From a virus: a stretch of DNA of 64,000 nucleotides. How positions within the stretch are numbered: position 1 is the stretch's first letter; every line of letters starts with the position of its first letter. The DNA is taken from the IMG/VR virus record IMGVR_UViG_3300042455_000638. The stretch is one strand, 5' to 3'. A program made the position numbers and the translations under genes. This document shows positions 1-64,000 of the stretch, piece by piece. Under the pieces are notes generated by a model that worked only from the letters and a program-made list of their open reading frames with translations, was not told the origin of the DNA and did no database searches.

Positions 1-219
1 GTCTTCAACAGACACGCTTTCACACTCAACCCAGGCACAGACAGTCTTGTCTTCCCCAGCGAATATCTTGTTGGCAGTTCCTCGCTGGTTCCGCAGTCGG
101 CAGTTGGTCATCCGAAGACTGACCCTGACAGGGTCAGCGTAGAAGACCTGCTCTGGCCCCCGGATCTGCCACATCCGGTAGTTCTCACCAAGGGCCAGGT
201 GAAACCTCACTCTGTACAT
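1..219 (-). CDS. Hypothetical protein, N-terminal part only (gene runs off the left edge)
   Basis: ATG at 217-219 with AGGAG RBS 7 nt upstream (minus sense). Open frame to position 1, translation MYRVRFHLALGENYRMWQIRGPEQ.... Absent from the ORF track only because it has no stop in the window. Confidence 0.4.
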   Translation of the reverse strand, partial: MYRVRFHLALGENYRMWQIRGPEQVFYADPVRVSLRMTNCRLRNQRGTANKIFAGEDKTVCAWVECESVSVED

Positions 220-231
220 GGCAGACTCCTG

Positions 232-648
232 TTATTCGAACTCAGGACCGACACAGTAAAGCTGAGCCAACTCCTCGGCTTGGTCCATCGGCACTGGGCG
301 TTTGGCCCCGTCGAACCAGTCCCGATAGAAGTACTCACACTCGATCAACTCACCTTCATTGTTGAACACGAAGTCAAACCCGTCTGATGGGCCCCCCCAT
401 GACAGCAGGACACGGTACGACTTGCGTACGTCGACAGACAGCACACCTTCCAATGCTCGGTCACGGTGCTTCTCTTGGATCTCCTGTTTAAGGTCATCCA
501 ATGACGAATGGTCCTCCGGGTCGATACCCAGGTCAGAGGCCCACTCAAGGGCTGTGAGCACCTCCATACCGTCCCACTCAGGCAGCAGGTCTTCAAGCCG
601 ACCAGCCAGACGGTCACCAACCAACTCTTCACATTTCTTGTCGGACAT
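232..648 (-). CDS. Hypothetical acidic protein (138 aa)
   Basis: Track ORF. GGAGGTG RBS before ATG at 646-648. Followed by the composite intergenic element at 649-745. Confidence 0.55.
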   Translation of the reverse strand: MSDKKCEELVGDRLAGRLEDLLPEWDGMEVLTALEWASDLGIDPEDHSSLDDLKQEIQEKHRDRALEGVLSVDVRKSYRVLLSWGGPSDGFDFVFNNEGELIECEYFYRDWFDGAKRPVPMDQAEELAQLYCVGPEFE

Positions 649-745
649 GTATCACCTCCAAAATGGTTTGAGAGAACACGATCGGGGGCCACCGCAGTGG
701 CCCCCTGTCACAGTCTCACACCGTCACCAACTGTACTTAGAAGCT
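649..745 (-). repeat. Composite intergenic element, copy 1 (box GAGAACACGATCG + hairpin GGGGCCACCGCAGTGGCCCC + 35-bp box ...CAACTGTACTTA)
   Basis: Same tripartite arrangement as at 3601-3690, 5802-5890 and 6419-6510. Located between the stop of one leftward gene and the RBS of the next. Confidence 0.6.
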
Positions 746-1168
746 ATACTTCCTCAGCGTGGTAATCAGCTCCTCAAGCTCAGCGATCTCAGAGCCAAGG
801 CTGTCGCACTCTTCGATGTTCTCCGCCTCGGACGGGTCCAAGTCTTCGAGCTGCCCTTCCAGGTCGTCGATCTCATCCTGAAGCTCGTCGATCAGAGCGT
901 CTTTGACCCGCTCAAGGTCCCGAAGGTAGAAGTTCCCGCTGCCGAACTCATACAGGTTCTCACTGTCGAGCCAGTCGGAAAACCCGCAGCGGTATGCGAC
1001 CGGATCGCATTCTTCGAGAACCTTGCTCGGCATCATGTGGCTGAAAGGCCCTCCGACTGATGACATGCTGTAACACTCATTGAGCATCTCGTCGTAGAGG
1101 GTATCAACGTCAACCTCAGTCAAGTCGTCCTGAACCTTGTCGTGCAATTCTTTGATGATGTCTCTCAT
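737..1168 (-). CDS. Hypothetical very acidic protein (D/E-rich C-terminal half)
   Basis: Track ORF 737..1249 trimmed to an internal ATG at 1166-1168, which has an AGGAG RBS. ATGA overlap with the upstream gene. Stop lies inside the conserved box ...CAACTGTACTTA. Confidence 0.55.
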   Translation of the reverse strand: MRDIIKELHDKVQDDLTEVDVDTLYDEMLNECYSMSSVGGPFSHMMPSKVLEECDPVAYRCGFSDWLDSENLYEFGSGNFYLRDLERVKDALIDELQDEIDDLEGQLEDLDPSEAENIEECDSLGSEIAELEELITTLRKYSF

Positions 1169-1416
1169 ATAGCGTCCATCTCCTTCTCGATGGTAACTTT
1201 TCGAACCCAAACCACCTCGTGCCACTCTGCGATTCTGTCCGTCATACACTCGCCATTGGAACCTTCCCAGCTAGCGTTGATAACGCCTGTCTCCAAGTTC
1301 AAAGCCGCAACAGCGGGGCATAGCTCTCGCCGCACAACCATGTGGGCTACGCCGTCCACAGTGAAGCAGTCCCCCGGAATCCAATCACTACAATCTTCAC
1401 ACGTAACTTTGTTCAA
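1165..1416 (-). CDS. Hypothetical small Cys-containing protein (83 aa)
   Basis: Track ORF. TGA/ATG overlap (ATGA) with the downstream gene. Confidence 0.5.
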   Translation of the reverse strand: MNKVTCEDCSDWIPGDCFTVDGVAHMVVRRELCPAVAALNLETGVINASWEGSNGECMTDRIAEWHEVVWVRKVTIEKEMDAI

Positions 1417-1787
1417 TTTATTCTCCCCATAAGTCTACGGACAATCTCGTCGTGAGACAGGTTAGACATCAACGCTTCGACTTCTTGCTGTTGTTCCAGC
1501 TCCAACTTCTCAGCGGCTTCCTGCCTGGCCCGCCAAGCGGTTCGCCATTCAGAGAGAGCCAGCTTGCCGATTGAGGTGTCTGACGGGTCCACATAGACGT
1601 AGACCGAGACCTCCCGACCCTGCTTGTCAACGAACACTGGCGAGCCACTGGCTTTCACGACAACAGTGAAGTTGTGCTTGGCCAACCGCTCGACGGTCTC
1701 TTGGTCGTACGTCCCACCGAAGGTCCCTCCGGTGGCCTTCCGGTCGTTCCCGGATAGCCGGGTGTGATAGCAAATGCTCTTGTGCAT
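1413..1787 (-). CDS. Hypothetical protein (about 124 aa)
   Basis: Track ORF 1413..1904 trimmed to ATG 1785-1787 (MHKSICY...). This start packs against the upstream gene's stop at 1789. Confidence 0.45.
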   Translation of the reverse strand: MHKSICYHTRLSGNDRKATGGTFGGTYDQETVERLAKHNFTVVVKASGSPVFVDKQGREVSVYVYVDPSDTSIGKLALSEWRTAWRARQEAAEKLELEQQQEVEALMSNLSHDEIVRRLMGRIN

Positions 1788-1788
1788 G

Positions 1789-2175
1789 TCAGGACGATCT
1801 CCCGTCTTGAGGTAAGTGTGAAAAGTCGCTGTACGTGTCCGGGGCATCGCACTCCGCGTCTGTGTCGTTGGCCCAAGTCCAAAGGTCGTCAGCCTCCACC
1901 TCAACAGCCTCGATACACTGACTCAGTAGATCCGCTGTCAGTTCTGGCCACCCGATGCGGTACGTTGCAGTACCGAAGTTGCAGCCCTCTACGATTGATC
2001 CGATGGATATACCTCCGTCATCAATCGAGATCCAAGCACCGCATGATGTGTGCTTATACATCCGTCTTGCGATTAAGTCGTAGTCTCGGTTGTCATGCTC
2101 AAGGCAGAAGAACTCGTTGAGCAGGACCATACCGTCCTCGTACTCTTGCGAGTATGGAGCGTCTTGTGGGTTCAA
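1789..2175 (-). CDS. Hypothetical acidic protein (128 aa)
   Basis: Track ORF. Tight packing with neighbours. Confidence 0.5.
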   Translation of the reverse strand: MNPQDAPYSQEYEDGMVLLNEFFCLEHDNRDYDLIARRMYKHTSCGAWISIDDGGISIGSIVEGCNFGTATYRIGWPELTADLLSQCIEAVEVEADDLWTWANDTDAECDAPDTYSDFSHLPQDGRSS

Positions 2176-2396
2176 GTGTTCTCCCTCTCGTCAAGTTGGT
2201 CTTTCAAGTCATACATCTCGGACCGTAAGTCCCTCATTTCATCACACTTGTTGTGGTACCACTGCAGATAGGTATCTGCCTCCACCCGAATCATCTTGCA
2301 TTCGGTCTCCAAACCCCGGGCGAAGTCGGCATCGACTACTTCCGAGGTCAAAAGGCCCTTCAGCACCTCCGCGTCTGTTCTGGGTGTACCAGACAT
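2172..2396 (-). CDS. Hypothetical small protein (74 aa)
   Basis: Track ORF. GGAGGG RBS. Located immediately downstream (minus sense) of an intrinsic terminator-like hairpin. Confidence 0.5.
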   Translation of the reverse strand: MSGTPRTDAEVLKGLLTSEVVDADFARGLETECKMIRVEADTYLQWYHNKCDEMRDLRSEMYDLKDQLDERENT

Positions 2397-2400
2397 TCTC

Positions 2401-2459
2401 AGCCCTCCAAAGAAAGACCGCTTGGCGACGGGGGCTAGTCTCCCCCATAAGTCGCCAAG
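2401..2459 (-). terminator. Intrinsic terminator-like nested hairpin for leftward transcription
   Basis: 11-bp stem CGCTTGGCGAC/GTCGCCAAGCG enclosing GGGGG...CCCCC. Followed on the minus strand by GTCTTTCTTTGG. Confidence 0.45.
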
Positions 2460-2562
2460 CGGTGCGTGTTGTAAAGTACTGCAGTAGAACCTCTGGACGC
2501 TGCAGCCCGTCCTCTCGTCTCGTTATGTGCGGCTCCCCCTGTCTGGCAAGACAGGGGCATAC

Positions 2563-2715
2563 CTAACGAAAACCTGCGGGGTAACGCCCACAGACGGTTG
2601 TCCGTTCAGCGACTTCAACAACCGGCTTTCCGCAGACAATCAGCCACAGGGTATTGCCGACCCATGTGACGTCGAGAGCTGCCGGTTGAAGAGTCACCGG
2701 ATCTATGAGTATCAT
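2563..2715 (-). CDS. Unannotated small ORF (50 aa, MILIDPVTLQPAALDVTWVGNTLWLIVCGKPVVEVAERTTVCGRYPAGFR)
   Basis: Below the 60-aa track cutoff. GAGGAGGGAG RBS directly upstream of ATG 2713-2715. Sits between the hairpin at 2748-2761 and the terminator at 2401-2459. Confidence 0.35.
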   Translation of the reverse strand: MILIDPVTLQPAALDVTWVGNTLWLIVCGKPVVEVAERTTVCGRYPAGFR

Positions 2716-2721
2716 ACTCCC

Positions 2722-2775
2722 TCCTCAGTAAAACCTACGAACGAGGACCACCGCAGTGGCCCTCTATCTTAGGAT
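2722..2775 (-). repeat. Partial copy of the intergenic element (hairpin GGACCACCGCAGTGGCCC only)
   Basis: Hairpin family member at 2748-2761, directly after a gene stop. Lacks the 35-bp box. Confidence 0.45.
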
Positions 2776-3180
2776 CTACGAGCAAAAGATCAAGTACAGT
2801 TTACCATCGGACATGAACAGGTTCCCAGAGACGCGACCACGATGAGACTCCTTCTCGTACTCATCCCAGTCGATGCACCAGTTGGTGTCGTCCCAAGCCA
2901 CGCTTTCCGCCTCACGGTAATCCCCGGCAGCGGACTGGATGATCAACGCCTTGGTCTCGTTGTCCGGCCTGCCGTCGATCTCTTCATCCTCCCAGGCTCC
3001 CCATGTCCTGATGTAATCCTTAGCCTCAAGTATCTCTTCAGGCGTCAGAGAAATCAAGTCACAAGCCCCAAGGGCGTTTGCCCATGTGATCTTACCAGCG
3101 TTTGGTCCCAACTCCATCTGTGACGCTGAGAACAGGCTGGCGTCCAACTCTAACAGGAAACTCACGTCAATGTCAACCAT
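2776..3180 (-). CDS. Hypothetical acidic W/D/E-rich protein
   Basis: Track ORF 2776..3216 trimmed to ATG 3178-3180, which has a GAGGAG RBS. Confidence 0.5.
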   Translation of the reverse strand: MVDIDVSFLLELDASLFSASQMELGPNAGKITWANALGACDLISLTPEEILEAKDYIRTWGAWEDEEIDGRPDNETKALIIQSAAGDYREAESVAWDDTNWCIDWDEYEKESHRGRVSGNLFMSDGKLYLIFCS

Positions 3181-3391
3181 CGGTTTTCTCCTCAAAGAAA
3201 TCCAGGACAACACCACGCTTCAAACACTCACGGCATTCACAATAGCTGAAGTCGTCCCAAGTCATATCCCCGATTGGGGTATCAGTACCTTCATCGGTGA
3301 CCAGCATGACAACGTCAACCGCAATGCCGAACGGACCGTAGCTGTCACAACATGGACAACGCATACCCTTCAGGCAATTCTCGTTGGTCAT
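3173..3391 (-). CDS. Small Cys-rich putative zinc-binding protein (CPCC...CECREC)
   Basis: Track ORF trimmed to ATG 3389-3391 with GGAGGAG RBS. ATGA overlap with the next gene. Confidence 0.5.
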   Translation of the reverse strand: MTNENCLKGMRCPCCDSYGPFGIAVDVVMLVTDEGTDTPIGDMTWDDFSYCECRECLKRGVVLDFFEEKTDG

Positions 3392-3600
3392 GGCTCCTCC
3401 CCCGTAACACAGATTGTGCATTCAGCAACTGCCAGGATCTTGTCGTACTGACTGTCCAACAGCAAAACACCTCTCGTCTGGGGCAGGTCAGCAGCGAACA
3501 TCAACCGCTTCAACAGGAAGTAGTCGTAGTTCCTATCCGGCCTCAGGTACCCACTACGTTGAACCAGACGCAGCTCTGTCTCATCTTCGCTACCGAACAT
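3388..3600 (-). CDS. Hypothetical small protein (70 aa)
   Basis: Track ORF. AAAGGAGAAACC RBS. Preceded (minus sense) by the composite intergenic element. Confidence 0.5.
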   Translation of the reverse strand: MFGSEDETELRLVQRSGYLRPDRNYDYFLLKRLMFAADLPQTRGVLLLDSQYDKILAVAECTICVTGEEP

Positions 3601-3690
3601 GGTTTCTCCTTTCTGCCAGAGAACACGAGTGACAAGCCCCGCAGGACTCGTCGGTCACACTCTCTGTCACCGGGGTCAACTGTACTTAGC
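3601..3690 (-). repeat. Composite intergenic element, copy 2
   Basis: GAGAACACGAGTG + stem-loop (ACGAGT...ACTCGT) + GGTCACACTCTCTGTCACCGGGGTCAACTGTACTTA. Its TTA is the stop of the upstream gene. Confidence 0.6.
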
Positions 3691-4273
3691 CTTCCATATC
3701 CTCTACACGGTCACGAATGTCCTCAATACTGTCTTCGAACCATGCGTACGGTACGACTGCAAACCAGCAGGCATCGGTACACTGGTACGTCTCGAACGTG
3801 TTGAACGTCTCAGGCCGGTAGATGCTGCCGATGCAGAAGTCACTACGTGGGTTTTCCCGCTCGGCCAGGACCAGCTCACGGATGTCCTCAACCTCGCAGT
3901 CAAGTTCCTCGGCCAGCATCTTGACCTCAACTTGGTTTTCGACTTCTTCGATGCTGGAGGACCACACTTGGCAACCGGCTTTTGCCTCGTCAACATCGGA
4001 GTTCCGGCGACCACTGAAGCGGTGGCCAGGCTCCATGTCAAACGACCATGCGTCAAACTCATCTACGACCATTCTGGTCTCGTCTGGCGTCCAGTCCGGG
4101 AAGTTGGTCTGGATGTACTCTTCCAAGACGGCCTTGACCCGGTGTGAGTCCTCCACGACGCAGTGCGTGTAGGCATCGCCAGCGTCACCGTGCTTCTCCT
4201 CGTACTCAAGGTGTGACTCGTCACACCGTTTCAGCAACTCACGAAAGCGTTGCTGCAGTTCTGGGTCGGTCAT
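3686..4273 (-). CDS. Hypothetical acidic protein (about 195 aa)
   Basis: Track ORF 3686..4372 trimmed to ATG 4271-4273 with GGAG RBS. ATGA overlap with the upstream gene. Stop is embedded in the conserved box. Confidence 0.5.
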   Translation of the reverse strand: MTDPELQQRFRELLKRCDESHLEYEEKHGDAGDAYTHCVVEDSHRVKAVLEEYIQTNFPDWTPDETRMVVDEFDAWSFDMEPGHRFSGRRNSDVDEAKAGCQVWSSSIEEVENQVEVKMLAEELDCEVEDIRELVLAERENPRSDFCIGSIYRPETFNTFETYQCTDACWFAVVPYAWFEDSIEDIRDRVEDMEG

Positions 4274-4581
4274 GGGTTCTCCAATGGTTTCCAGGAAAAA
4301 CTGCCGAAAGTGCTCAGGCACATGATGCAGTACCGGTACACGTCGTACGGACTGCCGTCTGTTAAGGCACACCGCAGCAGAACGGACATCGGTCCGCTGC
4401 TCCAGTCAGTATCGCTTTCTACAAGTACCCAACTTGGCTCACTCATACCCTGGTCAACAACGTGTAGGTCGTAACCGTACCCGCTTTGACTTCGGAACGA
4501 GCAAACGTACCCCGAGTCGATCCGGGGGTTGCTGTGGATCTTGTTGTCAACGATAGGGAACTTGCGTTCCAACGTACTCAC
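4270..4581 (-). CDS. Hypothetical protein (103 aa)
   Basis: Track ORF. GTG start with GAGGTG RBS. Confidence 0.45.
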   Translation of the reverse strand: MSTLERKFPIVDNKIHSNPRIDSGYVCSFRSQSGYGYDLHVVDQGMSEPSWVLVESDTDWSSGPMSVLLRCALTDGSPYDVYRYCIMCLSTFGSFSWKPLENP

Positions 4582-4649
4582 GTTTCACCTCACTTTCACA
4601 GGTCTGAATGAACACAATACCGGGCCACCGCAATGGCCCGGCGTTACGA
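4582..4649 (-). repeat. Partial copy (box GAACACAATACC + hairpin GGGCCACCGCAATGGCCC)
   Basis: Hairpin at 4621-4638 with the upstream box. The 35-bp box is absent. Confidence 0.45.
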
Positions 4650-5312
4650 TCACTCAGGACTGCCGTTCTCGTCAAACTCGTACTCGTTGGCGATGATATT
4701 CTCGGCAACAACTTCATCGCTGGTCAACCAGTCATGGTCTTTCTCAAGTCTGTTGTACAACCAGTCGGCCAACCATCGCAGGTTGTTCTCCACGACCGTT
4801 TCACGATCACGGTCCTCCATCTGTTCCCATTCGCCCTCCGAATTCTCGAAGTCGTTGAACTCGAACCGCATGGTGTGAGAGTGTGAGTACCGGCCAGTGG
4901 TTGTGATGTCCACTCGACACGTTGCGTTGTACGGTTCGACAAAGTCCACGAACAGACACGCAGCGATGTTGTGCAGGTCCGTATCCAGAGGAGCATACTC
5001 TTTGATCTTCTCGACCATGTCGAGCTTGCCCCGGAAGCAACCCTCGAAGCTGGCTCCATCACCCTGTGACCAGAAACCACTGAACTGGATGTTGGGCTTT
5101 TGACGAGTACCGCCACCCATAAGTTTCACAGGGCTGGTACTCAGCTCAACCCCGAGGATCTTGCAGACCTCTACGAAGTCATCGTAGACACTGTCCCACC
5201 ACTCGTAGTCAAGCCCACCATCCATGCCGAGATACCACTCACGGGCTTTCTGTTTTGCACTGTCCGACAGTTCTTCGTACTTGAAGACCTCTGTCACTTT
5301 GTTACGCGGCAT
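4650..5312 (-). CDS. Hypothetical highly acidic protein (220 aa)
   Basis: Track ORF. GAGGAGG RBS. Acidic, W/F-rich composition. No family recognised with certainty. Confidence 0.5.
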   Translation of the reverse strand: MPRNKVTEVFKYEELSDSAKQKAREWYLGMDGGLDYEWWDSVYDDFVEVCKILGVELSTSPVKLMGGGTRQKPNIQFSGFWSQGDGASFEGCFRGKLDMVEKIKEYAPLDTDLHNIAACLFVDFVEPYNATCRVDITTTGRYSHSHTMRFEFNDFENSEGEWEQMEDRDRETVVENNLRWLADWLYNRLEKDHDWLTSDEVVAENIIANEYEFDENGSPE

Positions 5313-5491
5313 TTTGTCCTCCTCGTAATAAACATCTTGGCGGCTCGTAGGGTCACCGCCGGTTTAACCAAGTACGTCTCAGGATCTTGGACCGTGACCA
5401 CCTCTCGGCTGGAGACTCCAGGTACTCGCTCATGATGAACGTGAATCCAGTAGCCCTTGTACCGAATGGTGTAGAAACATTCTTTGACCAT
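5294..5491 (-). CDS. Hypothetical small basic protein (about 66 aa)
   Basis: Trimmed to ATG 5489-5491, preceded by AGGAGGTTCACA. The identical 16-nt RBS/start context recurs at 5801. Confidence 0.4.
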   Translation of the reverse strand: MVKECFYTIRYKGYWIHVHHERVPGVSSREVVTVQDPETYLVKPAVTLRAAKMFITRRTKCRVTK

Positions 5492-5501
5492 TGTGAACCT
5501 C

Positions 5502-5801
5502 CTACGCTGAGTACCGGTGGCCTGAAGTTCGAACAGCACCTCCACGCATGATGTGCATCAAAGCTGGACCGTTCAAGCTGTGCTGGGAACAGGCCACGCC
5601 TGGACACTCAGGTCTGTCAATGAAGAACGGAATGTGCCCGGAGCCTGCCTCGAAGTACAGGGCAGGTGGCATAACCTTGTTGCCAATCATAACCCGGATC
5701 GCACGGTTCGGCTCTATGACGTTACACCGCACACCATCAACACAGATTGACGTTGTGGAGTACACTTCCACTTCAGGCTTGTTTGCCAAGCTCCAGACCA
5801 T
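5502..5801 (-). CDS. Hypothetical protein (99 aa)
   Basis: Track ORF. AGGAGG RBS. Preceded (minus sense) by the composite intergenic element. Confidence 0.5.
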   Translation of the reverse strand: MVWSLANKPEVEVYSTTSICVDGVRCNVIEPNRAIRVMIGNKVMPPALYFEAGSGHIPFFIDRPECPGVACSQHSLNGPALMHIMRGGAVRTSGHRYSA

Positions 5802-5890
5802 TGTGAACCTCCTTTCTGAGAGAACACGATCGACGAGCCTCGCAAGGCTCGTCTGTCACACACTCTCACCGGGGTCAACTGTACTTACTC
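5802..5890 (-). repeat. Composite intergenic element, copy 3
   Basis: GAGAACACGATCG + hairpin GACGAGCCTCGCAAGGCTCGTC + TGTCACACACTCTCACCGGGGTCAACTGTACTTA. Confidence 0.6.
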
Positions 5891-6418
5891 TTCTACGTCT
5901 TCAACCTTGTAGATTGGGTATGGTGCCTCACCGTCTTCAAACCAGTCTGGACCCAGACAATACGTCTTAGGCCCGGTTGGACAAGGATTGCCAAGATGAC
6001 CGGCTCCGGGAGCACACGGACTGCAGAACTGAGCGTGAGTGTAGAAGGGACTCTTCAACACCCACACATCACCATCCTGAGCCAGCTTGAGGAAGTACCC
6101 GTCGCCTTCAAACTCCCACGGGCCACCCTCCTGACAGTCGTGCCACTCCACGTTGCCGATGATCTCAGCAGCCAGCTCGTCAGGATCACCAACCTGACCG
6201 TACGGGTCAATGGCCGCTGCAATGGCTCGTGCCAGCTCGTCTTTGGCCTGGTCACGCATGTTCTCAAAGCCGACATCAGTACCTTGTGTAATGAGGTCAT
6301 CAAGTGCTTCGGGCATCACGTCGTGCTGACTGATGACCCCATAGCGTATTCCGGTCACATGATCTCGGTTCGTCTGGCCAAGACCGTAGTCAATGCCAGT
6401 GTAGCTGGTCTCTTCCAA
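5885..6418 (-). CDS. Hypothetical acidic Cys-rich protein
   Basis: Track ORF 5885..6481 begins at a GTG inside the upstream hairpin. The likely start is TTG 6416-6418, 6 nt after GGAGGAG. That gives the same hairpin-box-RBS-start order seen in the other intergenic units. Confidence 0.4.
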   Translation of the reverse strand: MEETSYTGIDYGLGQTNRDHVTGIRYGVISQHDVMPEALDDLITQGTDVGFENMRDQAKDELARAIAAAIDPYGQVGDPDELAAEIIGNVEWHDCQEGGPWEFEGDGYFLKLAQDGDVWVLKSPFYTHAQFCSPCAPGAGHLGNPCPTGPKTYCLGPDWFEDGEAPYPIYKVEDVEE

Positions 6419-6510
6419 TGTAATCTCCTCCAAAGGTTCGAAAGTACACGATTGGGAACCACCGCAATGGCTCCCTGTCACACACTCTCAACCGGGGTCA
6501 ACTGTGTTTT
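6419..6510 (-). repeat. Composite intergenic element, copy 4
   Basis: AAGTACACGATTG + hairpin GGAACCACCGCAATGGCTCC + TGTCACACACTCTCAACCGGGGTCAACTGTG. Confidence 0.6.
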
Positions 6511-6941
6511 CAATTACTCCCGTCAAGGTTATGTCCACAATGCTCACACTTAGTGGTGTTCCACTGCTGGCCTTCTTCCATAACGTGGAAGTGACCACAG
6601 TACCCACAGCGAACAGCGTTGAACTGCTCAAACACCCAACGCTCCTGCTCCTCGTACCAGTCACCCCACGTTGTGACGACCAGCTTGACCCCGTTGACGT
6701 AGTCATCGGTCAGCATCAGTGTCGTTGAGTACGTGTCACCGGTGTTCAGGTATGCGGCTGTCGGACCTTCACTGAACGAGCTACACAGGTCCGCGTAGTT
6801 GTCCAGTTCAATGTACTCGATACCGAAGTGGTCCGCCTTCATCAGCTTGGCGATACGGCGAAACGCATCGTCCTTACTGGTGTTGAGCGAGTTGGCCCAC
6901 TCGACCATTCGTTCGAGTTGGGCGTCAAAATGGTCACACAC
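6510..6941 (-). CDS. Hypothetical protein with C-terminal zinc ribbon (CGYCGH...CEHCGH)
   Basis: Track ORF. GTG start with GAGGTGA RBS. Confidence 0.5.
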   Translation of the reverse strand: MCDHFDAQLERMVEWANSLNTSKDDAFRRIAKLMKADHFGIEYIELDNYADLCSSFSEGPTAAYLNTGDTYSTTLMLTDDYVNGVKLVVTTWGDWYEEQERWVFEQFNAVRCGYCGHFHVMEEGQQWNTTKCEHCGHNLDGSN

Positions 6942-6949
6942 ATTTCACC

Positions 6950-7165
6950 TCACTTTGCAAGGCATTCAGGTAGTTCGTTCTTAATGGCATCAACGCAGAC
7001 TTGGGCCAACCTCCCAGCGTCCTCGCCAGACAGGACAAAACGATGATTGGTATCGTCCAGTTCACGGAACACTGCTGTCCATACGTTGGACAGCATGATC
7101 TCAGCTACTGTGTCGATCCCGGCCTTCAGCCTGTCATCACAGGCGTCGTAGTTGGGCCGCTTCAT
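6950..7165 (-). CDS. Hypothetical small protein
   Basis: Trimmed to ATG 7163-7165 with GGAGGT RBS. Confidence 0.45.
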   Translation of the reverse strand: MKRPNYDACDDRLKAGIDTVAEIMLSNVWTAVFRELDDTNHRFVLSGEDAGRLAQVCVDAIKNELPECLAK

Positions 7166-7167
7166 TG

Positions 7168-7470
7168 TTACAACCTCCAAACTTGAGCCATGAGACATTG
7201 CGAGGCATAAGCCACACTTTCCCGGTCCGTCATGAAGACGAATAGCCCCCGGTGAGTCCGGTACCCGTCGATCCACGAAAAGCAGGCCGCTTTCCGTGTC
7301 TCGCCTTCTTTGTTCGTCAGCAGGACGAATGACCTGCCAACCGGGGGAACCCAGTCGTCAGGGCACACTGGTATGTCATGCTGAAGAAAGGTGTCGGCAT
7401 CCCCATGTGCGTAGTGCCACGACGGGTTGTACGGACAGCCTTCCTTGTAATAGTGAAACAGCTCCTTCAT
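7168..7470 (-). CDS. Hypothetical protein (100 aa)
   Basis: Track ORF, packed against neighbours. Confidence 0.45.
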   Translation of the reverse strand: MKELFHYYKEGCPYNPSWHYAHGDADTFLQHDIPVCPDDWVPPVGRSFVLLTNKEGETRKAACFSWIDGYRTHRGLFVFMTDRESVAYASQCLMAQVWRL

Positions 7471-7534
7471 GGTTTAACTCCACAAGCGGAATTGCTTGAA
7501 CGAATGCCGGTGACCCCGGCACTCTATCGAACAA

Positions 7535-7822
7535 TCACTCCTCGCGTCTCCACTCAAGGTAACACGTACCCCTGTAGTTGTTATTCTTCATGGACCACAC
7601 CTCTTCCACGTATGACTCGTCACCGACAATCAGCAGCACTCTGCGTCCGCTGGCCATCGTAATAGCCGTACAAGGATAGAACTGGTCGAGCCACTGACGA
7701 GCTTCGAAGTACTCTTTGTTCTTCAAGGCGTAGTCGTCCTCACCTGCTTCAGGCTCAACGAACACCTGACTGTACGGCACCTTGTCAGCCGTAGTCTTCT
7801 TGGTTGACTTTCTCAGAGCCAC
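7535..7822 (-). CDS. Hypothetical protein (95 aa)
   Basis: Track ORF. GTG start after GGAGGTGAGCT. Confidence 0.45.
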   Translation of the reverse strand: MALRKSTKKTTADKVPYSQVFVEPEAGEDDYALKNKEYFEARQWLDQFYPCTAITMASGRRVLLIVGDESYVEEVWSMKNNNYRGTCYLEWRREE

Positions 7823-7839
7823 AGCTCACCTCCGCTTTC

Positions 7840-8070
7840 TTATTCCATGTAGAACGGGTCAGGCACCACAGGACGAACTCGTGTTGAAACGTCCAAGATG
7901 GTATCGGCCACCAGCTCAGGTGAGCTGTATGTCTTGATCTCACTGGTAGGACCATCGTCAAGCCAGCACGCAGTCTCTGCGTGAGGCATATCAGAAGTAC
8001 CCCATCGCACTGACACGGTCCACCCATTACTAAATGTAATGTGGAAGCCGTTGCTATTCAGTCTGAACAT
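7840..8070 (-). CDS. Hypothetical small protein
   Basis: Trimmed to ATG 8068-8070 after AGAAAGCGGAGGG. The AGAAAGCGGAGG context also recurs near 7835 and 8145. Confidence 0.4.
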   Translation of the reverse strand: MFRLNSNGFHITFSNGWTVSVRWGTSDMPHAETACWLDDGPTSEIKTYSSPELVADTILDVSTRVRPVVPDPFYME

Positions 8071-8099
8071 ACACCCTCCGCTTTCTGTCGGCATCGTCG

Positions 8100-8140
8100 C
8101 CGGACACAATCAATCACCGCTCCCAACTGTACTTACCCTT
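8100..8140 (-). repeat. Degenerate copy of the 35-bp box (..CACCGCTCCCAACTGTACTTACC)
   Basis: Box fragment at the head of the leftward gene array, not attached to a coding stop. Confidence 0.35.
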
Positions 8141-8222
8141 TCCGCTTTCTTAGTACTACGGTCAGGGGGAGAATTCATATCCTTACAATGTGTAATTTTC
8201 AATGGAAAGAACAGTTCAGAAT

Positions 8223-8238
8223 GGTGAGTGATTGTAGA
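8223..8238 (+). promoter_or_regulatory. 16-mer GGTGAGTGATTGTAGA, copy 1
   Basis: 15 of 16 identical with 9069-9084. Both lie about 75-100 bp upstream of rightward gene starts. Shared -35-like cAGTT(C/G) 18 nt upstream of gattgTAGA. Confidence 0.4.
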
Positions 8239-8325
8239 CACCGACAACCAAACGTCGATACACTGGACAGCCCCGACAGGCGTCTGTCGGGACTGACGAA
8301 CAACACTGGAACGAAAGACAGAACA

Positions 8326-9054
8326 ATGATTGGAACCGCAGTAGATGATAGAACATTCACGGAACGCCCCGCCCCGATCCATCTGGGACACTACCGAACC
8401 AGGCCGACAAATGCTGCAATACTGGTAGCAATCGCTGCTGCTCGAAAAATGCCAGGTGGGATCGGCAAGGCGATTGCGAACGTCTCAGGGACTCGCCAGT
8501 TGACTTGCCGAGTGTTTCCGGACGTTGAACCGGATCGAGACGAACAGCCCCGCCTGGAGGACGTGGAAACCCCTGGACAGCATGACGGACCGGCCCCGAC
8601 TGTAGACTACAGCGGACGCCCAACAACAAGGCAGGCCGATAGACCGTATCTCATCTGGTGGGCAATGTTGCAACAACCAGCAAAAGATATGATTGCAGAA
8701 CTACAACCGCACGACAGAGACGACATCAGACAAGACCTTGCGATAAAATACTGGAGGCAGGCAGTAAAACAGGAAGCTGCGGGGAACCGCATCACAAACC
8801 CAGTCCCATTCGTCGCAAAGGCAGTTTCGGCCTGGATAGGCCGGAATACTGGGATTGCCGAAGTAAACCCGCTAACGCAGCAGCAGAGAGAAGACGCCGT
8901 CGACGCACTTGACGCACAGAGGAAAGCGGCGGAAGAATCCCGACTGCAAGCACTTGACGCAGAATTGGCAATCGTACAAGCACGATTCCACGCAGCAACA
9001 ATTGCTAAACTGGACGCAAAGAAACCGGAATCAGTATTCTGCTTCAAATGGTAA
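8326..9054 (+). CDS. Hypothetical protein; C-terminal about 130 aa coiled-coil and HTH-like (start uncertain, alternative ATG at 8662)
   Basis: Long track ORF 8041..9054. The N-terminal third lies in an AT-rich promoter-like region. The C-terminal half (AIKYWRQAVKQEAAGNRITNPVPFVAKAVSAWIGRNTG...) is convincingly protein-like. Confidence 0.35.
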   Translation: MIGTAVDDRTFTERPAPIHLGHYRTRPTNAAILVAIAAARKMPGGIGKAIANVSGTRQLTCRVFPDVEPDRDEQPRLEDVETPGQHDGPAPTVDYSGRPTTRQADRPYLIWWAMLQQPAKDMIAELQPHDRDDIRQDLAIKYWRQAVKQEAAGNRITNPVPFVAKAVSAWIGRNTGIAEVNPLTQQQREDAVDALDAQRKAAEESRLQALDAELAIVQARFHAATIAKLDAKKPESVFCFKW

Positions 9055-9068
9055 GAACAGTTGCCGAC

Positions 9069-9084
9069 GGTGAATGATTGTAGA
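9069..9084 (+). promoter_or_regulatory. 16-mer GGTGAATGATTGTAGA, copy 2 (promoter-like, -10 TAGAGT)
   Basis: See copy 1. Immediately followed by a perfect inverted repeat. Confidence 0.4.
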
Positions 9085-9111
9085 GTCCCGGTCTCAATGT
9101 GAGACCGGGAC
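9085..9111 (+). promoter_or_regulatory. Perfect 12-bp inverted repeat GTCCCGGTCTCA-ATG-TGAGACCGGGAC (operator or transcript 5' hairpin)
   Basis: Perfect palindrome overlapping the TAGAGT -10-like hexamer. No U-tract follows, so it is unlikely to be a simple terminator. Confidence 0.45.
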
Positions 9112-9144
9112 CAACACGACAAACAAACAGTAAAGGTTAATACG

Positions 9145-9678
9145 ATGACATTCGAACAACTACGGGATTCTCTGATCGCAGACGGACTTTCCCCCGATAT
9201 GGCTTCCCAAATTGCTGCAAAGCAATTGGGACGACTCCAGGCCGAACTGGCGGCCGTCCAGGAACAAGCCCGTAAACAGGCAGAAGAAGCAGCAGGGATT
9301 GCGGACTGGTGCGGACTCCGGGTGACAAAACTTGGCTCAAATGGTAGGCCGACATCCTACACGATTGCGGCGGAAAACGGTGTCGCAGCAGAACCGCCTA
9401 AACTTGGAACCGATGAAAACGGAGCGGGTACGTTCTTTCCGGGATACCTTTGGATCGCTCGAAACAAGGAGAAACTACAGAACATCCCGCAATCGGTATG
9501 CAATACCATCCACAACCTGCTCCAAAGCGAGCAGGGAATTGAAGTGTTGAAACATGCTACCTCGTTTGCGTCCAATGCAGGACTGGCGGCCTACGCCACC
9601 AAACGGAAAGAACTAATTGCAGCCGGAACCGTAGCGGACTGGAACCGCAGCGGAAAGAAAGCCAAAGCAAAAGCCTAG
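9145..9678 (+). CDS. Hypothetical protein (177 aa)
   Basis: Track ORF. AAAGG RBS. Preceded by a perfect 12-bp inverted repeat and followed by another. Confidence 0.5.
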   Translation: MTFEQLRDSLIADGLSPDMASQIAAKQLGRLQAELAAVQEQARKQAEEAAGIADWCGLRVTKLGSNGRPTSYTIAAENGVAAEPPKLGTDENGAGTFFPGYLWIARNKEKLQNIPQSVCNTIHNLLQSEQGIEVLKHATSFASNAGLAAYATKRKELIAAGTVADWNRSGKKAKAKA

Positions 9679-9700
9679 ACAGACCCCACGCCACGCCTCG

Positions 9701-9734
9701 CAGGGTATCACCGGTGAAAACTGGTGATACCCTG
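9701..9734 (+). terminator. Inverted repeat CAGGGTATCACC...GGTGATACCCTG after gene stop (terminator or operator)
   Basis: 12-bp perfect arms, 12 nt after the TAG of the 9145-9678 gene. Weak T-tract. Confidence 0.35.
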
Positions 9735-9812
9735 TTCGCATTGGTAGACAGGGATTGCAAGCATTACCAGGCGGACCAGGTAAGCAAACAAATGGACCTG
9801 GACAAACATCGG

Positions 9813-9855
9813 GTAGGCCGCATACGTCGGCTGTGCTGTGCTGTGCTTTTTCTCT
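9813..9855 (+). terminator. Weak hairpin + (GCTGT)3 + T5
   Basis: GGCCGCATACGTCGGC followed by GCTGTGCTGTGCTGTGCTTTTTCTC. Confidence 0.25.
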
Positions 9856-10058
9856 TATATTACACGCCATTTCCAGTATATTGGAGGTGGCTGGACGGTA
9901 ACCCGCTACGTCAGTCCCGTTAAAACCTAGGATTGCCAGTGTTTTCCGCTCTTTCCTGCCATCCGGGGCAATGCCAGGGAAGTTAAGCCCAAATTCAGAC
10001 CGGGGCATCCTGGTCCTTACAGGGTCCTCTAGGCTATTTGGTAACCCAGCCACCTTTT

Positions 10059-10316
10059 TCACGTTTTTCCAAATCCTTACAAGTGACCCTTGGTAAAAGT
10101 TTTGCGTACCGGTACCCCCAGCACAGCCGTATATCCGCTTCACGTTTTTCCAAATCCTTACAAGTGACCCTTGGTAGAAGTTTTGTCCAACCTACGTCTC
10201 ACCCGGTAAAAGTTTTGCGTACCGGTACCTCCAGACTGGCTGCCTGCCGCCACGTCCTGTGACTGCCTGTTGAAGGTGAGACCTTGTTGGGGTTTTGCAT
10301 ACCGGCTCCACACGTC
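10059..10316 (+). repeat. Iteron-like direct repeats, candidate origin or regulatory locus
   Basis: 46-bp unit TTCACGTTTTTCCAAATCCTTACAAGTGACCCTTGGTA(A/G)AAGTTTTG at 10067 and 10139 (period 72 bp). Sub-repeat AAGTTTTGCGTACCGGTACC at 10098, 10208 and a degenerate copy at 10296. Contains palindrome GTACCGGTAC. Confidence 0.55.
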
Positions 10317-10388
10317 TGGCCGGGCCTTGACAGGCCCGACCGAGCTGGCGATGATGGCAGCGGCTTATCCCCTCAACGGAGACCAGAT

Positions 10389-10712
10389 ATGACCCCGAGA
10401 GCAAAGACCCTCTACTACCTTGGCTTTACCTCCTACAAAGCCTACCTACGGTCTGCATTGTGGAAATGGATCAGGGAGAAGGTTTTCAAGCAGAAGGGCC
10501 GTACGTGTGCCCTGTGCAGCCGTAGAGCCACTCAGATCCACCATCGGTCTTATGACCGTCTAACGCTCAGAGGGATCATCCTGGACTATCTGGAGCCCAT
10601 GTGCAGCGGTTGCCACCGTATGATCGAGGTGACACCATCAGGCCGCAAGAGGAAGCGGGCGGCTGTGGAGCGGATGTTCGTCAGGCTTAAACGAAAAAAG
10701 CTGGCCCGTTGA
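10389..10712 (+). CDS. HNH endonuclease
   Basis: CALCSRRATQIHHRSY...CSGCHRM matches the HNH C-x2-C...HH...C-x2-C-H pattern. GGAG RBS. Stop lies inside a bidirectional terminator. Confidence 0.6.
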   Translation: MTPRAKTLYYLGFTSYKAYLRSALWKWIREKVFKQKGRTCALCSRRATQIHHRSYDRLTLRGIILDYLEPMCSGCHRMIEVTPSGRKRKRAAVERMFVRLKRKKLAR

Positions 10713-10726
10713 GGCCAGCTTTACTT
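10692..10726. terminator. Bidirectional intrinsic terminator
   Basis: A6 - AGCTGGCC - loop - GGCCAGCT - TTTACTT. Sits where a rightward gene and the leftward operon converge. Confidence 0.6.
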
Positions 10727-11000
10727 AATGCAGATACTTGTAGAGAAGTGTTTACTTATCGTCACTCAACGCACACCTCCGCTTCGACAAACTCGCCCGG
10801 GCCACCGATGTCGCCCGAGCTGCGTACCACGTTAAACCACTGCATCGTCAACCTTTCGTATGTAAGCGTCATTGACCACGACACACTCAACAGTCTGTCT
10901 CACCGCGATCCAGACGTAGCAGCCGAGGTAGAATGGGACGAACCCGACGTTGAAAAGTCTCAACATCCAAATCGGTATCCATTGCATGTTGGGGTGGAGA

Positions 11001-11804
11001 CTACTTCTGCACAACTGGCACCTCGAATTCTTCGGTCTTGAGAACGATGCAGTACTTCCAGTTCTTTCGTATCTGCTCGACGTCGTTGGGGTTGATAGTG
11101 GTAGATGAGAAAGTGGGGGGTAATGAATCGCCGTACGCAAACGTCGTAAGAGACAACTTCATTGTCTTCTTCTGCTTCGGTCGGCGGAAGACGATAGTGT
11201 AGTACTTGTTCGCCCGGTACCAACCAACAGTGCGTCCGGGTTCGAACCACACACAACCAGAGGACTTCCGCCAGCCGGTGTTACAGTCCGTGTAGTTATG
11301 CTCGGAGTTAATGTCCGGTACATCGGATGCGTCCATCAACTCGTGGTCAGGACCAGTTGGGAGGGTTGGTATTGGTTCGGCAACAGTCTTGTGTCTAAGA
11401 ACCCTCGCAAGAGCCTGCTCCTCGGTGAGCTTCACCCGCTTACGGACAGCAGCAATACTGGGCATTGCCGCACTGCTGGATTCTACGCTCCCATCATGTT
11501 TGATGAAGCTCAAGAGCTTTGGACTGTCCACACGCACGTAAGCGTACACGTCTGGTACCGTCGTCTCGAAGTACTGTGGGTACACCACCGGTACCCAGTC
11601 CCAACCGTCGCAGTCCACAAGACGCTCTTTGTTCCGCAGCATGTAGTCAACCGGCAACCCATACACGCAGCCATCCATGCTCTCGCAGATAATCCGGCCA
11701 CCAACTGCCATGCCGTGAACCAGGATGCGGTGCCGCTTGTCCGTGTGGTTCTTCTCTGTCCACCACTGACCCTTTTCAATCTTAACTGACTCGACGTTTG
11801 ACAT
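11001..11804 (-). CDS. Hypothetical protein (267 aa)
   Basis: Track ORF. GGGAGAGGG RBS. First gene after the bidirectional terminator (minus-sense end of operon). Confidence 0.5.
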   Translation of the reverse strand: MSNVESVKIEKGQWWTEKNHTDKRHRILVHGMAVGGRIICESMDGCVYGLPVDYMLRNKERLVDCDGWDWVPVVYPQYFETTVPDVYAYVRVDSPKLLSFIKHDGSVESSSAAMPSIAAVRKRVKLTEEQALARVLRHKTVAEPIPTLPTGPDHELMDASDVPDINSEHNYTDCNTGWRKSSGCVWFEPGRTVGWYRANKYYTIVFRRPKQKKTMKLSLTTFAYGDSLPPTFSSTTINPNDVEQIRKNWKYCIVLKTEEFEVPVVQK

Positions 11805-12303
11805 AACCCTCTCCCGTAAGAAAAAAGTGAATAGCTCGTGAAGGCCCGATGAGATGCTTCAGCATCCTGAGCCAAGTTTGAATTCTGGTGTGGATCACCG
11901 ACTGATGAACTCCACACCGTTTAGCGATGGAACCTTGTGTCTCTCCGTGGAAGTACCTGAAGAGAACCTCGTACGCAGACGGTAGCTCTTTCCGGATAAC
12001 GTCCCATAGCTCCTCCAGGTTCTCCTCACAAACCTCGGGCCTGTTACGAAACAGCCCGGCCGGTCTAACCGGCCTGTGCTTAGCCAACATCCTCTTTAGA
12101 GTGTAGCTGGCCGTCCAGTAGCATCCGTTGCTCAGCAGGACGTCCTTCTTCGGTGGGTACCGCAGGAGGTTAACCATCGTCTCCTGGACTACATCATCCA
12201 GACCAAGGGACCGGGCCTGTCTGGCCCGGCCGAGGTTGCAAGTGAAGTAGTACCGAACAGACTTCTCGATCTCTTCAGCACTGTACCGTTTGAAGAAACT
12301 CAT
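11782..12303 (-). CDS. Sigma-70 family (ECF-like) sigma factor
   Basis: Region-2-like LDDVVQETMVNLLRY. Region-4 HTH LPSAYEVLFRYFHGETQGSIAKRCGVHQSVIHTRIQTWLRMLKH. ATGA overlap with the upstream gene. Confidence 0.55.
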   Translation of the reverse strand: MSFFKRYSAEEIEKSVRYYFTCNLGRARQARSLGLDDVVQETMVNLLRYPPKKDVLLSNGCYWTASYTLKRMLAKHRPVRPAGLFRNRPEVCEENLEELWDVIRKELPSAYEVLFRYFHGETQGSIAKRCGVHQSVIHTRIQTWLRMLKHLIGPSRAIHFFLTGEGYVKRRVS

Positions 12304-12701
12304 GGCTGGTTAGCGACCTTGATAAACTCATCAGCAACGGCAAAGGCTTCTCTGGCCACGATAGCCCACTGCTCTGCGGACTCACCGACATCGGCCTTGA
12401 CACTACCAATACGTACGTCCTTCAGGAAGTCCGAGATCAGGGCTGGAAACACCGACAGAGCGATTCCTTCGCGGTACTGCTTAGCTGCAATCACTTCCTG
12501 CAGGTTGACGGCTCCACCCTGAGCAGGACACTCCTCAACAAGGTCACAAGGGTCCTCCACATAGGTGTGGTACCGACCACCGTGGGTGTATGTATAGTCG
12601 CCACACACGAATGGATACTCACGGTCACTACCGTTGGCCGTAGTTGGTCCCACGATTTCTCCGTCTCTTCTCTTGTAATACTTACCGATTTCAATCTCCA
12701 C
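12300..12701 (-). CDS. Hypothetical protein (133 aa)
   Basis: Track ORF. GTG start with GGAGGTG RBS. Confidence 0.45.
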   Translation of the reverse strand: MEIEIGKYYKRRDGEIVGPTTANGSDREYPFVCGDYTYTHGGRYHTYVEDPCDLVEECPAQGGAVNLQEVIAAKQYREGIALSVFPALISDFLKDVRIGSVKADVGESAEQWAIVAREAFAVADEFIKVANQP

Positions 12702-12732
12702 AACGCACCTCCAGTTAAACAGTGAGCTGTAA

Positions 12733-13080
12733 TTAGTCTACTTTCATTTTCTCGTCGATGAGATCCAGCGTGTCTTTGAACACCCGGTCGATCATGTCTG
12801 CGGCTTGCATCTTGGAGAAGTAGGGATCGGCTTGGTCCCTGATCCAGAACTTCACGTCATACCTGCCGTCCCGAAGCTTCGCCCGGATGTCGCTGTACAA
12901 CTTGTGCAGAATCTCCTCCTTGAGACGCATCTCCATCCACTCAACGGACATGGCCCCTTCGTAGATGTCAGGGTCCCGCACAGTTCCCACCGCTCGGAGT
13001 AAGACATCGGCCTGCACCTCAGTGGCACGAGTCTCCTTTCGGTAATAGGACTTTATCTCAATGTCTTTTGCTGTGATCAT
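12733..13080 (-). CDS. Hypothetical protein (about 115 aa)
   Basis: Track ORF. GGAGGTGT RBS, with GTG/ATG start at 13078-13083. Confidence 0.45.
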   Translation of the reverse strand: MITAKDIEIKSYYRKETRATEVQADVLLRAVGTVRDPDIYEGAMSVEWMEMRLKEEILHKLYSDIRAKLRDGRYDVKFWIRDQADPYFSKMQAADMIDRVFKDTLDLIDEKMKVD

Positions 13081-13658
13081 CACACACCTCCAACTTTACA
13101 ATGTGGTTTCCAACAGTTATACCCAATATCGTCCACCTGATCAGCAACACTCACAGAACGATGGCTAATCGCATATCCCATTTCGTTCCACTTCTGAGGG
13201 AAGATCACTGAAGCCCCGCCGCTCAGGTCAAACGACCGGCACTGCTGGTCACTGTCATCCACCAGAATCCTGTCCCGCCCGGCAAGCAACCACTTGTAGT
13301 GCGTGAGCACGTAGTTCTTGCTGTGCTTGCTCAGGAAGCCGTGCCTGCGGAGCCAGTTCAACTTGCCCGTCGCGGCCTCATCGTGGTTCCCCGGCGATGA
13401 GCAGTACACGATGTCGCCCTTGGTCTTCAGGTAGTCAACAAGCTCGTGTGCCCAGGGATAGACTGGCAGGTCGTCCCAGAAGTACATCGTGTCGTTGATC
13501 CGCTTCGTGAACTCGTCATCGTCCATGTAATCCTCGAAGAAGTTCCAGTGCTCTACCTGATCGGCTGTGATCGGCAGTTCAGCCGCTGCGATGGCACCCG
13601 ACACGAAGTCGGCCAGTACGCCATCAAGGTCTAAGAAAATGGTTGTCACAGTGAGCAC
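13080..13658 (-). CDS. HAD-superfamily 5'(3')-deoxyribonucleotidase-like hydrolase
   Basis: N-terminal FLDLDGVLADF (DxDGV...ADF) is the HAD motif I signature of the NT5C deoxyribonucleotidase family. Length 192 aa is typical of the family. Confidence 0.5.
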   Translation of the reverse strand: MLTVTTIFLDLDGVLADFVSGAIAAAELPITADQVEHWNFFEDYMDDDEFTKRINDTMYFWDDLPVYPWAHELVDYLKTKGDIVYCSSPGNHDEAATGKLNWLRRHGFLSKHSKNYVLTHYKWLLAGRDRILVDDSDQQCRSFDLSGGASVIFPQKWNEMGYAISHRSVSVADQVDDIGYNCWKPHCKVGGV

Positions 13659-13819
13659 TCCTCCCCGATAGTGATTTCATCATAGCCGTACCGGTCAAAC
13701 TGGTACTGACCCTCTCTCAGACTACGGACCCTGCGATCTGCCTCAATCTCTGTCAGATACACGCCCAGAATGCGTGACCCCTCGCAGTCCCAATACCCCC
13801 GCACAATGTAGACTATCAT
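13646..13819 (-). CDS. Hypothetical small protein
   Basis: Trimmed to ATG 13817-13819 with AGGAGGTG RBS. Confidence 0.4.
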   Translation of the reverse strand: MIVYIVRGYWDCEGSRILGVYLTEIEADRRVRSLREGQYQFDRYGYDEITIGEECSL

Positions 13820-13897
13820 AAAGCACCTCCTGCCCAACAGTATTGCCGAAACGAAAATGCCCGGCAAGAGGTGCCGGGCAGATTCTCATGGGCGAGA

Positions 13898-14110
13898 TTA
13901 CTTGGGGTAGAAGATCATCCCTCCGTGCCCATCCCTTCCCTCTCCGGCACTACACACCGGGCAGACCTCCCAAGCCCATCTACCCTCCCTTTGACAGGTC
14001 TCGATCTTCTTCAGTTCTGCTTGGGTAGCCTCCGCTTCAGAACCACAGTTGCCGCAGCTACCGACCCACAGGTTATCGCTCGGCTTGGTTCCGACTTTAG
14101 TAATCTTCAC
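13898..14110 (-). CDS. Zinc-ribbon protein (CGNC...CPVC)
   Basis: Track ORF. GTG start after AGGAGGTGA. Confidence 0.45.
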   Translation of the reverse strand: MKITKVGTKPSDNLWVGSCGNCGSEAEATQAELKKIETCQREGRWAWEVCPVCSAGEGRDGHGGMIFYPK

Positions 14111-14274
14111 CAGTCACCTCCTTGGTAAAGTAGTGGGTCAGGAGACCTCATAACGATAGCTGGTTTAGCCGGGTCAAACTGCCAAGCCGGTGTAGGACCA
14201 AACGATCGTTGTACGTAACACTGCCAGTTCATGTTCAGCAACCAAGTATCTGCCCACATCCGAGTAAACACCAT
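14107..14274 (-). CDS. Hypothetical small protein
   Basis: Trimmed to ATG 14272-14274 with GGAGGAG RBS. Confidence 0.35.
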   Translation of the reverse strand: MVFTRMWADTWLLNMNWQCYVQRSFGPTPAWQFDPAKPAIVMRSPDPLLYQGGDW

Positions 14275-14310
14275 CTCACTTCTCCTCCAGGAACACGTTA
14301 ACGTCATTCA

Positions 14311-14844
14311 TCAGTCCACCAACCTTTCTGCCCTCGACAGAAACACTGGAACACATTGGCTGGCCATGATAGGCCGTACCGCCAGAACTTTAATACCCCG
14401 TTGATCAGCGGAGTCTGAGATACGAACCTTTATCGTATTGCAGATGCTCCACACACCTCGGGTTTTGATCTCGTCAGCCGTAAGCTGGCTGATGATCTTT
14501 ACTAACCCGGAGCCGCCGATGAGTTCAAGATGGTTCTGCCCACTGAACTGCATTGTCTCGTACTTGAGAATGTCACTGATCTCATACTCGATACCGATCC
14601 TCCACTGCCACGTCTTATCGTCTGAAGACGTGACAGCGATGATTGCCGTCTCGCATATCTGGCTGACAACAGTGTGGACCCTCCAGTACTGAATGAGCGG
14701 CCAGATGATGTACAGCCCCGGACCCTTGGCCCGGCCGTATCTACCGAACCAGTAACAGGCCGCTTCTTCGGTTGGTGCCACGATCGTCGGTCGGGGCATC
14801 AACTCCCAGAGGAACTGCACTATTTGGGTCAGTAGATCAAGCAC
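14311..14844 (-). CDS. SPFH/band-7 (stomatin/HflKC-like) domain protein
   Basis: IVAPTEEAACYWFGRYGRAKGPGLYIIWPLIQYWRVHTVVSQ...AIIAVTSSD resembles the SPFH core (V.e.eaAVv.RfGr....GPGLhf.iP.I..v..V..R). GTG start. Confidence 0.4.
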   Translation of the reverse strand: MLDLLTQIVQFLWELMPRPTIVAPTEEAACYWFGRYGRAKGPGLYIIWPLIQYWRVHTVVSQICETAIIAVTSSDDKTWQWRIGIEYEISDILKYETMQFSGQNHLELIGGSGLVKIISQLTADEIKTRGVWSICNTIKVRISDSADQRGIKVLAVRPIMASQCVPVFLSRAERLVD

Positions 14845-14894
14845 TTTTTCTCTCCATCCGCCTATGTGGGTATTGCTTCAGTTCAGCGGTCATG

Positions 14895-15779
14895 TCAAGC
14901 TCCTGACGTTGGTGTTAGCTCGATGTGGGTTACGACACGTCGCTGTTTCTTGACGGTGAACATGTCATACGTAAGTTTCAGCCACCAGGCTCCGAGTGGT
15001 TTCGGCGGCTTGCCGGTTCCAACGTGCCACCCACCTACCCCGGAACCGTATTCTTCTTTGTACGTCGACGTCTTGACGTACCATGAGCTACGCTGCTTGA
15101 CCTCACCGTAACTATCGAGGTACACCTTCATGTTCTCCTGTACCCACCGCTGGTGGACGTGACCACTCAGCATGATATCGGCCCCATCGACGTAGGCGTT
15201 CTGTCGTTGTGCCTGGATGGTGTCCTGTGTGACGGGACCGCCACCTCCGTACCCGTGCATGTGCCAGAGAACTCGTGAGGTCCTGTGGCCCGACCCATCA
15301 TCCAGCAGGAACTTGATCCAACCTGTGTAGCCCGTCACAGGAACTACAGCTCCAGTCTTCGTCCTGAGGGCCTGAGCGAGACGTTCGGTCAGGTTGGTCT
15401 CGTGTCGACCGAGGATGCTCGTCTCGTGGTTGCCGTACCCGAGAGCAACGATGTTCTTGGCGTACGGCTCATAGAAGTCGGCAGCGGTGTTTACCAGTGA
15501 GTCGAGGTACTCACCGTTCTGGTGTTCGGGTCGAATGTCAGACTTGTTTGACCGTTTGTCGTACTTGCCTTGCATTGCACAGAACAAGTCTCCTATGTCA
15601 ATGATCCCGGCCTCACGTTCGAGGGCCTCGTCCAGGTGTCTCTTCTCAAGTTCATGGTTACAGTGTGGGTTGTCGTGGTGCCGGTCTCCAGATAGCAGGA
15701 ACCAGTGCTCTTTCTTTTTGCTACAGTCGAGAGCTACTTTTACGACGTTAGGACTTACACCTTTTTCCAACGTGAACAT
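14895..15779 (-). CDS. Calcineurin-like metallophosphoesterase
   Basis: Motifs LSGDRHHD, GNHE and GHVH in the canonical order. Trimmed to ATG 15777-15779. Confidence 0.6.
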   Translation of the reverse strand: MFTLEKGVSPNVVKVALDCSKKKEHWFLLSGDRHHDNPHCNHELEKRHLDEALEREAGIIDIGDLFCAMQGKYDKRSNKSDIRPEHQNGEYLDSLVNTAADFYEPYAKNIVALGYGNHETSILGRHETNLTERLAQALRTKTGAVVPVTGYTGWIKFLLDDGSGHRTSRVLWHMHGYGGGGPVTQDTIQAQRQNAYVDGADIMLSGHVHQRWVQENMKVYLDSYGEVKQRSSWYVKTSTYKEEYGSGVGGWHVGTGKPPKPLGAWWLKLTYDMFTVKKQRRVVTHIELTPTSGA

Positions 15780-15853
15780 GCTGGGCTCCAGAAAACAAAG
15801 TTGGTGAACCGGAGTAATCCTACCGAAAGGAATACCCCGGCACAACCCGTTTC

Positions 15854-16165
15854 CTACTCCTGAGAAGATGTATCCGACGATTCATGGACACGAAGCACGA
15901 ACGTGCGGGCCTCACACGCCGTAACCTTACACCGCCTGAAACCTATTTCCATCAGGGGGCCGTTATCGACAGCCGCAAGAGCCATAACCCGCTTCCTGGC
16001 TGTCTCCATGTTCCCCCCGTATATCTCGACAACAGTCCTGGCGATCTCGTTAGCCGTACGGGGGTTCTCGTCTGTGCAGGCCACAACACGCTCGTTGACC
16101 TTCAGTACCTGCAGCTTTGACGCAGTCGACCCCCAATACTTCTCACGGGCAACCTCATTCTTCAC
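15854..16165 (-). CDS. Hypothetical protein, possible winged-helix
   Basis: Track ORF. GTG start after AGGAGG. Confidence 0.4.
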   Translation of the reverse strand: MKNEVAREKYWGSTASKLQVLKVNERVVACTDENPRTANEIARTVVEIYGGNMETARKRVMALAAVDNGPLMEIGFRRCKVTACEARTFVLRVHESSDTSSQE

Positions 16166-16961
16166 GGTTCGCCTCCTTCTTCAGCGTTTCGTGCATCATC
16201 CCCTGGACGTTGAACAGCATTGCGTTGAGAGCCTCAACGATGTCAACCTGCTCGCCGCTGTCCGGAGAAATCGCCGTGCCGCCACGATGGATAGTCCATA
16301 CGTCCATGAAGTGGCGGAACATCGACTTCATGTAGACGTCAATCGGGATTCCCTTCTGCCAGTTGTCGCTATCCCGCGTCGTACCGTCCTTCTGCTTGCG
16401 GTGAGACGTCATGTAGTCCCCAAAGGCTTTGATCACGGTTGGTGACAAGAACCCCTCGTAATCGTTCTTTGAGCTGTCGAGGTTACGTGTCGCCCCAGTC
16501 TCGAAGGTTCGGATCTCTCCGATAGTCGGTTCGGGTGCGGCGGATTCCTCGACCAGATCAAACCAGAGGTTAGACATCTCCGGGGCAACACCTTGGACAC
16601 GTAGTATTTGTGTCGTGGTCGAATTACCGTATTCAAGGGCCACGTCGCGGACCTTGAATACGTCCCGGACAGTCTCTGTAGACCCCCAGTCCCGTCCTAA
16701 AGTTATTTCCGTGCCGTACGCAAGTTTACGAAGTCGGACCTTGTCTCCCGCCTTGAACTTCCTCCGGGGTTGTACTACGTTTGTAGTAGCAGCCGGTTCC
16801 TCTGGCGGCTTTTCGGGTATGACTTCGAACCAAATACCCGGCATAATGTCTCGACATTTCCGGTCGTCATACACCCCGAAGTATCCGGACGGGGTTACAT
16901 CAACCTCGTACACTTTGCCGGTCGTCATGTCCCGATGGGTATAGATGAATCTCGCTTTCAC
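16155..16961 (-). CDS. Protein with C-terminal phage dATP/dGTP pyrophosphohydrolase-like (DUF5664-type) domain
   Basis: C-terminal half carries YEGF...AFGDYMTSHRKQKDGTTRDSDNWQKG...YMKSMFRHFMDVWTIHRG...SGEQVDIVEALNAMLF. This matches the KYG.RNWEKG...ALMRHL..W..GE..D.ESGLPHLAH signature. Confidence 0.45.
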   Translation of the reverse strand: MKARFIYTHRDMTTGKVYEVDVTPSGYFGVYDDRKCRDIMPGIWFEVIPEKPPEEPAATTNVVQPRRKFKAGDKVRLRKLAYGTEITLGRDWGSTETVRDVFKVRDVALEYGNSTTTQILRVQGVAPEMSNLWFDLVEESAAPEPTIGEIRTFETGATRNLDSSKNDYEGFLSPTVIKAFGDYMTSHRKQKDGTTRDSDNWQKGIPIDVYMKSMFRHFMDVWTIHRGGTAISPDSGEQVDIVEALNAMLFNVQGMMHETLKKEANREE

Positions 16962-17512
16962 TACACTTCCTCCTTCACAAAGATGCCTTCTGCCGTCAGG
17001 TGCCCCTTCCGGTCCTTGATCTGATCATAAGCCTGCTTGACGCAGTCCACAAGAGTTGTACCAGCTTCTTCCGCAATCTGAGAAATGTAGGCCACCATAA
17101 GCAGCCAGGTCATCCAGTACGAGCCTTGACCTTTACAAGCGGCCCCAAGTGGGATCAGAGCCTTCTGCAGTCTGTCGACGGGGTTGGGCACCGATGAAGG
17201 TACTACTGATGACCTCTGAGACGTAGGTGTCACCAGATCGCAGTACTCCTCGTCGTAGAGTGTGCTACCGACGATCAACGTGACGTAGATGTCTCCGATA
17301 GCGTCCATGATCTGCTCGTGAGTCCGTTCGTGTTGGTAGTCCCAGTCCGAGACCTTGTAAGCCATTAGATATCGCATTAGATACAAGGCTTCCACCAGCT
17401 CCTTCACCTCCTCTGCTGTCTTAAACGCCTGAGCGTAAGCCGAGCTGTGTGCCAGAATCTTCCGATCGTCTGCCCACTTAACGATCGCCAAGTTCAGTTC
17501 GTGCAACGTCAT
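16961..17512 (-). CDS. mazG: MazG-like nucleoside triphosphate pyrophosphohydrolase
   Basis: Acidic helix motifs typical of MazG (EEVKELVEAL, DAIGDIYVTLI). Trimmed to ATG 17510-17512 with GGAGGT RBS. Confidence 0.45.
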   Translation of the reverse strand: MTLHELNLAIVKWADDRKILAHSSAYAQAFKTAEEVKELVEALYLMRYLMAYKVSDWDYQHERTHEQIMDAIGDIYVTLIVGSTLYDEEYCDLVTPTSQRSSVVPSSVPNPVDRLQKALIPLGAACKGQGSYWMTWLLMVAYISQIAEEAGTTLVDCVKQAYDQIKDRKGHLTAEGIFVKEEV

Positions 17513-17548
17513 ATCAACCTCCGAATAAAATGTGAATGTCACCGGGCG

Positions 17549-17577
17549 TATCATCGCCCCGGTAAGACTTTTGTCAA
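17549..17577 (-). promoter_or_regulatory. Candidate leftward sigma70-like promoter (TTGACA-17-ATGATA) for the MazG operon
   Basis: Minus-sense TTGACAaaagtcttaccggggcgATGATA, about 35 nt upstream of the MazG-like start. The -10 is embedded in hairpin CACCGGGCG...CGCCCCGGTG. Confidence 0.35.
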
Positions 17578-17644
17578 ACCATCGTTGGTAAGATTCTTTA
17601 CCATAGGAACTGGTGTACAAACGTCTGGTGCAGCTACTGCATCT

Positions 17645-17660
17645 TGGTGCCCGGGCACCA
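17645..17660. promoter_or_regulatory. Perfect 16-bp palindrome TGGTGCCCGGGCACCA
   Basis: Seen directly in the divergent control region. Confidence 0.4.
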
Positions 17661-17827
17661 GCTTTCCGGATGCAGTTGACGATTGTACACTGTAGACTGG
17701 TAAAGATTTTTACTGTCCGGTACTGGTCTAACCTGGTATTACCGTCTACGGTTTAACCGGGCTTTGGCCCGGTAAACGTGGATGGGAGTTATTTAGAACC
17801 TTTCTCTGACAAATTTTTAGTATGGAT

Positions 17828-17856
17828 TTGACAGGCCAGCCTGGTAGACCTACTAT
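17828..17856 (+). promoter_or_regulatory. Consensus sigma70-type promoter TTGACA-17 nt-TACTAT, driving primase and the rightward operon
   Basis: -35 at 17828-17833 and -10 at 17851-17856 with a 17-nt spacer. Confidence 0.55.
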
Positions 17857-17886
17857 GCCCGCATCGCGGGCTAGTGGTCTACCAGG
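17840..17886. promoter_or_regulatory. Nested inverted repeats over the promoter -10 (CCTGGTAGACC ... GCCCGCATCGCGGGC ... GGTCTACCAGG)
   Basis: 11-bp outer arms at 17840-17850 and 17876-17886. 6-bp inner palindrome at 17857-17871. Operator-like. Confidence 0.45.
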
Positions 17887-18037
17887 TCTCGCTGGTTAAA
17901 CCGGCTTAAAGTTTTACCAGTGATTAGGTTTCTAACGAAACCCTTCAGGCTAGCCTGGCCTAACCTCGGGTATAACGTATAAGGTCTAACTGGTTTAACC
18001 TGTCTACCCGGTATGCAAAAAACCAAGGGTCCCCGCG

Positions 18038-18102
18038 ATACCGATCGGTATTGAAACCAAGGTTCCGGCGACTGAGGAACCCTCTGTGTCCCGATCGGTA
18101 AC
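18038..18102. promoter_or_regulatory. Two CCGATCGGTA sites (12-bp palindrome TACCGATCGGTA at 18039-18050; second site at 18091-18100) flanking IR GGTTCC...GGAACC
   Basis: Identical 10-mers 50 bp apart, about 35-85 bp upstream of TTGACA at 18136. Confidence 0.4.
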
Positions 18103-18198
18103 ATTCTCAAGTCTTGGCATCGCTGAAACCGAGACTTGACAACCCCGCCATCTGAATAGACACTATCTCCGTCCGACTTCCCCCGGAGATAGATAAAG

Positions 18199-20466
18199 AT
18201 GAATGAATTGCAAGAGCACCGCCAGGCGGCGTTGCGAACGGCTGGGCACCTCTGTCGCCACGGCATCCGTGTATTCCCACTCAGGTATGGCTACAAAGAT
18301 AAGTACCTTCACGAAGGCGACTGGGACGCCTACGCGACGAACAACATCAACACGTTCGTAACGCTCGTACCATCTGGACAGTTCAACCTCGCCATCTCAT
18401 TCGGACCGGAGTCTAATCTCTGTGACGTTGAGCCGGACGATGCAAACGCTGTTAAGATCCTTGACGAGATGATCAAGGAGTCCGGCGTCAAGACGATCAT
18501 GTACGCCACGTCTCGACGTGGTACGCATCATCTCTTCAAGTACGAACCTCGGCTGGCCGTATTCAACAAGGCCAACCTGAAGGTCAGCAACATCGAGTGC
18601 CGTCTCGGTCTCTACAACGAGAAGAACAAGCGACGACAGTATTCGGTAACGCCACCGTCGTTGCACCCGGATACTGGAGAGTTTTACAACTGGATAGAGG
18701 GGCACGCACCCTGGGACGTTGACCCAGCACCGATGCCAGAGAACATCATCCAGTTCTTCCTTACCAACTACACGGACAAGGACTACTCAAAGGCCGATGT
18801 CGTGTCAACCGGTGAAGGGTTTATTCCCGGCGAAGGCTACCGTCACGACTGGTTGCTGAAGTTCTCCAAGGAGCTTTACACCAAGTGGATGCTACCCCGC
18901 AACCATGTCGAAGACTTGTGCCGGTACATGTCACAAGCCATCGGTTCATACGAGATGGAGGGCCGAGGCGAGCATGAGATTAAGAACCTCTTCAACAACC
19001 TCCAGCGGCCGGTAGATCCGCTGAAAGAGTTAACCGCCGAGATCAGCATGGAGGACGTCAACGACGTTCTGGAAACCATGAGGTCCATGCAGGCAGCAAC
19101 CAATGCTGGCCAGTCACCAGAGATCCCGTCACACATCTTCCCAGCCGTCATTGAGGAAGCCAGTCAGAACGCAAAGCTAGCGGGCTACCCGAGGAATCTA
19201 TTTCTACATGCGGTCCTGTGCGTCACGTCGCACGCACTGGGGCAGGCCGTACGAGTCAGAGTTAGTCCAGACCACAGTACAATGGGTCTGCAGATGTTTT
19301 CATTCGGAGTGGGAGGTTCCGGGACGGGGAAGAGTAAGACCTTATCGGCCTTGCTAGGACCGGTCTCCCACTCCGAAAGTGTTACAACAGAGGGGAGCCC
19401 CGAAGGGCTTGTCTCCCTCATGAGTCGGTTCCAGCGGGGGATCATGCTGGAGTTCACCGAGGGTAAAGAGTTCTTCAAGATGCTCGGCAAGTATGGACCC
19501 AACGCTGGGCAGGGATCAGACAACAGTCTGTTCCACAAATGTTGGTCCGGTGACAAGATCAAGAGGACTCTGCAGAAGGGCACCTTCGGGGTACAGAGCC
19601 CGTTCCTCACAGTCTGTGCAGCCATCCAGAAGATTAACCTGAACCAGATGCCGATCAACGATTGTATGGACGGGCTCCTACCGAGAATGTTCGTCTATCC
19701 AATCGGTGACGTGCCAGCCAAAGAAGATCCCGCAGCCATAGCCAAGGTTCAGGAGTTCTTACAGCAGTGGTACGAGATCGTAGGGAGACTGGAGTCGGTG
19801 AAGCCGTCCATCGGCCTGCCATCAATCTCAGGTCTCCTCGCCGGTGCGGGCGTGGCTGTCAAGCCACTCACGATGACACTGGACCCTCAAGCCCGAGAAT
19901 TGTGGCGAGAGTATGCTGCCCATAAGAAGTCTCCGCAGACGCTCAGCCAGTGGCCAGAGGATCATCCGTACCGAGCAGACGTGGTTAGACATGCTGAGAT
20001 CGCGTTACGTACGTCAGCGGACCTTGTGATACTGGACTGCGGGTGTGATAAGCGGTTCTGGGAGTTGAACCAGGTTGGCAACCAGGATCACGGTAACATC
20101 AACAAGGATTGGATGCAGAAGTCCATCGACTTCATGGAGCACAACTGGTACCAGAAGCAGAAGCTGGTCGACGGCATCGTTGAGTCAGCTTTCGCGGTAG
20201 CCAGCGGTAACTACATGCTGGGTCGAGAAGAATCGGTACCAGCTCGGTTCGCCGTACAAGCGGCCGACCGGCGTCGACGTGTCGAGAAGTCATTCGGGGA
20301 GGTGTGGACCCTGAGAGAGTACTACAGTGTTCTCAAGTTGAAGAAAGATGAAGCCAGGAAGGAACTGGACATGTTTCTTCGAGAGGGCACTGTCGTAGAA
20401 TTGCCAATGCAGGACGGACAGAAAGCCGCCCGATTCAAATTTTTAGGAGAGATAGATGACAAGTGA
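18199..20466 (+). CDS. Bifunctional primase-polymerase (PrimPol N-terminal domain) fused to a P-loop NTPase (helicase-like) domain
   Basis: N-terminus (IRVFPL...CDVEPDD...TSRRGTHHLF) resembles the PrimPol D-x-D and T-x-G-G-x-H motifs. Walker A GGSGTGKSKT in the C-terminal half. First gene downstream of the TTGACA-17-TACTAT promoter. Confidence 0.55.
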   Translation: MNELQEHRQAALRTAGHLCRHGIRVFPLRYGYKDKYLHEGDWDAYATNNINTFVTLVPSGQFNLAISFGPESNLCDVEPDDANAVKILDEMIKESGVKTIMYATSRRGTHHLFKYEPRLAVFNKANLKVSNIECRLGLYNEKNKRRQYSVTPPSLHPDTGEFYNWIEGHAPWDVDPAPMPENIIQFFLTNYTDKDYSKADVVSTGEGFIPGEGYRHDWLLKFSKELYTKWMLPRNHVEDLCRYMSQAIGSYEMEGRGEHEIKNLFNNLQRPVDPLKELTAEISMEDVNDVLETMRSMQAATNAGQSPEIPSHIFPAVIEEASQNAKLAGYPRNLFLHAVLCVTSHALGQAVRVRVSPDHSTMGLQMFSFGVGGSGTGKSKTLSALLGPVSHSESVTTEGSPEGLVSLMSRFQRGIMLEFTEGKEFFKMLGKYGPNAGQGSDNSLFHKCWSGDKIKRTLQKGTFGVQSPFLTVCAAIQKINLNQMPINDCMDGLLPRMFVYPIGDVPAKEDPAAIAKVQEFLQQWYEIVGRLESVKPSIGLPSISGLLAGAGVAVKPLTMTLDPQARELWREYAAHKKSPQTLSQWPEDHPYRADVVRHAEIALRTSADLVILDCGCDKRFWELNQVGNQDHGNINKDWMQKSIDFMEHNWYQKQKLVDGIVESAFAVASGNYMLGREESVPARFAVQAADRRRRVEKSFGEVWTLREYYSVLKLKKDEARKELDMFLREGTVVELPMQDGQKAARFKFLGEIDDK

Positions 20467-20719
20467 CGGTACGCATACGTTGCACCGGATTGACGTGAAG
20501 GACCATTTGCCGAGAGAAGGATCTTACGTGCTGTGTTGGGGGCACAACAAGAACCTTGGCTGGCGATGGGTTGACGTGCTCTACTTCGACGGTGAGATTT
20601 TTGTCGATGAGGGTGCTGAGGAACCTGGAGAGTTCCACTACATGGTCACCCACTGGGCACAACTTGAGCCGTTGAACTGGAACGACGGGGTACCACTGTT
20701 TCGGGGGTATATCCAATGA
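20456..20719 (+). CDS. Hypothetical protein (87 aa)
   Basis: Track ORF. AGGAGAG RBS. Confidence 0.5.
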   Translation: MTSDGTHTLHRIDVKDHLPREGSYVLCWGHNKNLGWRWVDVLYFDGEIFVDEGAEEPGEFHYMVTHWAQLEPLNWNDGVPLFRGYIQ

Positions 20720-20910
20720 CACTGATCGACGATATCGCACGGATGGAGGCTGCGGCCAAGTCTCACTTCGTCAAACCCGAGGTGGCTGAAGAACCGACGA
20801 GGGAGTTGTCAACGGACAAGATCGTGCTTAACCCCAAGCTGGACCCTGACCCGTACAACCTCCACGGTATGTCTTTGTCGTACCGTCTCAAGTGTATGGG
20901 TTGGCCATGA
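20716..20910 (+). CDS. Hypothetical small protein
   Basis: Track ORF. ATGA coupling. Confidence 0.4.
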   Translation: MTLIDDIARMEAAAKSHFVKPEVAEEPTRELSTDKIVLNPKLDPDPYNLHGMSLSYRLKCMGWP

Positions 20911-21095
20911 CCAAGGTCACGTTCTGTTTGATCGGTAGAGCCGGGTGCAACATCCACTTCGTGTGGGACGATGTTGGACCCGGCCTTTACGTTCAATGGT
21001 CTGACAGTGAAGAACTGACCGGCCGGATCGTGCGGGAAGGCGATGGTACTTTCCCGGACAAGTACTTTGCACATTTGACGGAGGTGTTAGCGTGA
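20907..21095 (+). CDS. Hypothetical small protein
   Basis: ATG at 20907 overlaps the upstream stop (ATGA). Confidence 0.35.
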   Translation: MTKVTFCLIGRAGCNIHFVWDDVGPGLYVQWSDSEELTGRIVREGDGTFPDKYFAHLTEVLA

Positions 21096-21664
21096 ACGTG
21101 CTTGTTGCGTGTGAGTACAGCGGACGGGTGCGAGATGCCTTCCGCAAACTTGGCCATGATGCTTGGTCCTGCGATATCATCGACTCGGAGACACCGAGCG
21201 AGTACCACATCAAGGCCGATGTTCTCAGCGTTCTCAACTGCGGCTGGGATCTGATCATCGCTCACCCACCTTGTACGTACCTCTGCAACAGCGGAGTCCG
21301 TTGGTTGTACACAGAAGAGGGGCGTCTCAAGAAGATGACCGCTGCTGCCGGTTTCTTCAAAAGATTTCTCGAAGTTGACTGCCCGAGAGTCTGTATTGAG
21401 AATCCGATCATGCACAAGCACGCCAAGGTTATCATCGGTGTAGACTACACCCAGATCGTTCAACCGTGGCAGTATGGCCACGGGGAGACAAAGGCTACTT
21501 GCCTCTGGTTAAAGGGTTTGCCAAAGCTGGAACCGACAAACATCGTTGAAGGGCGTGAGGCCCGGATACATATGATGTCACCGGGGAAGGACCGGGGTAA
21601 GAAGCGGTCTGAGACGTATCAAGGTATTGCCGACGCGATGGCGGCACAGTGGGGCAGTTTATGA
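21092..21664 (+). CDS. Minimal DNA C5-cytosine methyltransferase-like protein
   Basis: IAHPPCTYLCNSG resembles C5-MTase motif IV (PC). VCIENP resembles motif VI (ENV). No convincing FxGxG motif I, so function is uncertain. Confidence 0.35.
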   Translation: MNVLVACEYSGRVRDAFRKLGHDAWSCDIIDSETPSEYHIKADVLSVLNCGWDLIIAHPPCTYLCNSGVRWLYTEEGRLKKMTAAAGFFKRFLEVDCPRVCIENPIMHKHAKVIIGVDYTQIVQPWQYGHGETKATCLWLKGLPKLEPTNIVEGREARIHMMSPGKDRGKKRSETYQGIADAMAAQWGSL

Positions 21665-23199
21665 GCACATGGGTCTACGCACGAGTATCAACCCTCGACC
21701 AGTACGTCAACGGGTACTCCATCGACCAACAGGTTCGGGTGTGCCTTGAGTACGCCAAGAACAACGACTACCTGCTTGGTCTTGAGACCAACTGCGACCT
21801 GCCCGGTGTCTTCATTGACGGCGGTAAGTCAGCCTTCAAGAAGAAGCTATGCCAACGGCCGGGTGGGCTCATGCTGCTCGGCAACGCTAAGCCCGGCGAC
21901 GTCATCATCGCGTTGGCCACCCACCGTCTGTTCCGCCAGTTCAACGACATGGTTGCTGTGATGGACCAGTGGGTACAGAACGGCGTGACGGTGAAGTTCG
22001 TCGACTACCCGACGCTCAACACCGACACAGCCAATGGCAAGGCGATGCTTTACATGATGGCGGTCATGGCTCAGCTAAGATCCGAGTTGATCTCAGCCCG
22101 AGTCAAAGAGTCACGAGTCATCGCAAGGACGAAGGCCCCCGAGAGGCCAAAGCCCAAACCCGTCGAGACCATCTGCTCATCAAAAGATGTCGGTGCTATC
22201 CTACAGCAGATGCAGCGTGACCGTGAAGCGGACAAGTACAAGTTCACGGGAAGGGTCCACGCATACGTCCGTGTATCCACGAACGACCAGACTGTTGAGC
22301 ATCAAGTCAACCTGCTCACAAAGATGTTGCCCGACGATCTGCGTGGAGCTGAGATTGTCTGGTACAAGGACGAAGGGGTGTCAGCCTTCAAGACCAAGTT
22401 CGAGAAGAGAAAGGCTGGGGGCGAGATGCTCAAGGCACTGAAGCCCGGCGACATGGTTGTGGCGTGGCGACCAGACCGTCTCTTCAGGTCAATGGTCGAC
22501 GCTAACCGAGTGGTCGATTCGATCCACAAGACCGGGGCGTCCCTGATGACCGTTGAGGGCGATCTGCGGACAGACAAACCACAGGGCAAGATGCTCATGC
22601 AGATGCTGGCCATGTTTGCCGAGATCGAGTCACAGGACATCTCACGCCTGACAAGACTCGGTAACTTCGGGGCCATTGGTATCAACCCGAAGATGCAGGC
22701 GATGCGTGTACCGAAGCTCCTGCGTGAGATGAAGAAACACTTCAACCAGAAGCACTACCACTTCGAGAACATTTTCACAGCCGACGAACGGTTCTACATG
22801 CACATCGAGCTTCACCTGACCGCGAAGAACTATCGTAGTCGGAAGGAGGCTTGCCGGGTCATCAGTAACAAGTGGCTGGCGAAGAAAGGTCTACCACCGG
22901 TACAGGGTGAGTACGGCGAACCTTGTAAGAACTACGCAAGAAGAATCCACAACATGCAGAAGGTGGAGTTCACCGAACGACGTCATCGGTTGTGTGAGCG
23001 GTTGAAGAAGCACCCGGACGAAGTGAGGTATCCGTTGAGTACAGAGACGGCTTGTCAGCTCGTGAGGAACCAGACAGAGTTCCTTCGTGTTGCGAAGATG
23101 TTTCCGGGGCGGCTGAAGGATAAGCAGTCACTGACGATGCTGGCGTCATCGTGTACGTCACCAGAGGCTGCAGTAGATTTCATGGGGAGACTGGGATGA
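21661..23199 (+). CDS. Serine recombinase with two tandem resolvase-type catalytic domains
   Basis: Two complete catalytic cores, at about aa 5-150 and 205-340. Each has YARVST.DQ / YVRVSTNDQ (Ser nucleophile), D.G.SAFK, R.DRLFR (R-x2-R) and a ...AE.ES..IS.R helix E. A unique C-terminal domain of about 170 aa follows. Confidence 0.65.
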   Translation: MSTWVYARVSTLDQYVNGYSIDQQVRVCLEYAKNNDYLLGLETNCDLPGVFIDGGKSAFKKKLCQRPGGLMLLGNAKPGDVIIALATHRLFRQFNDMVAVMDQWVQNGVTVKFVDYPTLNTDTANGKAMLYMMAVMAQLRSELISARVKESRVIARTKAPERPKPKPVETICSSKDVGAILQQMQRDREADKYKFTGRVHAYVRVSTNDQTVEHQVNLLTKMLPDDLRGAEIVWYKDEGVSAFKTKFEKRKAGGEMLKALKPGDMVVAWRPDRLFRSMVDANRVVDSIHKTGASLMTVEGDLRTDKPQGKMLMQMLAMFAEIESQDISRLTRLGNFGAIGINPKMQAMRVPKLLREMKKHFNQKHYHFENIFTADERFYMHIELHLTAKNYRSRKEACRVISNKWLAKKGLPPVQGEYGEPCKNYARRIHNMQKVEFTERRHRLCERLKKHPDEVRYPLSTETACQLVRNQTEFLRVAKMFPGRLKDKQSLTMLASSCTSPEAAVDFMGRLG

Positions 23200-23477
23200 C
23201 GCTGAAAGAAAAGATTCTTGAACTAAGCGGCGAGTATCTGTTGGTCCACAAGTCACACATCAGAACCATGCAGGTGTATGACATCGCTAAGAGCGGGTAT
23301 CTGACCCGGGCTGACATCATGGCGATGGGCAGCGATATATGTCCTGACGTCGAGATCGTGTACTCCAAGCTCAGCATGGAGGACCTTCTGAAGCAGCACG
23401 AGGATTGGACTGTAGACGAACTGATCAGGTATCTTGAGGCACCAAAGCCTGAGCCCACACAATCAGATCCGTCCTGA
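23196..23477 (+). CDS. Hypothetical protein (93 aa)
   Basis: ATG overlaps the recombinase stop (ATGA). Followed by a strong intrinsic terminator. Confidence 0.5.
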   Translation: MTLKEKILELSGEYLLVHKSHIRTMQVYDIAKSGYLTRADIMAMGSDICPDVEIVYSKLSMEDLLKQHEDWTVDELIRYLEAPKPEPTQSDPS

Positions 23478-23667
23478 ATATCTGAAGACGACCACCCAAC
23501 CAGAATGACCCGAGGTAGCAACGCACCTCGGGTCTTTTTTTGTTCTGTACCCCTTTGAGGCACCAGTTGCGAACGGTATCCGTTGTCACCTCAATGCCAC
23601 GTTGGCTGAGCCAAGCGACAACCTCTTTCGGGGATAGGTGCGGCGGTTCATTCTCTACATTCAACAC
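23425..23667 (-). CDS. Small HTH DNA-binding protein (MerR/AlpA/excisionase-like)
   Basis: LSPKEVVAWLSQRGIEVTTDTVRNWCLKG is a typical HTH. GTG start after GGAG. Divergent from the capsid cassette. C-terminal 30 aa read through the plus-strand terminator hairpin, so the true length is uncertain. Confidence 0.4.
   Translation of the reverse strand: MLNVENEPPHLSPKEVVAWLSQRGIEVTTDTVRNWCLKGVQNKKRPEVRCYLGSFWLGGRLQIFRTDLIVWAQALVPQDT
23507..23541 (+). terminator. Intrinsic terminator
   Basis: GACCCGAGGT - 8-nt loop - ACCTCGGGTC followed by T7. Confidence 0.7.
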
Positions 23668-23807
23668 CTGTAACTCCGTCTGGGGGTAAAACCGAAGAAA
23701 CCGAAAAAGCCGAATCTAGGTAGTTTGTAAACATCTTGCTATTGCAATGCAAGTCTAAAAAGATTCTCATGCTTGGGAATGTTTCACCCCAGACATAAGG
23801 ATCAGGC

Positions 23808-24854
23808 ATGACTACCCCAGCGTTACCGTCGTTTCAGATGCTGCAGCAACAGGCTGCCACACCACAACCGAACATACCGAGTGCTCCGTCTGGGGGAGCG
23901 AACAACCCTCCCGTCCCGGTTCCACAACCGGGCGGGATGGGTTTACCAACTCCCCAGCCACAAGCTCCTCAGTTCATACCACCTGTGGCTCCCGCACGGG
24001 ACCCGTTTCTGATCCAACTTGAACAGTCGAACCGATTGCCACCTGGCCGGTTCAACACGGTGCAGGAAGCGTTCGACGCGATCTACACTCTGGCTGAACA
24101 ACAGGAGTCAGAACTTGACCGATTCAAAGCCCAGCCCGTTGTAGCCCCGGCACCACCGGTAACACCTGCAGCTCCGGCTGAAGACCTCAACAAGATGGCA
24201 ATGGCTTTCCAGCAGAACGGCTGGATGGCTCTTGAGAACGGGCAGTGGGTCGCCAAGCAACCTGCTGCTGGACAACTGGCCCAGCAACTCAACCACCAAA
24301 TCCTCGAAGCACAGGCTCGTCAGGCTGAACTGTCTGACCCTTCTGCGTTCATCGCTAAGTACGGCAAGACGGCAATCGAGCAATACCTGACTCCACTCCA
24401 GAAAGAGATGGAAGCCCTGAGGCAGCAGAACCTGCAGCTCCAGATGGATATTGCGAAGAGTACTCCGAAACCACACGAAGCGTGGGTCAAGCAGAACGAG
24501 GCTGTGTTATGGACGACCGATCAGAGTGGGACACGTACACCATCCGCAGTGGGAAAAGTGTACGCCGATGCTTGGGACATGGCTGCGAGCTACAACCTGA
24601 GTGCCGAGGATGTTCACAAGTTCGCCATGACGGCGGCCACCCCATACATAACAACTGTGACGCAGCAGGCTCCTCAGCCACAGCCGCCACAACCTTGGAT
24701 GCAACAGGTTCTTCAGAACCCGCCAGCACAGAACCCGGCGTTTAATGCTCCGGGAACTTTCCTTAACAACAGCGTTTCACCCCAACAACGAGACGTAACC
24801 TTGGATAACGATGGGCTTCCATCGTTCGCCAGATTACAAGCCCTTCCGCAATAA
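23808..24854 (+). CDS. Scaffolding-like protein (Pro/Gln-rich ends, central coiled coil)
   Basis: Composition and its position directly upstream of the capsid-like gene. AAGGA RBS. Confidence 0.4.
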   Translation: MTTPALPSFQMLQQQAATPQPNIPSAPSGGANNPPVPVPQPGGMGLPTPQPQAPQFIPPVAPARDPFLIQLEQSNRLPPGRFNTVQEAFDAIYTLAEQQESELDRFKAQPVVAPAPPVTPAAPAEDLNKMAMAFQQNGWMALENGQWVAKQPAAGQLAQQLNHQILEAQARQAELSDPSAFIAKYGKTAIEQYLTPLQKEMEALRQQNLQLQMDIAKSTPKPHEAWVKQNEAVLWTTDQSGTRTPSAVGKVYADAWDMAASYNLSAEDVHKFAMTAATPYITTVTQQAPQPQPPQPWMQQVLQNPPAQNPAFNAPGTFLNNSVSPQQRDVTLDNDGLPSFARLQALPQ

Positions 24855-24867
24855 CACGGAGTAGCAC

Positions 24868-26010
24868 ATGCCTGGTCATACACTTAATGCAGCAACCGTC
24901 AACGGACATATCAATCAAGTCCGTGACTTGGCTCCGAAGTACTGGAAGGGCGTTTCTGACTTGACAGTCCGAAACTACCTGACGTTCTTCAATCTGATGA
25001 AGTGGGGGAGCATCACATACAATGCTCGATCACACACTCAGATGTGGAATGCCCGAGTCCGACAGCCACAGGTTGTTCCGGCGATCGACGGTCAACCAAT
25101 CGAGTTCGTCAACACCGACACCGATATTCAGTTCTACATCGGCATGAAGGGGTACCGAGGTACCGACTACTTGCCGGAACTGGAGTACCTGCAGGCTCAG
25201 GGAGCACCTGAGCAGATCAGTGACCGGTACACCCGCAAGTCCAAAGAACTTGCTCAGGCGATGATGGAACGACTCAGCCATTCTTATTACAAGGATGGTA
25301 ACCTGGCTGCCAACGTGTATGACTTCGTGGGCATGAAAACCCCACTGTCTTACGCGGCCGGTACGGTGACTTCGGCCGACAAGGTTGCCCGACCAAACGG
25401 CAGCTACGCTGGCCAGTCTTGTGCTCTTGGCAACCTTGGTGGAACTTGGTCTGGCGACTTGGCTGTAAGCCCGAACGCTAACTTGGACAAGGACTGGCCT
25501 TTCGGTCAGGGTTCAAGCGAGTATGACGGCACGAGCCCACTGATCGTCAACTACGCTTCAACCGCCTGGGGAACTGCTCAGACCGACTGGGCCTCAAACG
25601 CAATCGCTGCGACGAGCTACGCTCAGACGGCGATGCTGCACAGAGGTGGTCAGTCAATGGTCGGAGCCATGCCGAACGTGGTCATGGCATCTGAAATGTT
25701 CACGGACTTCAAAAACAGTTTCCGTGAGAACAACCGACAGATGATGCCGTTCCGCGACGGTGACCTCGGCTACCCGGGCGAGACCCTGATGGTCGACGGA
25801 ATGGTCTACAGCATGGACTACGCTGTCCCAACCGGCGAGGCTTACATGTACTTGCCGCAGTACGTGGAAGCGTTCTTCGTCCACAACCAGATTTACGGTG
25901 CTCAGGGTCCTGACTACTCAGTCAAGGACGTTGGATACCTGTACTACGTAAGTTGCTACGGCAACTACAAGTTCCTGCCGAAGTACATGGCTCGCTTCAT
26001 CGCAGTGTGA
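24868..26010 (+). CDS. Putative major capsid protein
   Basis: 380 aa. Sits in a two-gene cassette with a scaffold-like gene, bracketed by strong terminators, consistent with high late expression. Assignment is by context only. Confidence 0.4.
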   Translation: MPGHTLNAATVNGHINQVRDLAPKYWKGVSDLTVRNYLTFFNLMKWGSITYNARSHTQMWNARVRQPQVVPAIDGQPIEFVNTDTDIQFYIGMKGYRGTDYLPELEYLQAQGAPEQISDRYTRKSKELAQAMMERLSHSYYKDGNLAANVYDFVGMKTPLSYAAGTVTSADKVARPNGSYAGQSCALGNLGGTWSGDLAVSPNANLDKDWPFGQGSSEYDGTSPLIVNYASTAWGTAQTDWASNAIAATSYAQTAMLHRGGQSMVGAMPNVVMASEMFTDFKNSFRENNRQMMPFRDGDLGYPGETLMVDGMVYSMDYAVPTGEAYMYLPQYVEAFFVHNQIYGAQGPDYSVKDVGYLYYVSCYGNYKFLPKYMARFIAV

Positions 26011-26027
26011 TAGCTGGCTGAATTGAT

Positions 26028-26058
26028 AGCCCGGCCTTAACCGGCCGGGCTCTTTCTC
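26028..26058 (+). terminator. Intrinsic terminator after capsid-like gene
   Basis: AGCCCGGCC-TTAACC-GGCCGGGCT then CTTTCTCCC. Stem sequence identical to the terminator at 53507. Confidence 0.6.
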
Positions 26059-26093
26059 CCTGATACCCTTCTCCACATTTCGGAGTGATTGAT

Positions 26094-26624
26094 ATGACCT
26101 GTAACATCCAGCAACAACTCGGTGAACTTGATATCGTCAAGGACGACAACGCCCTCGGTACGGTCAAGCATTTCCGCGACCTGAACATGACGTTCCCAAA
26201 TTTCTGGACGCTCAACTCGCAGACGTCCGTGAAAGCCATCTTCGTTCGAAACGATTCGGGCGGAACCTTGGGGAGTGGCCTTGGTGTCACTTACAAAAGT
26301 GGCGGGATTGGGAAGACCATTGGTTCTCTTAGCGGTGCCAACCTTCGCTGTGACGGCGTGGTTGACCCCTTCCTCGGTGTCGGTGTAACCGTCCCGGACC
26401 AGTCATACTTCTGGCTGATCATTGAAGGACCAATCGACGTTGAGATCGGCGTGGGAGATATCACTGCTAACGCTGTCGTGCAGACCATCGCGTCCGGCAA
26501 GTTCGCTACAGGTACTGCCGGTACCAACCCACTCGGTCACAGCGGGATCTGTCAGACGGCTGCGGTGTCCGGTGCTCGTGCCCGAGTTTACTTTCAGAAT
26601 CCATTCTCCGTCGTCAAAGGTTGA
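26094..26624 (+). CDS. Hypothetical virion protein (possible head decoration or minor capsid protein)
   Basis: GGAG RBS. Flanked by terminators at 26028-26058 and 26646-26710. Confidence 0.4.
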   Translation: MTCNIQQQLGELDIVKDDNALGTVKHFRDLNMTFPNFWTLNSQTSVKAIFVRNDSGGTLGSGLGVTYKSGGIGKTIGSLSGANLRCDGVVDPFLGVGVTVPDQSYFWLIIEGPIDVEIGVGDITANAVVQTIASGKFATGTAGTNPLGHSGICQTAAVSGARARVYFQNPFSVVKG

Positions 26625-26645
26625 TAACACACCCGCCGCACCTCT

Positions 26646-26710
26646 CGCACGTCAACGTCAACGTACGTCCGTGCTGACGTGCATCTGGGCGGGTTCTCTC
26701 TTTCTCTTCG
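26646..26710 (+). terminator. Weak terminator-like hairpin + pyrimidine tract
   Basis: GCACGTCA...TGACGTGC 8-bp stem with long loop, then TCTCTCTTTCTCTTC. Confidence 0.3.
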
Positions 26711-26878
26711 CCCTCACCGGCTATGCAAGGTGGTGATCCTACTATGCTACCGCTCAGTCCTCCACCCGCAATTCATGGTACGTCTACAGCTCAGCCTGTG
26801 AGTGCAGGGAACCCTATCCAGGTTCCCCTGACACCTGCGACTCAGAAGTGACATGACCACTAACCAAGACCAAGCAGA

Positions 26879-26917
26879 GGGGCAGGCAGGTTCGACCTGT
26901 CTGCCCCTTTCTGTTTT
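26879..26917 (+). terminator. Intrinsic terminator between capsid cassette and terminase genes
   Basis: GGGGCAGGCAGG-TTCGA-CCTGTCTGCCCC followed by TTTCTGTTTT. Confidence 0.55.
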
Positions 26918-26927
26918 CCCAGGCCGC

Positions 26928-27530
26928 ATGATATGCAAAGGCATGTGCGGTATGCCGGTCAAGCAACTCTCCCCCAGAGGTTTCTGTATGTCCTGCGAAG
27001 ATGAGGTAAAGACGGCAAGCACCATTGCTGTGCTGGCCACGAGTACCCCGGCCAAACCCGGGCGAGGATTCAGGGAGGCATTAGCTGAGGTACGCCGCTC
27101 AGGCAGGCCACTCACGCTCGACATGGCTGAGGCCGCAGAAGAAGCTCTCGGCGGTGCGGGCAACCTCGCCAAAATGATCGTAGATGACCTCAAGCGGGTG
27201 AAGGGCGAACACCTTGACCCGGAGCTGCAGGTCTTCCACGAGACCGACTGGAAGGTAGCCAAAGGTTTGACCGAGATGCTGGTCAACATCTTTCAGGCAC
27301 GAGATAAGCTGGCCGGTGATACAGGGGACCCGCTGGCCGACGTCAGCGAAGCAGACCTCATGGCTATCGCAAGCCAAGCTGCGTTGCTTCAGATCGAGAC
27401 CGACGCTGAGTTCAGGATAAAGATCCTCGACGCGATTATCGAAGCAGACCCAGACGCTGTTGTGGCTGCGGCTGGTCGAGCCCTCGATAAGATTGAAGCC
27501 GGTCCGAGAGTGGAGGTCATCGACGTATGA
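26928..27530 (+). CDS. Putative terminase small subunit with N-terminal zinc ribbon
   Basis: Immediately upstream of and ATGA-coupled to the large terminase. About 200 aa with C-x3-C...C-x2-C at the N-terminus. Start at ATG 26928 is chosen because a terminator hairpin (26879-26917) occupies the longer N-terminal extension. No SD. Confidence 0.4.
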   Translation: MICKGMCGMPVKQLSPRGFCMSCEDEVKTASTIAVLATSTPAKPGRGFREALAEVRRSGRPLTLDMAEAAEEALGGAGNLAKMIVDDLKRVKGEHLDPELQVFHETDWKVAKGLTEMLVNIFQARDKLAGDTGDPLADVSEADLMAIASQAALLQIETDAEFRIKILDAIIEADPDAVVAAAGRALDKIEAGPRVEVIDV

Positions 27531-29296
27531 GCGACCTCATCTCACGAATCAAAGCATCATTGAAAGACAGGCAGGACCTTCAACAAGGCGTTGCTGCAGC
27601 CGCCAAGCTGGTACGTCAGAAGGTCAACGCCCTTGAGATGTTCCGGCCAACGAAGTACCAGGAGGAAGTTGTTCTTAGCGGGGCATCTGAGATCCTGGTC
27701 CAGGGGGCACCACGATCTGGTAAGTCTACTATCGTGGCGGCAATGGCAGCATCGTACCTCACCGGTATGCCTATCACGTTCTCAGACGGGTCTAAGCACT
27801 ACGTGCGGGAGCCCGGCTGGATGGACCGACCGGTCAACATGTGGCTCATCGGTCTGCAGTTGAACCACATCGGACAGACGATCTACCGACTGCTTTGCAA
27901 ACCGGGAGCGTTTGACATCGTCCGAGATAAGACAACAGGTATGTGGAGGTGTTGGCAGCCGGGCGTTGTACCGGGGGACGATGTCATTCCTGTCAACGAA
28001 AGGAAACCATCGCCACCTTTCATCCCGCCGTCCATGATCGAGAAAGAGTCATGGGCCAACAAGGCCGCATTCCAGTTCGAGTCTTTGACGATGAAGGACG
28101 GATCGACCGTCTATGCGTTTGCGTCCTCCGGTGCCGTGAAGCGTGGCGACCCGGTCAACATGATATGGATCGACGAAGAAATCGAGAACAGCGGTCACTA
28201 CGCGGAGTGGCAGTCACGACTGTCTGACCGTAAGGGTCGTATCTTCTGGACGTCATGGCCGGACGCTTCAACAGCGGCACTGCTTGACCTGTATCGACGA
28301 TGCGAGAATCAACGTGAAGAGTTCAACGCCGGTATCCGAAAGAAGCTCGACGTAACTAACTTCAAGTTCACGTCGTTCAAGAACCCGTTCATCGACGAGG
28401 ACGAAAAGCGTAAGCGTATCGAGGGTTGGTCTGAAGATCAGATCACCGCCCGAGCGATGGGTGACTTCGTAGTCGGTAATATCCTTGCGTACCCGGAGTT
28501 CAACAAGCGTATCCACACAGTCGACTATGGCGACGGGCACCCACTGAACGACAAGGTCACGGAGGCTATGCGGCGGCTTAACTGGAACGCTCCAGCCGAC
28601 TGGTGCGTCGACATAATCCTCGACCCGGGTACCGCTCGGCCAGCACTGTTGTGGGTGGCGATACCTCCTGAGTCTTTCTGGGACGACGGGGAGCCGTACC
28701 ACATAGTATTCAGGGAGATGGCGGTCCCACGCATACACGCTGGGGAAATGGCTAGAAGGGCCAAAGCAGCCGACCCTTTCCGATGGTACGCCAGATTTAT
28801 CGGGGACGCCAAGGCGGGCGACCAGACGCCGATGGGGCACGCCCACACGGTATTCCAGAATTACGAGATGGAGTTCCGGAAGGCGGGCTTGCGTTGTCAA
28901 CTGACGGGTGATATGTTTCTCAGGGGAGAGACTGTCTGGGTCAACCGTTCATTGAAGTTGCGTACACTCATGCAGGTACGAACGTCATGCGGCCGACCCC
29001 GGTTTCGGGTTGTAACCCACATGTGCCCCGTGCTTGTCAAACAGTTAGAGACAACGGTGAAAGCCGTTACGAAGGAGGATGTGCAGGACAAGTTAGCTCA
29101 GGGTCAGATTCACGACGTACTCGATACGGCTGAATACTACGCCGGGTTCAACCCGAAGTTCCTCGCACCGCCCCCGAACCAGATCCCAAAGGACCCCGGT
29201 CTCCTCATGTGGGAGGCAGACCAGAAGTTTGTTCAGGACCGTTTCCGCCGAGATAAAGACGACCGCAAGGACAAGATTGTTCTCGGTGCCCCATAG
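27527..29296 (+). CDS. terL: Terminase large subunit
   Basis: Walker A VQGAPRSGKST and Walker B MIWIDEEI. 589 aa, followed by the portal-sized gene. Confidence 0.85.
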   Translation: MSDLISRIKASLKDRQDLQQGVAAAAKLVRQKVNALEMFRPTKYQEEVVLSGASEILVQGAPRSGKSTIVAAMAASYLTGMPITFSDGSKHYVREPGWMDRPVNMWLIGLQLNHIGQTIYRLLCKPGAFDIVRDKTTGMWRCWQPGVVPGDDVIPVNERKPSPPFIPPSMIEKESWANKAAFQFESLTMKDGSTVYAFASSGAVKRGDPVNMIWIDEEIENSGHYAEWQSRLSDRKGRIFWTSWPDASTAALLDLYRRCENQREEFNAGIRKKLDVTNFKFTSFKNPFIDEDEKRKRIEGWSEDQITARAMGDFVVGNILAYPEFNKRIHTVDYGDGHPLNDKVTEAMRRLNWNAPADWCVDIILDPGTARPALLWVAIPPESFWDDGEPYHIVFREMAVPRIHAGEMARRAKAADPFRWYARFIGDAKAGDQTPMGHAHTVFQNYEMEFRKAGLRCQLTGDMFLRGETVWVNRSLKLRTLMQVRTSCGRPRFRVVTHMCPVLVKQLETTVKAVTKEDVQDKLAQGQIHDVLDTAEYYAGFNPKFLAPPPNQIPKDPGLLMWEADQKFVQDRFRRDKDDRKDKIVLGAP

Positions 29297-29313
29297 CCCC
29301 CCCAGGACGTAGT

Positions 29314-29628
29314 ATGAAATCATCAGAACTTGTACGGCAGTATGACATCGGTGAGAACTCACCGCCACACACGGTATGGCTCGGAGACACTGTCTGGTGG
29401 TTCGCCCAGAACGAAACCAGTGGTGTCCCCGCACCGGCCACGGTCTTAGCGTTCTGCGAAGACAACATGGTTAACCTGTCGTACCTGTCTGTCGTTGGTA
29501 CGGGCAAGCAGGTTGTGATCACAGGCGTATGTCTCGTCGGAGATGAACGTCTGGGGAACAACAACTACCGCAAGAACGGGTCGTGGCTTCCACGAACAGC
29601 ATTCGGCGTGTTACCGATTAAGGATTGA
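29314..29628 (+). CDS. Hypothetical protein (104 aa)
   Basis: Track ORF between terminase and portal. Confidence 0.45.
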   Translation: MKSSELVRQYDIGENSPPHTVWLGDTVWWFAQNETSGVPAPATVLAFCEDNMVNLSYLSVVGTGKQVVITGVCLVGDERLGNNNYRKNGSWLPRTAFGVLPIKD

Positions 29629-31811
29629 AGATGCAACCGCTCGACATGGAACAACTGCAGCGATGGGTTCTGGGTCCACTGGTCAACCAGTGGTTCGCCC
29701 GGTTCGGTGCTGCAGAGAAGACGAAGGAGCGGTTCAACGTAATGGCCAAGCTCTGCCGACAGTTCCTCGGCAGCTCGGCTAAGACCATGTGGGAGGACTC
29801 CTTTAGGAAGGAGTTCTACCCATCGGTGTCTCAACCGCAGTTCATGGTCAGCTTGAACAAAGCCTTCGAGCTGGTGGCCATCATTGGACCGAGCTTGTAC
29901 TGGCAGAACCCGACCCGTGAAGTAAAGACTGCAGACACACCGGACCAAGTACAGATCGCTCAGATCCTTGGCCTGACGGACGAGATGCTACTTGAGCAAG
30001 TTAAGCAGCAGCAGGACCAGACTGAAGCTCAACGCACGATGCGTAACAGTCTTGCCACGGTCGTGCTGGAGTACATCGGTCGCCAACACCCGGGCTCGGT
30101 GAAGTCTGACTATGAGATGATAGTTCAGGACGCTCTTGTGACTGGCCGAGGGTGCGGCTGGACCGAGACATACGAAGACAAGGCGACGGGTGCCGCCTGC
30201 GTTGGTACGTTCTACGACCCCGTTGATAACCTGTTGATCGACCCGGATGCAAAAGATCCAATCCTACGAGACGTAAAGTGGATTGCCCGGCGACATCAGG
30301 AACCAGCGTGGGTCGTTGAACGTCGCTTTGGATACCCACCGGGATACCTCTACGGACGGGGAACTCACACCAGCTTTGAGTTCGCCACAAAGGGTTCCGT
30401 ACAGGCCGACACCCAGACCCTGTATCAAGACCAAGTCGAGTGGTACGAGGTCTGGTCAACAGGGGGTATCGGAGCCCGAGTTGCTGGAGTACACGGGGAC
30501 TACGGTCAAGCCATCGACAGGTTGACCGGGGACAACTGCTACCTATGTCTATGTCGGACGGTGCCGCACCCGCTTAACATGCCTCCAGCCTTGATGGCAC
30601 AGGGTACACCTGAGCAAATCCTTGAAGCCTTGAAGTGGAGAACAGCTCGGTACGGTTCGGTCTGTGAGTTGTGGAAGGACCGCAAGTGGCCTGTCGAGGT
30701 CATGGACTTCTACCCAGTCATCAACACTACGTGGCCTATGGCTGTACTCGGCCCAGGCATCGGTTCGTTGCTGGCCATGAATATCCTGCTTGTCACCCAT
30801 CTCGAAATGAGCTGGGATCGACGGCGAGATATCATCGCCATCTACAACGGGTATGAGCAGGAGGTTGAGCAGGCAATCAAGGGCGAGAACAACCCCGCCA
30901 TTATCAAGATCAACCCCGTCTCGAACGTGCGAGTTCAGGACGTTGTGTCCTTCCTGCAGCGGCCTGACATCCAAGGCAACCTGTTGGATTGGCTGCAGTA
31001 CCTCGACAATCAGTTCCAGATGGCAACGGGGCTCGACGACATTCACTACGGGGTTAGCCAGAAGCAGGCCCGCGTTAGTGCCGACGTAAACGCCAAGCAG
31101 AACGCAGCCAACGTCCGGCCAGAGAAGATGGCAACCGATGTCCACAAGTTCGTAGTCAACGTCTCCACGAAGGAGCTGTGGCTTGCGGCTATGTACATGA
31201 AGGGCGAACAGCTCAGGGGCCTACTCGGCCCTTGGGGGTCTATGGCGTGGGACACGATGCTGGGGGCCATGCCCTTCGAAGAGTTGTGCCGTGAGGTAGA
31301 GGTGTGGGTCGAGGCGACCGACATGAGACGACCTAACCGTGACAAGGACATGTCAGACCTGCAGCAGATCAGTCAGTTCCTCATCCCGGCAGCACAGCAG
31401 TATGCAACGGACACGGGCGATAGCAAGCCGATGAATGCTATCATCGCTCGGTTCGGTGAGGCTGCCCAGATACGTGACATTCAGGACTTCTTCTTCGGAG
31501 ACTGGAGACCCCAGCAAGATCCGGCTATGCTTCAGGCTCAGCAACAGGCTGCTGCCCTTGAGTCTCAGAAAACTGCGGCTCAAACTGAAGAGATTAAAGC
31601 GAAGACAGTTGCAAGACTGGTTGATGCTCAGTACAAACAAGGAGGAGCGGCGGCTCCCGCACAGCAGAAGATGCAGTGGAATGACCTGTTCAACCGCCAG
31701 AAAGTTCGTATGCAGGAGGAGGCTCACCTGCAGAAAATGGTTCACCTGCAAGAGCAGCAGGATATCCAGGCAGCGGCTGCAGAGCAGGCTGCGAAGAATA
31801 GAGGTAAGTGA
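29625..31811 (+). CDS. Portal protein candidate
   Basis: 728 aa, immediately downstream of the terminase. C-terminal Q/A-rich coiled coil as in P22-type portals. Confidence 0.55.
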   Translation: MKMQPLDMEQLQRWVLGPLVNQWFARFGAAEKTKERFNVMAKLCRQFLGSSAKTMWEDSFRKEFYPSVSQPQFMVSLNKAFELVAIIGPSLYWQNPTREVKTADTPDQVQIAQILGLTDEMLLEQVKQQQDQTEAQRTMRNSLATVVLEYIGRQHPGSVKSDYEMIVQDALVTGRGCGWTETYEDKATGAACVGTFYDPVDNLLIDPDAKDPILRDVKWIARRHQEPAWVVERRFGYPPGYLYGRGTHTSFEFATKGSVQADTQTLYQDQVEWYEVWSTGGIGARVAGVHGDYGQAIDRLTGDNCYLCLCRTVPHPLNMPPALMAQGTPEQILEALKWRTARYGSVCELWKDRKWPVEVMDFYPVINTTWPMAVLGPGIGSLLAMNILLVTHLEMSWDRRRDIIAIYNGYEQEVEQAIKGENNPAIIKINPVSNVRVQDVVSFLQRPDIQGNLLDWLQYLDNQFQMATGLDDIHYGVSQKQARVSADVNAKQNAANVRPEKMATDVHKFVVNVSTKELWLAAMYMKGEQLRGLLGPWGSMAWDTMLGAMPFEELCREVEVWVEATDMRRPNRDKDMSDLQQISQFLIPAAQQYATDTGDSKPMNAIIARFGEAAQIRDIQDFFFGDWRPQQDPAMLQAQQQAAALESQKTAAQTEEIKAKTVARLVDAQYKQGGAAAPAQQKMQWNDLFNRQKVRMQEEAHLQKMVHLQEQQDIQAAAAEQAAKNRGK

Positions 31812-32077
31812 TGCTTACGTTAACTGTTGTTTCCGATGGTTCCCCGGCAGATACCCAGACTGCGATCTCGCTGGCGTACAACTCGGGCCTGGCTGTCAAG
31901 GTTCTTGGGCTTGACGGTAAGGAGCTGGGCACTGTCTCAGCATCCCTTGCTATCCCCGAACCGGTCGAGGTGGACGAACCGCACCCGGTGCTTGAGCGAG
32001 AGGTCGCCCCCGAAGTCGCCCCCGAACCAACCGGGGAAGTCACCGGGGAAGTTGTAGTATCGGAATCGAGCCCATGA
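31808..32077 (+). CDS. Hypothetical acidic protein (89 aa)
   Basis: Track ORF. ATGA coupling. Confidence 0.45.
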   Translation: MMLTLTVVSDGSPADTQTAISLAYNSGLAVKVLGLDGKELGTVSASLAIPEPVEVDEPHPVLEREVAPEVAPEPTGEVTGEVVVSESSP

Positions 32078-32709
32078 GTCGCTTCGCAACCCTGAGAGAT
32101 AACCTCGCGTATGACGCTGTCGTAGCTGCAGGACCTCATGCGGTCGAGGCGTTCGAACGTATGCTGGTTAATGGTGAGTCCGTATCTATGGCGACAACGC
32201 TTGCGACCCGGACTCCACCGAGAACTGGCGTGGATGACCGAGTCCTCCAGGCCAACACGAAGTCCGTCTCTGATCAGTTCAAAGGTTGCGAGCCCATGCT
32301 CGACCTGTACCGTAAGAACTACAAGATGAAGACGGGTGAGAACCTTCCGGAAGACGCCGTGGTTTACAGAGGCTTAGCCAAGTACCCCGGGGACCCGGAC
32401 TGTATCGTGACCCACAAGAATACTTTGTCGGACGTTAAGCGTGCGATGAAGAATCGTAACGAGTGGGTCGAAGGTGACTGGGAGAACCATCCAGAGCAGC
32501 AGTGCCCTGAAGGTCAGAAGGTCGCCATGAACGACGTGGCAATGGCCCGGTATAAGTCAGAGTACCGGGCACTGCCCGCGTACGAAGGTGTTGACGATCG
32601 GGACCTTGAAGCTGAGATTCTTCACAACCACTCTCGACCAATGTCGGGCGAGGATTTGATGAACGCAGCGACGAGCCTTGACCAAGTTCACAAGGAGACG
32701 TTCGGGTGA
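32074..32709 (+). CDS. Hypothetical head-morphogenesis protein (211 aa)
   Basis: Track ORF. ATGA coupling. Confidence 0.45.
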   Translation: MSRFATLRDNLAYDAVVAAGPHAVEAFERMLVNGESVSMATTLATRTPPRTGVDDRVLQANTKSVSDQFKGCEPMLDLYRKNYKMKTGENLPEDAVVYRGLAKYPGDPDCIVTHKNTLSDVKRAMKNRNEWVEGDWENHPEQQCPEGQKVAMNDVAMARYKSEYRALPAYEGVDDRDLEAEILHNHSRPMSGEDLMNAATSLDQVHKETFG

Positions 32710-33869
32710 TCACAGTTGACGACATGATGTCCCATATGTCAGTAGCGATTAACCAACCACTCTCTGGCTGGCTGGAGGGAAAGGTTCGTAATGCGGTACT
32801 GTCAGCGTGGGCACGCCTGATGACCCTGCACGAGTGGGCGTACTTCCATCGGATGGGTACTCTCCTGACTTACGCAGGACAAACCACGGGCACCGTCGAC
32901 TTCAGTGTTTCAACTCGGCAAGTAACCCTGACCGGTGGGACGTGGCCGACAAACGCCACGTCTCGCCACATCAGGTTGAACGATAACTGGTACCCGATCT
33001 ACAAGAGAACGAGCAGCACAGTCATCGAGCTATACGCTGGCAAACACCCAGTCGAGAATCTCGATGACGAGTCCTACCTGATCCAACAGGTGGTGTACCC
33101 ACTCCCGCAGGACGTGGGAGATGTGCTGCAAGTTATCGAGGGTATCCAGAACATACAGATGCTGCGGCTAAACCTCGTCGAAGCGTTCCAGCTTCAGGAA
33201 GGTTTAGCCTGGTCACCAATGCTGCCAACCAGCTACGCCTTGGTTGCAGACTCGAATAACCCCCAGTGTTGGAACATGTGGATTCCAACGGAGCAAACGC
33301 AGGACGTTGTTCTGCAGTACATGTACAAGGCACGGAGACCCAACGATGTCCTTACACGAGAGAGTCGTGGAACAGTTACGGTGGCTTCTGGAGTGGCGAC
33401 GTTTTCTGAAGAAGTGGTTACGGCCCTATGGGCCGGTGCCAACGTACTGCTGAGAATCGCCAACAACGATACGCAGACGCCGACAGGTAACTGGGGCGAT
33501 ACACAGGCCGGTGACATCCGGTACAACAGAGATTGTACTGAGGTCCGAGTTGTTGAGCGGTTAACGTCTACCACCTGCCGGGTGTCCAATGCGACGTTAG
33601 CGGTTACTGGAGTGTCATACACGGCGTCAAGTCTCATCGACACAGCCGATGCGACGATGGAGATTCTTGTTGCACGATTAGCGGAGGACGAGTACGGTGC
33701 GAAACCTGTTGGCAATCATTCTGAAATGCTTACGTCCAAAACGCGGCTTGCAGCAGCCTACCTCGAAGCTAAATCCGCTGACGCTAGACGTGTCAGACCA
33801 AAGTCGTCGATCTCTCAATGGTATGGACTTCGCCTACAAGACCTTGGACATGCCTCAGCAAGTTCCTGA
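32706..33869 (+). CDS. Hypothetical virion structural protein (387 aa)
   Basis: Track ORF. Its 3' end overlaps a second frame (33697-34065) that is open up to the next gene. Possible frameshift-extended product. Confidence 0.45.
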   Translation: MITVDDMMSHMSVAINQPLSGWLEGKVRNAVLSAWARLMTLHEWAYFHRMGTLLTYAGQTTGTVDFSVSTRQVTLTGGTWPTNATSRHIRLNDNWYPIYKRTSSTVIELYAGKHPVENLDDESYLIQQVVYPLPQDVGDVLQVIEGIQNIQMLRLNLVEAFQLQEGLAWSPMLPTSYALVADSNNPQCWNMWIPTEQTQDVVLQYMYKARRPNDVLTRESRGTVTVASGVATFSEEVVTALWAGANVLLRIANNDTQTPTGNWGDTQAGDIRYNRDCTEVRVVERLTSTTCRVSNATLAVTGVSYTASSLIDTADATMEILVARLAEDEYGAKPVGNHSEMLTSKTRLAAAYLEAKSADARRVRPKSSISQWYGLRLQDLGHASASS

Positions 33870-34064
33870 CCTTGAGTGGGTAACGACCGCTGATCTTGCC
33901 GTCGAGATTCTCAGACGGTGTGAGATCGGGGTGATTACGATCGGGAAGCAGAAGACAGATCATAAGCACTCGATAGAAGTGTTTACCAAGGGTGCTTTCG
34001 CAAAGAAGATGGTAGTGCTTGAGCAGACCAGAGACTTACTTACAGACGTAGGGGCCGACGAGTA

Positions 34065-34586
34065 ATGGCAGCTCCAGAGTGGAACATCCTGAACCGTACA
34101 AAGCTCGTCCTGAAAGGTATGGCTGCCAACCGGCAGTTCGTGGCCAGTCAGGGTGAGGTTGTACGGACTATCAATCCGGGAACCATCCAGGTCTGGAAAG
34201 CGGTTGAACAAGGTAGAGGGGAGAACGGTCTCCAGAACATTGCCCTCCCAGCCATACGCATAACATCGCTCCCGGTAGAGTCTACCATAGGTGCCGGACT
34301 GAACTGTGCGGACGATGAGGTCGTACGTATCGCCATTCAGATTCTTGACATGTCAAACTACGAAACGTCGGGTCCACTTCGAACGTACATGGACTGGATG
34401 GACGCCATCCGAACCCAGCTTCTCGCAATACCCAATCCGTTCTTGCAGGACGCTGACGTAGAAGTGTACGATCCCTACGTCGTACACATCATCAAACGGT
34501 TGTCTGCGGAAGCCCAGAGTCTTATCAGACACGACCAACAGGTTGCGTTGTTTACATTCCAAGTTATGGTGAGGCACCACAGATGA
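34065..34586 (+). CDS. Hypothetical structural protein (173 aa)
   Basis: Track ORF. TAATG overlap. Confidence 0.45.
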   Translation: MAAPEWNILNRTKLVLKGMAANRQFVASQGEVVRTINPGTIQVWKAVEQGRGENGLQNIALPAIRITSLPVESTIGAGLNCADDEVVRIAIQILDMSNYETSGPLRTYMDWMDAIRTQLLAIPNPFLQDADVEVYDPYVVHIIKRLSAEAQSLIRHDQQVALFTFQVMVRHHR

Positions 34587-35449
34587 CAATCTCAGTTCCT
34601 GTTAACGCCCGTATGATGGTCAACGGGAAGAAGTTCTGCTTCGCCAAGTTCCTGAATCAGTCTTCAGTTGAACGTGTGCAGAACCCTGACGCCAACTGCG
34701 GTAACCGAGACCCGCTCCTGCAGCGGACAGCTTCCGGTCGACGCAAGTTCGCGTTCACGACGTACCACGATATCACGTACCCGATCTTGGTGGAGTTACT
34801 GCCGTTGGCGGGACTGACCAACGTATCGGGTACGTACACTGCGAACCAAGCCGACCCAACGACGATTAACATCGACGTCGACGCGGTCGGGGCGATCCAC
34901 AGCTTCACCGGATGCCGGGTCAATCGGTTCATCCTGCGGGGTCAGACGGGTACCCTTCCGATCTCTCTGGAGATCCAATGGGTCGCCACAAACGAAACCC
35001 AAGGCACCCCAACGTGGGTAGACGGTACCGTCGACAACATCTTTGCGTTCCCGGGTGCAACGTACACCATCAACGCAACGGCAGTTGACTTCGACAGGTT
35101 TGCTTTTGTCATTGACAACAAGCTCATCCCATCGTGGAACTCGTCTGTCACAGTGACAGACGTTGGCAACGGTCCTCGCCAGACTTTGCTCGCCACAAGC
35201 ATCCCATACACGTCAGCTACCAAAGCCCTGTACTGGACTAACCGAGACGCAGTCAACTCTGGAGACGACCACGTACTGGTTCTCAACAACGGTACCGATA
35301 CGGTGACGATCACGTTCCCTAATGCGGTGTTCATTCCGGAAGGTGTATCCATCGAAGGCTCGCTTGAAGAGATTCGACTGCCCATGACTTGGGAAGCCCA
35401 CCGCACATCCGCTGTCGCAGCCTTCAATGTTGTACTGACTAACGCATGA
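34583..35449 (+). CDS. Hypothetical T/N-rich beta-type structural protein (288 aa)
   Basis: Track ORF. ATGA coupling. Confidence 0.45.
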   Translation: MTISVPVNARMMVNGKKFCFAKFLNQSSVERVQNPDANCGNRDPLLQRTASGRRKFAFTTYHDITYPILVELLPLAGLTNVSGTYTANQADPTTINIDVDAVGAIHSFTGCRVNRFILRGQTGTLPISLEIQWVATNETQGTPTWVDGTVDNIFAFPGATYTINATAVDFDRFAFVIDNKLIPSWNSSVTVTDVGNGPRQTLLATSIPYTSATKALYWTNRDAVNSGDDHVLVLNNGTDTVTITFPNAVFIPEGVSIEGSLEEIRLPMTWEAHRTSAVAAFNVVLTNA

Positions 35450-36135
35450 TACCAGCATACCTTGATGACGGGTTCACACAGGAAGCAGCACCGGGCGTCT
35501 TCTGCCGCCCGATGTTGTGGCCCGAGAAACGTGACTGGAAACAGTACGCCACAGAGAATCCCGGTAAGGCGTGGGACAGGCTTGCCCAGAGCCATGTCTA
35601 TGGCGACCTGTCCGAAGCGGAGAACCACAAAAATGAAGTGGTCAATGTTATTCTTGGGTACACGTCGAAAGACGAGTCCCGGGACTTTCAGGACCTCAGC
35701 GATAGCATCCAGCTCCACACTACCAACCCCGGTCTCAGTGTGATGTCCTGTTCAACGTGCCGGAAGTACTGCGTGAACCATGACGACGGTTCCCTGTACA
35801 TCGGACCGAGCGGGGAGCCTACTCTACTCCCGTTCGGCATGAAGGTGCCGTGTGAGACTCAGAGCGGGTGCCTCAAGGGCCACTGGTCAGAACCTAACGG
35901 ACTGTCGAACGGACGTTGGTCGAAGACGTGGCGGCACTACTGGAGGTACAGGTACGACTGCCCAATGCAGGACGAGCTGTGGAACCGCAACAGAATGCTG
36001 ATTGAATGGGTGGTGCTGTATGGACGAGATAAGCGATTTGATCCGTTTGTTGGCCGAGGCTCCGATGGAGGAGCCGCCGATGTCCCGGCCGAAGGATCTG
36101 TTGGAAAGGATATCCCTGGAGCGAGTTGTATCTGA
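35446..36135 (+). CDS. Hypothetical structural protein (229 aa; 3' end overlaps the next gene)
   Basis: Track ORF. The last about 40 codons are G/D/A-rich and overlap a better-looking frame. Confidence 0.4.
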   Translation: MIPAYLDDGFTQEAAPGVFCRPMLWPEKRDWKQYATENPGKAWDRLAQSHVYGDLSEAENHKNEVVNVILGYTSKDESRDFQDLSDSIQLHTTNPGLSVMSCSTCRKYCVNHDDGSLYIGPSGEPTLLPFGMKVPCETQSGCLKGHWSEPNGLSNGRWSKTWRHYWRYRYDCPMQDELWNRNRMLIEWVVLYGRDKRFDPFVGRGSDGGAADVPAEGSVGKDIPGASCI

Positions 36136-36724
36136 GGGGGTACAGCACGTCGGCCAAGTAGCTCCGGACGCCGTACCCGCCCAACAGCAGACACAGGTCG
36201 GTGGGTTGGCAAACCCTAAGACGGGCGTGCCCGACATACCACTTCAGGTAGACGTAGCTCAACTGGAAGAGATACCGGGAAGACCGGCAACCCCGAACAA
36301 GTCCGAGGTCGTAGCCGGACGATCGGTAACACCAAAGCCCCAGCAACCGATGAAGGTCGGGGAGGCAAGGGTGTTTTCACCAGAGACTATGGCCGGTCGG
36401 GTTGCTACCCCGAAGATACTCGATACAATCGCTGGCCTACCTGCGGCACTGCGGGAGAAACAGACGTCGACCGGGCAGGCACAGGTAACGCCGAGAGCAC
36501 AGGTAACTGTAACTGTTCCACCGAACTTCCCACTGAACCCCAAAGACATCTTCACAGTCGTAGACGACCTGATACAATTACCCCCCAGACAGGACGTATC
36601 TGGTGCCCGAGACTTGCGGGTATCCAAAGCAAGTAGTGACCTTGAGTCGACAGAAGCATACGTCGCCAGGTCTTTCATGGACAATGAAGGCAACACGTCA
36701 GACTTCGAGCGGTGGCACTTATGA
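36020..36724 (+). CDS. Hypothetical Pro-rich structural protein
   Basis: Track ORF 36002..36724, with the second ATG at 36020 after GGGTGGTG. Confidence 0.4.
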   Translation: MDEISDLIRLLAEAPMEEPPMSRPKDLLERISLERVVSEGVQHVGQVAPDAVPAQQQTQVGGLANPKTGVPDIPLQVDVAQLEEIPGRPATPNKSEVVAGRSVTPKPQQPMKVGEARVFSPETMAGRVATPKILDTIAGLPAALREKQTSTGQAQVTPRAQVTVTVPPNFPLNPKDIFTVVDDLIQLPPRQDVSGARDLRVSKASSDLESTEAYVARSFMDNEGNTSDFERWHL

Positions 36725-37488
36725 TCTTCACGTACGGCAGCTACTCACATGACCCAGACGAGGTGATGGTACGCACCTCGATACAGTGGATTGTCGACAA
36801 GTTCAACAGACGCATGGGCGAGATCATTGAGTACACAATCGTCGGGGTCAAGAAGGTCGCTGATGACCCGGACCCGGAGATCACCAAGCAGAACCTGACC
36901 GATGCCCTGTTCGACCTGACCGAGGCGTACAACGTCGACTACCAGGACTTCGGCATGTACCACGACGATGGTGTTACACCAACGCGACACATCGTCTTCA
37001 ACGAAGAAACATTCGGCGGCACGAAGGTCGTCGTCCCACCGTCGTTCATCAACGGACCGTGGGGTGGTCGGGTAGAGTACACCAACACCCGAACTTTCTT
37101 TCTCGTGCTGCGAGCCGAGATACGGGTCGGTGACGGGCTATATGCACTGAAGCAGAAGCTGACGGTAAAGGGTACTGGCGGACCGAAGTGGAGATACTCT
37201 CCCAAGATGGTTGGCTCACCAGACGCTCAGATCCTGCAGACCGCCACATCGTTCTGGTACATTCAGGAGGGCGAGGCTATCGGCCGGTCAACATTCCCAG
37301 TACCTGCGGATGTCCTGTACCCGTCGATCGAGCACGGAGAGATGCGTACCGTCGAGTACACAGACGCCCAGGACATTGTTGTCGGCGGAGCTGAGATGTA
37401 CGGTACCGCCTGGTCGTACGCTATGGAGGCAACAGTAGCTCAAGGGTTCAGTGCGTTCGTTGTGCCTACCGTGGAGGCACTGGCATGA
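36721..37488 (+). CDS. Hypothetical structural protein (255 aa)
   Basis: ATGA coupling. Confidence 0.45.
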   Translation: MIFTYGSYSHDPDEVMVRTSIQWIVDKFNRRMGEIIEYTIVGVKKVADDPDPEITKQNLTDALFDLTEAYNVDYQDFGMYHDDGVTPTRHIVFNEETFGGTKVVVPPSFINGPWGGRVEYTNTRTFFLVLRAEIRVGDGLYALKQKLTVKGTGGPKWRYSPKMVGSPDAQILQTATSFWYIQEGEAIGRSTFPVPADVLYPSIEHGEMRTVEYTDAQDIVVGGAEMYGTAWSYAMEATVAQGFSAFVVPTVEALA

Positions 37489-39125
37489 CGTGGTCATTCA
37501 CTGGAGTGGTTGATCCGGTTCAAGCTGAGTACAACCAGGGCTTAGGCTTCAGCCCAGACGTGGCTGTACTCCGGTTCAACCCGCAAGTCACTGCGTTGCC
37601 AACATCAGGCACCTTGACACTTACATGGGACGTGACAACGATTACGTTACCGAACTGTGTTGTCGATCTCGGATCAATGCGGTACACTGACGATGGGTTC
37701 TACATGATGCTCAAGGTCCTCGACCGACGTGAGCGGTGGACCCGAGCAGCACCGATATCAGGCGAGTACAACACGATACGAGTGGGTACAAAGGCCCGGG
37801 CAAGGACATTACGCCAACTTGCCACGCTTCTGTTCACCGCTCTCGGGGAGGCTACGGCTAACGTATCAGCCCTACCAACAGATATCTATCCTCCCGTTTC
37901 GTGGCGATGCGACGACGTGGTTGAGGTATTGGAAGCACTCTTGACTGAGTATGGATACTCGGTCGCCCTTGGGTTTGGCTCTGAGTCTGTCACTGTGGTG
38001 AAGCTCGGCACCGGGGCGACCCTTTCTACGACGGACATGTTCGTAGGGTCGGCTACGATTGATCCGAAACTTGCTCCCCGCTACATGCGTAACTGCTTCG
38101 GGGACTCGGTAGCTCAGGTACGGTTGAAGATGGAAGCCGTTGGGCTGGACACCGATGGGTCCTGGAAACTGATTGACAGTCTGTCATTCAAACCAGCGGC
38201 TGGCTGGGAACGAGTAGCCCCCTACAGCCTGAATGAGGCCACGGTCGCCCTCACTGCAGACCAGAAGGTCGAGGCGGCAGCATACGTCCGGTCGGCTTAC
38301 CGAGTGAAAGGTTTTGCCGACGGTACTTGGGACGTACCCGACGGGTCTGAGACGCTGACATCCCTCGATCAGATCCTACCGATCGAAGGCAGGCTCCTCA
38401 GCACAGAAGACTTCCGACCAGACGAGACGTACGAGAATCTCCGGGTGTACGGTAAGTACTTCCAGATGCCGGACGAGAAGGCCCAGCCGTTCGTTGGGGG
38501 GAACACTGTCATCGGAGACAAAGTTACCGGTCGACGGTACAGGTTCGACGGTGAGAACGGGATGCTGTTCTTCGAGGAACCGATCTACTACATGGACGGA
38601 TCGGACATCAAGCCAGCAGACTTGTGGATCGAAGTAACCATCCGCATCCGGAACTCAACCAACGGATCGTGGCGGCACTACGAATACGACGTCGACGCGG
38701 AGCCTACAGGCACTGGGTACTACACGATTCGACACGAAGACCGAGCCGAGACAATCGTGTCGTACGATACAAGCCACGGCATAACGGCGTTCAGCACGAA
38801 CGCTGCGTCACTCATCGCGTTAGGCGTGGCCGCAGCTTCCGCAGCAGCGGGCATGTTCGCCACGTCGGCAAGTCAGTACATCGCGTACAACCAGCCAAAG
38901 CTGATGTTACGGTGTGACGGAGCGATCCAGCAGGTTAAACACATCATGACTTGCGGCGAGCACGAGCACGCTGTAAACCGTACGACAGCTTCGAGGAACT
39001 TCGAGTTCGACAAGAAGGTACCGTCGAGAGCACAGAGGGTGGCTCATCTTCGGGCCATGAAATCAGCGGTGCATATCCAGCGGAGTAAGGTGTACGAGAC
39101 GAAACTGAGGGACGGTAATGATTGA
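37485..39125 (+). CDS. Hypothetical large structural protein (546 aa)
   Basis: Track ORF. ATGA coupling. Confidence 0.5.
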   Translation: MTWSFTGVVDPVQAEYNQGLGFSPDVAVLRFNPQVTALPTSGTLTLTWDVTTITLPNCVVDLGSMRYTDDGFYMMLKVLDRRERWTRAAPISGEYNTIRVGTKARARTLRQLATLLFTALGEATANVSALPTDIYPPVSWRCDDVVEVLEALLTEYGYSVALGFGSESVTVVKLGTGATLSTTDMFVGSATIDPKLAPRYMRNCFGDSVAQVRLKMEAVGLDTDGSWKLIDSLSFKPAAGWERVAPYSLNEATVALTADQKVEAAAYVRSAYRVKGFADGTWDVPDGSETLTSLDQILPIEGRLLSTEDFRPDETYENLRVYGKYFQMPDEKAQPFVGGNTVIGDKVTGRRYRFDGENGMLFFEEPIYYMDGSDIKPADLWIEVTIRIRNSTNGSWRHYEYDVDAEPTGTGYYTIRHEDRAETIVSYDTSHGITAFSTNAASLIALGVAAASAAAGMFATSASQYIAYNQPKLMLRCDGAIQQVKHIMTCGEHEHAVNRTTASRNFEFDKKVPSRAQRVAHLRAMKSAVHIQRSKVYETKLRDGND

Positions 39126-39810
39126 CAGAAGCCAAGTTAACAACAGGTCCCAAGTTGACCTGTCGGCAGTCATTCCGTGGATAAACGACGCAGGAGCTGA
39201 GATACCCGCGTACGGAGTTATCCAACTTCGGACGAACTACGACACTACCAGTCACGCCCTAAAGCCAGACGGCACTACGGGGCTGTTCTTCGTCAACGGC
39301 CCGGTACCCGTTGCCAGCACAAAGCGTGGCGAGTCCCTCGTGTGGAATCGCCCGAGAACTGTTCTGCTCGATGGGTCTTCCGTCGGCCGGGAAGTGGGAC
39401 CTGTAGAAGCCTCTTGGCAGATGACGTCAGAAGGCACCGGGTTCCGCGTACTGAAACAGGCGGTTGCGGGAGTCGGCGTTGTCGTCCAAGTTGGGGGTGG
39501 AGGGACTGGCGGGGGCGGTCACCGGATCTGGTTTGACATCACCTCCGTAACATGCAATGAGGACCTCACGAAAACCCTTACTGTTAATGTTACCCACTTC
39601 ACTGGCGGCTGCGACGAACCGATTCCCGGAGAAGATGAGTACGGGAACATAATTGTTGAAGACATTTGTGGAATCCTGAACTACTATACCGAGATTTGGC
39701 TTGAATCCGGAGGGATCAAGGGGAGTGCCACGTACGTCTATCCGAGGAGCGGGTACTGTGAGCCTAAGTGGATTGTCGATAATGTCTGTGGTCAGCCGGA
39801 GTGTGCGTAA
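39118..39810 (+). CDS. Hypothetical Gly-rich structural protein (230 aa)
   Basis: Track ORF. Confidence 0.45.
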   Translation: MIDRSQVNNRSQVDLSAVIPWINDAGAEIPAYGVIQLRTNYDTTSHALKPDGTTGLFFVNGPVPVASTKRGESLVWNRPRTVLLDGSSVGREVGPVEASWQMTSEGTGFRVLKQAVAGVGVVVQVGGGGTGGGGHRIWFDITSVTCNEDLTKTLTVNVTHFTGGCDEPIPGEDEYGNIIVEDICGILNYYTEIWLESGGIKGSATYVYPRSGYCEPKWIVDNVCGQPECA

Positions 39811-41738
39811 TGGGACCTGAGTACTGGAAACCCGGCGTACCAACAGCGTTGAAGAAGTGCAGCGAGCGGGTATCAAACTCCTGCACCGATGAGACGGACG
39901 GGTGCTGTGCAGTCATCGCGTGTAGCTACTGTCTTGAGTGGAACCCCGATTACGGTCAGACCAAGAAAGGTTTTGCCACGTTCTTTGGCACGTACTGGTC
40001 CGGGTCCGTGGCAGGTGCAACGTGGATAGGTAGATGGGAGCGAGAGATCCTCCCGGATGTAACTCCCCCGCTCAGTGCTAACTCAGCAGGCATGTCGTTC
40101 GCCCCAATCGCTGGCGGTACGTACATGATGGGGAGTCCCGGGTCCGAGACAGGTAGACTGTCCAACGAGGATCAAGTCTCCAAGACGGTTGAGGCTTTTA
40201 ATATCGGAACGACAGAGGTCACGCAGGCCCAGTACTTGGCAGTACGCGGGCTAAGCCCGAGTCATTTCGCCGGGTCAGGTCGTCCGGTGGAGATGGTATC
40301 CTACTCCGACGCATTGGCGTTTTGCTCGACCCTGTCGGCCCGCCCATCGGAAATAGCGATGGGTAGAACGTACCGGCTACCAACCGAAGCTGAGTGGGAG
40401 TGGGCGTGCCGGGCAGGTACAACCACAGCGTACTCCTTCGGGGCAAACCCTGTGGACCTGCCGACGTACGGATGGTTCGAGGATAACAGTGGGGCAGAGA
40501 CCCATGACGTTTCGTTGAAGTCCCCCAACACCTCCAACCTATACGACATGCACGGTAACGTATGGGAGTGGGCACAGAACGACCAGTTGGACGCGGTCGA
40601 GGGGGAGCAGGTTATACGTGGAGGGGGTTGGGACTCTACCGCAGCCCAGTGCCGGTCAGCAAGTCGACAGACGGTGGCGGAGACAACGAAAGCAAACAAC
40701 ATAGGCTTTCGCGTTGTCATGATGCAGGCACCAATCCCCCAGTTAGGTGACTGCGAGTTCGTTGTCACGTTTGACGAAGACGAGGTCTACCGCAAGTCAT
40801 GCGAGTACGGCCAATCGTGCCGAGACTCCAGTGACTCTGCGGTAGCCACGATCGGGTACTACGATACCGGCGTGATCAGTTGGACGAAGTACGAGCCCAG
40901 ACCGCTGCACTACCGAGACGACGACTACAGCTACTGCAAGGTACACTACTGCGATGACTGTGAATGCACATGCGAGGAGCTATGCGTCGACGTACGGGAA
41001 GTGTTGACGTATGGGTACAGCGACTTCATCGACACGTATGAAGGTACGTTGGCAAACACCGCGTACCCTTGTGACCCTCCAGTGTGGGAAGGGACTGTTG
41101 GTAGCTTTGATTTGTCTCTTGCTCTGGGACATGACGAGTACGGGGCCTGTGTAATCACCCCAACAGTTAATGGGTATGATCAACCCGCCATTCCCGCTCC
41201 TGGGTGTGCGGACATGGAGGCTACCCTTGTCCTGGAAGACGGCAGTGAGATAACGGTCCGCTGCAAGAAGTGTGACTGCCCAGATGGAATTGGCGACTGT
41301 ATCTGTGGTCGACCGATGGGGCCTATCCTACGTGTCGTTTGGTCGTCGGGCAACGGAACTCATGGCAGTGCGTCAAGGACGTTTGACTTGACGTATGGCA
41401 TGGTCGACGAGCCAACGATATCATGTTCCCCTTGGTCACCTAACCCGTTCCCCGGCTACCGAGGCAGCGTGTCCGGGACGTTCCCAATCCCAATGGGTGG
41501 CACACGAGCAGACACGCTGGAGGTAATTTTGGTTTGCGAATGTACTGGTTGCCAGTATTGTATATATTACCGATGGGTAAACGATGATGCTTATCCTACC
41601 TGGCAAGTGGTTCCTTACACCATTCTCACTTGTGACTGCCCCGCCGTCTTAGACGTGATCGGCGGTTTCACTGAAGGTAACGTATGGGGGTATCAGGTCA
41701 GTGATGTCATGATCTATGAGTTGGAGGACAACTGCTGA
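39801..41738 (+). CDS. FGE-sulfatase (SUMF1/EgtB-like) domain protein with Cys-rich C-terminal half
   Basis: GNVWEW, VIRGGGWDS...CRSASR, MGSPGSE and TEAEWEWACRAG match conserved FGE-sulfatase blocks at about aa 100-310. The C-terminal 300 aa carry many Cys pairs. Confidence 0.5.
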   Translation: MCVMGPEYWKPGVPTALKKCSERVSNSCTDETDGCCAVIACSYCLEWNPDYGQTKKGFATFFGTYWSGSVAGATWIGRWEREILPDVTPPLSANSAGMSFAPIAGGTYMMGSPGSETGRLSNEDQVSKTVEAFNIGTTEVTQAQYLAVRGLSPSHFAGSGRPVEMVSYSDALAFCSTLSARPSEIAMGRTYRLPTEAEWEWACRAGTTTAYSFGANPVDLPTYGWFEDNSGAETHDVSLKSPNTSNLYDMHGNVWEWAQNDQLDAVEGEQVIRGGGWDSTAAQCRSASRQTVAETTKANNIGFRVVMMQAPIPQLGDCEFVVTFDEDEVYRKSCEYGQSCRDSSDSAVATIGYYDTGVISWTKYEPRPLHYRDDDYSYCKVHYCDDCECTCEELCVDVREVLTYGYSDFIDTYEGTLANTAYPCDPPVWEGTVGSFDLSLALGHDEYGACVITPTVNGYDQPAIPAPGCADMEATLVLEDGSEITVRCKKCDCPDGIGDCICGRPMGPILRVVWSSGNGTHGSASRTFDLTYGMVDEPTISCSPWSPNPFPGYRGSVSGTFPIPMGGTRADTLEVILVCECTGCQYCIYYRWVNDDAYPTWQVVPYTILTCDCPAVLDVIGGFTEGNVWGYQVSDVMIYELEDNC

Positions 41739-41893
41739 TGAGAAGGTTACTGATTGTTTTGCTGCTACCGGTCGTAGCACAGTTCGGTATTCATTACTTC
41801 CGGGTTTTCGCTGAGGCTGTGGGCGAAGCATCGGTGGACCACTGGGAGGAAGACCTCAACGCCCAGGTAGAGAAGGAATTCCCCCGTGGATAA
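41738..41893 (+). CDS. Unannotated 51-aa ORF with N-terminal signal-peptide/TM-like segment
   Basis: ATG overlaps the upstream stop (TGATG). Translation MRRLLIVLLLPVVAQFGIHYFRVFAEAVGEASVDHWEEDLNAQVEKEFPRG. Below the track cutoff. Confidence 0.3.
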   Translation: MRRLLIVLLLPVVAQFGIHYFRVFAEAVGEASVDHWEEDLNAQVEKEFPRG

Positions 41894-43076
41894 GTGTCAA
41901 TGCGAGGCATCCGGGTTTTGCACAGTACGAAACCTCGCGATGAAGCCAACGCTTCAGATGATCTGTAAGGTCAACAAGAACCGCGTCGACCGGTTGCTTG
42001 ACCCTACGGTCGAGAAGACTCCCCCCGACAAACCAACTCGCCAAGCAAGACCTGCAGTCCTCCCGAAGGAACCGGTGGGGGACTGCCTGGAAGCACGCAT
42101 CGAAGGTTTGATCAAAGTCAAGTCCTCAAAGGGGTGCGGCTGCAGTACTCTGAAGTCAAAAATGAATAGCTGGGGGGTCAGAGGTTGTGAACGGAACCGA
42201 CCCGAGATCGTATCGGCTCTTGTGGCCAACAGAGACGTTCTCATGTCTGCAGTGGCTGACGGGTCGTTTATCTTCAAGACGGTACTCAAGAATACCCCTG
42301 ACGACGTGCTGGCTGTGGGGGCCAACTGGTTGTTGGATGGTGCTATCGACGACGCCAAGGCTCAGAAGAACCCAGGATCTCGCAGTCCGCAGAAGCTCTC
42401 AGGGTATTGTTCGGCAGTTACGTCGATGAACCCGAACCCAGCACGAGCCGAACGTCAACTCCTGTGTCTACGATCCTGGCTACAGATCGGTCTCAACGTG
42501 GTCGTCGTGAACACTACGGAAGAACTCGACGGCATGGATCTCCCAGCAGGAGTTACTACGGCACCATGCGATGACATGACGACGATATACGACCGCAAGA
42601 CGCAGTTCGTGTCGTCACTGATACAAGCCGGGATAGACACCGGCCACCAGTTCATGCTGATCAACTCGGACATCGAGATTGATGGAAACGCCAGCCTGAT
42701 AGACAGGGCGATGGATCACTCGGACTCCCTGACGATCGGTATCCGGCACAACTATTACGCAGGCCGAAGAGTCCAGGCTGTTCGAGAACCATCCGGGTTG
42801 GACGTCTTCCTGATGACTCCTGAACTGGCAAGGACTGTCCCCGACGCACCATTCGGGATCGGAAAGCCAGCTTGGGATTACTGGCTCCCGCTACATTTCA
42901 AGTTGGCCAACACCCCGTTCCACTGGATAAAGTCCCCACTATTCTACCACGAGAAGCACCCGTTGGGGTGGAGCCGCAGCGAGTGGGAACTGGGCCGGGA
43001 CTTCCTGATCGAATACTACGGAGTTGAGTTGGGATACGGGTCCGGCGAATTCCGTGCCAGTCTTGATACACACTGA
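41886..43076 (+). CDS. Glycosyltransferase-like protein with Cys-rich N-terminus
   Basis: Central segment QLLCLRSWLQIGLNVVVVN...LINSDIEIDGN is reminiscent of the GT-A fold (cL.S. start, acidic DxD-like motif). Weak, by eye only. Confidence 0.3.
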   Translation: MDKCQCEASGFCTVRNLAMKPTLQMICKVNKNRVDRLLDPTVEKTPPDKPTRQARPAVLPKEPVGDCLEARIEGLIKVKSSKGCGCSTLKSKMNSWGVRGCERNRPEIVSALVANRDVLMSAVADGSFIFKTVLKNTPDDVLAVGANWLLDGAIDDAKAQKNPGSRSPQKLSGYCSAVTSMNPNPARAERQLLCLRSWLQIGLNVVVVNTTEELDGMDLPAGVTTAPCDDMTTIYDRKTQFVSSLIQAGIDTGHQFMLINSDIEIDGNASLIDRAMDHSDSLTIGIRHNYYAGRRVQAVREPSGLDVFLMTPELARTVPDAPFGIGKPAWDYWLPLHFKLANTPFHWIKSPLFYHEKHPLGWSRSEWELGRDFLIEYYGVELGYGSGEFRASLDTH

Positions 43077-43239
43077 AAGCATAGTTACGGTCGGGTGTCC
43101 GGTGGATAAATAGCTGGACCCCACAACGTGGCCTGGGAAGGCCCTGCCCCGATCGGGGCAGGGTCGCCATGTTTCCACTAGACAGCCCTTGTCAAGCCCG
43201 ATACAATCCCGGCTCAACATTTTCCTGACGGAGAGAATC

Positions 43240-45432
43240 ATGGCAGACATATTTCGGAAGCGACGTACCTTGACCCCCCGGTCAACAGCACCAACGGCAC
43301 CGGCCCGGCCAGCCATGCACAAGGCTATGAGGTACTACCCGGGGCACCCTGACTACGTGCCACCTCCACCACCCACCTTCCAGCAGCAGTGGCGGATAGA
43401 TCACGGCCAGGACCCCAACACCTTAGACTTCATCAAGGGCGTGGACGACCTTGATGAAAACGGTAACCCGTACCCCGAAGGGTACAACGGGATGCAGTAC
43501 GCCGCCAACCAGCCACAGGCACAGTCGTTTAACCCTCAGAACCAGGATGTACTAGACCGGGCAGCAGCCGCGTTGGACGCTATCAGGCAGGACCGTACCA
43601 ACCCGATGTACGGTGGTCAGCAGAGTTACGCGGCTCCCGGGGCTAACGGTCAACCTATCGGCGGAACGTCTCCAATACCTGGCCTCATCGGTCGAGGTTT
43701 GGGGGCGATGAGTGACGGGCTTAACTTCGCTCAGGACAACATCGAGCAGTACCACCGAGACCGTCCGGGTGTTCCGCAGGTGCCTCCTGCTCAACGGGCG
43801 GGGTTCGCAGCTCCCGGCCAGAATGCAGCAATCCAGGGGTCCCCCGGTCTACGCGGGTTCATCAACAGCGTCGGACAGGGGTTGAACGGGTTGGTTACCA
43901 GCATCGGCGGTAGCCTGTCTCAGATGCTGCAACCGAGCGGGGGTCCTAGACGTCAGCCGATGTACGGTGGAGCCCAGGGGTACGCGGCCCCGGGTGCCAA
44001 CAACCCACTGTACACGTACGACGGGCCGAACACGCCCAGCACTGGCAACCCGATGCGACCGATACCCGGCGGCGACCCCCATATCGCTGCTCTGCAAGCC
44101 GAGATTGATCGGGGCAACCGGCAGGAGGACATCATGCTTGAGCCGGGAGCTACTTCGTCTGGTGGGGCTACGAAGAACTTCCGGAAGATCCAGCCGGAGG
44201 ACCTTAACGGGGTAACTGCCCCAACAGTGGCTGGGTACAACGGCAACGTAGGGTATGTTGCTGATCCGAACCGAGCCTCTGCTGAGAGAAACATCGCCTC
44301 TTCTCAGGCGAACGCCCAGCGACTCGCTGAAGGGGGTGCTGCAGCCGATCCGACTAACGGTCGTGGCAGGTTCGGAGGGGCGTATGGAGCCGGGCTGGAC
44401 GCGGATGCTACCGCCCTCGCAGAAGGCCGGGCTGTACGTACAGCCGACGGTAAGGTCGTGTACTTCACTGGTACGCAGGAGTCTGCTCGCCAAGCACAGA
44501 CAGCAGGCAAGGCCGAACGTGAAGCGTTGCGAGACCGTAACAACCTGAACGTACCTGAGGCTGAGCTGAAACGCCGTGCTGCTGCCGACGCACAAGCCGC
44601 AGCACGGGCCGCCAAGCACCAAGCCTTTAAGGACGCCAACGGTGGTATGAGCTACAAGCAATACGACCGGATGACAGGTAGCAGCAATGGCAATAACGCT
44701 TTGACGATGAAGGCCGTCCGAGAGGGCAGGCTGAGCCCAATGGAAGCTAACTACCGGATGCAGCTACGGGCTGAAAAAGCTCTACGCCGATCGGGTAACC
44801 CGATAACGGGCGGCACCTCTATGGCCGGAAGTTTGTACCCGAACATGATGCCCCCGCAGAGTAGCAAAGCCCCGGCCCCAGAGAACCCGATGTCTGCAGC
44901 GACTGATAGGTTTCGGCCGGGTGGGGTCGTGACACCGCAAAGTAGTCAAGCCGCACGAGACACGTTGAAGGTGATGGCCGAAGGCGGAAAGACACCGGAC
45001 GGTGCCGCCATACCACCGGACCCAATGTTTGCTGCGGGTCTTGCCGAATCCCCGGACAACATCCAAGGCGTCCACTTTGGAATCCAGCAGATGGTTCAGG
45101 ACGGGAAGGACCTTGGCGATAACGAACTCCAGAGCCTTCACGCTGCTGCCGTAGCTATGCAGGCTGGCCACGGTACGTCAAGCTACGACCCGTTCGACAT
45201 GACGTACGGGTTTGAAGGGCTATCCGGGGCGGACGCGGCACACACTGAAACATTCGGTCCGATGTACAAAGAACTTGCAGGTATGGCAACACCGACCCCA
45301 CAGCAGTTGAGGAGTTGGTGGGCGAAGTTCAAAGGACACATTCGACCGGACACCAGCATGTGGTCGAGCGTTGGTGAGGACGCCCCATCAATCGGGGGAA
45401 CTGAGTTTCCTAGAAACCCAATGAAGCCATAA
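43240..45432 (+). CDS. Gly/Pro/Gln-rich low-complexity virion protein (internal or ejection protein candidate)
   Basis: Track ORF trimmed to ATG 43240 (GGAGAG RBS). Repeated YGG.QGYAAPGAN blocks. Confidence 0.45.
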   Translation: MADIFRKRRTLTPRSTAPTAPARPAMHKAMRYYPGHPDYVPPPPPTFQQQWRIDHGQDPNTLDFIKGVDDLDENGNPYPEGYNGMQYAANQPQAQSFNPQNQDVLDRAAAALDAIRQDRTNPMYGGQQSYAAPGANGQPIGGTSPIPGLIGRGLGAMSDGLNFAQDNIEQYHRDRPGVPQVPPAQRAGFAAPGQNAAIQGSPGLRGFINSVGQGLNGLVTSIGGSLSQMLQPSGGPRRQPMYGGAQGYAAPGANNPLYTYDGPNTPSTGNPMRPIPGGDPHIAALQAEIDRGNRQEDIMLEPGATSSGGATKNFRKIQPEDLNGVTAPTVAGYNGNVGYVADPNRASAERNIASSQANAQRLAEGGAAADPTNGRGRFGGAYGAGLDADATALAEGRAVRTADGKVVYFTGTQESARQAQTAGKAEREALRDRNNLNVPEAELKRRAAADAQAAARAAKHQAFKDANGGMSYKQYDRMTGSSNGNNALTMKAVREGRLSPMEANYRMQLRAEKALRRSGNPITGGTSMAGSLYPNMMPPQSSKAPAPENPMSAATDRFRPGGVVTPQSSQAARDTLKVMAEGGKTPDGAAIPPDPMFAAGLAESPDNIQGVHFGIQQMVQDGKDLGDNELQSLHAAAVAMQAGHGTSSYDPFDMTYGFEGLSGADAAHTETFGPMYKELAGMATPTPQQLRSWWAKFKGHIRPDTSMWSSVGEDAPSIGGTEFPRNPMKP

Positions 45433-45433
45433 T

Positions 45434-48400
45434 ATGCCTACCATCTCCCAGCTCCTCAACGCTGTACCGCAGAACCAGCTCCAGCCTCAGCAAACTCAGC
45501 AGCCACAGTCCGAAGACATAGGACTGATGGATACGTTGAGTGCGGTGGGTGGGGCTAGTCTCGGGGCCGTCGCGTCCGTAGGTAACTTCCTCGACCTACC
45601 GGGCTCGTCGATCCGAGACATCCTCGCCGGGCAGAACCCGTTCGACCAGTGGATGTCCCCTCTTACGGACAAGAACCGCACATCGGGCAGACAACTGCTT
45701 GAGAAGTACGGCATGAGAGCCAACCGTGAGACTGGCATGTCCGGTTGGTTGTCAGACCCCGGTGAAGGTCTACGCGACCTCGCTGGTTTCGCCACTGAGG
45801 TACTGCTTGACCCATTCGGCCCGTTGACCAAGGGCACGAAGATGGCTACCGGTGCGGCCAGCCTGGTTGACCGGGCTCACCCCCTTGTGAAAGGTTTGGC
45901 CAACGGAGCTGTCAACGTCTTCGACAAGCTGCCGGGTAAGATCGGGCAGGTCACGAAGGACCGGGTTACTGGTTGGGCTAAGAACGCCAACCGTGGTGTC
46001 AAGGCATTGTTCAACGCACCGAGCGGTGGCGTCACCGATGTGTACGCTCAAGGTATCAAAGAACGGGCTACCGTCACAGCAGACGCGGCCCGGGAATTGG
46101 CCAACACGATGAGCATTGACATCGTTGAGACCGCCAACCGGAGCGGGTTCAACCTGAACCGGAACAACGATCTTGACATGACCGATCCGGCTAACTGGTT
46201 GGCCGATGATTCACCCCTCGTGACACGGGCTCGGGAAGATCAACTCACCCGGTTCTGGGAAGGCACGTACGACCCGGCCAATGCTGGTATGAAGCAGGGA
46301 GACCTCGTCACCCCGGCGGGTTCAGACGGGTTTAAGGAGGTTGAGTGGATCGACCGGTCGTCCACTGGCACGAAGGTCAAGCTGGTCAACGACGATACCA
46401 TCTACAACGACTTCGACTTTGATCCAAAGAAGCAGTGGCTGAGTCAGGGTGTGGAGATCCCACAAGAAGTCCAGGACGTCATGCTGCAGATGAAGGGGTT
46501 CCGCGATACGCTGAAGGATGAGGTACATGAACTCGGTGGTAACATCGGGGACCTGATGGACCCGTACATCGACTTCACTCACCGTCGTAAAGGTGTTGAC
46601 CTCGCCCGAGCTGAACAGATCGGCGGACTGGCCCATCACTCCTGGGTGAGAAACAAGTACGCCAGTCTTGCGTCGACGTTGCAGGCAACTGGTGGTCGTG
46701 AGATGCTGTACAAGGCATTTAAGGATGGTACGACTGGAGTCACGGACTTGTACCGTGACAACAAGTGGCAGAACCTCGTACGTAGCATCAACGATCTGGC
46801 TACTGGAGTTGGTGCCGACGATGGCCCCAACTACATACCGAACTACGTTGGTATGCGGCACATCCAGGAGTTCGCTGAGGCCCTTGGTAAGACTCCGGAG
46901 GACGTCTTCAAAGAGATGCAGCAGATGCGTCCAGTCAACGCGACAGACACCCGAGCGTACAGCACACAGCCGGGGGTATACACGGTTGCTAGAGATGGAG
47001 CTGTTGTCGGAGAAATACGGGCTAACGTACTGGACGGCGTAGCCGACATCGACGCCAGTAGACTGTCGGACACGAGCCTACTTCCAGACGCCCTACACGA
47101 CGTGGCTCAGCATCTTGCCAAGACTGGTGCGGCCGGTAGGGTCCGGGTCAGTGCAGCTCAGGACATTGCCGACGCTCTCAAACCACACCGATATGTTCCG
47201 GACGGGTTGAACCCTGACGGCACCGAACGGTTGGTGCGAGACATCTTCAAGGCCGAGGATACGTACACGTCGTTCGACAAGTTCATGCCCAAGGACGAGT
47301 TCATTGCTCGGTTCAATGCGTACGTCGACCACCTTGCGTCTCAGGTCAAGCAGGGCGACATGCCGGGGGTACAACCCGGTCGCGGGTGGTGGAAGTCTTA
47401 CACGAGCTACACCCCGAACGCTGACGGTACGGAGCGGGTACTTAACCTCGACCCAGCGAACCTGACGTTCGTTGACAGCAACAACATCCTCGACCCAAAC
47501 ATCCGCAAGATGTTTACCTTCCGCAACGAGTACGATCAGGCTATCGCCCACGTTCAGGATGGCAAAGAACTCTACATCGGTATCAAGCAGGACAAGGGTA
47601 AGAAGGCCGAGCTGTTAATGCTCAAGCCGACTCAACGGCACCAGATCGAAATGCGGCACAAACAACTGCTTAGCAAACTCGATGATATGCTGGTCAAGAG
47701 CCCGCTACTCCAGGCTGAGGCTATCACTGACGCTGTGCATGGTGCCATCACTCGGAACTACTCGGACAAGGTAGACCGATGGATGCCAAAGATCGACAAG
47801 GTCGACGGTACAGATGTGGGTGAGATTACGGCGATGAATGCTGCCGGGGACTTCTCCCGCAAGGCAGGACTGAAGCAGTGGCACAAGACGTTCGAGGAAC
47901 TCAGCGAAGGGGTAGACTTTGTTAAACCCCAGTCCGCACAGGAAGCCCTGCTGCGGTTGGATGAGGACAGCCTGCAGGCGTTGATGTTTACACCAGCTCA
48001 GCGAACCCGACTCAACCAGATCCGGGGAGAGATCGCGGACAAGGCGGATGTGATCCAAGACGACGCGGCCCGTGAAGCTGCCAAGATTAACCAGGACATG
48101 TCAATCGAACTGGTAGACCGGCACCGAGGGCTGGCTGAGGATATCTCTCAGAACATCGAACGTCGGTTCAACAACATGTACGAGGGTTCGTCTGTATCCA
48201 GCAACTTGGAGTACTTACGGAAGAACACAGCGTTCAAGAGTTTGCTACAGTCACAGCGGGACTTCATCGGTAAGGCCGTAGTCGACGCACGTACGAACCC
48301 AGACGCTTTCGGCACACGTAGCCCCCGAGGTAATGTTGACGTCGAGTACGACCTCGCCAACAAACGTGGTATGACGTTTGAGCAGGCGATTGAGGACAAG

Positions 48401-50305
48401 TTCTTCGGGGACGGGATCAGCGACACACGGTTCATCGAGTCGGTACGACAGTACCTGATCAGAAACAAGTCGATGAAGTCCACCAACACGGCGGACGCCT
48501 TGATCGCTAAGCTGGAGGCTGGCGGACTCACTGATGCTGAGGTGGCTAACCTGAAGGCCGCTGCTAAGTCCGCCAAGATGGTTGACGCTGATGAGCTGGC
48601 CAAGCAGATCAACGAAATCAAATCGCTACGCCTTATGTCTGACACTTGGGGACAGATGAAGACCCTCAACGAAGGGGCGGGCATGTCGATGATGCCGGAG
48701 CTGGAAGGTCCTTTCCGGTGGGCACAGAACCTGATGGCTGCAACGAAGGCCGGTCAGCTTAGCACGTCGTTCGCTACCGGCGTACGAGACGGCATGTCAT
48801 CGTTCTTCAACGGTGTCATCATGGGTGACATGAACCCGATGGCTTTGACCCGACACTGGAAGGCCGCAACGTCATTCACCAAGGGCATGGCGATAGACCC
48901 CGGCGAAGGTATCGCAGACATCGAGCGGTACCTTGCGGCGAAAGGAATTGCGTCTACCGCTGAGACAAGAGGCCAGGTATTCCAGAACATGTGGAACGCA
49001 CACCACATGCACGGTTCACCGAACCCGGACATCATCACAGCCGATGCGTTCCGGCTGGCTGAAGCCGACTCGTCAATGGCACTACTGCGTAACCGAGCAG
49101 GCAGCCAGCCGGGCGAGGCTCTTGCCGGTCTTAAACGAACAGTGCAGAAGCCTTGGCAAGCCTTGGACCCACGAGTACAAGGTACGTGGACCACGGATGA
49201 ACTCGGTCGGCAAGTTCAGCGGTCTGAAGGTAAGAACCCCCTCGTCAACATGATGAATGGGTTCCGGGGGATGATCGACACAACGGTACGTACAACTTTT
49301 GTTCTCGACCGGTTGAAGAAGACCGGGTCGGTGGCTCAGGCATTGGCCGACGCGGACAGGATCTTGTTGAACGCGGACCCGAAGAACTTCACACGCTTCG
49401 AACACAAGTTCATGAAGTCGGCGGTACCGTACTACTCCTTCATCCGGCAGAGTCTTCCCCTCTTCATCACAGAGATGATGGCTAACCCCGGTGGTAAACT
49501 TGGGATGACCATCCGAGCAACAAGACTCGGTCAGGGTGGTGAGGATGACTACGTTCCGTACCAGTACCTCGACTCAGCGGCTATCCCTCTTGGCGAGACA
49601 GACGAAGGTCAGCTCAAATATCTGACGTCTCTCGGGCTCATGCACGAAGACGCGATCAAGTACGCAGGCAATGCTTTGCAGGGTGACCTGCGAGGTTTGA
49701 TGCAGCACGCCCTCAGCTCGTCCAACCCGGCAATGAAGTGGCTGATCGAGTACAGCACCAACACGTCTCTGTTCAGCCAAGGGCCGATGGGTGGTAGAAG
49801 ACTTGACGACCTCGACCCAACGATGGGACGTATCGCAGCTAACCTTGGACTACAGAGCGGTGATGCTTCAGGTCGGCCGATCCCGGTTGGTGGTCCGATT
49901 GCCGAGTCAGTAGCAGCGATGAGTCCTATCTCCCGCTTGCTATCAAGTACAAAGATTGCCACGGACAAACGGCTGAGTCCCGGTGAGAAGGTAGCCCGGC
50001 TTGTGTCGGGGTTCCGCATGGAGACCATCGAGAAAGAGCAGATCACCCGAGACCTGCGTGACCGGCTGAACGCCCTGCAGATCAAGCTGGGTGCCCGCCC
50101 ACTTACGATCGTTAGTGGAGCCGACAAGTTGAGAGAGTTCGCGTTGGCTCAGGGCGACGAGGAGACCGCAGTACAGCTCGCCCAGATCGAGAAGGCACTG
50201 GCTATCCAGAAAAAGTTGGACCGGGACTCCGAGAAAACCACCAAAGGAACACCGAAAAAAGATTCTCGTAAAGCCCTGATTGACAAGCTCATGGGGTTAC
50301 GTTAA
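45434..50305 (+). CDS. Giant virion protein (1623 aa): tape-measure or internal core/ejection protein candidate
   Basis: Longest ORF in the window, in the structural region between virion genes and the lysis cassette. No specific family recognised. Confidence 0.5.
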   Translation: MPTISQLLNAVPQNQLQPQQTQQPQSEDIGLMDTLSAVGGASLGAVASVGNFLDLPGSSIRDILAGQNPFDQWMSPLTDKNRTSGRQLLEKYGMRANRETGMSGWLSDPGEGLRDLAGFATEVLLDPFGPLTKGTKMATGAASLVDRAHPLVKGLANGAVNVFDKLPGKIGQVTKDRVTGWAKNANRGVKALFNAPSGGVTDVYAQGIKERATVTADAARELANTMSIDIVETANRSGFNLNRNNDLDMTDPANWLADDSPLVTRAREDQLTRFWEGTYDPANAGMKQGDLVTPAGSDGFKEVEWIDRSSTGTKVKLVNDDTIYNDFDFDPKKQWLSQGVEIPQEVQDVMLQMKGFRDTLKDEVHELGGNIGDLMDPYIDFTHRRKGVDLARAEQIGGLAHHSWVRNKYASLASTLQATGGREMLYKAFKDGTTGVTDLYRDNKWQNLVRSINDLATGVGADDGPNYIPNYVGMRHIQEFAEALGKTPEDVFKEMQQMRPVNATDTRAYSTQPGVYTVARDGAVVGEIRANVLDGVADIDASRLSDTSLLPDALHDVAQHLAKTGAAGRVRVSAAQDIADALKPHRYVPDGLNPDGTERLVRDIFKAEDTYTSFDKFMPKDEFIARFNAYVDHLASQVKQGDMPGVQPGRGWWKSYTSYTPNADGTERVLNLDPANLTFVDSNNILDPNIRKMFTFRNEYDQAIAHVQDGKELYIGIKQDKGKKAELLMLKPTQRHQIEMRHKQLLSKLDDMLVKSPLLQAEAITDAVHGAITRNYSDKVDRWMPKIDKVDGTDVGEITAMNAAGDFSRKAGLKQWHKTFEELSEGVDFVKPQSAQEALLRLDEDSLQALMFTPAQRTRLNQIRGEIADKADVIQDDAAREAAKINQDMSIELVDRHRGLAEDISQNIERRFNNMYEGSSVSSNLEYLRKNTAFKSLLQSQRDFIGKAVVDARTNPDAFGTRSPRGNVDVEYDLANKRGMTFEQAIEDKFFGDGISDTRFIESVRQYLIRNKSMKSTNTADALIAKLEAGGLTDAEVANLKAAAKSAKMVDADELAKQINEIKSLRLMSDTWGQMKTLNEGAGMSMMPELEGPFRWAQNLMAATKAGQLSTSFATGVRDGMSSFFNGVIMGDMNPMALTRHWKAATSFTKGMAIDPGEGIADIERYLAAKGIASTAETRGQVFQNMWNAHHMHGSPNPDIITADAFRLAEADSSMALLRNRAGSQPGEALAGLKRTVQKPWQALDPRVQGTWTTDELGRQVQRSEGKNPLVNMMNGFRGMIDTTVRTTFVLDRLKKTGSVAQALADADRILLNADPKNFTRFEHKFMKSAVPYYSFIRQSLPLFITEMMANPGGKLGMTIRATRLGQGGEDDYVPYQYLDSAAIPLGETDEGQLKYLTSLGLMHEDAIKYAGNALQGDLRGLMQHALSSSNPAMKWLIEYSTNTSLFSQGPMGGRRLDDLDPTMGRIAANLGLQSGDASGRPIPVGGPIAESVAAMSPISRLLSSTKIATDKRLSPGEKVARLVSGFRMETIEKEQITRDLRDRLNALQIKLGARPLTIVSGADKLREFALAQGDEETAVQLAQIEKALAIQKKLDRDSEKTTKGTPKKDSRKALIDKLMGLR

Positions 50306-50363
50306 TCTTTTCCTGAAGTTGAGAATTTTCCGGTATAGGAAAACACCGCGTAGGAGGAAAATC

Positions 50364-50705
50364 ATGTTGACAGGTGCTGTTGTACGAGACGTCACGAAGA
50401 AGCTGAACGACGCAACGGACATCCCGTTCGTTAGCGAGGCTATCGAGGGTTTGGTTATTGAGAAGTTGGTTGTCCTGATCGACAGCCACCTCCCGCCCTG
50501 GGTCGCTCAGTTCATGGCCAGTGCCGCTGACGGATTGACCGTTGAGGAGCTGAAGGTCCACGAAGACGTAATCGTGGTTGACCTCTGCAAGCGAATCAAC
50601 ATGAGCAAACTCCTGCCCGACTTCGTTGAGGCAAAGCTCATCCGCTACGTTGTCAACGCGGTGCTGGAATACGCCCGAGTTGGTTTCATGGCACCGGGGG
50701 TGTGA
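50364..50705 (+). CDS. Hypothetical protein (113 aa)
   Basis: ATG 50364 after AGGAGGAAAATC. Confidence 0.45.
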   Translation: MLTGAVVRDVTKKLNDATDIPFVSEAIEGLVIEKLVVLIDSHLPPWVAQFMASAADGLTVEELKVHEDVIVVDLCKRINMSKLLPDFVEAKLIRYVVNAVLEYARVGFMAPGV

Positions 50706-50706
50706 A

Positions 50707-50994
50707 TTGAGCACGATTCAAATTGCAGGGGCCTTCCTCCTTCTGTTCGGCGGTTTGACCGGAGCTGGTACGTTTCTGTACGGTAAGCTCCGCAAGCCCG
50801 CGACCCCACCCGGTCTCCAAGTAGACTCTGACGCACCGGCTCCACTTCGTATCTCTGAGTACCTGGCATTGATCGAGGCTGCCAGCCCGACTGCTTCTGC
50901 CGGTACTCGGTGGGAGTATGCAGCCTGCGGATGCACCGAGGCTGACGTGCTTCGACGTGAGGTGATCAGACTTGGTGGAGAGAAGAAGTCATGA
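50707..50994 (+). CDS. Small membrane protein (holin candidate), TTG start
   Basis: N-terminal TM segment IAGAFLLLFGGLTGAGTFLY. Follows GGGGGTG. Lies upstream of the peptidase. Start codon is uncertain. Confidence 0.3.
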   Translation: MSTIQIAGAFLLLFGGLTGAGTFLYGKLRKPATPPGLQVDSDAPAPLRISEYLALIEAASPTASAGTRWEYAACGCTEADVLRREVIRLGGEKKS

Positions 50995-51296
50995 AGTACC
51001 TACCAACAATCCTGATGATTATCGGTGGGTCACTTCTACTGGTTCCGGGGGGCGACACGGACGTTGCCTTTTCAGATACGCTTGCCACCGCGTACAAAGC
51101 GGACCGGCAGTTCAAGGTCGAGAACCTTCTGCGATTGTCCCAGATGACGGGGTCGACCGTTGAAGCCCGAGCTACGGCTTGGGAAGAACTCGACCGGGCG
51201 TCATTCGGCAAAGCCTTTGACGCAGTCGGCAACGATGTGTCAGTGGCCATCGAGAAGAACACAGAGGCTGACCTGGCCAAAGCGTGGAGTAAGTGA
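50991..51296 (+). CDS. Small membrane protein (holin/antiholin candidate)
   Basis: N-terminal TM segment LPTILMIIGGSLLLVP. ATGA coupling to the peptidase gene. Confidence 0.4.
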   Translation: MKYLPTILMIIGGSLLLVPGGDTDVAFSDTLATAYKADRQFKVENLLRLSQMTGSTVEARATAWEELDRASFGKAFDAVGNDVSVAIEKNTEADLAKAWSK

Positions 51297-52132
51297 TGCC
51301 TAAGCTAAACGGCTGGCGTATCGACCTTGAGAACTTCGACTCCTTGTTCGCGATGGGAGGGGAAGATGAGGTCATGGCCCTGTGCGGGACATACAAGGAA
51401 GTGTCTTTTGACCCAAGAGAACTCCTGGTTGTCGAGAACCAAGGGAGCATGGGGTCCTGCCAGGGCAACAGCATCTCGTCTGGGTGCGAGTGGTTGTACA
51501 TCCTTGCCACGGGCAAGACCGATGTCCAGCTCAGCCGGGCATACGGCTACTACCGGTCTCAGATGAAGGACGGACTGCTCGGCCGGGACGCCGGGTCAAC
51601 GATCGAATCAGGGATCTGGGTTGCCACACAGTGCGGCATTCCACTTGAGTCTGAGTGGAAGTACAGCGACCGGTACAACCCAAAACCACCAAAGCCTTGG
51701 GATGTAATGGATACCCTTGGGGGCAACTTCAAGATCGGTAAGTCGATTCGGCTCACGACATACGAAGCGATTCGTACGTTCCTCGGTGCCGGTATCGGCA
51801 TGGTTCACATCGGCATTCCCTGGAACTCAAGCACAGACCGAGCGGTAGTAGACAGCTTCAACCCGAATGGTGGGGGAGGTCACTCGGTCGGACTGTACTC
51901 TTTGTCGACACGCATGGATAGCCAAGGCCGACCGTATATCTGGATGATGAACTCCTGGGGTAAGACTTGGGGTACCGAAGGTTGGGCCGAGTGGTCGCCA
52001 CGAGCGGTCGAGCAGATGCTTCAAGCGAGGTTCTCGGTGTTCATTGCCATCTCGGAGATGGCAAATGTGAAGCCGAGGGAGTGGAAGTTGGACGACATCA
52101 AGAAGAAGGTTAAATGGTGGCTGCAAGCATGA
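51293..52132 (+). CDS. Papain-like (C1 family) cysteine peptidase, endolysin candidate
   Basis: Catalytic motifs in canonical order: NQGSMGSCQG (Gln/Cys), GGGGHSVGLYS (His) and NSWGKTWGTEGW (Asn-Ser-Trp). Confidence 0.55.
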   Translation: MMPKLNGWRIDLENFDSLFAMGGEDEVMALCGTYKEVSFDPRELLVVENQGSMGSCQGNSISSGCEWLYILATGKTDVQLSRAYGYYRSQMKDGLLGRDAGSTIESGIWVATQCGIPLESEWKYSDRYNPKPPKPWDVMDTLGGNFKIGKSIRLTTYEAIRTFLGAGIGMVHIGIPWNSSTDRAVVDSFNPNGGGGHSVGLYSLSTRMDSQGRPYIWMMNSWGKTWGTEGWAEWSPRAVEQMLQARFSVFIAISEMANVKPREWKLDDIKKKVKWWLQA

Positions 52133-52665
52133 AAAACATTATGCACCTGTTTCTATTGGTCATGGTTCTGACTGGGTGCGGTCAGGAAGCCAAACCAACA
52201 ATCGAAGTAACACCAGCCTACGTGAACTTAATCACCACGGCGGCTACGGACACCACCAAACAGGTTGGCGAGGTAAAAGCTGTATTGCAGGAGAACACCC
52301 GGCTCCTGATACAGATCAAAGACCTTGTCCAGAACCCTCCCACCGATGGGGTTGAAGCTCAGGAGACGCCCTCCTCTCCTACGTTGCTCACCCCATCGGT
52401 GAATAAACTCTACGTGTCCAGCATCCCGGGCTGCGGCCCCTGCGTACAGCTAAAGCTGGACGACGAGGCTGGGAAGTTTGCTGAGGCAGGGTTCGAGGTC
52501 GTGTACGCGGACGATCCTACCTGGGATGGTGGCTACCCGATCATCCGGTGGCTCGACAGCGAGGGTCAGTGGAAAGCCATGATGTACAAAGATCGAAGGG
52601 GTAAGTACCGGTCGTCCGGGTACGGACCCAACACAATCTCTGAACTGGTCGGGCTGGTGAAATGA
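52129..52665 (+). CDS. Lipoprotein (spanin-like outer-membrane component candidate)
   Basis: Signal peptide with lipobox MKNIMHLFLLVMVLTGC. CGPC motif. Immediately follows the peptidase. Confidence 0.4.
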   Translation: MKNIMHLFLLVMVLTGCGQEAKPTIEVTPAYVNLITTAATDTTKQVGEVKAVLQENTRLLIQIKDLVQNPPTDGVEAQETPSSPTLLTPSVNKLYVSSIPGCGPCVQLKLDDEAGKFAEAGFEVVYADDPTWDGGYPIIRWLDSEGQWKAMMYKDRRGKYRSSGYGPNTISELVGLVK

Positions 52666-52970
52666 ACGACTACCTACGCACCCAGCTATACAAGCACCTC
52701 CACTGCGACACCGCGTCGGCGGTGGCATCCGGAGTTTCCCGGGGTATCGGGTACGAACGAGCCTTTGGCCTGCAAGCCAAGGCCGACCGTGTCGTTGGCT
52801 ACTACGAGAAACACAGGGTCTTCTGTACCAGCCAGAAGGAACTGATCGGTCGGATAAAGAACGAATGGACGGCAGGGCTTGGCCCGATTGCGTCTTGGTT
52901 AATGTGGATGGCCATAAAAACTTTGGTAACACAGGTTGTACGGTGGTTGTGGAACCGGTACACTCCTTGA
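52662..52970 (+). CDS. Membrane protein with C-terminal TM helix (spanin or holin-like candidate)
   Basis: C-terminal LGPIASWLMWMAIKTLVTQVVRWLW. ATGA coupling. Confidence 0.35.
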   Translation: MNDYLRTQLYKHLHCDTASAVASGVSRGIGYERAFGLQAKADRVVGYYEKHRVFCTSQKELIGRIKNEWTAGLGPIASWLMWMAIKTLVTQVVRWLWNRYTP

Positions 52971-53029
52971 TCTAAACCCCCAGACGAGTAGCGTTTCGCC
53001 TTTTGTCCTCCTGTGAAGGAAACGTACTC

Positions 53030-53497
53030 ATGACTCGTGCAACACTGATCTCCGGTAATAACCAACTCGTATCGTCCCCTACTCGGCTGAGAAACCTGTT
53101 CCTGTCATGTGACGCGAACTTCTTGGAGCTGTACAACACGGTCCTCGTGAACATCAACATTCCGGCTCATGCCAGTAAGTTGATCTACAACGTCTTCACC
53201 GCCGACCAGACCTACGTGGTCCGGTCACTCCGAGTTGTACCTGACGTGGCCCAAGGTGCTGCCTTGACAGCCACGCTCAACAAGGCCACCGGCACCGCCA
53301 CTCCGGCGACAGGTACCACTCCTCTCCACACAGGTACGATGAACCTCAACGCCACTGCCCACACGGTGCAGACCCTGACGTTGACCAGTACCACAGCCGA
53401 CCTCTCGTTGGCTGCAGGTGACCGTATCGCACTGGTGCTGTCTGGTGCTCTCAGCACCGGCAGTGCAAACGTGTCGATCCGTCTCGGCAAGGCTTGA
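53030..53497 (+). CDS. Hypothetical T/A-rich beta-type virion protein
   Basis: ATG 53030 after AAGGAAAC. Followed by a terminator. Confidence 0.4.
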   Translation: MTRATLISGNNQLVSSPTRLRNLFLSCDANFLELYNTVLVNINIPAHASKLIYNVFTADQTYVVRSLRVVPDVAQGAALTATLNKATGTATPATGTTPLHTGTMNLNATAHTVQTLTLTSTTADLSLAAGDRIALVLSGALSTGSANVSIRLGKA

Positions 53498-53506
53498 TAT
53501 TCATGT

Positions 53507-53541
53507 GTAGCCCGGCCTGCTTCGGCCGGGCTACCTCTTTG
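53507..53541 (+). terminator. Intrinsic terminator
   Basis: GTAGCCCGGCC-TGCTTC-GGCCGGGCTAC then CTCTTTG. Confidence 0.6.
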
Positions 53542-53554
53542 AGGGAGAGTAATC

Positions 53555-53851
53555 GTGCCAGACACCGACAGGGAGCCTTGGTGGGGCCGGGTCATTGAGA
53601 GCTTGACCAAGTATATCACCGCTCAGACGTTCAACAACGCACTGCTGCTGACAATCATATTCGGCGGGGCGTACGTTTGTATCAAGCTCGTCCCGATCCA
53701 TCTCACCCAGATCCAGAGCGGGTATGAGAGAGAAGGTGCCGCCAACCGAGCATTGATTGAACGACTTGATGAGTACCACCGTGAAGAACGAATGCAAACC
53801 TTCGAGTATTTGCGGGAGATGTGGGGTAATAAGAAAGTAGCGAGTCACTAA
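53555..53851 (+). CDS. Small membrane protein
   Basis: GTG start after GAGGGAGAG. TM segment ALLLTIIFGGAYVCIKLV. Confidence 0.4.
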   Translation: MPDTDREPWWGRVIESLTKYITAQTFNNALLLTIIFGGAYVCIKLVPIHLTQIQSGYEREGAANRALIERLDEYHREERMQTFEYLREMWGNKKVASH

Positions 53852-53884
53852 CGCTCCTGTCGTAGGGGCGAGGGAGCACGTCGT

Positions 53885-56479
53885 GTGTCTATCGCAGCAA
53901 CTGTTGTAGATCTGATTCTCGATGCAACCGCAGCAGGCAAGGCGATGCTGCTTGCGGCAAATGCTTCCGCACAGAAGGCACTGCTGTCTTTGGTGAAGGC
54001 GGACGTTGGCCTTGACAACGTAGACAACACCAGCGATGCCGCCAAGCCCGTCAGCACCGCTCAGCAGACAGCCCTTGATGCGAAGGTCACAGCCAACACC
54101 ACTATCGTTGGTGCGACTAAGACCAAGATCACCTACGACTCCAAAGGTCTGGTGACTGTAGGGGCGGATGCTACAACTGCGGATATCGCTGACTCAGCAA
54201 ACCGTCGATACGTGACCGATGCACAACAGACTGTGATCGGTAACACCAGTGGGACAAACTCCGGCGACAACGCGGTCAACACTTTGTACTCTGGCCTTGT
54301 CACCAACGCTACCCACACTGGCGATGCCACGGGTGCAACCGCGTTGACCTTGGCGACAGTCAACTCCAACGTCGGTTCCTTCGGGTCAGCAACCCAGTCA
54401 GCGGCCGTTACCGTCAACGCCAAAGGTTTGGTTACCGCAGCCAGTGCCACGACGATCACTCCCGCTATCGGATCGGTGACTGGACTTGGAACCGGGGTAG
54501 GTGCTGCCCTCGTAACAGCGGTAGGGTCAGCAGGTGCTCCCGTCGTTAACGGTGGATCCCTCGGCACGCCTGCTTCAGGCACTCTCACCAACTGCACAGG
54601 ATACCCAACGACCGGGCTCGGGCTGACATCAGGCAACCTGTCACAGTTCGCAGCCACAACATCGTTGCAGTTGGCAGGGGTGATCAGCGATGAGACGGGC
54701 AGTGGCTCCCTCGTGTTTGCCAACACCCCGACGTTGGTCACTCCTGTGTTGGGTGTGGCCACTGCCACCAGCGTAAACAAAGTTGCCATCACGGCACCAA
54801 CCACGTCGGCTACGCTCACGATCGCCAACGGTGCGACACTCACTGCATCCGCGACAGCGACTGTCAGCGGGACCAACACCGGGGACAATGCGGTTAACGC
54901 CCTGTACTCAGGGCTGGTCACCAACGCGACACATACCGGAGACGCAACAGGTGCGACCGCCCTGACCTTGGCAACAGTAAACGCCAACGTCGGTTCCTTC
55001 GGGTCAGCAACACAATCGGTTGCTTTCACGGTGAACGCCAAAGGGCTGGTGACAGCAGCCAGTGCAACCACGATCACACCCGCTATCGGGTCTGTGACTG
55101 GCTTGGGCACAGGGGTTGGTGCTGCTCTCGTAACAGCGATAGGGTCCGCAGGATCGCCCGTGCTAAACGGTGGTGCCCTTGGCACGCCAGCAAGTGGGGT
55201 TGCGACTAACCTTACCGGCACCGCGTCGGGCTTGACGGCAGGTACGGTGACGACCAACGCGAACCTGACCGGCGATGTCACGTCTGTTGGTAACGCCACG
55301 ACCCTGGCTAACTCAGGTGTGACCGCTGGCGTATACTCGATGGCGAACATAGTGGTAGATGCCAAGGGTCGCATCACTATGGCGGGTAACAGTTCGTTGG
55401 GGAACTCCTTGGTCGCCATTCAGAACATCCCGTCGATGGCTGCGGACGAGAGTATATACTACACCAGCAGTACAGTAGCAGCAGCCTACTCCCTCACTGC
55501 AGCCGCTCGTACCGTGCTTGATGATGCGACCGTTGGTGACATGGTCAACACGTTGGGTGGGGCCACTAGCACGGGCACTGGCGGACTTGTTCGCCTGAAC
55601 GCACCAACGCTTCAGGGCGGGATGCTTGTCGAAGCTGGAGGGAACTTTACTACGAACTACGGAGCCCCGGCACAACTTCGTGTACGGCGAGCCCAAGGTA
55701 CGCAAGGTGCCCCAGCACAGGCAACGTCCGGCATTCAACTCGGGATCATCGGGGCACAGGGCATGAACGATGCTCTGGCCTTTGCCGGGTACACGAGCTA
55801 CATCAGCTTTAACGCAGCACAGAACATCACGACGACTGGATGCGGTGGCTACTTCAACTTCTACACCACCCCGATCGGTTCTTTGACTGAAGTCATGCGG
55901 ACATGGGTCGGAGCGGCAGGCAACTTCGGTATCGGAGTGTTCGCAGCGGAACCATCGGCCCGACTCCACGTCATCCACACTACAGAGCAGTTACGGCTTG
56001 CGTATGACGCTTCGAACTACCTCTCGGCCACGGTGGGCTCAACGGGTGCGGTCACGTTCGACGCGGTCGGTGCAGGGGCTGCGTTCAATTTCTCGGATTC
56101 AGTCACAGTGGCAGGTTCGTTAGTCTCTGCCTCTGGTGGGGTTGGGTATGCGACGGGAGCAGGTGGCACGGTCACGCAAGCCACATCGAAAACAACCGGA
56201 GTCACCTTGAACAAGACCACCGGCACGATTACGATGAACGCTGCGGCAATGACGTACAACACCAAAGTCGCGTTTACCTTGACCAATAGTACGATTGCGG
56301 CAACTGACTTTGTACTGGTACAACATGAGTCCGGAGGTACAGTGGGATACTACTTCTGCACGGCAACTCCGGCAGCAGGGTCAGCAACGATCAACGTCTA
56401 CCTTGAAGGATTCACAGCAGGTACACTATCAGAGGCGATAGTACTAAGGTTCGTGGTTATCAAAAGTGTCAATGCTTAA
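53885..56479 (+). CDS. Tail fibre protein
   Basis: N-terminal phage tail-fibre repeat (KADVGLDNVDNTSDAAKPVSTAQQTALDAKV). Recurring D.KGLVT / DAKGRIT motifs. Internal about 200-aa tandem duplication. 864 aa. Confidence 0.8.
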   Translation: MSIAATVVDLILDATAAGKAMLLAANASAQKALLSLVKADVGLDNVDNTSDAAKPVSTAQQTALDAKVTANTTIVGATKTKITYDSKGLVTVGADATTADIADSANRRYVTDAQQTVIGNTSGTNSGDNAVNTLYSGLVTNATHTGDATGATALTLATVNSNVGSFGSATQSAAVTVNAKGLVTAASATTITPAIGSVTGLGTGVGAALVTAVGSAGAPVVNGGSLGTPASGTLTNCTGYPTTGLGLTSGNLSQFAATTSLQLAGVISDETGSGSLVFANTPTLVTPVLGVATATSVNKVAITAPTTSATLTIANGATLTASATATVSGTNTGDNAVNALYSGLVTNATHTGDATGATALTLATVNANVGSFGSATQSVAFTVNAKGLVTAASATTITPAIGSVTGLGTGVGAALVTAIGSAGSPVLNGGALGTPASGVATNLTGTASGLTAGTVTTNANLTGDVTSVGNATTLANSGVTAGVYSMANIVVDAKGRITMAGNSSLGNSLVAIQNIPSMAADESIYYTSSTVAAAYSLTAAARTVLDDATVGDMVNTLGGATSTGTGGLVRLNAPTLQGGMLVEAGGNFTTNYGAPAQLRVRRAQGTQGAPAQATSGIQLGIIGAQGMNDALAFAGYTSYISFNAAQNITTTGCGGYFNFYTTPIGSLTEVMRTWVGAAGNFGIGVFAAEPSARLHVIHTTEQLRLAYDASNYLSATVGSTGAVTFDAVGAGAAFNFSDSVTVAGSLVSASGGVGYATGAGGTVTQATSKTTGVTLNKTTGTITMNAAAMTYNTKVAFTLTNSTIAATDFVLVQHESGGTVGYYFCTATPAAGSATINVYLEGFTAGTLSEAIVLRFVVIKSVNA

Positions 56480-56502
56480 CACCCCCTTTAGGAGATTGAT
56501 CA

Positions 56503-56721
56503 GTGATCTTTACCCCAGCCGAGTTGGCCGACTTCACCACCCTGTGCGAGATCGGAGCGAAGACTATCTCACAGGACAAACCTTTGGCAGAGTCAGCCAA
56601 CGTCCAGAATACAGCGTTGAGGCTGATCCGTAAGTTGAAGGAGGCTAACGCGAAGCCACCCGCAGAAGTTCCAGAGATTCCCGAGGTAGAAAAACATGGG
56701 TCTGCAGACGATTCAGTTTGA
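56503..56721 (+). CDS. Hypothetical small protein (tail-fibre-associated)
   Basis: GTG start after AGGAG. Confidence 0.35.
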   Translation: MIFTPAELADFTTLCEIGAKTISQDKPLAESANVQNTALRLIRKLKEANAKPPAEVPEIPEVEKHGSADDSV

Positions 56722-57457
56722 GACGATTTCCCTTGCTGAGGTAGGCAGCGGCACGGTCACTGCCTTCCTTTACTCGGGTACTACTCTCGTAGCTACACTC
56801 TCCAGCATCACCGAGAATGGGACGCTGCGGGGCAGGTATACCGGCACGACTTTGGATGTGCCCGCCGCCACGTACCGTGTGGTCATCAAGTTCAACGGCA
56901 TCACCATCAGCGAGCCCACTCAGCAGGTCGTGTTGCTGTTGGCAACAGGCACCTACGTCGTGTCGAGTGGAGTGGCGGGCGATGCTACCGCTGCCAACCA
57001 AGACACTATCATCGGCCTCATCAACAACTACGCATCTTCGGCCTTGGCCGGAATTGAATTCACGCCAGGAGTAATCATGAACTTTCCAACCACGTTGAAC
57101 ATCGGGGATAGTTACACCGACGCGACCAACTCATCCATCCACGTTTTCATCCGGGATGCAAACGATGTTCCTATCACATCGGTTGGAGACTTCGACTTTC
57201 TGGACGCCGAGTTCGAGCCCGAGGTGGTGATAACTCAGTCAGGAACAGTCGGCCGGGTGAAGGCAACCGTGTCTTACGTGGACCCCGGAGCGACCGAGTC
57301 GTACCTGAACGTGGAAATTCCGTCCAGCCAGTCTCGGCGGGCGTCACCTGGTGCCGCGACCGTTCAGTGTATCCTGCGATGGGTAGACACTGATGGTAAA
57401 GTTCTTGCTCAGAAGACGCTGTCCATGCAGGCTGTTACCTGGAATGAGATGGTCTGA
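56696..57457 (+). CDS. Hypothetical beta-type virion protein (253 aa)
   Basis: ATG 56696 after GAGGTAGA. Confidence 0.45.
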   Translation: MGLQTIQFETISLAEVGSGTVTAFLYSGTTLVATLSSITENGTLRGRYTGTTLDVPAATYRVVIKFNGITISEPTQQVVLLLATGTYVVSSGVAGDATAANQDTIIGLINNYASSALAGIEFTPGVIMNFPTTLNIGDSYTDATNSSIHVFIRDANDVPITSVGDFDFLDAEFEPEVVITQSGTVGRVKATVSYVDPGATESYLNVEIPSSQSRRASPGAATVQCILRWVDTDGKVLAQKTLSMQAVTWNEMV

Positions 57458-57475
57458 GAAAGTTTACAAAATCTG

Positions 57476-57504
57476 TTGACAGGTTTTGTGGACTCAGCTA
57501 GAGT
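57476..57504 (+). promoter_or_regulatory. Sigma70-type promoter TTGACA-17-TAGAGT for the replication/recombination operon
   Basis: -35 at 57476-57481 and -10 at 57499-57504. About 30 nt upstream of the GGAGGTG RBS of the gene at 57536. Confidence 0.5.
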
Positions 57505-57535
57505 ACCTCCGTCCCGATTTCACTGGAGGTGCTTT

Positions 57536-58210
57536 ATGCAAGTGACTATCACGTTGGGACTGGAGGAGTTGAAACTCCTGCCGGAAGAACTCCGGCAGAA
57601 GATCCAATCGTCATTGGGTCTACCAGTCGTTACCCCGCAGCAAGTTACGCAGGCGTACGTTCAACAAGCCGTACCGGAGATCCTGCAACCCGCTGTCACA
57701 GTTGTGCCGGGCCAGTACCCAGCTCCGGCTTTCACGCCACCGGCTCAGCAGGCGATGCCTACCTTCGCACCACCAGTGCAGCAGGTAGCCCCGCCTCAGT
57801 CCATGCCAGCCCCGCCTATCAAACAAGCGGTGGTACAGAATGGCATTCCGACATTCACTGCTAGCAGAGGTGGTCTCGACCAGCAATCTGTTGCCATTGA
57901 TGTCCTGAGCAACCAACCGGTTTCTCCGGCGACACCATCATCGGCCCCGGTCATGCCTCAGTTCAACCAGGCTCCACTCACTGTGGCTCCTGTGACAACT
58001 GGTGTAGCGGCTATGGCGTCAATGCCTAGTGTTACCATCGACCCCGGTACGGTACGAGCTGCCGCCATCCGTACGCATAACAACGTACCGAACGGTAAAC
58101 AGATCGTGGCCGCAGCTCAGACGGCGAGTGGTGTGTCAATCGCTGGGCTTGATGCCAGCAATGCTCACCTGTTGGCGAACGCTCTCCGTCAGCAGGGAGT
58201 TGAGGTATGA
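57536..58210 (+). CDS. Pro/Gln-rich hypothetical protein, first gene of replication/recombination operon
   Basis: ATG 57536 after GGAGGTG. Directly downstream of the TTGACA-17-TAGAGT promoter. Confidence 0.45.
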   Translation: MQVTITLGLEELKLLPEELRQKIQSSLGLPVVTPQQVTQAYVQQAVPEILQPAVTVVPGQYPAPAFTPPAQQAMPTFAPPVQQVAPPQSMPAPPIKQAVVQNGIPTFTASRGGLDQQSVAIDVLSNQPVSPATPSSAPVMPQFNQAPLTVAPVTTGVAAMASMPSVTIDPGTVRAAAIRTHNNVPNGKQIVAAAQTASGVSIAGLDASNAHLLANALRQQGVEV

Positions 58211-59427
58211 GTGGCAAGCACTACCTGCTGGGACCGTCAAGTCTCCCTCGCATTCTGAACTGCATGGGTTCGCTGTACGGTCCGTATGTTCCAGACAAGC
58301 CGTCTTCTGCGGCCGAGGAGGGAACAACCTGCCACTCGTTGCTGGAGTTCTGCCTGACGTGGGGAGCTAACCCTCGTGATATGTTGGGCAGCAAAGACTT
58401 CGATGAGCGGTACCCTATCACAATCGAAATGATTGAAGGGGTTGAGCTGTTCATTGACACCGCACGGGCGGTCTGTACCGAGTTCGGTATTGACCCCACA
58501 GCCATCGTGTCCGAGCAGAAGCTGGTCCACCAGTCTATCCCGAATGAAATGTTCGGTGGTACGTCTGACTGCATCATCCCCGGCGACGACACGTTGGTCA
58601 TCATGGACCTGAAGTACGGACACAAGCCAGTGTTCGCAGACTCAGTCCAGTTGACGGCGTACTCACTGCTTGCGTTGGCGTCACTCGGCCGTACGTTCGG
58701 GAGGGTGGTACAGATCATCGTTCAGCCACGGTGTAACCCACCAGTGAGCCGGTACGAACCGGGTGCTGACGAGTTGACGAAGGTCTGGGGTCAGATCACA
58801 ACGGCAGCCCAGTTCGTTCTTGACAACCCGGACATGACTGTACCTAAGCCCGACATGTTGAAGGCGGGTGACTGGTGTAAGTACTGCCGACGTAAGGACG
58901 GCTGCAAAGCCCGAGAAGAACTTGTCACTGACTTCGTGGAGATTTCAACCTTCACGAATCCGAATGACATGACGTTGCTGGCCACGCCGACCACCGATCT
59001 GGCTACTGACCAACTGGTCAAGTACATGCAGATGTTCGACGTGGTCAAGGACTTCATGAAAGGTGTCGTGGTCGACCTGGTTAACCGTGCGTCGAAAGGC
59101 GAAGCGATACCCGGCCACAAGCTGATCCTGAAGTACAGTAACCGAGAGTACGTTGAAGACGAAGAGGCTATCCGTAAGAAGGTACCACGAGTCTTCAAGG
59201 GAATCGCAGCCAAAGATATTACGGAGCAGTCCGTGGTATCGGTGGCGAAGTTGGAGAAACTCCTCAAAGAGAAAGGTCTCTGGGCGGAGTACAAGGACAA
59301 GTTCAACAAACTTGTCAGGTCAAAACCCGTGGGCGTCAAATTGGTTGATGCCCGTGCTCGTGGTGAAGAAGTTCGTCCCGAGACAGCTACAGAGTTGATT
59401 CAAGCAATGGAGTCGTCAGATGAGTAA
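58207..59427 (+). CDS. Cas4-like PD-(D/E)xK nuclease with 4-Cys cluster (DUF2800-like)
   Basis: GTTCHSLLE (first Cys), DCIIPGDD...IMDLKYG (D...D-x-K) and C-terminal CKYCRRKDGC. Adjacent to the DUF2815-like and PolA genes as in known phage modules. Confidence 0.55.
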   Translation: MSGKHYLLGPSSLPRILNCMGSLYGPYVPDKPSSAAEEGTTCHSLLEFCLTWGANPRDMLGSKDFDERYPITIEMIEGVELFIDTARAVCTEFGIDPTAIVSEQKLVHQSIPNEMFGGTSDCIIPGDDTLVIMDLKYGHKPVFADSVQLTAYSLLALASLGRTFGRVVQIIVQPRCNPPVSRYEPGADELTKVWGQITTAAQFVLDNPDMTVPKPDMLKAGDWCKYCRRKDGCKAREELVTDFVEISTFTNPNDMTLLATPTTDLATDQLVKYMQMFDVVKDFMKGVVVDLVNRASKGEAIPGHKLILKYSNREYVEDEEAIRKKVPRVFKGIAAKDITEQSVVSVAKLEKLLKEKGLWAEYKDKFNKLVRSKPVGVKLVDARARGEEVRPETATELIQAMESSDE

Positions 59428-60235
59428 CACGTTCGGTCCCCCACCTGGAGTTAACCCAGCTATGCCAGCAGCCAGCAGTGCCCCACAACAGCCTGCTACT
59501 ATGGCCGTAGATCCGACCCGGGTAACGGTTGGTCCCTTGGTTATCAGTTACCCCAACCTGTTCATCCCTCGCCGGAAGGACGCGAAGGACCCCAACAGTC
59601 CGTTGATGTACTCTGCTGAGTTCATCTGCTTCGCTGAGAACCCAGCGTACCCGGTGATCGCACAGAAACTGATGGCTGCTGCCGAGGCTGTCTGTCAGGA
59701 GAAGTTCAAGAAGTCCATCAACACGATGGAGAAGCAACCACTTCGGTCTATCAAGATCCGACCGGGTCACGAGAACCGGGATGGTTTCTTCTTCGGAGCC
59801 AACAGCAACGCCCAGTACGGAAAGCCGAACGTGTTCGTCGGCAACCCCGCTGTACCTGTTGTTGACCCGGACCTGATCTACCCGGGTGCCATCGTATACG
59901 TCAGCGTCAAAGCTGGTGCGTACGAGTCCAACGGCAACAAGGGTGTCAAGTTCTACTTGAACTCGGTTCTGAAGTGTGCCGATGGTACGCCTCTGGTCGC
60001 CCCACGAGACGCTACGAAGGACTTTGCTGACGTCATGGGCGAGATCCCAGCGTCCGCATTCGCCCCTCCAGCGGCACCGCAGGGGTACGCCATGCCACCG
60101 GCCGCACCGCCGATGCCGGGCTACCCACCGGCCGCTGCGGGTTTCCCGCAGGGGTACGCAGCTCCTCCGGTTCACCCGGGGTATCCGCCAGCGGCACCGC
60201 CGATGCCGGGCTACGCTTACCCACCTCAGCACTAA
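59420..60235 (+). CDS. DUF2815-like single-strand DNA-binding protein with Pro-rich C-terminal tail
   Basis: N-terminal RVTVGPLVISYPNLFIPRRKD matches the DUF2815 signature (..LS.P.LF.P). Followed by a terminator. Confidence 0.45.
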   Translation: MSNTFGPPPGVNPAMPAASSAPQQPATMAVDPTRVTVGPLVISYPNLFIPRRKDAKDPNSPLMYSAEFICFAENPAYPVIAQKLMAAAEAVCQEKFKKSINTMEKQPLRSIKIRPGHENRDGFFFGANSNAQYGKPNVFVGNPAVPVVDPDLIYPGAIVYVSVKAGAYESNGNKGVKFYLNSVLKCADGTPLVAPRDATKDFADVMGEIPASAFAPPAAPQGYAMPPAAPPMPGYPPAAAGFPQGYAAPPVHPGYPPAAPPMPGYAYPPQH

Positions 60236-60246
60236 TGACTCAGGGT

Positions 60247-60276
60247 GTGGCCGGGTTCGCCCGGCCACGCCTTCTT
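60247..60276 (+). terminator. Intrinsic terminator (UUCG tetraloop)
   Basis: GTGGCCGGG-TTCG-CCCGGCCAC followed by GCCTTCTT. Confidence 0.55.
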
Positions 60277-60287
60277 AGGAGGTCGAG

Positions 60288-60524
60288 ATGGAGCTGATAC
60301 GAACCGAGGTAACCATCACGGTTATTGACCACGAAGAGACCGGCAAACTTATCCGCACCTGCAGGCGGGCTTACGAGCTGAACGCAGACGTGGTATCGAA
60401 AGCAGCCGGTATCTCCAAGTCATACCTGATGATGCTGGAGTGCGGCGATAGACCTTGGACAGACCCTCTGTTCAAGAAAGTGTTCAAGGCTTTACAGAAG
60501 TTGACAGGAAAAAAGAATCCATGA
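60288..60524 (+). CDS. Small HTH (XRE-like) protein
   Basis: VSKAAGISKSYLMMLECGDR is HTH-like. Located upstream of polA. Confidence 0.4.
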   Translation: MELIRTEVTITVIDHEETGKLIRTCRRAYELNADVVSKAAGISKSYLMMLECGDRPWTDPLFKKVFKALQKLTGKKNP

Positions 60525-62596
60525 GTTGGTCCCCCAGATATCTGATCATGGACTTCGAGACCCGGTCTCCGATTGATCTCAAGGCATACTCCACTGTCAG
60601 GTATGCGAGTCACCCGGAGACCGGTATTCTTTGCGTGGGTCTGAAGTGGAACGACCGCCCAGCTACAGCACTGGCCCCGAACAAGGGCAAGTGGGTACTC
60701 GACGGGACCGAAAGACCAATCGAGTTGATGCACGCAATCGAACACAACATACCGATCGTAGTTCACAACCTGTCGTTTGAGAAGCGGATGTACCACCACG
60801 TCTGCGTCAAGCGATGGGGGTGGCCAGCGATACCTGATAGGCTGTGGCATGACACCGCAGCTATCTGCAGGTACTACGCCGTACCAGCGAGACTGGTCGA
60901 GGCTGCCAAGGCACTTGGCCTTGACGCACAGAAAGACATGGAGGGTAACCGGATCATGCTTCAACTGAGCAAGCCGCGTAAGCCCCGCAAGAAAGAAATA
61001 TCCGATTGGTTGAAGCACAACCCGTCGATCGACAACATGCCAACCCTGTGGTGGGAAGACCAGGCCAAGCTGGACCGGGTCGTTGAGTACTGCCAGCAGG
61101 ACTTGGTTACGCAGGAGGAACTGTACCTTCGGCTGGGACCACTACCTCCCCAACGTGAGGCTGAGTGGCGGTTCGACGACATGGTCAATGAGCGTGGTGT
61201 ACCCGTCGACTGGGGCGGCCTTGTCACTGCGATGGATCTCATCGACAGATCAATGGCTGAGTACAACAACGAGTTGCGAACCATCACAGCCACACCCGCG
61301 TACCCTGACGGCGTAGTCCAGGCCGTTACCCAGCGTAAGAAGATCCTTGACTTCTGCGACCTGATGGGGTGGGCGATGGTGTCAACAAACAAAGAATCGG
61401 TGGAGGACGCATTAGCCTCCCCGAGTCTGCCTGTCAAGGTGCGTCAGGTCTTGCAGATTGTACAAGCCGCAGGCAAGTCCTCGCTCGGTAAGGTCGAGAC
61501 GATGATTGACTTGACCGATGACGACTCACGTATCAGAGACAGCCTGGCGTGGCATGGTGCCGCGACCGGACGTAAGGCTGGCCGAGGTATGCAACCTCAG
61601 AACTTTCCGAGGGATGTGCTCGATGAAAAAGAAGCAGACATCTTCCATGAATCATTACGAGAGGTGGACCCTTACTCCCACGTTTCTGCGTTGGCTGCGT
61701 TCGCGGACACGTCCGTACCCGACATGGTGTCGTCAGCTCTACGCTCATTCATTTGTGCTGAACCCGGCAAGAAACTTTTCGTCTCCGACTTCAGTAACAT
61801 CGAAACCAGAAACCTTGCCTGGGTAGCCAACTGCAAACTGCTGAACGAGGCTTTCTCCACAGGCAAGTGTCCCTATAGGCAGTTCGCCAGTCGTGTGTAC
61901 AACATCCGGCCTGACGACATCGCCAAGGGGTCACAGGAAAGACAACTGGGCAAGGTGGCAGTGCTTGGTCTGGGGTATGGTATGGGCCACCAGAAGTTCA
62001 GAGACACAGCAGGGGCTCCACCATACAACATCGAGCTGCCAGAAGACCGAGCTAAAGAGATCGTCAAGCTGTACCGTGAGACGTACCCGGAGGTACCTAC
62101 TTTCTGGCGGCTCTGCGAAGACGCATTCACCAAGGCTATCAACGAGAAGTCTTCAGTACCTGTCGGCCGCGTAACCTTCGGGGCCACAGCCGAATGGGGT
62201 TGGATCGTTCTGCCTTCTAGCCGAGCTATCTGGATGAGGGAGCCACGAGTTGGTCGTGTACCTGATCGTTGGCGAGAGGGTAAGACCAGGCTTGAGATAT
62301 CCTACATGGGTATCGACAGCAAGACGAAGCAGTGGGTCCGCAGGTCTACGTACGGAGGATCACTGGTCGAGTCCATCTGTCAAGCCATCGCTGCTGACCT
62401 GTTGCAGGAGGCGATGCACCGGATGGAAGCCAATGGGTTCCCGATGATCTTGTCAGTGCATGACGAGTTGGTCGGTGAAGCACCAGAGCATGAGAGCGTG
62501 GACCGGTTCCACGAGTTGATGAGGGTACGACCGGGTTGGGCACATGACCTGCCGGTCGAGTGTGAGAGCCATGCGAGCAGGAGGTACGGAAAGTAA
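60521..62596 (+). CDS. polA: Family A DNA polymerase with 3'-5' exonuclease domain
   Basis: Exo I motif LIMDFETRS. Pol motif C LSVHDELVGEAP. YGGSLVESICQAIAADLL (motif B region). ATG 60521 after AGGAAA. Confidence 0.75.
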   Translation: MSWSPRYLIMDFETRSPIDLKAYSTVRYASHPETGILCVGLKWNDRPATALAPNKGKWVLDGTERPIELMHAIEHNIPIVVHNLSFEKRMYHHVCVKRWGWPAIPDRLWHDTAAICRYYAVPARLVEAAKALGLDAQKDMEGNRIMLQLSKPRKPRKKEISDWLKHNPSIDNMPTLWWEDQAKLDRVVEYCQQDLVTQEELYLRLGPLPPQREAEWRFDDMVNERGVPVDWGGLVTAMDLIDRSMAEYNNELRTITATPAYPDGVVQAVTQRKKILDFCDLMGWAMVSTNKESVEDALASPSLPVKVRQVLQIVQAAGKSSLGKVETMIDLTDDDSRIRDSLAWHGAATGRKAGRGMQPQNFPRDVLDEKEADIFHESLREVDPYSHVSALAAFADTSVPDMVSSALRSFICAEPGKKLFVSDFSNIETRNLAWVANCKLLNEAFSTGKCPYRQFASRVYNIRPDDIAKGSQERQLGKVAVLGLGYGMGHQKFRDTAGAPPYNIELPEDRAKEIVKLYRETYPEVPTFWRLCEDAFTKAINEKSSVPVGRVTFGATAEWGWIVLPSSRAIWMREPRVGRVPDRWREGKTRLEISYMGIDSKTKQWVRRSTYGGSLVESICQAIAADLLQEAMHRMEANGFPMILSVHDELVGEAPEHESVDRFHELMRVRPGWAHDLPVECESHASRRYGK

Positions 62597-62985
62597 TGGC
62601 CGGACCCGAGAAACGAATTGAAGCTGCCTTCGCCAAGTGGGGACGAGACCAAGGACTGTTCGTCCTGAAGCTGGCAGCCCAAGGTGTCACCGGCTTTCCA
62701 GACAGGACGGTCATTCTGCCGGGCGGCAGGCTGATCTGCATTGAGTTCAAGTCCCCGACAGGTAAGACCAGCAAAGTTCAAGACCAACGTATCGCAGCAC
62801 TGCGTGCGTTAGGCGTGCCAGTTCTGGTTACGAGTGAGTTGACCGTAGCTAAAGATTTTGTAAAAGGGTATGTCGATGAAGTTAGGAGCGGACAAGGAAG
62901 CCCCAAAGCTGTGGGTTCCACACAAGTACCAGCAAACCGCAGTGCAGTTCCTCCACGAAAGGACAAGCCTCAACCCAGACGGTGA
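62596..62985 (+). CDS. VRR-NUC domain nuclease
   Basis: GFPDRTVILPGGRLICIEFKSPTGK carries the D...E-x-K PD-(D/E)xK core of VRR-NUC. The 3' third overlaps the SNF2 start, so the true C-terminus is uncertain. Confidence 0.5.
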   Translation: MAGPEKRIEAAFAKWGRDQGLFVLKLAAQGVTGFPDRTVILPGGRLICIEFKSPTGKTSKVQDQRIAALRALGVPVLVTSELTVAKDFVKGYVDEVRSGQGSPKAVGSTQVPANRSAVPPRKDKPQPRR

Positions 62986-64000
62986 AGGTGGAGCCGCGTT
63001 GTTCCTCGACCCGGGTCTTGGTAAGACATCGTCCACGCTGGAGTGGATGATGCAGATGAAAGAGTTCGGCCTTGCCAATCGCTTTCTCATCGTGGCCCCG
63101 CTGCGTGTATGTTGGCAGGTGTGGCCGCAGGAGATCACAGGCTGGACTAACTTCAGGTCACTATCCTACTCGGTGGTACATGGCAGTGCCTCGGTACGCA
63201 GGAAGCGGCTGGCCACACAGGTCAACGTCCACATCATCAACCGAGACGGTATCGGCTGGCTGGCTAACCAGCTCAAGGGTAGAGACAGGTTACCTTGGCA
63301 GGCTATCATCGTCGACGAGTCCACGTCCTTCAAGAACTGGTCCGCGAAGAGATCACAGGCTGTACGTGACCTCGCCAAGCGTATCCCGTACCGTGTGATC
63401 CTGACAGGTACACCAGCACCGAGAAACCTGGCAGACCTGTACCCACAGTGCTGGGTTCTGGACCAAGGTAAAGCCCTCGGCAAGAACGTCACCGCTTTCC
63501 GGTCGGAGTACTGCTTTCAGGCCGGGTCTCGGGAGATGAACAACTTCCAGGTACGTGATGACAAGCACACCGCGATTCATGACGCAGTGAAGCACCTGGT
63601 CCTGCGGCTTGACGCGGCGGACCACCTATCCATGCCACCCATCACATACCATGACGTGCCGGTAGAACTACCACCAGACGCACGGGCTGCATACGACGAC
63701 ATGGAGCGGCAGATGTTTATCGAGCTGCAGGATGGCTCACAACGCGGTGCTGTGAACGCCGGGGCAAAGTACAATGCGTGCCGACAGATCGCGGCAGGCG
63801 GCATCTACGGGCACGACAGGACGGTTCACCACCTACACAGTGCGATGACCGATGCGTATGCTGACTTGGTTGACGAGCTTGGAGGCAAGCCAGTCTTCGC
63901 AGCTTACCAGTTTGACCACGACGTACAGCGGATGGAGAAGGCAGTCAAGGGCCTTCACATCATCCGGGGAGGGGTCAAGGAAGCTCATGTCTCCGACCTG
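62876..64000 (+). CDS. SNF2-family helicase (N-terminal part; gene truncated by window end)
   Basis: Motif I LFLDPGLGKTSST. Motif II IIVDESTSF. Motif III LTGTPAPRNLADLY. Open frame to 64000 without stop. AAGGG RBS. Confidence 0.65.
   Translation, partial: MKLGADKEAPKLWVPHKYQQTAVQFLHERTSLNPDGEGGAALFLDPGLGKTSSTLEWMMQMKEFGLANRFLIVAPLRVCWQVWPQEITGWTNFRSLSYSVVHGSASVRRKRLATQVNVHIINRDGIGWLANQLKGRDRLPWQAIIVDESTSFKNWSAKRSQAVRDLAKRIPYRVILTGTPAPRNLADLYPQCWVLDQGKALGKNVTAFRSEYCFQAGSREMNNFQVRDDKHTAIHDAVKHLVLRLDAADHLSMPPITYHDVPVELPPDARAAYDDMERQMFIELQDGSQRGAVNAGAKYNACRQIAAGGIYGHDRTVHHLHSAMTDAYADLVDELGGKPVFAAYQFDHDVQRMEKAVKGLHIIRGGVKEAHVSDL

What the first reader, a model, noticed from the sequence alone, without database searches (positions are those of the whole stretch)
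649..6510. Recurring tripartite intergenic element (box + hairpin + 35-bp box) punctuating the leftward early-gene array
At least four full copies (649-745, 3601-3690, 5802-5890, 6419-6510) and three partial copies (2722-2775, 4582-4649, 8100-8140) share one architecture. Read in the direction of transcription, the order is: stop codon of gene N (the TAA is the last triplet of ...CAACTGTACTTA); the conserved 35-bp sequence GTAAGTACAGTTGACCCCGGTGAGAGTGTGTGACAG; a GC-rich hairpin (GGGCCACCGCARTGGCCC family or equivalent, GNRA-like loop); then CGATCGTGTTCTC; then SD; then the start of gene N+1.

The hairpins lack U-tracts, so they are not terminators. The 35-bp box contains GTTGAC, reminiscent of a -35, but no canonical sigma70 -10 at 17 bp. 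Candidates are phage-specific promoters (the phage encodes its own ECF-type sigma factor at 11782-12303), RNase III/E processing and 5'-stabilising hairpins as in T7-like early regions, or a mobile MITE-like insertion. The embedded stop codon argues for a selected functional module rather than random repeats.
Basis: seen in the sequence. Interest (0 to 1): 0.7.

Follow-up and report, generated by a model that had tools for sequence, protein, structure and literature searches.

The report
Recurring RNA hairpin between phage genes
The repeats are real: a strictly conserved 52-nt RNA hairpin, often preceded by a short lineage-specific box, fills the gaps between groups of small genes in an uncultivated temperate phage, and most likely marks where the long messenger RNA is cut and stabilised rather than where transcription starts.

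Summary
The "tripartite" element has two parts.

(1) A two-tier RNA hairpin: a 13-bp lower stem, a 2x2 internal loop, a 9-bp upper stem and a UGCG tetraloop.

(2) A 12-16-nt upstream "box1" that begins with the upstream gene's stop codon.

A covariance model finds 7 hairpins in the window, all on the sense strand of the leftward genes and none elsewhere in the 64 kb. It finds 74-75 distinct copies in more than 20 related viral or metagenomic contigs. Of the cells, 93% are paired, against 38-47% in slid controls, and 19 of 22 pairs show compensatory changes. Conserved G.U pairs make the fold sense-strand specific.

No Rfam family matches. There is no sigma70 -10 element and no fixed spacing. 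No phage RNA polymerase gene was found. The complete hairpin is not followed by a U-tract. Canonical promoters and U-tract terminators occur elsewhere in the same genome.

The best reading is an intercistronic RNA processing and stability signal of the T7 RNase III-site type (confidence about 0.45). Box1 is lineage-specific and also heads both divergent operons. Its role is unresolved: an RNA site, a stoperator-like DNA site or an unusual promoter.

The parts
663..726 (-). Hairpin copy A. The paired region is 669-720. It has a UGCG loop and a class-1 lower stem.
   Evidence: The model scores 73.4 bits on the minus strand against 22.7 on the plus strand. Fold.
728..739 (-). Box1 of copy A, TAAGTACAGTTG. 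The TAA at 737-739 is the stop codon of ORF 737-1249.
2722..2785 (-). Hairpin copy P1, without box1. The stop codon TAG of ORF 2776-3216 lies in the 5' arm.
   Evidence: The model scores 54.2 bits. Stop position. The 'inverted box' at 2791-2805 is conserved coding sequence (GKLY) and is a coincidence.
3610..3673 (-). Hairpin copy B.
   Evidence: 63.2 bits. Compared with the orthologue in L003/L004, one upper-stem pair changes C-G to U-A and another changes G.U to G-C.
3677..3688 (-). Box1 of copy B. The TAA at 3686-3688 is the stop codon of ORF 3686-4372.
4599..4662 (-). Hairpin copy P2 (class 2, no box1). The stop codon TGA of ORF 4650-5312 lies in the 5' arm.
   Evidence: 72.3 bits. Stop position.
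5811..5874 (-). Hairpin copy C.
   Evidence: 70.9 bits. Fold z = -3.0.
5876..5887 (-). Box1 of copy C. The TAA at 5885-5887 is the stop codon of ORF 5885-6481.
6433..6496 (-). Hairpin copy D.
   Evidence: 73.1 bits.
6499..6512 (-). Variant box1 of copy D (TGAAAACACAGTTG). The TGA at 6510-6512 is the stop codon of ORF 6510-6941.
7481..7545 (-). Degenerate family member: loop GGUCA and lower stem GAUUG/CAAUU. It is the orthologue of copies in L005 and L007 that carry box1, and the L007 copy also has the UGCG loop.
   Evidence: 21.5 bits, E = 0.0025. Comparison with L005 2831 and L007 8590.
8086..8137 (-). Head of the leftward operon. It contains box1 (8124-8135, preceded by GG at 8136-8137), GGTGATTGATTGTG, and a non-family hairpin (8086-8106). 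The Shine-Dalgarno sequence and the ATG at 8070 follow.
   Evidence: It is nearly 100% conserved in L004 while the flanks diverge.
8201..8238 (+). Rightward copy of the box (AATGGAAAGAACAGTTCAGAATGGTGAGTGATTGTAGA) at the head of the rightward operon. It lies back-to-back with the 8124-8135 copy.
   Evidence: Repeat family D6..
8272..8291 (+). Hairpin CCCGACAG-GCGU-CUGUCGGG in the rightward leader. L004 has a different hairpin at the same place.
9047..9112 (+). Second rightward copy. Box1 at 9052-9063 starts with the TAA stop of gene 8326-9054. An 11-bp hairpin follows at 9086-9112.
   Evidence: z = -5.45. One search shows the conserved ...CFKW C-terminus ending in the box.

Best explanation
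**Shown.** The core of the element is a cis-acting structured RNA in the sense transcript of the leftward gene array.
- It is a 52-nt hairpin of fixed geometry: a 13-bp lower stem with three conserved consecutive G.U/U.G pairs, a 2x2 internal loop, a 9-bp upper stem and a nearly invariant UGCG tetraloop.
- It occupies almost every untranslated spacer of 60-90 nt between blocks of overlapping genes.
- It starts at or just after the upstream stop codon. It ends a median of about 8 nt before the next Shine-Dalgarno sequence.

**Inferred mechanism.** The hairpin is an intercistronic processing and stability signal of the kind known from the RNase III sites of phage T7.
- A double-strand-specific endonuclease, the host RNase III or a phage-encoded equivalent, binds the roughly two-turn helix.
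- It cuts at or next to the internal loop, which lies 9-11 bp below the tetraloop.
- The upstream mRNA is left with a protective 3' hairpin.
- The downstream mRNA is left with a short unstructured leader (UCGUGU...SD).
- The long polycistronic RNA is thereby divided into independently stable and translatable units.
- The invariant UGCG loop, the invariant A-U pair and the 3'-strand UYGUGU indicate sequence-specific recognition beyond mere helix formation.

**Box1, inferred and weaker.** The upstream box reads TAAGTACAGTTG...CCGG in this phage and ATAGCAGGTCCGG or other types in relatives, with a common core CAGKT-N2-4-GCCSG.
- It is a separate, portable, lineage-specific recognition sequence.
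- It supplies the stop codon for whatever gene lies upstream.
- It is probably read by a phage-encoded factor.
- It is not a sigma70-type promoter.
For: **Structure.**
- In a gapless alignment of 25 copies from 4 genomes, 93.8% of cells pair, against 38-48% when partners are slid. 18 of 22 pairs have compensatory changes, and 0 of 500 shuffles reach the observed values.
- With 75 distinct copies from more than 20 contigs, 93.0% of cells pair. The upper helix is 99.3% paired and all 9 of its pairs covary.

**Strand.**
- Conserved U.G, G.U, U.G pairs occupy columns 15-17/48-50 of the first alignment.
- The model scores 54-77 bits on the sense strand and at most 23 bits on the opposite strand.
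- The sense strand folds better in 73 of 74 copies, with mean energies of -26.5 against -18.3 kcal/mol.

**Sequence constraints.**
- The loop is UGCG in 71 of 75 copies.
- The A19-U47 pair is present in 75 of 75.
- The 3' strand UYGUGU is 91-100% conserved, while its 5' partners vary.

**Placement.**
- The upstream stop codon lies in box1 or in the 5' arm. The Shine-Dalgarno sequence lies a median of 2 nt, and the start codon 14 nt, after the model end.
- In the fully gene-called relative L027, all eight early-array spacers of 65-92 nt carry the hairpin. Gene junctions without one overlap or are under 10 nt, apart from two longer gaps.

**Fit to RNase III substrates (PMC1540722).**
- Substrates typically have two helical turns.
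- Internal loops limit cleavage to one strand and leave protective 3' hairpins.

**Against a terminator.** U-tract terminators exist elsewhere in the same genome, at 10697-10722 and 2572-2595.

**Against a promoter.**

**Box1 is portable and lineage-specific.** The hairpin at L005 4605-4668 differs from window copy C at one position, the 3' member of the loop-closing pair, and has the same 3' arm and Shine-Dalgarno region. Its box is ATAGCAGGTCCGG instead of TAAGTACAGTTG.
Against: - No cleavage, transcript end or host is known. The phage is uncultivated, and the host could not be identified: the genome-contig scan gave only chance hits.
- E. coli RNase III needs no particular loop sequence (PMC1540722). 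The invariant UGCG and UYGUGU are therefore not explained by RNase III alone and may point to a different protein.
- No RNase or RNA-binding domain was detected in any of the roughly 20 early proteins.
- Box1 also occurs with non-family hairpins at the heads of both divergent operons (8124-8135 minus strand, 8206-8217 plus strand). The best sigma70-like candidate for rightward transcription (TAGACA-18-TACACT, 8235-8264) lies downstream of the rightward box1. If that promoter is real, that copy would not be in the sense RNA, which favours a DNA-level role for box1.
- A hairpin that merely blocks exonucleases or Rho, or insulates ribosome-binding sites, would look the same in sequence data.
Confidence: 0.45

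Rival explanations
1. Box1 is the binding site of a phage-encoded regulator.
- One version is a DNA site that blocks or controls RNA polymerase in an orientation-dependent way. That would make it stoperator-like, silencing the array in the prophage.
- The other version is an RNA site that, with the adjacent hairpin, loads an antitermination factor (nut-like).
- In both versions the hairpin is an independent RNA element.
For: - Box1 is short (12-16 nt), asymmetric and always co-oriented with the genes. This holds for 7 of 7 copies in the window and for all copies in relatives.
- Each lineage has its own consensus, with at least 5 types, while the hairpin is shared.
- Two copies lie back-to-back about 80 bp apart, measured between their CAG cores, in the divergent control region of both the window and L007, although the spacer sequences are unrelated.
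- They flank a conserved palindrome, TTACAATGTGTAA, at 8183-8195.
- The phage is temperate, with a serine integrase at 21649-23199.
- The adjacent divergent gene R1 (8326-9054) is conserved in all relatives but evolves fast. It is 64% identical in the relative with the same box type and 30-34% identical in relatives with the other type.
- Stoperators have these same properties: they are oriented with transcription, some lie in promoters, and their consensus is lineage-specific (PMC6550527).
Against: - Only 7 copies exist, confined to about 9 kb. Stoperators number about 30 and are spread over the genome.
- R1 has no recognisable DNA- or RNA-binding domain or fold.
- There is no boxA consensus. 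The first leftward gene product (76 aa; the first 60 residues are shown) has no arginine-rich N-terminus of the N-protein kind; this rests on my own reading of that sequence, not on a formal test.
- Many nut sites per operon would be unprecedented.
- The tight adjacency of box1 to a hairpin is not explained by a DNA roadblock.
Confidence: 0.2
2. Box1, with or without the 5' arm of the lower stem, is a promoter. It would be recognised by host RNA polymerase carrying a phage factor, either the sigma-like protein at 11782-12303 or R1. Each transcript would start just upstream of the hairpin, or inside it. A start just upstream would give every mRNA a protective 5' stem-loop.
For: - The box heads both divergent operons and recurs inside them, always pointing at the next gene.
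- In the window the distance from CAGTT to TGTG is 21 nt in 6 of 8 copies of this box type (7 in the window, 1 in L004).
- TA(A/G) is conserved even where no gene precedes the box (8124-8137; L007 7864 and 7795).
- A weak sigma-like gene is present.
- In T7, several phage promoters are directly followed by RNase III sites. This comes from general knowledge of T7 and was not tested here.
Against: - No -10 or -35 match was found at any consistent spacing (and inspection).
- In relatives the distance from box1 to the next conserved block ranges from 9 to 23 nt.
- No phage RNA polymerase is present. The 864-aa ORF is a low-complexity, fibre-like protein, and no D-x-D-G-D motif occurs in any large ORF. 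The L027 early region has only small genes.
- Canonical TTGACA-17-TAnnnT promoters serve other operons.
- 30 of 74 hairpins have no box1.
- The box is not ECF-like, because the AAC/CGTC pattern is not conserved across lineages.
Confidence: 0.12
3. The hairpins are leaky terminators or attenuators. The whole unit would be a PeSL-like regulatory cassette whose main evolutionary effect is to serve as a portable linker for shuffling genes.
For: - The upper stem is GC-rich with a stable tetraloop. Its 3' flank is moderately U-rich (AUUGUGUUCA, UUCGUGU), and P2 was flagged as terminator-like.
- The array is hyperplastic: none of its roughly 20 proteins has a Pfam family.
- Gene 5502-5801 is missing from L004, L027 and L030 exactly downstream of the element. 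In the window it is flanked by an 18-nt repeat that includes the Shine-Dalgarno sequence and ATGGTC.
- L004 carries a D-type hairpin at the C position, 95% identical to D.
- PeSLs are promoter plus stem-loop cassettes that mediate such shuffling (PMC2839356, PMC4122927).
Against: - The U/C-rich 3' flank is base-paired with covariation, with 10 of 13 lower-stem pairs compensatory. After the complete hairpin comes a purine-rich Shine-Dalgarno region, not a U-tract.
- The fold depends on G.U pairs, so it would be weak as a DNA cruciform.
- The order is box then hairpin, the reverse of terminator then promoter.
- Some indels, such as window 1168-2396 compared with L004, are not bounded by elements.
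- True U-tract terminators occur in the same array, at 2418-2462 and 2572-2595.
Confidence: 0.1
4. The element is a mobile, MITE-like insertion with no function for the phage.
For: It is a repeated element of about 90 bp that contains an inverted repeat.
Against: - There are no target-site duplications or perfect terminal repeats.
- Every copy is on the sense strand, bounded exactly by a stop codon and a Shine-Dalgarno sequence.
- Copies are kept at orthologous junctions in genomes whose proteins are only 53-77% identical, with compensatory substitutions.
- No transposase is present.
Confidence: 0.03

Closest known systems
RNase III processing sites of phage T7 (R0.3, R1.1 and others)
   Same: - Both are a family of related hairpins recurring between genes of a polycistronic phage transcript.
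- Both have about two helical turns divided by an internal loop into upper and lower stems.
- Both are capped by a stable tetraloop and lie just upstream of the next ribosome-binding site.
- The expected outcome is also the same: a 3' hairpin on the upstream RNA and a short leader on the downstream one. The features of RNase III substrates come from PMC1540722. The T7 layout comes from general knowledge.
   Different: - There is no sequence similarity and no Rfam hit.
- The internal loop here is symmetric 2x2.
- The loop sequence is nearly invariant (UGCG) and one strand (UYGUGU) is sequence-constrained. E. coli RNase III does not require either.
- The host, the enzyme and the cleavage itself are unknown.
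- The phage is temperate, siphovirus-like and about 67 kb, and has no RNA polymerase of its own.
PeSL cassettes of T4-type phages (promoter-early stem-loop)
   Same: - Both are composite conserved intergenic cassettes that punctuate hyperplastic arrays of small ORFan genes.
[quoted passage not shown]
- Both are associated with gene gain, loss and swapping between close relatives (PMC2839356, PMC4122927).
   Different: - PeSLs have a recognisable strong sigma70 promoter, and their stem-loop is a tested terminator placed upstream of that promoter.
- Here no promoter consensus exists, the box precedes the hairpin, and the hairpin is a long G.U-containing RNA helix without a U-tract.
Stoperators of Cluster A mycobacteriophages (L5, Bxb1)
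   Same: Box1 is a short asymmetric motif co-oriented with transcription. It is found in intergenic gaps and at the early control region. Its consensus differs between related temperate phages (PMC6550527, PMC9283540).
   Different: - There are only about 7 copies, confined to one 9-kb region, rather than about 30 spread across the genome.
- Box1 is always followed by an RNA hairpin.
- No repressor has been identified.
Lambdoid nut sites (boxA plus the boxB hairpin)
   Same: A linear box followed by a hairpin lies in the leader of both divergent early operons and again after the first rightward gene.
   Different: - There is no boxA consensus and no GNRA-like pentaloop.
- No N-like arginine-rich protein was found.
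- There are many copies per operon.
- The hairpin is the conserved part and the box is lineage-specific, the reverse of lambda.

Membership tests
Bacterial RNase III substrate (T7 R-site type) | A double-helical RNA of about two turns (at least about 20 bp) in the transcript. | tested here: met
   There are 22 covarying base pairs plus a 2x2 loop, at constant length in 75 copies. The fold is sense-strand specific.
Bacterial RNase III substrate (T7 R-site type) | An internal loop or bulge that can restrict cleavage to one strand, at least 11 bp from the hairpin loop. | tested here: inconclusive
   A conserved 2x2 internal loop lies 9 bp below the tetraloop, so the first lower-stem pair is 11 helix steps away. 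This geometry is compatible with the rule in PMC1540722, but the rule is derived from the E. coli enzyme only.
Bacterial RNase III substrate (T7 R-site type) | Site-specific cleavage by RNase III. | not testable with these tools
   No transcript data are available, and the host is unknown.
Intrinsic (Rho-independent) terminator | A GC-rich hairpin followed immediately by an unpaired U-tract. | tested here: not met
   The 3' flank (AUCGUGUUCUCUC) pairs with the 5' arm, with covariation. The complete hairpin is followed by the Shine-Dalgarno region. Genuine U-tract sites occur at 10697-10722 and 2572-2595.
Sigma70-type promoter | -35 and -10 hexamers separated by 16-18 bp. | tested here: not met
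   The consensus scan finds none in any class-1 element. TTGAC is present in only 3 window copies and has no -10 partner. It is absent from the other box types.
Single-subunit (T7-like) or other phage RNA polymerase promoter | A phage-encoded RNA polymerase gene. | tested here: not met
   No large ORF of the window has an RNA polymerase family hit or catalytic motif. The roughly 3 kb missing from the window is covered by L027, where it holds only small genes and an SNF2 helicase gene.
PeSL cassette | A strong sigma70 early promoter plus a terminator stem-loop. The cassettes flank indels between close relatives. | tested here: not met
   The promoter and terminator parts are not met (see the rows above). 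The association with indels is partly seen: loss of gene 5502-5801 and a hairpin swap in L004. Other indels are not bounded by elements.
Stoperator (Cluster A mycobacteriophage) | An asymmetric site of about 13 bp, oriented with transcription, with a lineage-specific consensus. | tested here: met
Stoperator (Cluster A mycobacteriophage) | Tens of sites spread through the whole genome and bound by the immunity repressor. | tested here: not met
   Distribution: only 7 sites, all within 700-9100 of the 64 kb. Repressor binding is not testable with these tools.
Lambda-type nut site | The boxA consensus, a boxB hairpin with a GNRA-like pentaloop, and an N protein with an arginine-rich motif. | tested here: not met
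   Neither the box nor the loop sequences match. The first leftward product (76 aa; first 60 residues shown) has no arginine-rich N-terminus, by my own reading of that sequence.
MITE / small mobile element | Terminal inverted repeats, target-site duplication, and presence/absence of the element alone. | tested here: not met
Any Rfam 15 family | A covariance-model match. | tested here: not met
   There were no hits at gathering score over 64 kb. Over 1-10500 at E <= 5 there was no relevant hit.

The most novel reading that the evidence does not exclude
The hairpin is not a generic RNase III site. It would be the dedicated recognition site of a still unidentified phage-encoded, or phage-redirected, RNA-binding or RNA-cutting protein that reads the invariant UGCG loop and the UYGUGU strand. 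Box1 would be a co-evolving, lineage-specific specificity determinant.

Together they would form a previously undescribed 'operon punctuation' system. It would control processing, antitermination or silencing of a hyperplastic gene array in a widespread lineage of temperate aquatic phages. It would also act as the portable linker through which new genes are plugged in.
Probability: 0.2. Interest if true: 0.7.

Novelty: new variant of a known kind. Interest (0 to 1): 0.5.

Why it matters
- It adds a well-supported structured RNA family to the short list of known cis-acting RNAs in phage operons. The family has 75 distinct copies, strong covariation, and is absent from Rfam.
- It comes from an uncultivated phage lineage, where the motif is more conserved than the proteins it separates.
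- If the hairpin is a processing site, T7-style mRNA punctuation is used by temperate phages that depend on host RNA polymerase.
- The lineage-specific box1 offers a handle for finding the cognate regulator, whether repressor, antiterminator or nuclease.
- The fixed layout (stop codon, box, hairpin, Shine-Dalgarno sequence) is a natural insulated gene-cassette linker. That bears on phage genome mosaicism and may be useful in synthetic operon design.
- It is not a new principle. Analogous cassettes are known in T7 and in T4-type phages.

Tried and rejected
- **Close cultured relatives.** Megablast of window 1-9000 and tblastn of the terminase against 50,697 phage records found no match.
- **Host identification.** The motif scan of 185,579 species genomes gave 6 hits. 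All are chance matches, with only 2-6 of 9 stem pairs. No tRNA genes were found.
- **R1 (8326-9054) as a candidate box1-binding protein.** 15 homologues were found, all hypothetical. There was no PDB sequence match. The AlphaFold model is helical, with pLDDT 60.6. The best Foldseek E-value was 0.88, which is uninformative. A visual resemblance of 'DDIKQDLALKYWRQ' to sigma region 2 was not supported.
- **864-aa ORF at 53885-56479 as a possible YonO-like or T7-like RNA polymerase.** It is a low-complexity fibre-like protein without a D-x-D-G-D motif.
- **ECF-type reading of the box (AAC...CGTC).** The pattern is not conserved across lineages. An apparent GTAAAC...GTCTAA motif near 23.7 kb has 20-nt spacing and is unique.
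- **The 'inverted box' at 2791-2805 next to P1.** It is conserved coding sequence (GKLY), so the match is a coincidence.
- **Integron attC, ops/RfaH, boxA resemblance of the 3' arm, and 16S rRNA mimicry of CUGCGGU.** I considered each by eye. The matches are partial or lineage-restricted, so I did not pursue them.
- **Pairing of box1 with the Shine-Dalgarno sequence** (CCCC with GGAGG in copy C). It is not conserved in the other copies.

Full report
**1. The observation.**

The region was read on both strands.

The 12-mer TAAGWACAGTTG occurs five times with at most one mismatch, against 0.35 expected. They are 82% identical to each other over 38 nt, and each lies upstream of a rightward gene.

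**2. Anatomy.**

Folding the sense strand shows that the GC-rich hairpin is only the top of a longer structure.

The element therefore has two parts:
- box1, about 12-16 nt, beginning with the upstream stop codon;
- a 52-nt two-tier hairpin with a 13-bp lower stem, a 2x2 internal loop, a 9-bp upper stem and a UGCG loop.

On the transcribed strand the loop is of the UNCG type, not GNRA-like.

**3. Relatives.**

No cultured phage is related. IMG/VR holds several genomes of about 67 kb from the same lineage, at 92%, 77% and 53% protein identity for the 4650-5312 product.

These relatives show that the window is a permuted 64-kb piece of a genome of about 67 kb. The leftward array continues past position 1 for about 2.7 kb and then meets the window's right end.

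UGCG-capped hairpins recur in all relatives, always on the sense strand and just before a Shine-Dalgarno sequence.

**4. The structure is proven by covariation.**

25 copies from four genomes align without gaps. In that alignment, 93.8% of cells pair, against 38-48% when partners are slid. 18 of 22 pairs show compensatory changes, and no shuffle of 500 reaches the observed values.

A covariance model was built from them. Its results were as follows:
- It finds seven copies in the window and none elsewhere in the 64 kb.
- A metagenome scan returned 22 stretches, and every one of the 20 non-redundant stretches re-searched with the model held at least one strong copy.
- With 75 distinct copies, the upper helix is 99.3% paired and all nine of its pairs covary. 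Ten of 13 lower-stem pairs are compensatory.

Several results show the fold belongs to the sense RNA rather than to a DNA cruciform or an antisense RNA:
- Three consecutive conserved wobble pairs occur in the lower stem.
- The model scores 54-77 bits on the sense strand and at most 23 bits on the antisense strand.
- The sense fold is better in 73 of 74 copies.

Sequence constraints go beyond pairing:
- The loop is UGCG in 71 of 75 copies.
- One A-U pair is invariant.
- The 3' strand UYGUGU is conserved while its partners vary.

No Rfam family matches.

**5. Placement.**

The upstream ORF ends in box1 or inside the 5' arm in every copy whose upstream ORF could be identified. The Shine-Dalgarno sequence begins a median of 2 nt, and the start codon 14 nt, after the model end.

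In the gene-called relative L027, each of the eight early-array spacers of 65-92 nt holds a hairpin. The other gene junctions overlap or are shorter than 10 nt, apart from two longer gaps. The hairpins therefore separate blocks of translationally coupled genes.

None of about 20 array proteins has a Pfam family.

**6. What the hairpin is not.**

It is not an intrinsic terminator. Its U/C-rich 3' flank is paired, and the complete hairpin is followed by the purine-rich ribosome-binding site. Textbook U-tract terminators occur in the same genome.

It is not part of a sigma70 promoter. There is no -10 element, and canonical TTGACA-17-TAnnnT promoters serve other operons.

No phage RNA polymerase gene exists in the window or in the missing segment as seen in L027.

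It is not a MITE.

**7. Most likely mechanism.**

Three features define bacterial RNase III processing signals, as known from T7 (PMC1540722; the T7 layout is from general knowledge):
- a helix of about two turns;
- an internal loop 9-11 bp below a tetraloop;
- an intercistronic position.

Cleavage there would leave a protective 3' hairpin on the upstream RNA and a short open leader on the downstream RNA.

I commit to this reading at about 0.45. The RNA-level nature of the element itself is close to certain. The invariant loop and the UYGUGU strand are not needed by E. coli RNase III. They leave room for a dedicated factor.

**8. Box1.**

Box1 is separable from the hairpin:
- 30 of 74 hairpins lack it.
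- It also occurs with unrelated hairpins at the heads of both divergent operons and after the first rightward gene.
- In both the window and L007, two copies lie back-to-back about 80 bp apart, although the spacers are unrelated.

Its consensus is lineage-specific, with at least five types sharing a core CAGKT-N2-4-GCCSG. An almost identical hairpin can carry a different box in a relative.

In relatives, the spacing from box1 to the lower stem varies from 9 to 23 nt. That argues against a bipartite promoter.

These properties suggest recognition by a phage-encoded factor. The closest analogues are stoperators (PMC6550527) and nut sites, but defining features of both fail (see the membership table).

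The fast-evolving divergent gene R1 is a candidate partner. It gave no informative domain or fold.

**9. Evolutionary side.**

The element includes stop codons in all three frames (read from the sequence) and its own Shine-Dalgarno region, so any gene can be placed on either side of it.

Two observations in L004 fit this:
- L004 lacks gene 5502-5801, which in the window lies exactly downstream of copy C.
- L004 carries a D-type hairpin at the C position.

This resembles PeSL-mediated shuffling in T4-type phages (PMC2839356, PMC4122927). Not all indels are bounded by elements, however.

A distant relative, L009, has a different recurrent hairpin family in its array. Hairpin punctuation of such arrays therefore seems general, with lineage-specific forms.

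**10. Verdict.**

This is a genuine, strongly supported, previously uncatalogued phage RNA motif with a composite architecture. Functionally it is most like T7 RNase III sites. The promoter reading is weakened and the MITE reading is rejected. The role of box1 stays open. I rate interest as moderate, at 0.5.

Noticed in passing
window 9680-10380 and 17540-18190: Two long non-coding stretches are rich in repeated words of the type GGTAAAAGTTTTG and GGTAAGA(C/T)TTTT. They include near-identical 47-nt (10058-10104, 10139-10185) and 30-nt (10092-10121, 10205-10234) direct repeats. They could be origin, iteron or partition-like regions.
   Followed up: no
window 2396-2595 (minus strand): The leftward array contains a non-coding gap with two terminator-like hairpins followed by U-tracts, at 2418-2462 (followed by UCUUUCUUU) and 2572-2595. 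The 80 nt at 2396-2475 are 98.75% identical to L004 while the flanks are 75-90% identical. The array is probably not a single transcription unit.
   Followed up: partly
window 8183-8195: A palindrome, TTACAATGTGTAA, lies in the 68-bp spacer between the two back-to-back box1 copies and is conserved in L004. It is a candidate operator. It contains a TACAAT that could be a rightward -10. Overlapping sigma70-like candidates also lie at 8231-8264 (TCGACG-16-TACAAT leftward, TAGACA-18-TACACT rightward).
   Followed up: partly
window 5486-5503 and 5796-5813: An 18-nt direct repeat, AGGAGGTTCACAATGGTC (Shine-Dalgarno sequence plus the first two codons), flanks gene 5502-5801. That gene is absent from relatives L004, L027 and L030. 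It looks like a gene indel produced by recombination at the ribosome-binding site.
   Followed up: partly
L009 4813-7434: A distantly related phage has a different recurrent intergenic hairpin, GGGGACAYTTGTCCCC. Six copies occur 390-800 nt apart in its equivalent gene array.
   Followed up: no
window 8326-9054: The first rightward gene (R1, 242 aa) is present in all relatives but evolves fast, at 64% and then 30-34% identity. Its N-terminus is disordered and variable, and its C-terminal half is helical. It always ends ...CFKW, with its stop codon inside box1. It has no known domain or fold.
   Followed up: yes
window 1 and 64000: Relatives show that the window is circularly permuted. The leftward array runs off position 1 and, after about 2.7 kb not in the window (more small genes, at least one more hairpin, and an SNF2 helicase gene), joins the window's right end.
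   Followed up: partly
window 17830-17858, about 43170-43200, 57468-57496: Good canonical promoters are present: TTGACA-17-TACTAT, TAGACA-17-TACAAT and TTGACA-17-TAGAGT. The unknown host therefore uses a standard sigma70 consensus.
   Followed up: no
window 10697-10727: A bidirectional U-tract/A-tract terminator lies at the convergent junction. On the minus strand it is preceded by TAAGTAAAGCTG, which differs from box1 by two mismatches. This is probably a coincidence.
   Followed up: no

What the first reader, a model, noticed from the sequence alone, without database searches (positions are those of the whole stretch)
9680..10390. 700-bp non-coding island with iteron-like direct repeats and palindromes next to an HNH endonuclease
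There is no credible ORF here. The island contains:
- a perfect 12-bp inverted repeat at 9701-9734;
- a (GCTGT)3-T5 tract;
- two 46-bp direct repeats (10067 and 10139, period 72 bp);
- copies of AAGTTTTGCGTACCGGTACC carrying the palindrome GTACCGGTAC (10098, 10208, degenerate 10296).

This is the classic look of an iteron-type replication origin or a partition/packaging site. It lies between two short rightward genes and a free-standing HNH endonuclease that ends in a bidirectional terminator.
Basis: seen in the sequence. Interest (0 to 1): 0.6.

Follow-up and report, generated by a model that had tools for sequence, protein, structure and literature searches.

The report
Phage non-coding control region before HNH gene
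This 0.7-kb gene-free stretch of an uncultivated freshwater phage is real and conserved, and it looks most like a transcription-control region for the neighbouring HNH nuclease gene (a terminator, a swappable promoter cassette, and tandem protein-binding modules locked to a promoter) rather than a classic replication origin or packaging site.

Summary
The repeats and palindromes exist, with some coordinate errors: the 47-nt repeat starts at 10058 and 10139, so the period is 81, not 72. The island is truly non-coding. pN/pS is 0.83-1.16 in all six frames, against 0.17-0.19 for the flanking genes. It is nevertheless conserved in about 10 related metagenomic phage lineages.

Anatomy:
- An intrinsic terminator (9701-9734) with six compensatory pairs.
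- A variable spacer.
- A promoter/operator cassette that occurs in three non-homologous forms among near-identical phages. Its -10-like box always lies 8 nt before a conserved block starting at 9891.
- One to three tandem 64-81-nt modules.
- A 12-nt motif, TYTGCRTACCGG, present in 2-4 same-orientation copies. The last copy always lies 21-22 nt upstream of the -35 box of a conserved sigma70-type promoter (TTGACA-17-GATGAT, 10327-10355) that drives the HNH gene.

That promoter type occurs only once more in the window, at 17577->17550. That site lies in the control region beside the primase-helicase gene, which also shares the island's short motifs.

Best reading: a DNA-level regulatory array, confidence about 0.45. 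Rivals are a P4 crr-like or SPP1 oriR-like second replication site, a non-coding leader RNA, and an HNH nick or packaging site. A classic iteron origin, cos site, sigma54 promoters, structured RNA and a protein-coding gene each failed at least one test. Moderate-to-low interest.

The parts
9701..9742 (+). Intrinsic terminator of the rightward 242-aa/177-aa operon. Stem 9701-9715 / 9720-9734, loop GAAA, weak T-tail here (TTCGCATT; TTTTCRTT in relatives).
   Evidence: inverted repeat. (terminator scan hits in L010, L002, L016); 15 pairs, 98.3% of cells paired, 6 pairs with changes on both sides, 0/500 shuffles reach the score. The G.U pairs fit the + strand RNA.
9743..9829 (.). Poorly conserved spacer, with indels and local tandem duplications in relatives.
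   Evidence: Alignment A1; island sequences.
9830..9851 (.). (GCTGT)3.6 tract plus T5; specific to this lineage.
   Evidence: Absent from L004 and the other relatives.
9850..9890 (+). Exchangeable promoter/operator cassette, 'type 1'. A degenerate left palindrome (9850-9864) and the palindrome TTCCAGTATATTGGA (9871-9885). The -10-like TATATT (9877-9882) lies exactly 8 nt before the conserved block.
   Evidence: a -10-like hexamer 8 nt upstream of the block start in 8/8 lineages; three non-homologous cassette types. The type swaps between otherwise near-identical phages (window vs L004; L014 vs L008). TTCACG-17-TATATT is called as a promoter in L002.
9891..10049 (+). Conserved non-coding block D. 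Invariant patches are CCAGGGAAGTT (9974-9984) and the inverted repeat GACCGGG/CCTGGTC (9998-10015), followed by GGTCCT, TTTGG and CACC at constant spacing.
   Evidence: Alignments A2 and A6. pN/pS is about 1 in all frames. Divergence is about 0.19 per site, against neighbour pS of 0.35-0.71. No consensus RNA fold.
10050..10121 (+). Tandem module 1. T-rich element TTCACGTTTTTCCAAATC (10058-10075), TTGGTAAAAGTTTTG motif (10090-10104), core motif TTTGCGTACCGG (10101-10112).
10131..10234 (+). Tandem module 2. T-rich element (10139-10156), motif TTGGTAGAAGTTTTG (10171-10185), extra segment TCCAACCTACGTCTCACC, motif CCGGTAAAAGTTTTG (10203-10217), core motif (10214-10225).
   Evidence: The extra segment is also present in the distant relative L036, so its absence from L004 is a deletion.
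10235..10326 (+). Promoter-proximal segment, with a degenerate module and the proximal core motif TTTGCATACCGG (10294-10305). That motif lies 21 nt upstream of the -35 box.
   Evidence: the motif starts 33-34 nt before the -35 hexamer in 9/9 lineages, although the intervening 21-22 nt differ.
10318..10355 (+). Sigma70-type promoter of the HNH gene: -35 TTGACA 10327-10332, 17-nt spacer, -10 GATGAT 10350-10355. The -35 box sits in the loop of the inverted repeat 10318-10327 / 10332-10341.
   Evidence: conserved in all lineages; this hexamer pair occurs only twice in the window, against 0.05 expected.
10389..10712 (+). HNH endonuclease gene (107 aa, two CxxC pairs). Always downstream of the array.
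   Evidence: phrog_144, E 2.6e-7. (pN/pS 0.17). (weak match to T4 endonuclease VII). (conserved neighbours).
10697..10722 (.). Bidirectional terminator-like hairpin closing the HNH gene and the convergent leftward operon.
17550..17604 (-). Related site outside the island. A leftward promoter TTGACA-16-GATGAT (17577->17550) carries the motif CCGGTAAGACTTTTG (17559-17573) in its spacer. The palindrome GGTAAGATTCTTTACCAT (17587-17604) lies just upstream.
   Evidence: the 18-nt pattern derived from the L036/L037 islands hits only here. Region 17531-18030 is nearly invariant in relatives.
18008..18021 (-). Single copy of the core motif (TTTTTGCATACCGG) in the primase-helicase control region.
   Evidence: (inverted repeat I1, 29 nt, 79%). 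Conserved in L029 and L030.

Best explanation
The island is a non-coding transcription-control region that works at the DNA level.

Reading left to right:
(i) An RNA hairpin terminator ends the upstream two-gene operon.
(ii) A short promoter/operator cassette follows, carrying palindromic sites. It has been exchanged between otherwise near-identical phages and fires rightward from a -10 box 8 nt before a conserved block.
(iii) The conserved block and 1-3 tandem 64-81-nt modules carry short motifs of constant spacing. These motifs are bound by one or more phage (or host) DNA-binding proteins.
(iv) The last copy of the core motif TYTGCRTACCGG is held 21-22 bp upstream of the -35 box of a sigma70-type promoter (TTGACA-17-GATGAT). 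It is therefore centred near -63, the position typical of class I activators. From there the bound protein controls transcription of the HNH endonuclease gene.

The same promoter type and the same motif family occur in the divergent control region between the leftward nucleotide-metabolism operon and the primase-helicase gene. The HNH gene is therefore wired into the same circuit.

Shown: the terminator, the absence of coding, nucleotide-level constraint, promoter conservation, the fixed spacing, and the motif sharing.

Inferred: that proteins bind these motifs, which protein does so, and whether the effect is activation or repression.
For: - Non-coding: pN/pS 0.83-1.16 in six frames, against 0.17 and 0.19 for the neighbouring genes. 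A compensating +1/-1 indel in L037 shifts the only conserved open frame while the nucleotide motif is kept.
- Constraint: block divergence is about 0.19, against synonymous divergence of 0.35-0.71 next door.
- Terminator: 6 compensatory pairs, 0/500 shuffles.
- Promoter of HNH: TTGACW-17-GATGAT in all 9 lineages.
- Proximal core motif: starts 33-34 nt before the -35 box in 9/9 lineages, with the intervening sequence diverged but never changed in length by more than 1 nt. All core motifs are in one orientation.
- The hexamer pair TTGACA...GATGAT occurs only at P_HNH and at 17577->17550 (expected 0.05). The spacer of that second promoter holds the island motif YYGGTAARANTTTTR. That motif has 5 hits in the window, all in these two regions, against 0.18 expected.
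- An 18-nt palindrome pattern taken from the islands of L036/L037 hits the window only at 17587-17604.
- A -10-like hexamer lies 8 nt before the conserved block in 8/8 lineages, with three non-homologous cassette types.
- No consensus RNA fold or covariation in block D, which favours DNA-level recognition.
Against: - No binding protein was identified. The flanking 242-aa and 177-aa proteins have no family, solved-structure or confident-model match. No nearby gene family tracks the cassette type.
- About 450 bp of conserved upstream DNA is a lot for one small gene.
- The T-rich element of the module is 100% invariant in seven lineages, more than a typical operator.
- Core-motif spacings (37-133 nt) are not helically phased.
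- The region could equally be read as RNA, because a promoter-like box sits at its 5' edge and no terminator lies before the HNH gene.
- All promoter calls are consensus matches without expression data.
Confidence: 0.45

Rival explanations
1. A second cis-acting replication element, comparable to P4 crr or SPP1 oriR. The tandem modules would carry binding sites for the phage replication initiator (perhaps the 755-aa primase-helicase). That protein would also bind the main control/origin region just upstream of its own gene 7.5 kb away, and the two sites would cooperate in initiation.
For: - Motif families are shared exclusively between the island and 17.5-18.1 kb.
- These two 500-nt bins have the highest GGTA/TACC density of 128 bins.
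- The 17.5-18.0 kb region is nearly invariant and abuts the primase-helicase gene.
- The cumulative GC-skew minimum lies near 18-19 kb.
- The direct-repeat modules vary in copy number and evolve in concert.
- An AT-rich palindromic cassette lies next to the array.
- The descriptions of P4 (two 120-bp direct repeats with initiator sites, 4.5 kb from ori) and SPP1 (oriL/oriR sharing boxes) are from my own knowledge. They were not checked in a paper here.
Against: - At 17559-17573 the shared motif lies in the spacer of a promoter, as an operator would.
- The island array is locked to the HNH promoter.
- There is no DnaA box, no skew inflection at 10 kb, and no initiator gene adjacent.
- The AT-rich cassette is not conserved but swapped between lineages.
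Confidence: 0.2
2. A non-coding RNA, or a roughly 500-nt regulatory leader of the HNH mRNA. It would be transcribed rightward from the cassette promoter, starting near 9890. The conserved patches and tandem modules would act as RNA-level protein-binding or processing sites.
For: - A -10-like box at a fixed 8 nt before the conserved block in 8/8 lineages.
- The block begins where the transcript would start.
- No + strand terminator between 9891 and the HNH gene.
- The GACCGGG/CCTGGTC hairpin changes only through G.U-compatible substitutions on the + strand.
- Block length is strictly conserved (236 nt in 6 of 7 lineages).
Against: - No consensus structure: -13.8 kcal/mol over about 190 nt, covariation term about 0, and only 1 pair with a change on both sides.
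- The module hairpin is broken rather than compensated in several copies and is absent from L036/L037.
- No Rfam match even at E <= 10.
- The fixed spacing of the last motif relative to the -35 box is a DNA-geometry constraint.
Confidence: 0.15
3. A cluster of target sites for the adjacent HNH enzyme, which would act as a site-specific nickase. The resulting nicks or a staggered break would serve packaging (pac/cos-like) or recombination-primed replication.
For: - Small phage HNH proteins are site-specific nickases. Several have ...G|GT / AC|C... cores and usually sit next to the cohesive-end site (PMC3592412).
- The island's conserved motifs are rich in CCGGT and YGGTA.
- The HNH gene is always immediately downstream of the array.
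- Many short contigs break inside the array.
Against: - The terminase and portal genes are 17 kb away.
- Long related contigs carry the island internally and end at different places.
- Contig breaks at repeats are expected from assembly alone.
- This HNH shows no detectable sequence similarity to the solved phage nickases; only a weak endo VII match was found.
- A 38%-identical HNH homologue has no such array.
Confidence: 0.1
4. A plasmid-type partition (centromere) site for an extrachromosomal prophage.
For: Tandem direct repeats with an embedded palindrome resemble sopC- or parS-type arrays (own knowledge).
Against: - The palindrome is not conserved in relatives.
- No ParA- or ParB-like hit among the flanking proteins.
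- The phage carries a serine integrase, so an integrated prophage is expected.
Confidence: 0.03

Closest known systems
Multi-operator phage control regions, such as lambda OL/OR or the p4/p6 nucleoprotein complex at the phi29 promoters (own knowledge)
   Same: Several copies of a short motif in non-coding DNA, placed at and upstream of sigma70-type promoters. The same motif is used at two separated control regions. Specificity cassettes are swapped between close relatives.
   Different: No repressor or activator gene is linked or identified. The motifs sit in 64-81-nt tandem modules with variable copy number. The array reaches about 270 bp (up to about 340 bp in L016) upstream of the promoter. 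The two regions are 7.5 kb apart.
Class I activator sites, such as CRP at -61.5 (own knowledge)
   Same: A conserved site at a fixed distance, centred about 63 nt upstream of the inferred start, in front of a promoter with a weak -10 box.
   Different: The site is not a dyad, the protein is unknown, and further copies lie upstream at unphased distances.
P4 ori + crr and SPP1 oriL + oriR (own knowledge)
   Same: Two separated non-coding regions share initiator-type motifs. One lies beside a primase-helicase gene. The other is made of long direct repeats.
   Different: No evidence of replication function. The motif overlaps promoter elements. No AT-rich unwinding element is conserved.
Iteron origins of plasmids and lambdoid phages
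   Same: Direct repeats in gene-free DNA, with an AT-rich patch nearby.
   Different: The repeat units are 3-4 times longer. They are not phased at about 22 bp. There are no DnaA boxes and no adjacent Rep gene.
HNH-associated cos regions of HK97-like, phi12 or phiSLT phages (PMC3592412; PMC5052747)
   Same: A small zinc-binding HNH gene directly next to a conserved non-coding element.
   Different: The terminase genes are not adjacent, and contig ends give no sign of fixed termini.
Type III toxin-antitoxin loci (ToxIN; own knowledge)
   Same: Tandem direct repeats immediately upstream of a small nuclease gene, with variable copy number.
   Different: The repeats are 64-81 nt, not about 36 nt. 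The nuclease is an HNH protein, not ToxN-like. It has its own promoter, and no terminator separates the repeats from the gene.

Membership tests
Iteron-type replication origin | Three or more direct repeats of about 17-22 bp at helically phased spacing | tested here: not met
   Modules are 64-81 nt. The 12-nt core motif recurs at 37, 80-92, 114, 126 and 132-133 nt across lineages.
Iteron-type replication origin | Conserved AT-rich unwinding element and DnaA boxes beside the repeats | tested here: not met
   The AT-rich cassette is replaced by non-homologous sequence in close relatives. No TTATCCACA-like box with up to 1 mismatch lies in the island.
Iteron-type replication origin | Cognate initiator gene adjacent, or binding demonstrated | tested here: inconclusive
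   The flanking 242-aa and 177-aa proteins have no detectable family or fold. Motifs are shared with the primase-helicase control region. Binding cannot be tested here.
cos/pac packaging site | Located beside or inside the terminase genes | tested here: not met
   TerL is at 27527-29296 and the portal at 29625-31811. The island is at 9.7-10.4 kb.
cos/pac packaging site | Genome termini map to the site | not testable with these tools
   No reads are available. Indirectly, long contigs hold the island internally and end elsewhere.
Partition (centromere) site | Adjacent ParA/ParB-type genes and conserved dyad repeats | tested here: not met
   No such hits in the neighbours. The GTACCGGTAC dyad is not conserved.
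Intrinsic (rho-independent) terminator | GC-rich hairpin kept by compensatory changes, followed by a T-run, at the end of a gene | tested here: met
   (6 compensatory pairs, 98.3% of cells paired). (T-runs in relatives). The window's own T-run is weak (TTCGCATT).
Sigma70-type promoter (for HNH) | -35 and -10 hexamers with a 16-18-nt spacer, conserved upstream of the gene | tested here: met
   TTGACW-17-GATGAT in all lineages, 33-35 nt before the start codon of HNH, or before an inserted small ORF in L036/L042. There is no expression data.
Sigma54-type promoter (inside each module) | GG-N10-GC spacing conserved in all copies | tested here: not met
   12 of 15 copies fit. Two have N11. The L036/L037 modules lack the GG element entirely while keeping the TGCATACCGG part.
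Structured non-coding RNA | Consensus secondary structure supported by covariation | tested here: not met
   RNAalifold gives -13.8 kcal/mol with a covariation term of about 0. An earlier 7-sequence run gave a covariation term of +1.29. No Rfam family matched.
Protein-coding gene | Purifying selection on one reading frame | tested here: not met
   pN/pS is 0.83-1.16 in six frames, against 0.17-0.19 in the controls. The 41-codon open frame 9971-10096 has ATG/GTG/CTG starts and is frame-shifted locally in L037.
Type III toxin-antitoxin | About 36-nt tandem RNA repeats, then a terminator, then a ToxN-family endoribonuclease | tested here: not met
   The repeat length, the absence of a terminator and the HNH family all disagree.

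The most novel reading that the evidence does not exclude
The tandem modules and the control region beside the primase-helicase gene form a two-site system recognised by one phage protein. That system would couple replication initiation (crr/oriR-like) or HNH-made site-specific nicks at the CCGGT/YGGTA motifs to expression of the HNH gene. The exchangeable cassette would set lineage-specific control.
Probability: 0.15. Interest if true: 0.6.

Novelty: new member of a known kind. Interest (0 to 1): 0.3.

Why it matters
The phage lineage has no cultured relative: there is no DNA or protein match in 50,697 phage records. Any defined control element therefore helps in reading its genome.

The island gives concrete, testable handles:
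- a conserved promoter class (TTGACA-N16/17-GATGAT);
- a 12-nt motif at a fixed upstream position;
- a naturally swapped promoter/operator cassette.

If the array turned out to be a second replication site or a nickase target cluster, it would link a free-standing HNH gene to a defined DNA site away from the terminase, which is unusual. As it stands, this is an ordinary kind of element, a phage regulatory region, in an unusual modular form.

Tried and rejected
- Protein-coding, including a 41-codon ORF open in all relatives and a 176-aa minus-strand ORF. Rejected by pN/pS, by stop codons in relatives, and by a frame-shifting indel pair.
- Sigma54 promoters in each module. Rejected by the distant relatives.
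- Structured RNA. No covariation and no Rfam hit.
- tRNA or tmRNA. None found.
- Module hairpin as a terminator. It is strong only in L010, and the U-run is not conserved.
- Known phage relatives. No blastn or tblastn match in the phage collection.
- Host identification by scanning genomes for the 22-mer. Only chance hits.
- Function of the flanking proteins by AlphaFold. pLDDT was 57 and 55, too low for fold searches, which were therefore not run. PDB profile searches were empty.
- Search for a regulator gene that co-varies with the cassette type. None found within the available flanks.
- Literature check of P4 crr. Nothing usable was found in the held library, so the P4 and SPP1 comparisons rest on my own knowledge.
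- GGTWWWACC motif. It is enriched at 17.7-18.0 kb but not in the island.
Full report
**Setting**

The window is a tailed-phage genome with no cultured relative. There is no DNA match and no portal or TerL protein match in 50,697 phage records.

Recognisable genes:
- primase-helicase, 18199-20466;
- serine recombinase, 21649-23199;
- portal, 29625-31811;
- TerL, 27527-29296;
- DUF2800 nuclease;
- family-A DNA polymerase, 60455-62596;
- a leftward operon with MazG-like, exonuclease and NT5C genes;
- a sigma-like 173-aa protein, 11782-12303.

The finding lies in a short rightward unit embedded among leftward genes. The unit comprises a 242-aa gene (8326-9054), a 177-aa gene (9145-9678), the island, and an HNH gene (10389-10712; phrog_144 E 2.6e-7).

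**Observation**

All the listed repeats exist, with corrections.
- The long repeat is 47 nt, at 10058 and 10139. The period is 81, not 72.
- The first inverted repeat has 15-nt arms.
- The GTACCGGTAC palindrome and the (GCTGT)n tract are peculiar to this phage.
- The motifs are far above chance.

**Relatives**

The 177-aa, HNH and 242-aa proteins each have only 8-15 homologues among 5.8 billion proteins. Most are close; the most distant HNH hit is 38% identical.

Their contigs come from freshwater and other metagenomes. They gave about 10 distinct lineages that carry the same gene order and an island of 670-1060 nt.

A 38%-identical HNH homologue has no such island.

**Not coding**

- In the conserved block, pN/pS is 0.83-1.16 in all six frames. 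The HNH and 177-aa genes give 0.17 and 0.19 in their true frame and more than 1.4 in the wrong frames.
- A 41-codon frame (9971-10096) is open in all lineages. It starts with ATG, GTG or CTG and shows no synonymous excess.
- In L037 that frame carries a +1/-1 indel pair that keeps the nucleotide motif GGTCCT while changing five codons.
- The 176-aa minus-strand frame has stop codons in three relatives.
- The block nevertheless diverges at about 0.19 per site, against 0.35-0.71 at the neighbours' synonymous sites. It is therefore constrained as nucleic acid.

**Anatomy (window coordinates)**

A. 9701-9734, hairpin.
- 15 pairs, 98.3% of cells paired, six pairs with compensatory change, 0/500 shuffles as good.
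- G.U pairs fit the + strand.
- Followed by TTTTC in relatives.
- This is the terminator of the upstream operon, not an origin palindrome.

B. 9743-9829, variable spacer.

C. 9850-9890, short AT-rich cassette. It exists in three non-homologous forms.
- Type 1: two 15-bp palindromes TTCCNNTATANNGGA about 20 bp apart. Found in the window, L014, L016, L036 and L042.
- Type 2: two or three GATTCRCGAA sites plus an inverted copy, forming TTCRCG-17-TATATT. Found in L004, L002/L032, L008 and L010. Called as a promoter.
- Type 3: two inverted GTAAGAAAGTTTAC sites. Found in L037.
- The type differs between phages that are otherwise 97-100% identical here (window vs L004; L014 vs L008).
- In 8/8 lineages of types 1 and 2, a -10-like hexamer lies exactly 8 nt before the conserved block begins at 9891.

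D. 9891-10049, conserved block. Invariant patches sit at constant spacing, including the inverted repeat GACCGGG/CCTGGTC.

E. One to three tandem modules of 64-81 nt. Each module has:
- a T-rich element, TTCACGTTTTTCCAAATC, 100% invariant in seven lineages;
- a variable middle part;
- a core motif, TYTGCRTACCGG.
Modules within a genome resemble each other more than their counterparts elsewhere. Copy number varies. Distant relatives lack the middle part.

F/G. 10235-10355, promoter-proximal segment and promoter.
- The last core motif starts 33-34 nt before the -35 hexamer of TTGACW-17-GATGAT in 9/9 lineages.
- The 21-22 intervening bases have diverged.
- The HNH start codon follows 33-35 nt after the -10 box. 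In L036 and L042 a small inserted ORF follows instead.

**Link to a second region**

- TTGACA-N14-19-GATGAT occurs only twice in 64 kb, against 0.05 expected: at the HNH promoter and, leftward, at 17577->17550.
- That second promoter starts the nucleotide-metabolism operon.
- Its spacer contains CCGGTAAGACTTTTG, a member of the island motif YYGGTAARANTTTTR. This motif has five hits in the window, all in these two regions, against 0.18 expected.
- The palindrome GGTRAGRWTCTTTACCAT occurs in several copies in the L036/L037 islands. It hits the window only at 17587-17604.
- One copy of the core motif lies at 18008-18021.
- Region 17531-18030 is almost invariant among relatives. It also holds a strong rightward promoter, TTGACA-17-TACTAT, for the primase-helicase.

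**Interpretation**

Three observations point to DNA-level transcription control of the HNH gene. It would share a circuit with the 17.5-18.1 kb control region.
- The core motif is locked in position relative to a conserved promoter.
- The related motif takes an operator-like position inside the second promoter.
- The cassette with palindromes is exchangeable.
I give this 0.45.

The binding protein is not identified.
- The flanking proteins have no family hit.
- They have no PDB relative, and only low-confidence models could be made.
- No nearby gene tracks the cassette type.

**Rivals**

*crr/oriR-like second replication site, 0.2.* It is kept alive by the motif sharing with the primase-helicase region and by the long direct repeats. 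It is weakened by the promoter-linked geometry, the lack of DnaA boxes, the lack of a conserved unwinding element, and the absence of a skew signal at 10 kb.

*Leader or non-coding RNA, 0.15.* It fits the promoter box at the block's 5' edge and the lack of a terminator before the HNH gene. However, no consensus fold or covariation was found in nine lineages, and no Rfam hit.

*Nick-site or packaging reading, 0.1.* It draws on published small phage HNH nickases with ...G|GT cores that sit next to cos sites (PMC3592412). Here, though, the terminase is 17 kb away, and long contigs carry the island internally.

*Partition site, about 0.03.* Unlikely.

*Rejected by a direct test.* Sigma54 promoters (GG-N10-GC), a type III toxin-antitoxin, and a classic iteron origin.

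**Verdict**

This is a real, conserved, modular non-coding control region. Most probably it is a regulatory array for the HNH promoter. It is a new member of a known kind, of moderate-to-low interest, with a minority chance of a replication-linked or nickase-linked role that would be more interesting.

Noticed in passing
window 665-739, 2737-2768, 3618-3706, 4601-4656, 5813-5905, 6435-6509, 8105-8153: A family of intergenic repeats between the leftward genes. Each has conserved flanks (TGAGAGAACACGAT ... TGTCACAC ... TCAACTGTACTTA) around a GC-rich hairpin whose stem sequence differs from copy to copy. They may be terminator/promoter or RNA-processing modules of the leftward operon. They also cross-match in relatives.
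   Followed up: no
window 17531-18030: A 500-nt non-coding region, 95-100% identical in relatives whose primase-helicase is only 91% identical. It contains divergent promoters, a long nested hairpin (17840-17886), four GGTWWWACC sites (6 in the window against 1.0 expected) and many YGGTA motifs. It is the better candidate for the phage's main origin or switch region.
   Followed up: partly
window 11027-11780: The 267-aa gene (11001-11804, minus strand, no family hit) is an insertion relative to L004. The flanks of L004 are 96.7-99.5% identical to the window. Gene content between HNH and the sigma-like gene differs in every lineage.
   Followed up: no
L036 3774-4004 and L042 1302-1514: In two lineages a small Cys-rich ORF (70-76 aa, no PHROG hit) is inserted between the HNH promoter and the HNH gene. 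This recalls the zinc-ribbon proteins found next to phage HNH nickases (PMC3592412).
   Followed up: partly
window 8326-8511: The N-terminal 45-60 residues of the 242-aa protein are non-homologous or absent among close relatives (198-252 aa forms). The C-terminal 180 residues are conserved and end in a long predicted helix.
   Followed up: no
L016 1499-1598: A scaffold gap (run of N) with the same 50 nt duplicated on both sides. This is an assembly artefact inside the island. Many short contigs of relatives also break at the tandem modules.
   Followed up: yes
window 21649-23199: The serine recombinase is 516 aa. Its catalytic-domain match starts only at residue about 191, so it carries an unexplained N-terminal extension of about 190 aa.
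   Followed up: no
L021-L024, L027 (human-gut contigs), L019/L028 (Sulfurovum MAG): The 22-mer CTTTTTCACGTTTTTCCAAWTC matches exactly in several unrelated gut and Sulfurovum contigs, with no further similarity to the island. This was presumed to be chance or an unrelated conserved gene.
   Followed up: partly
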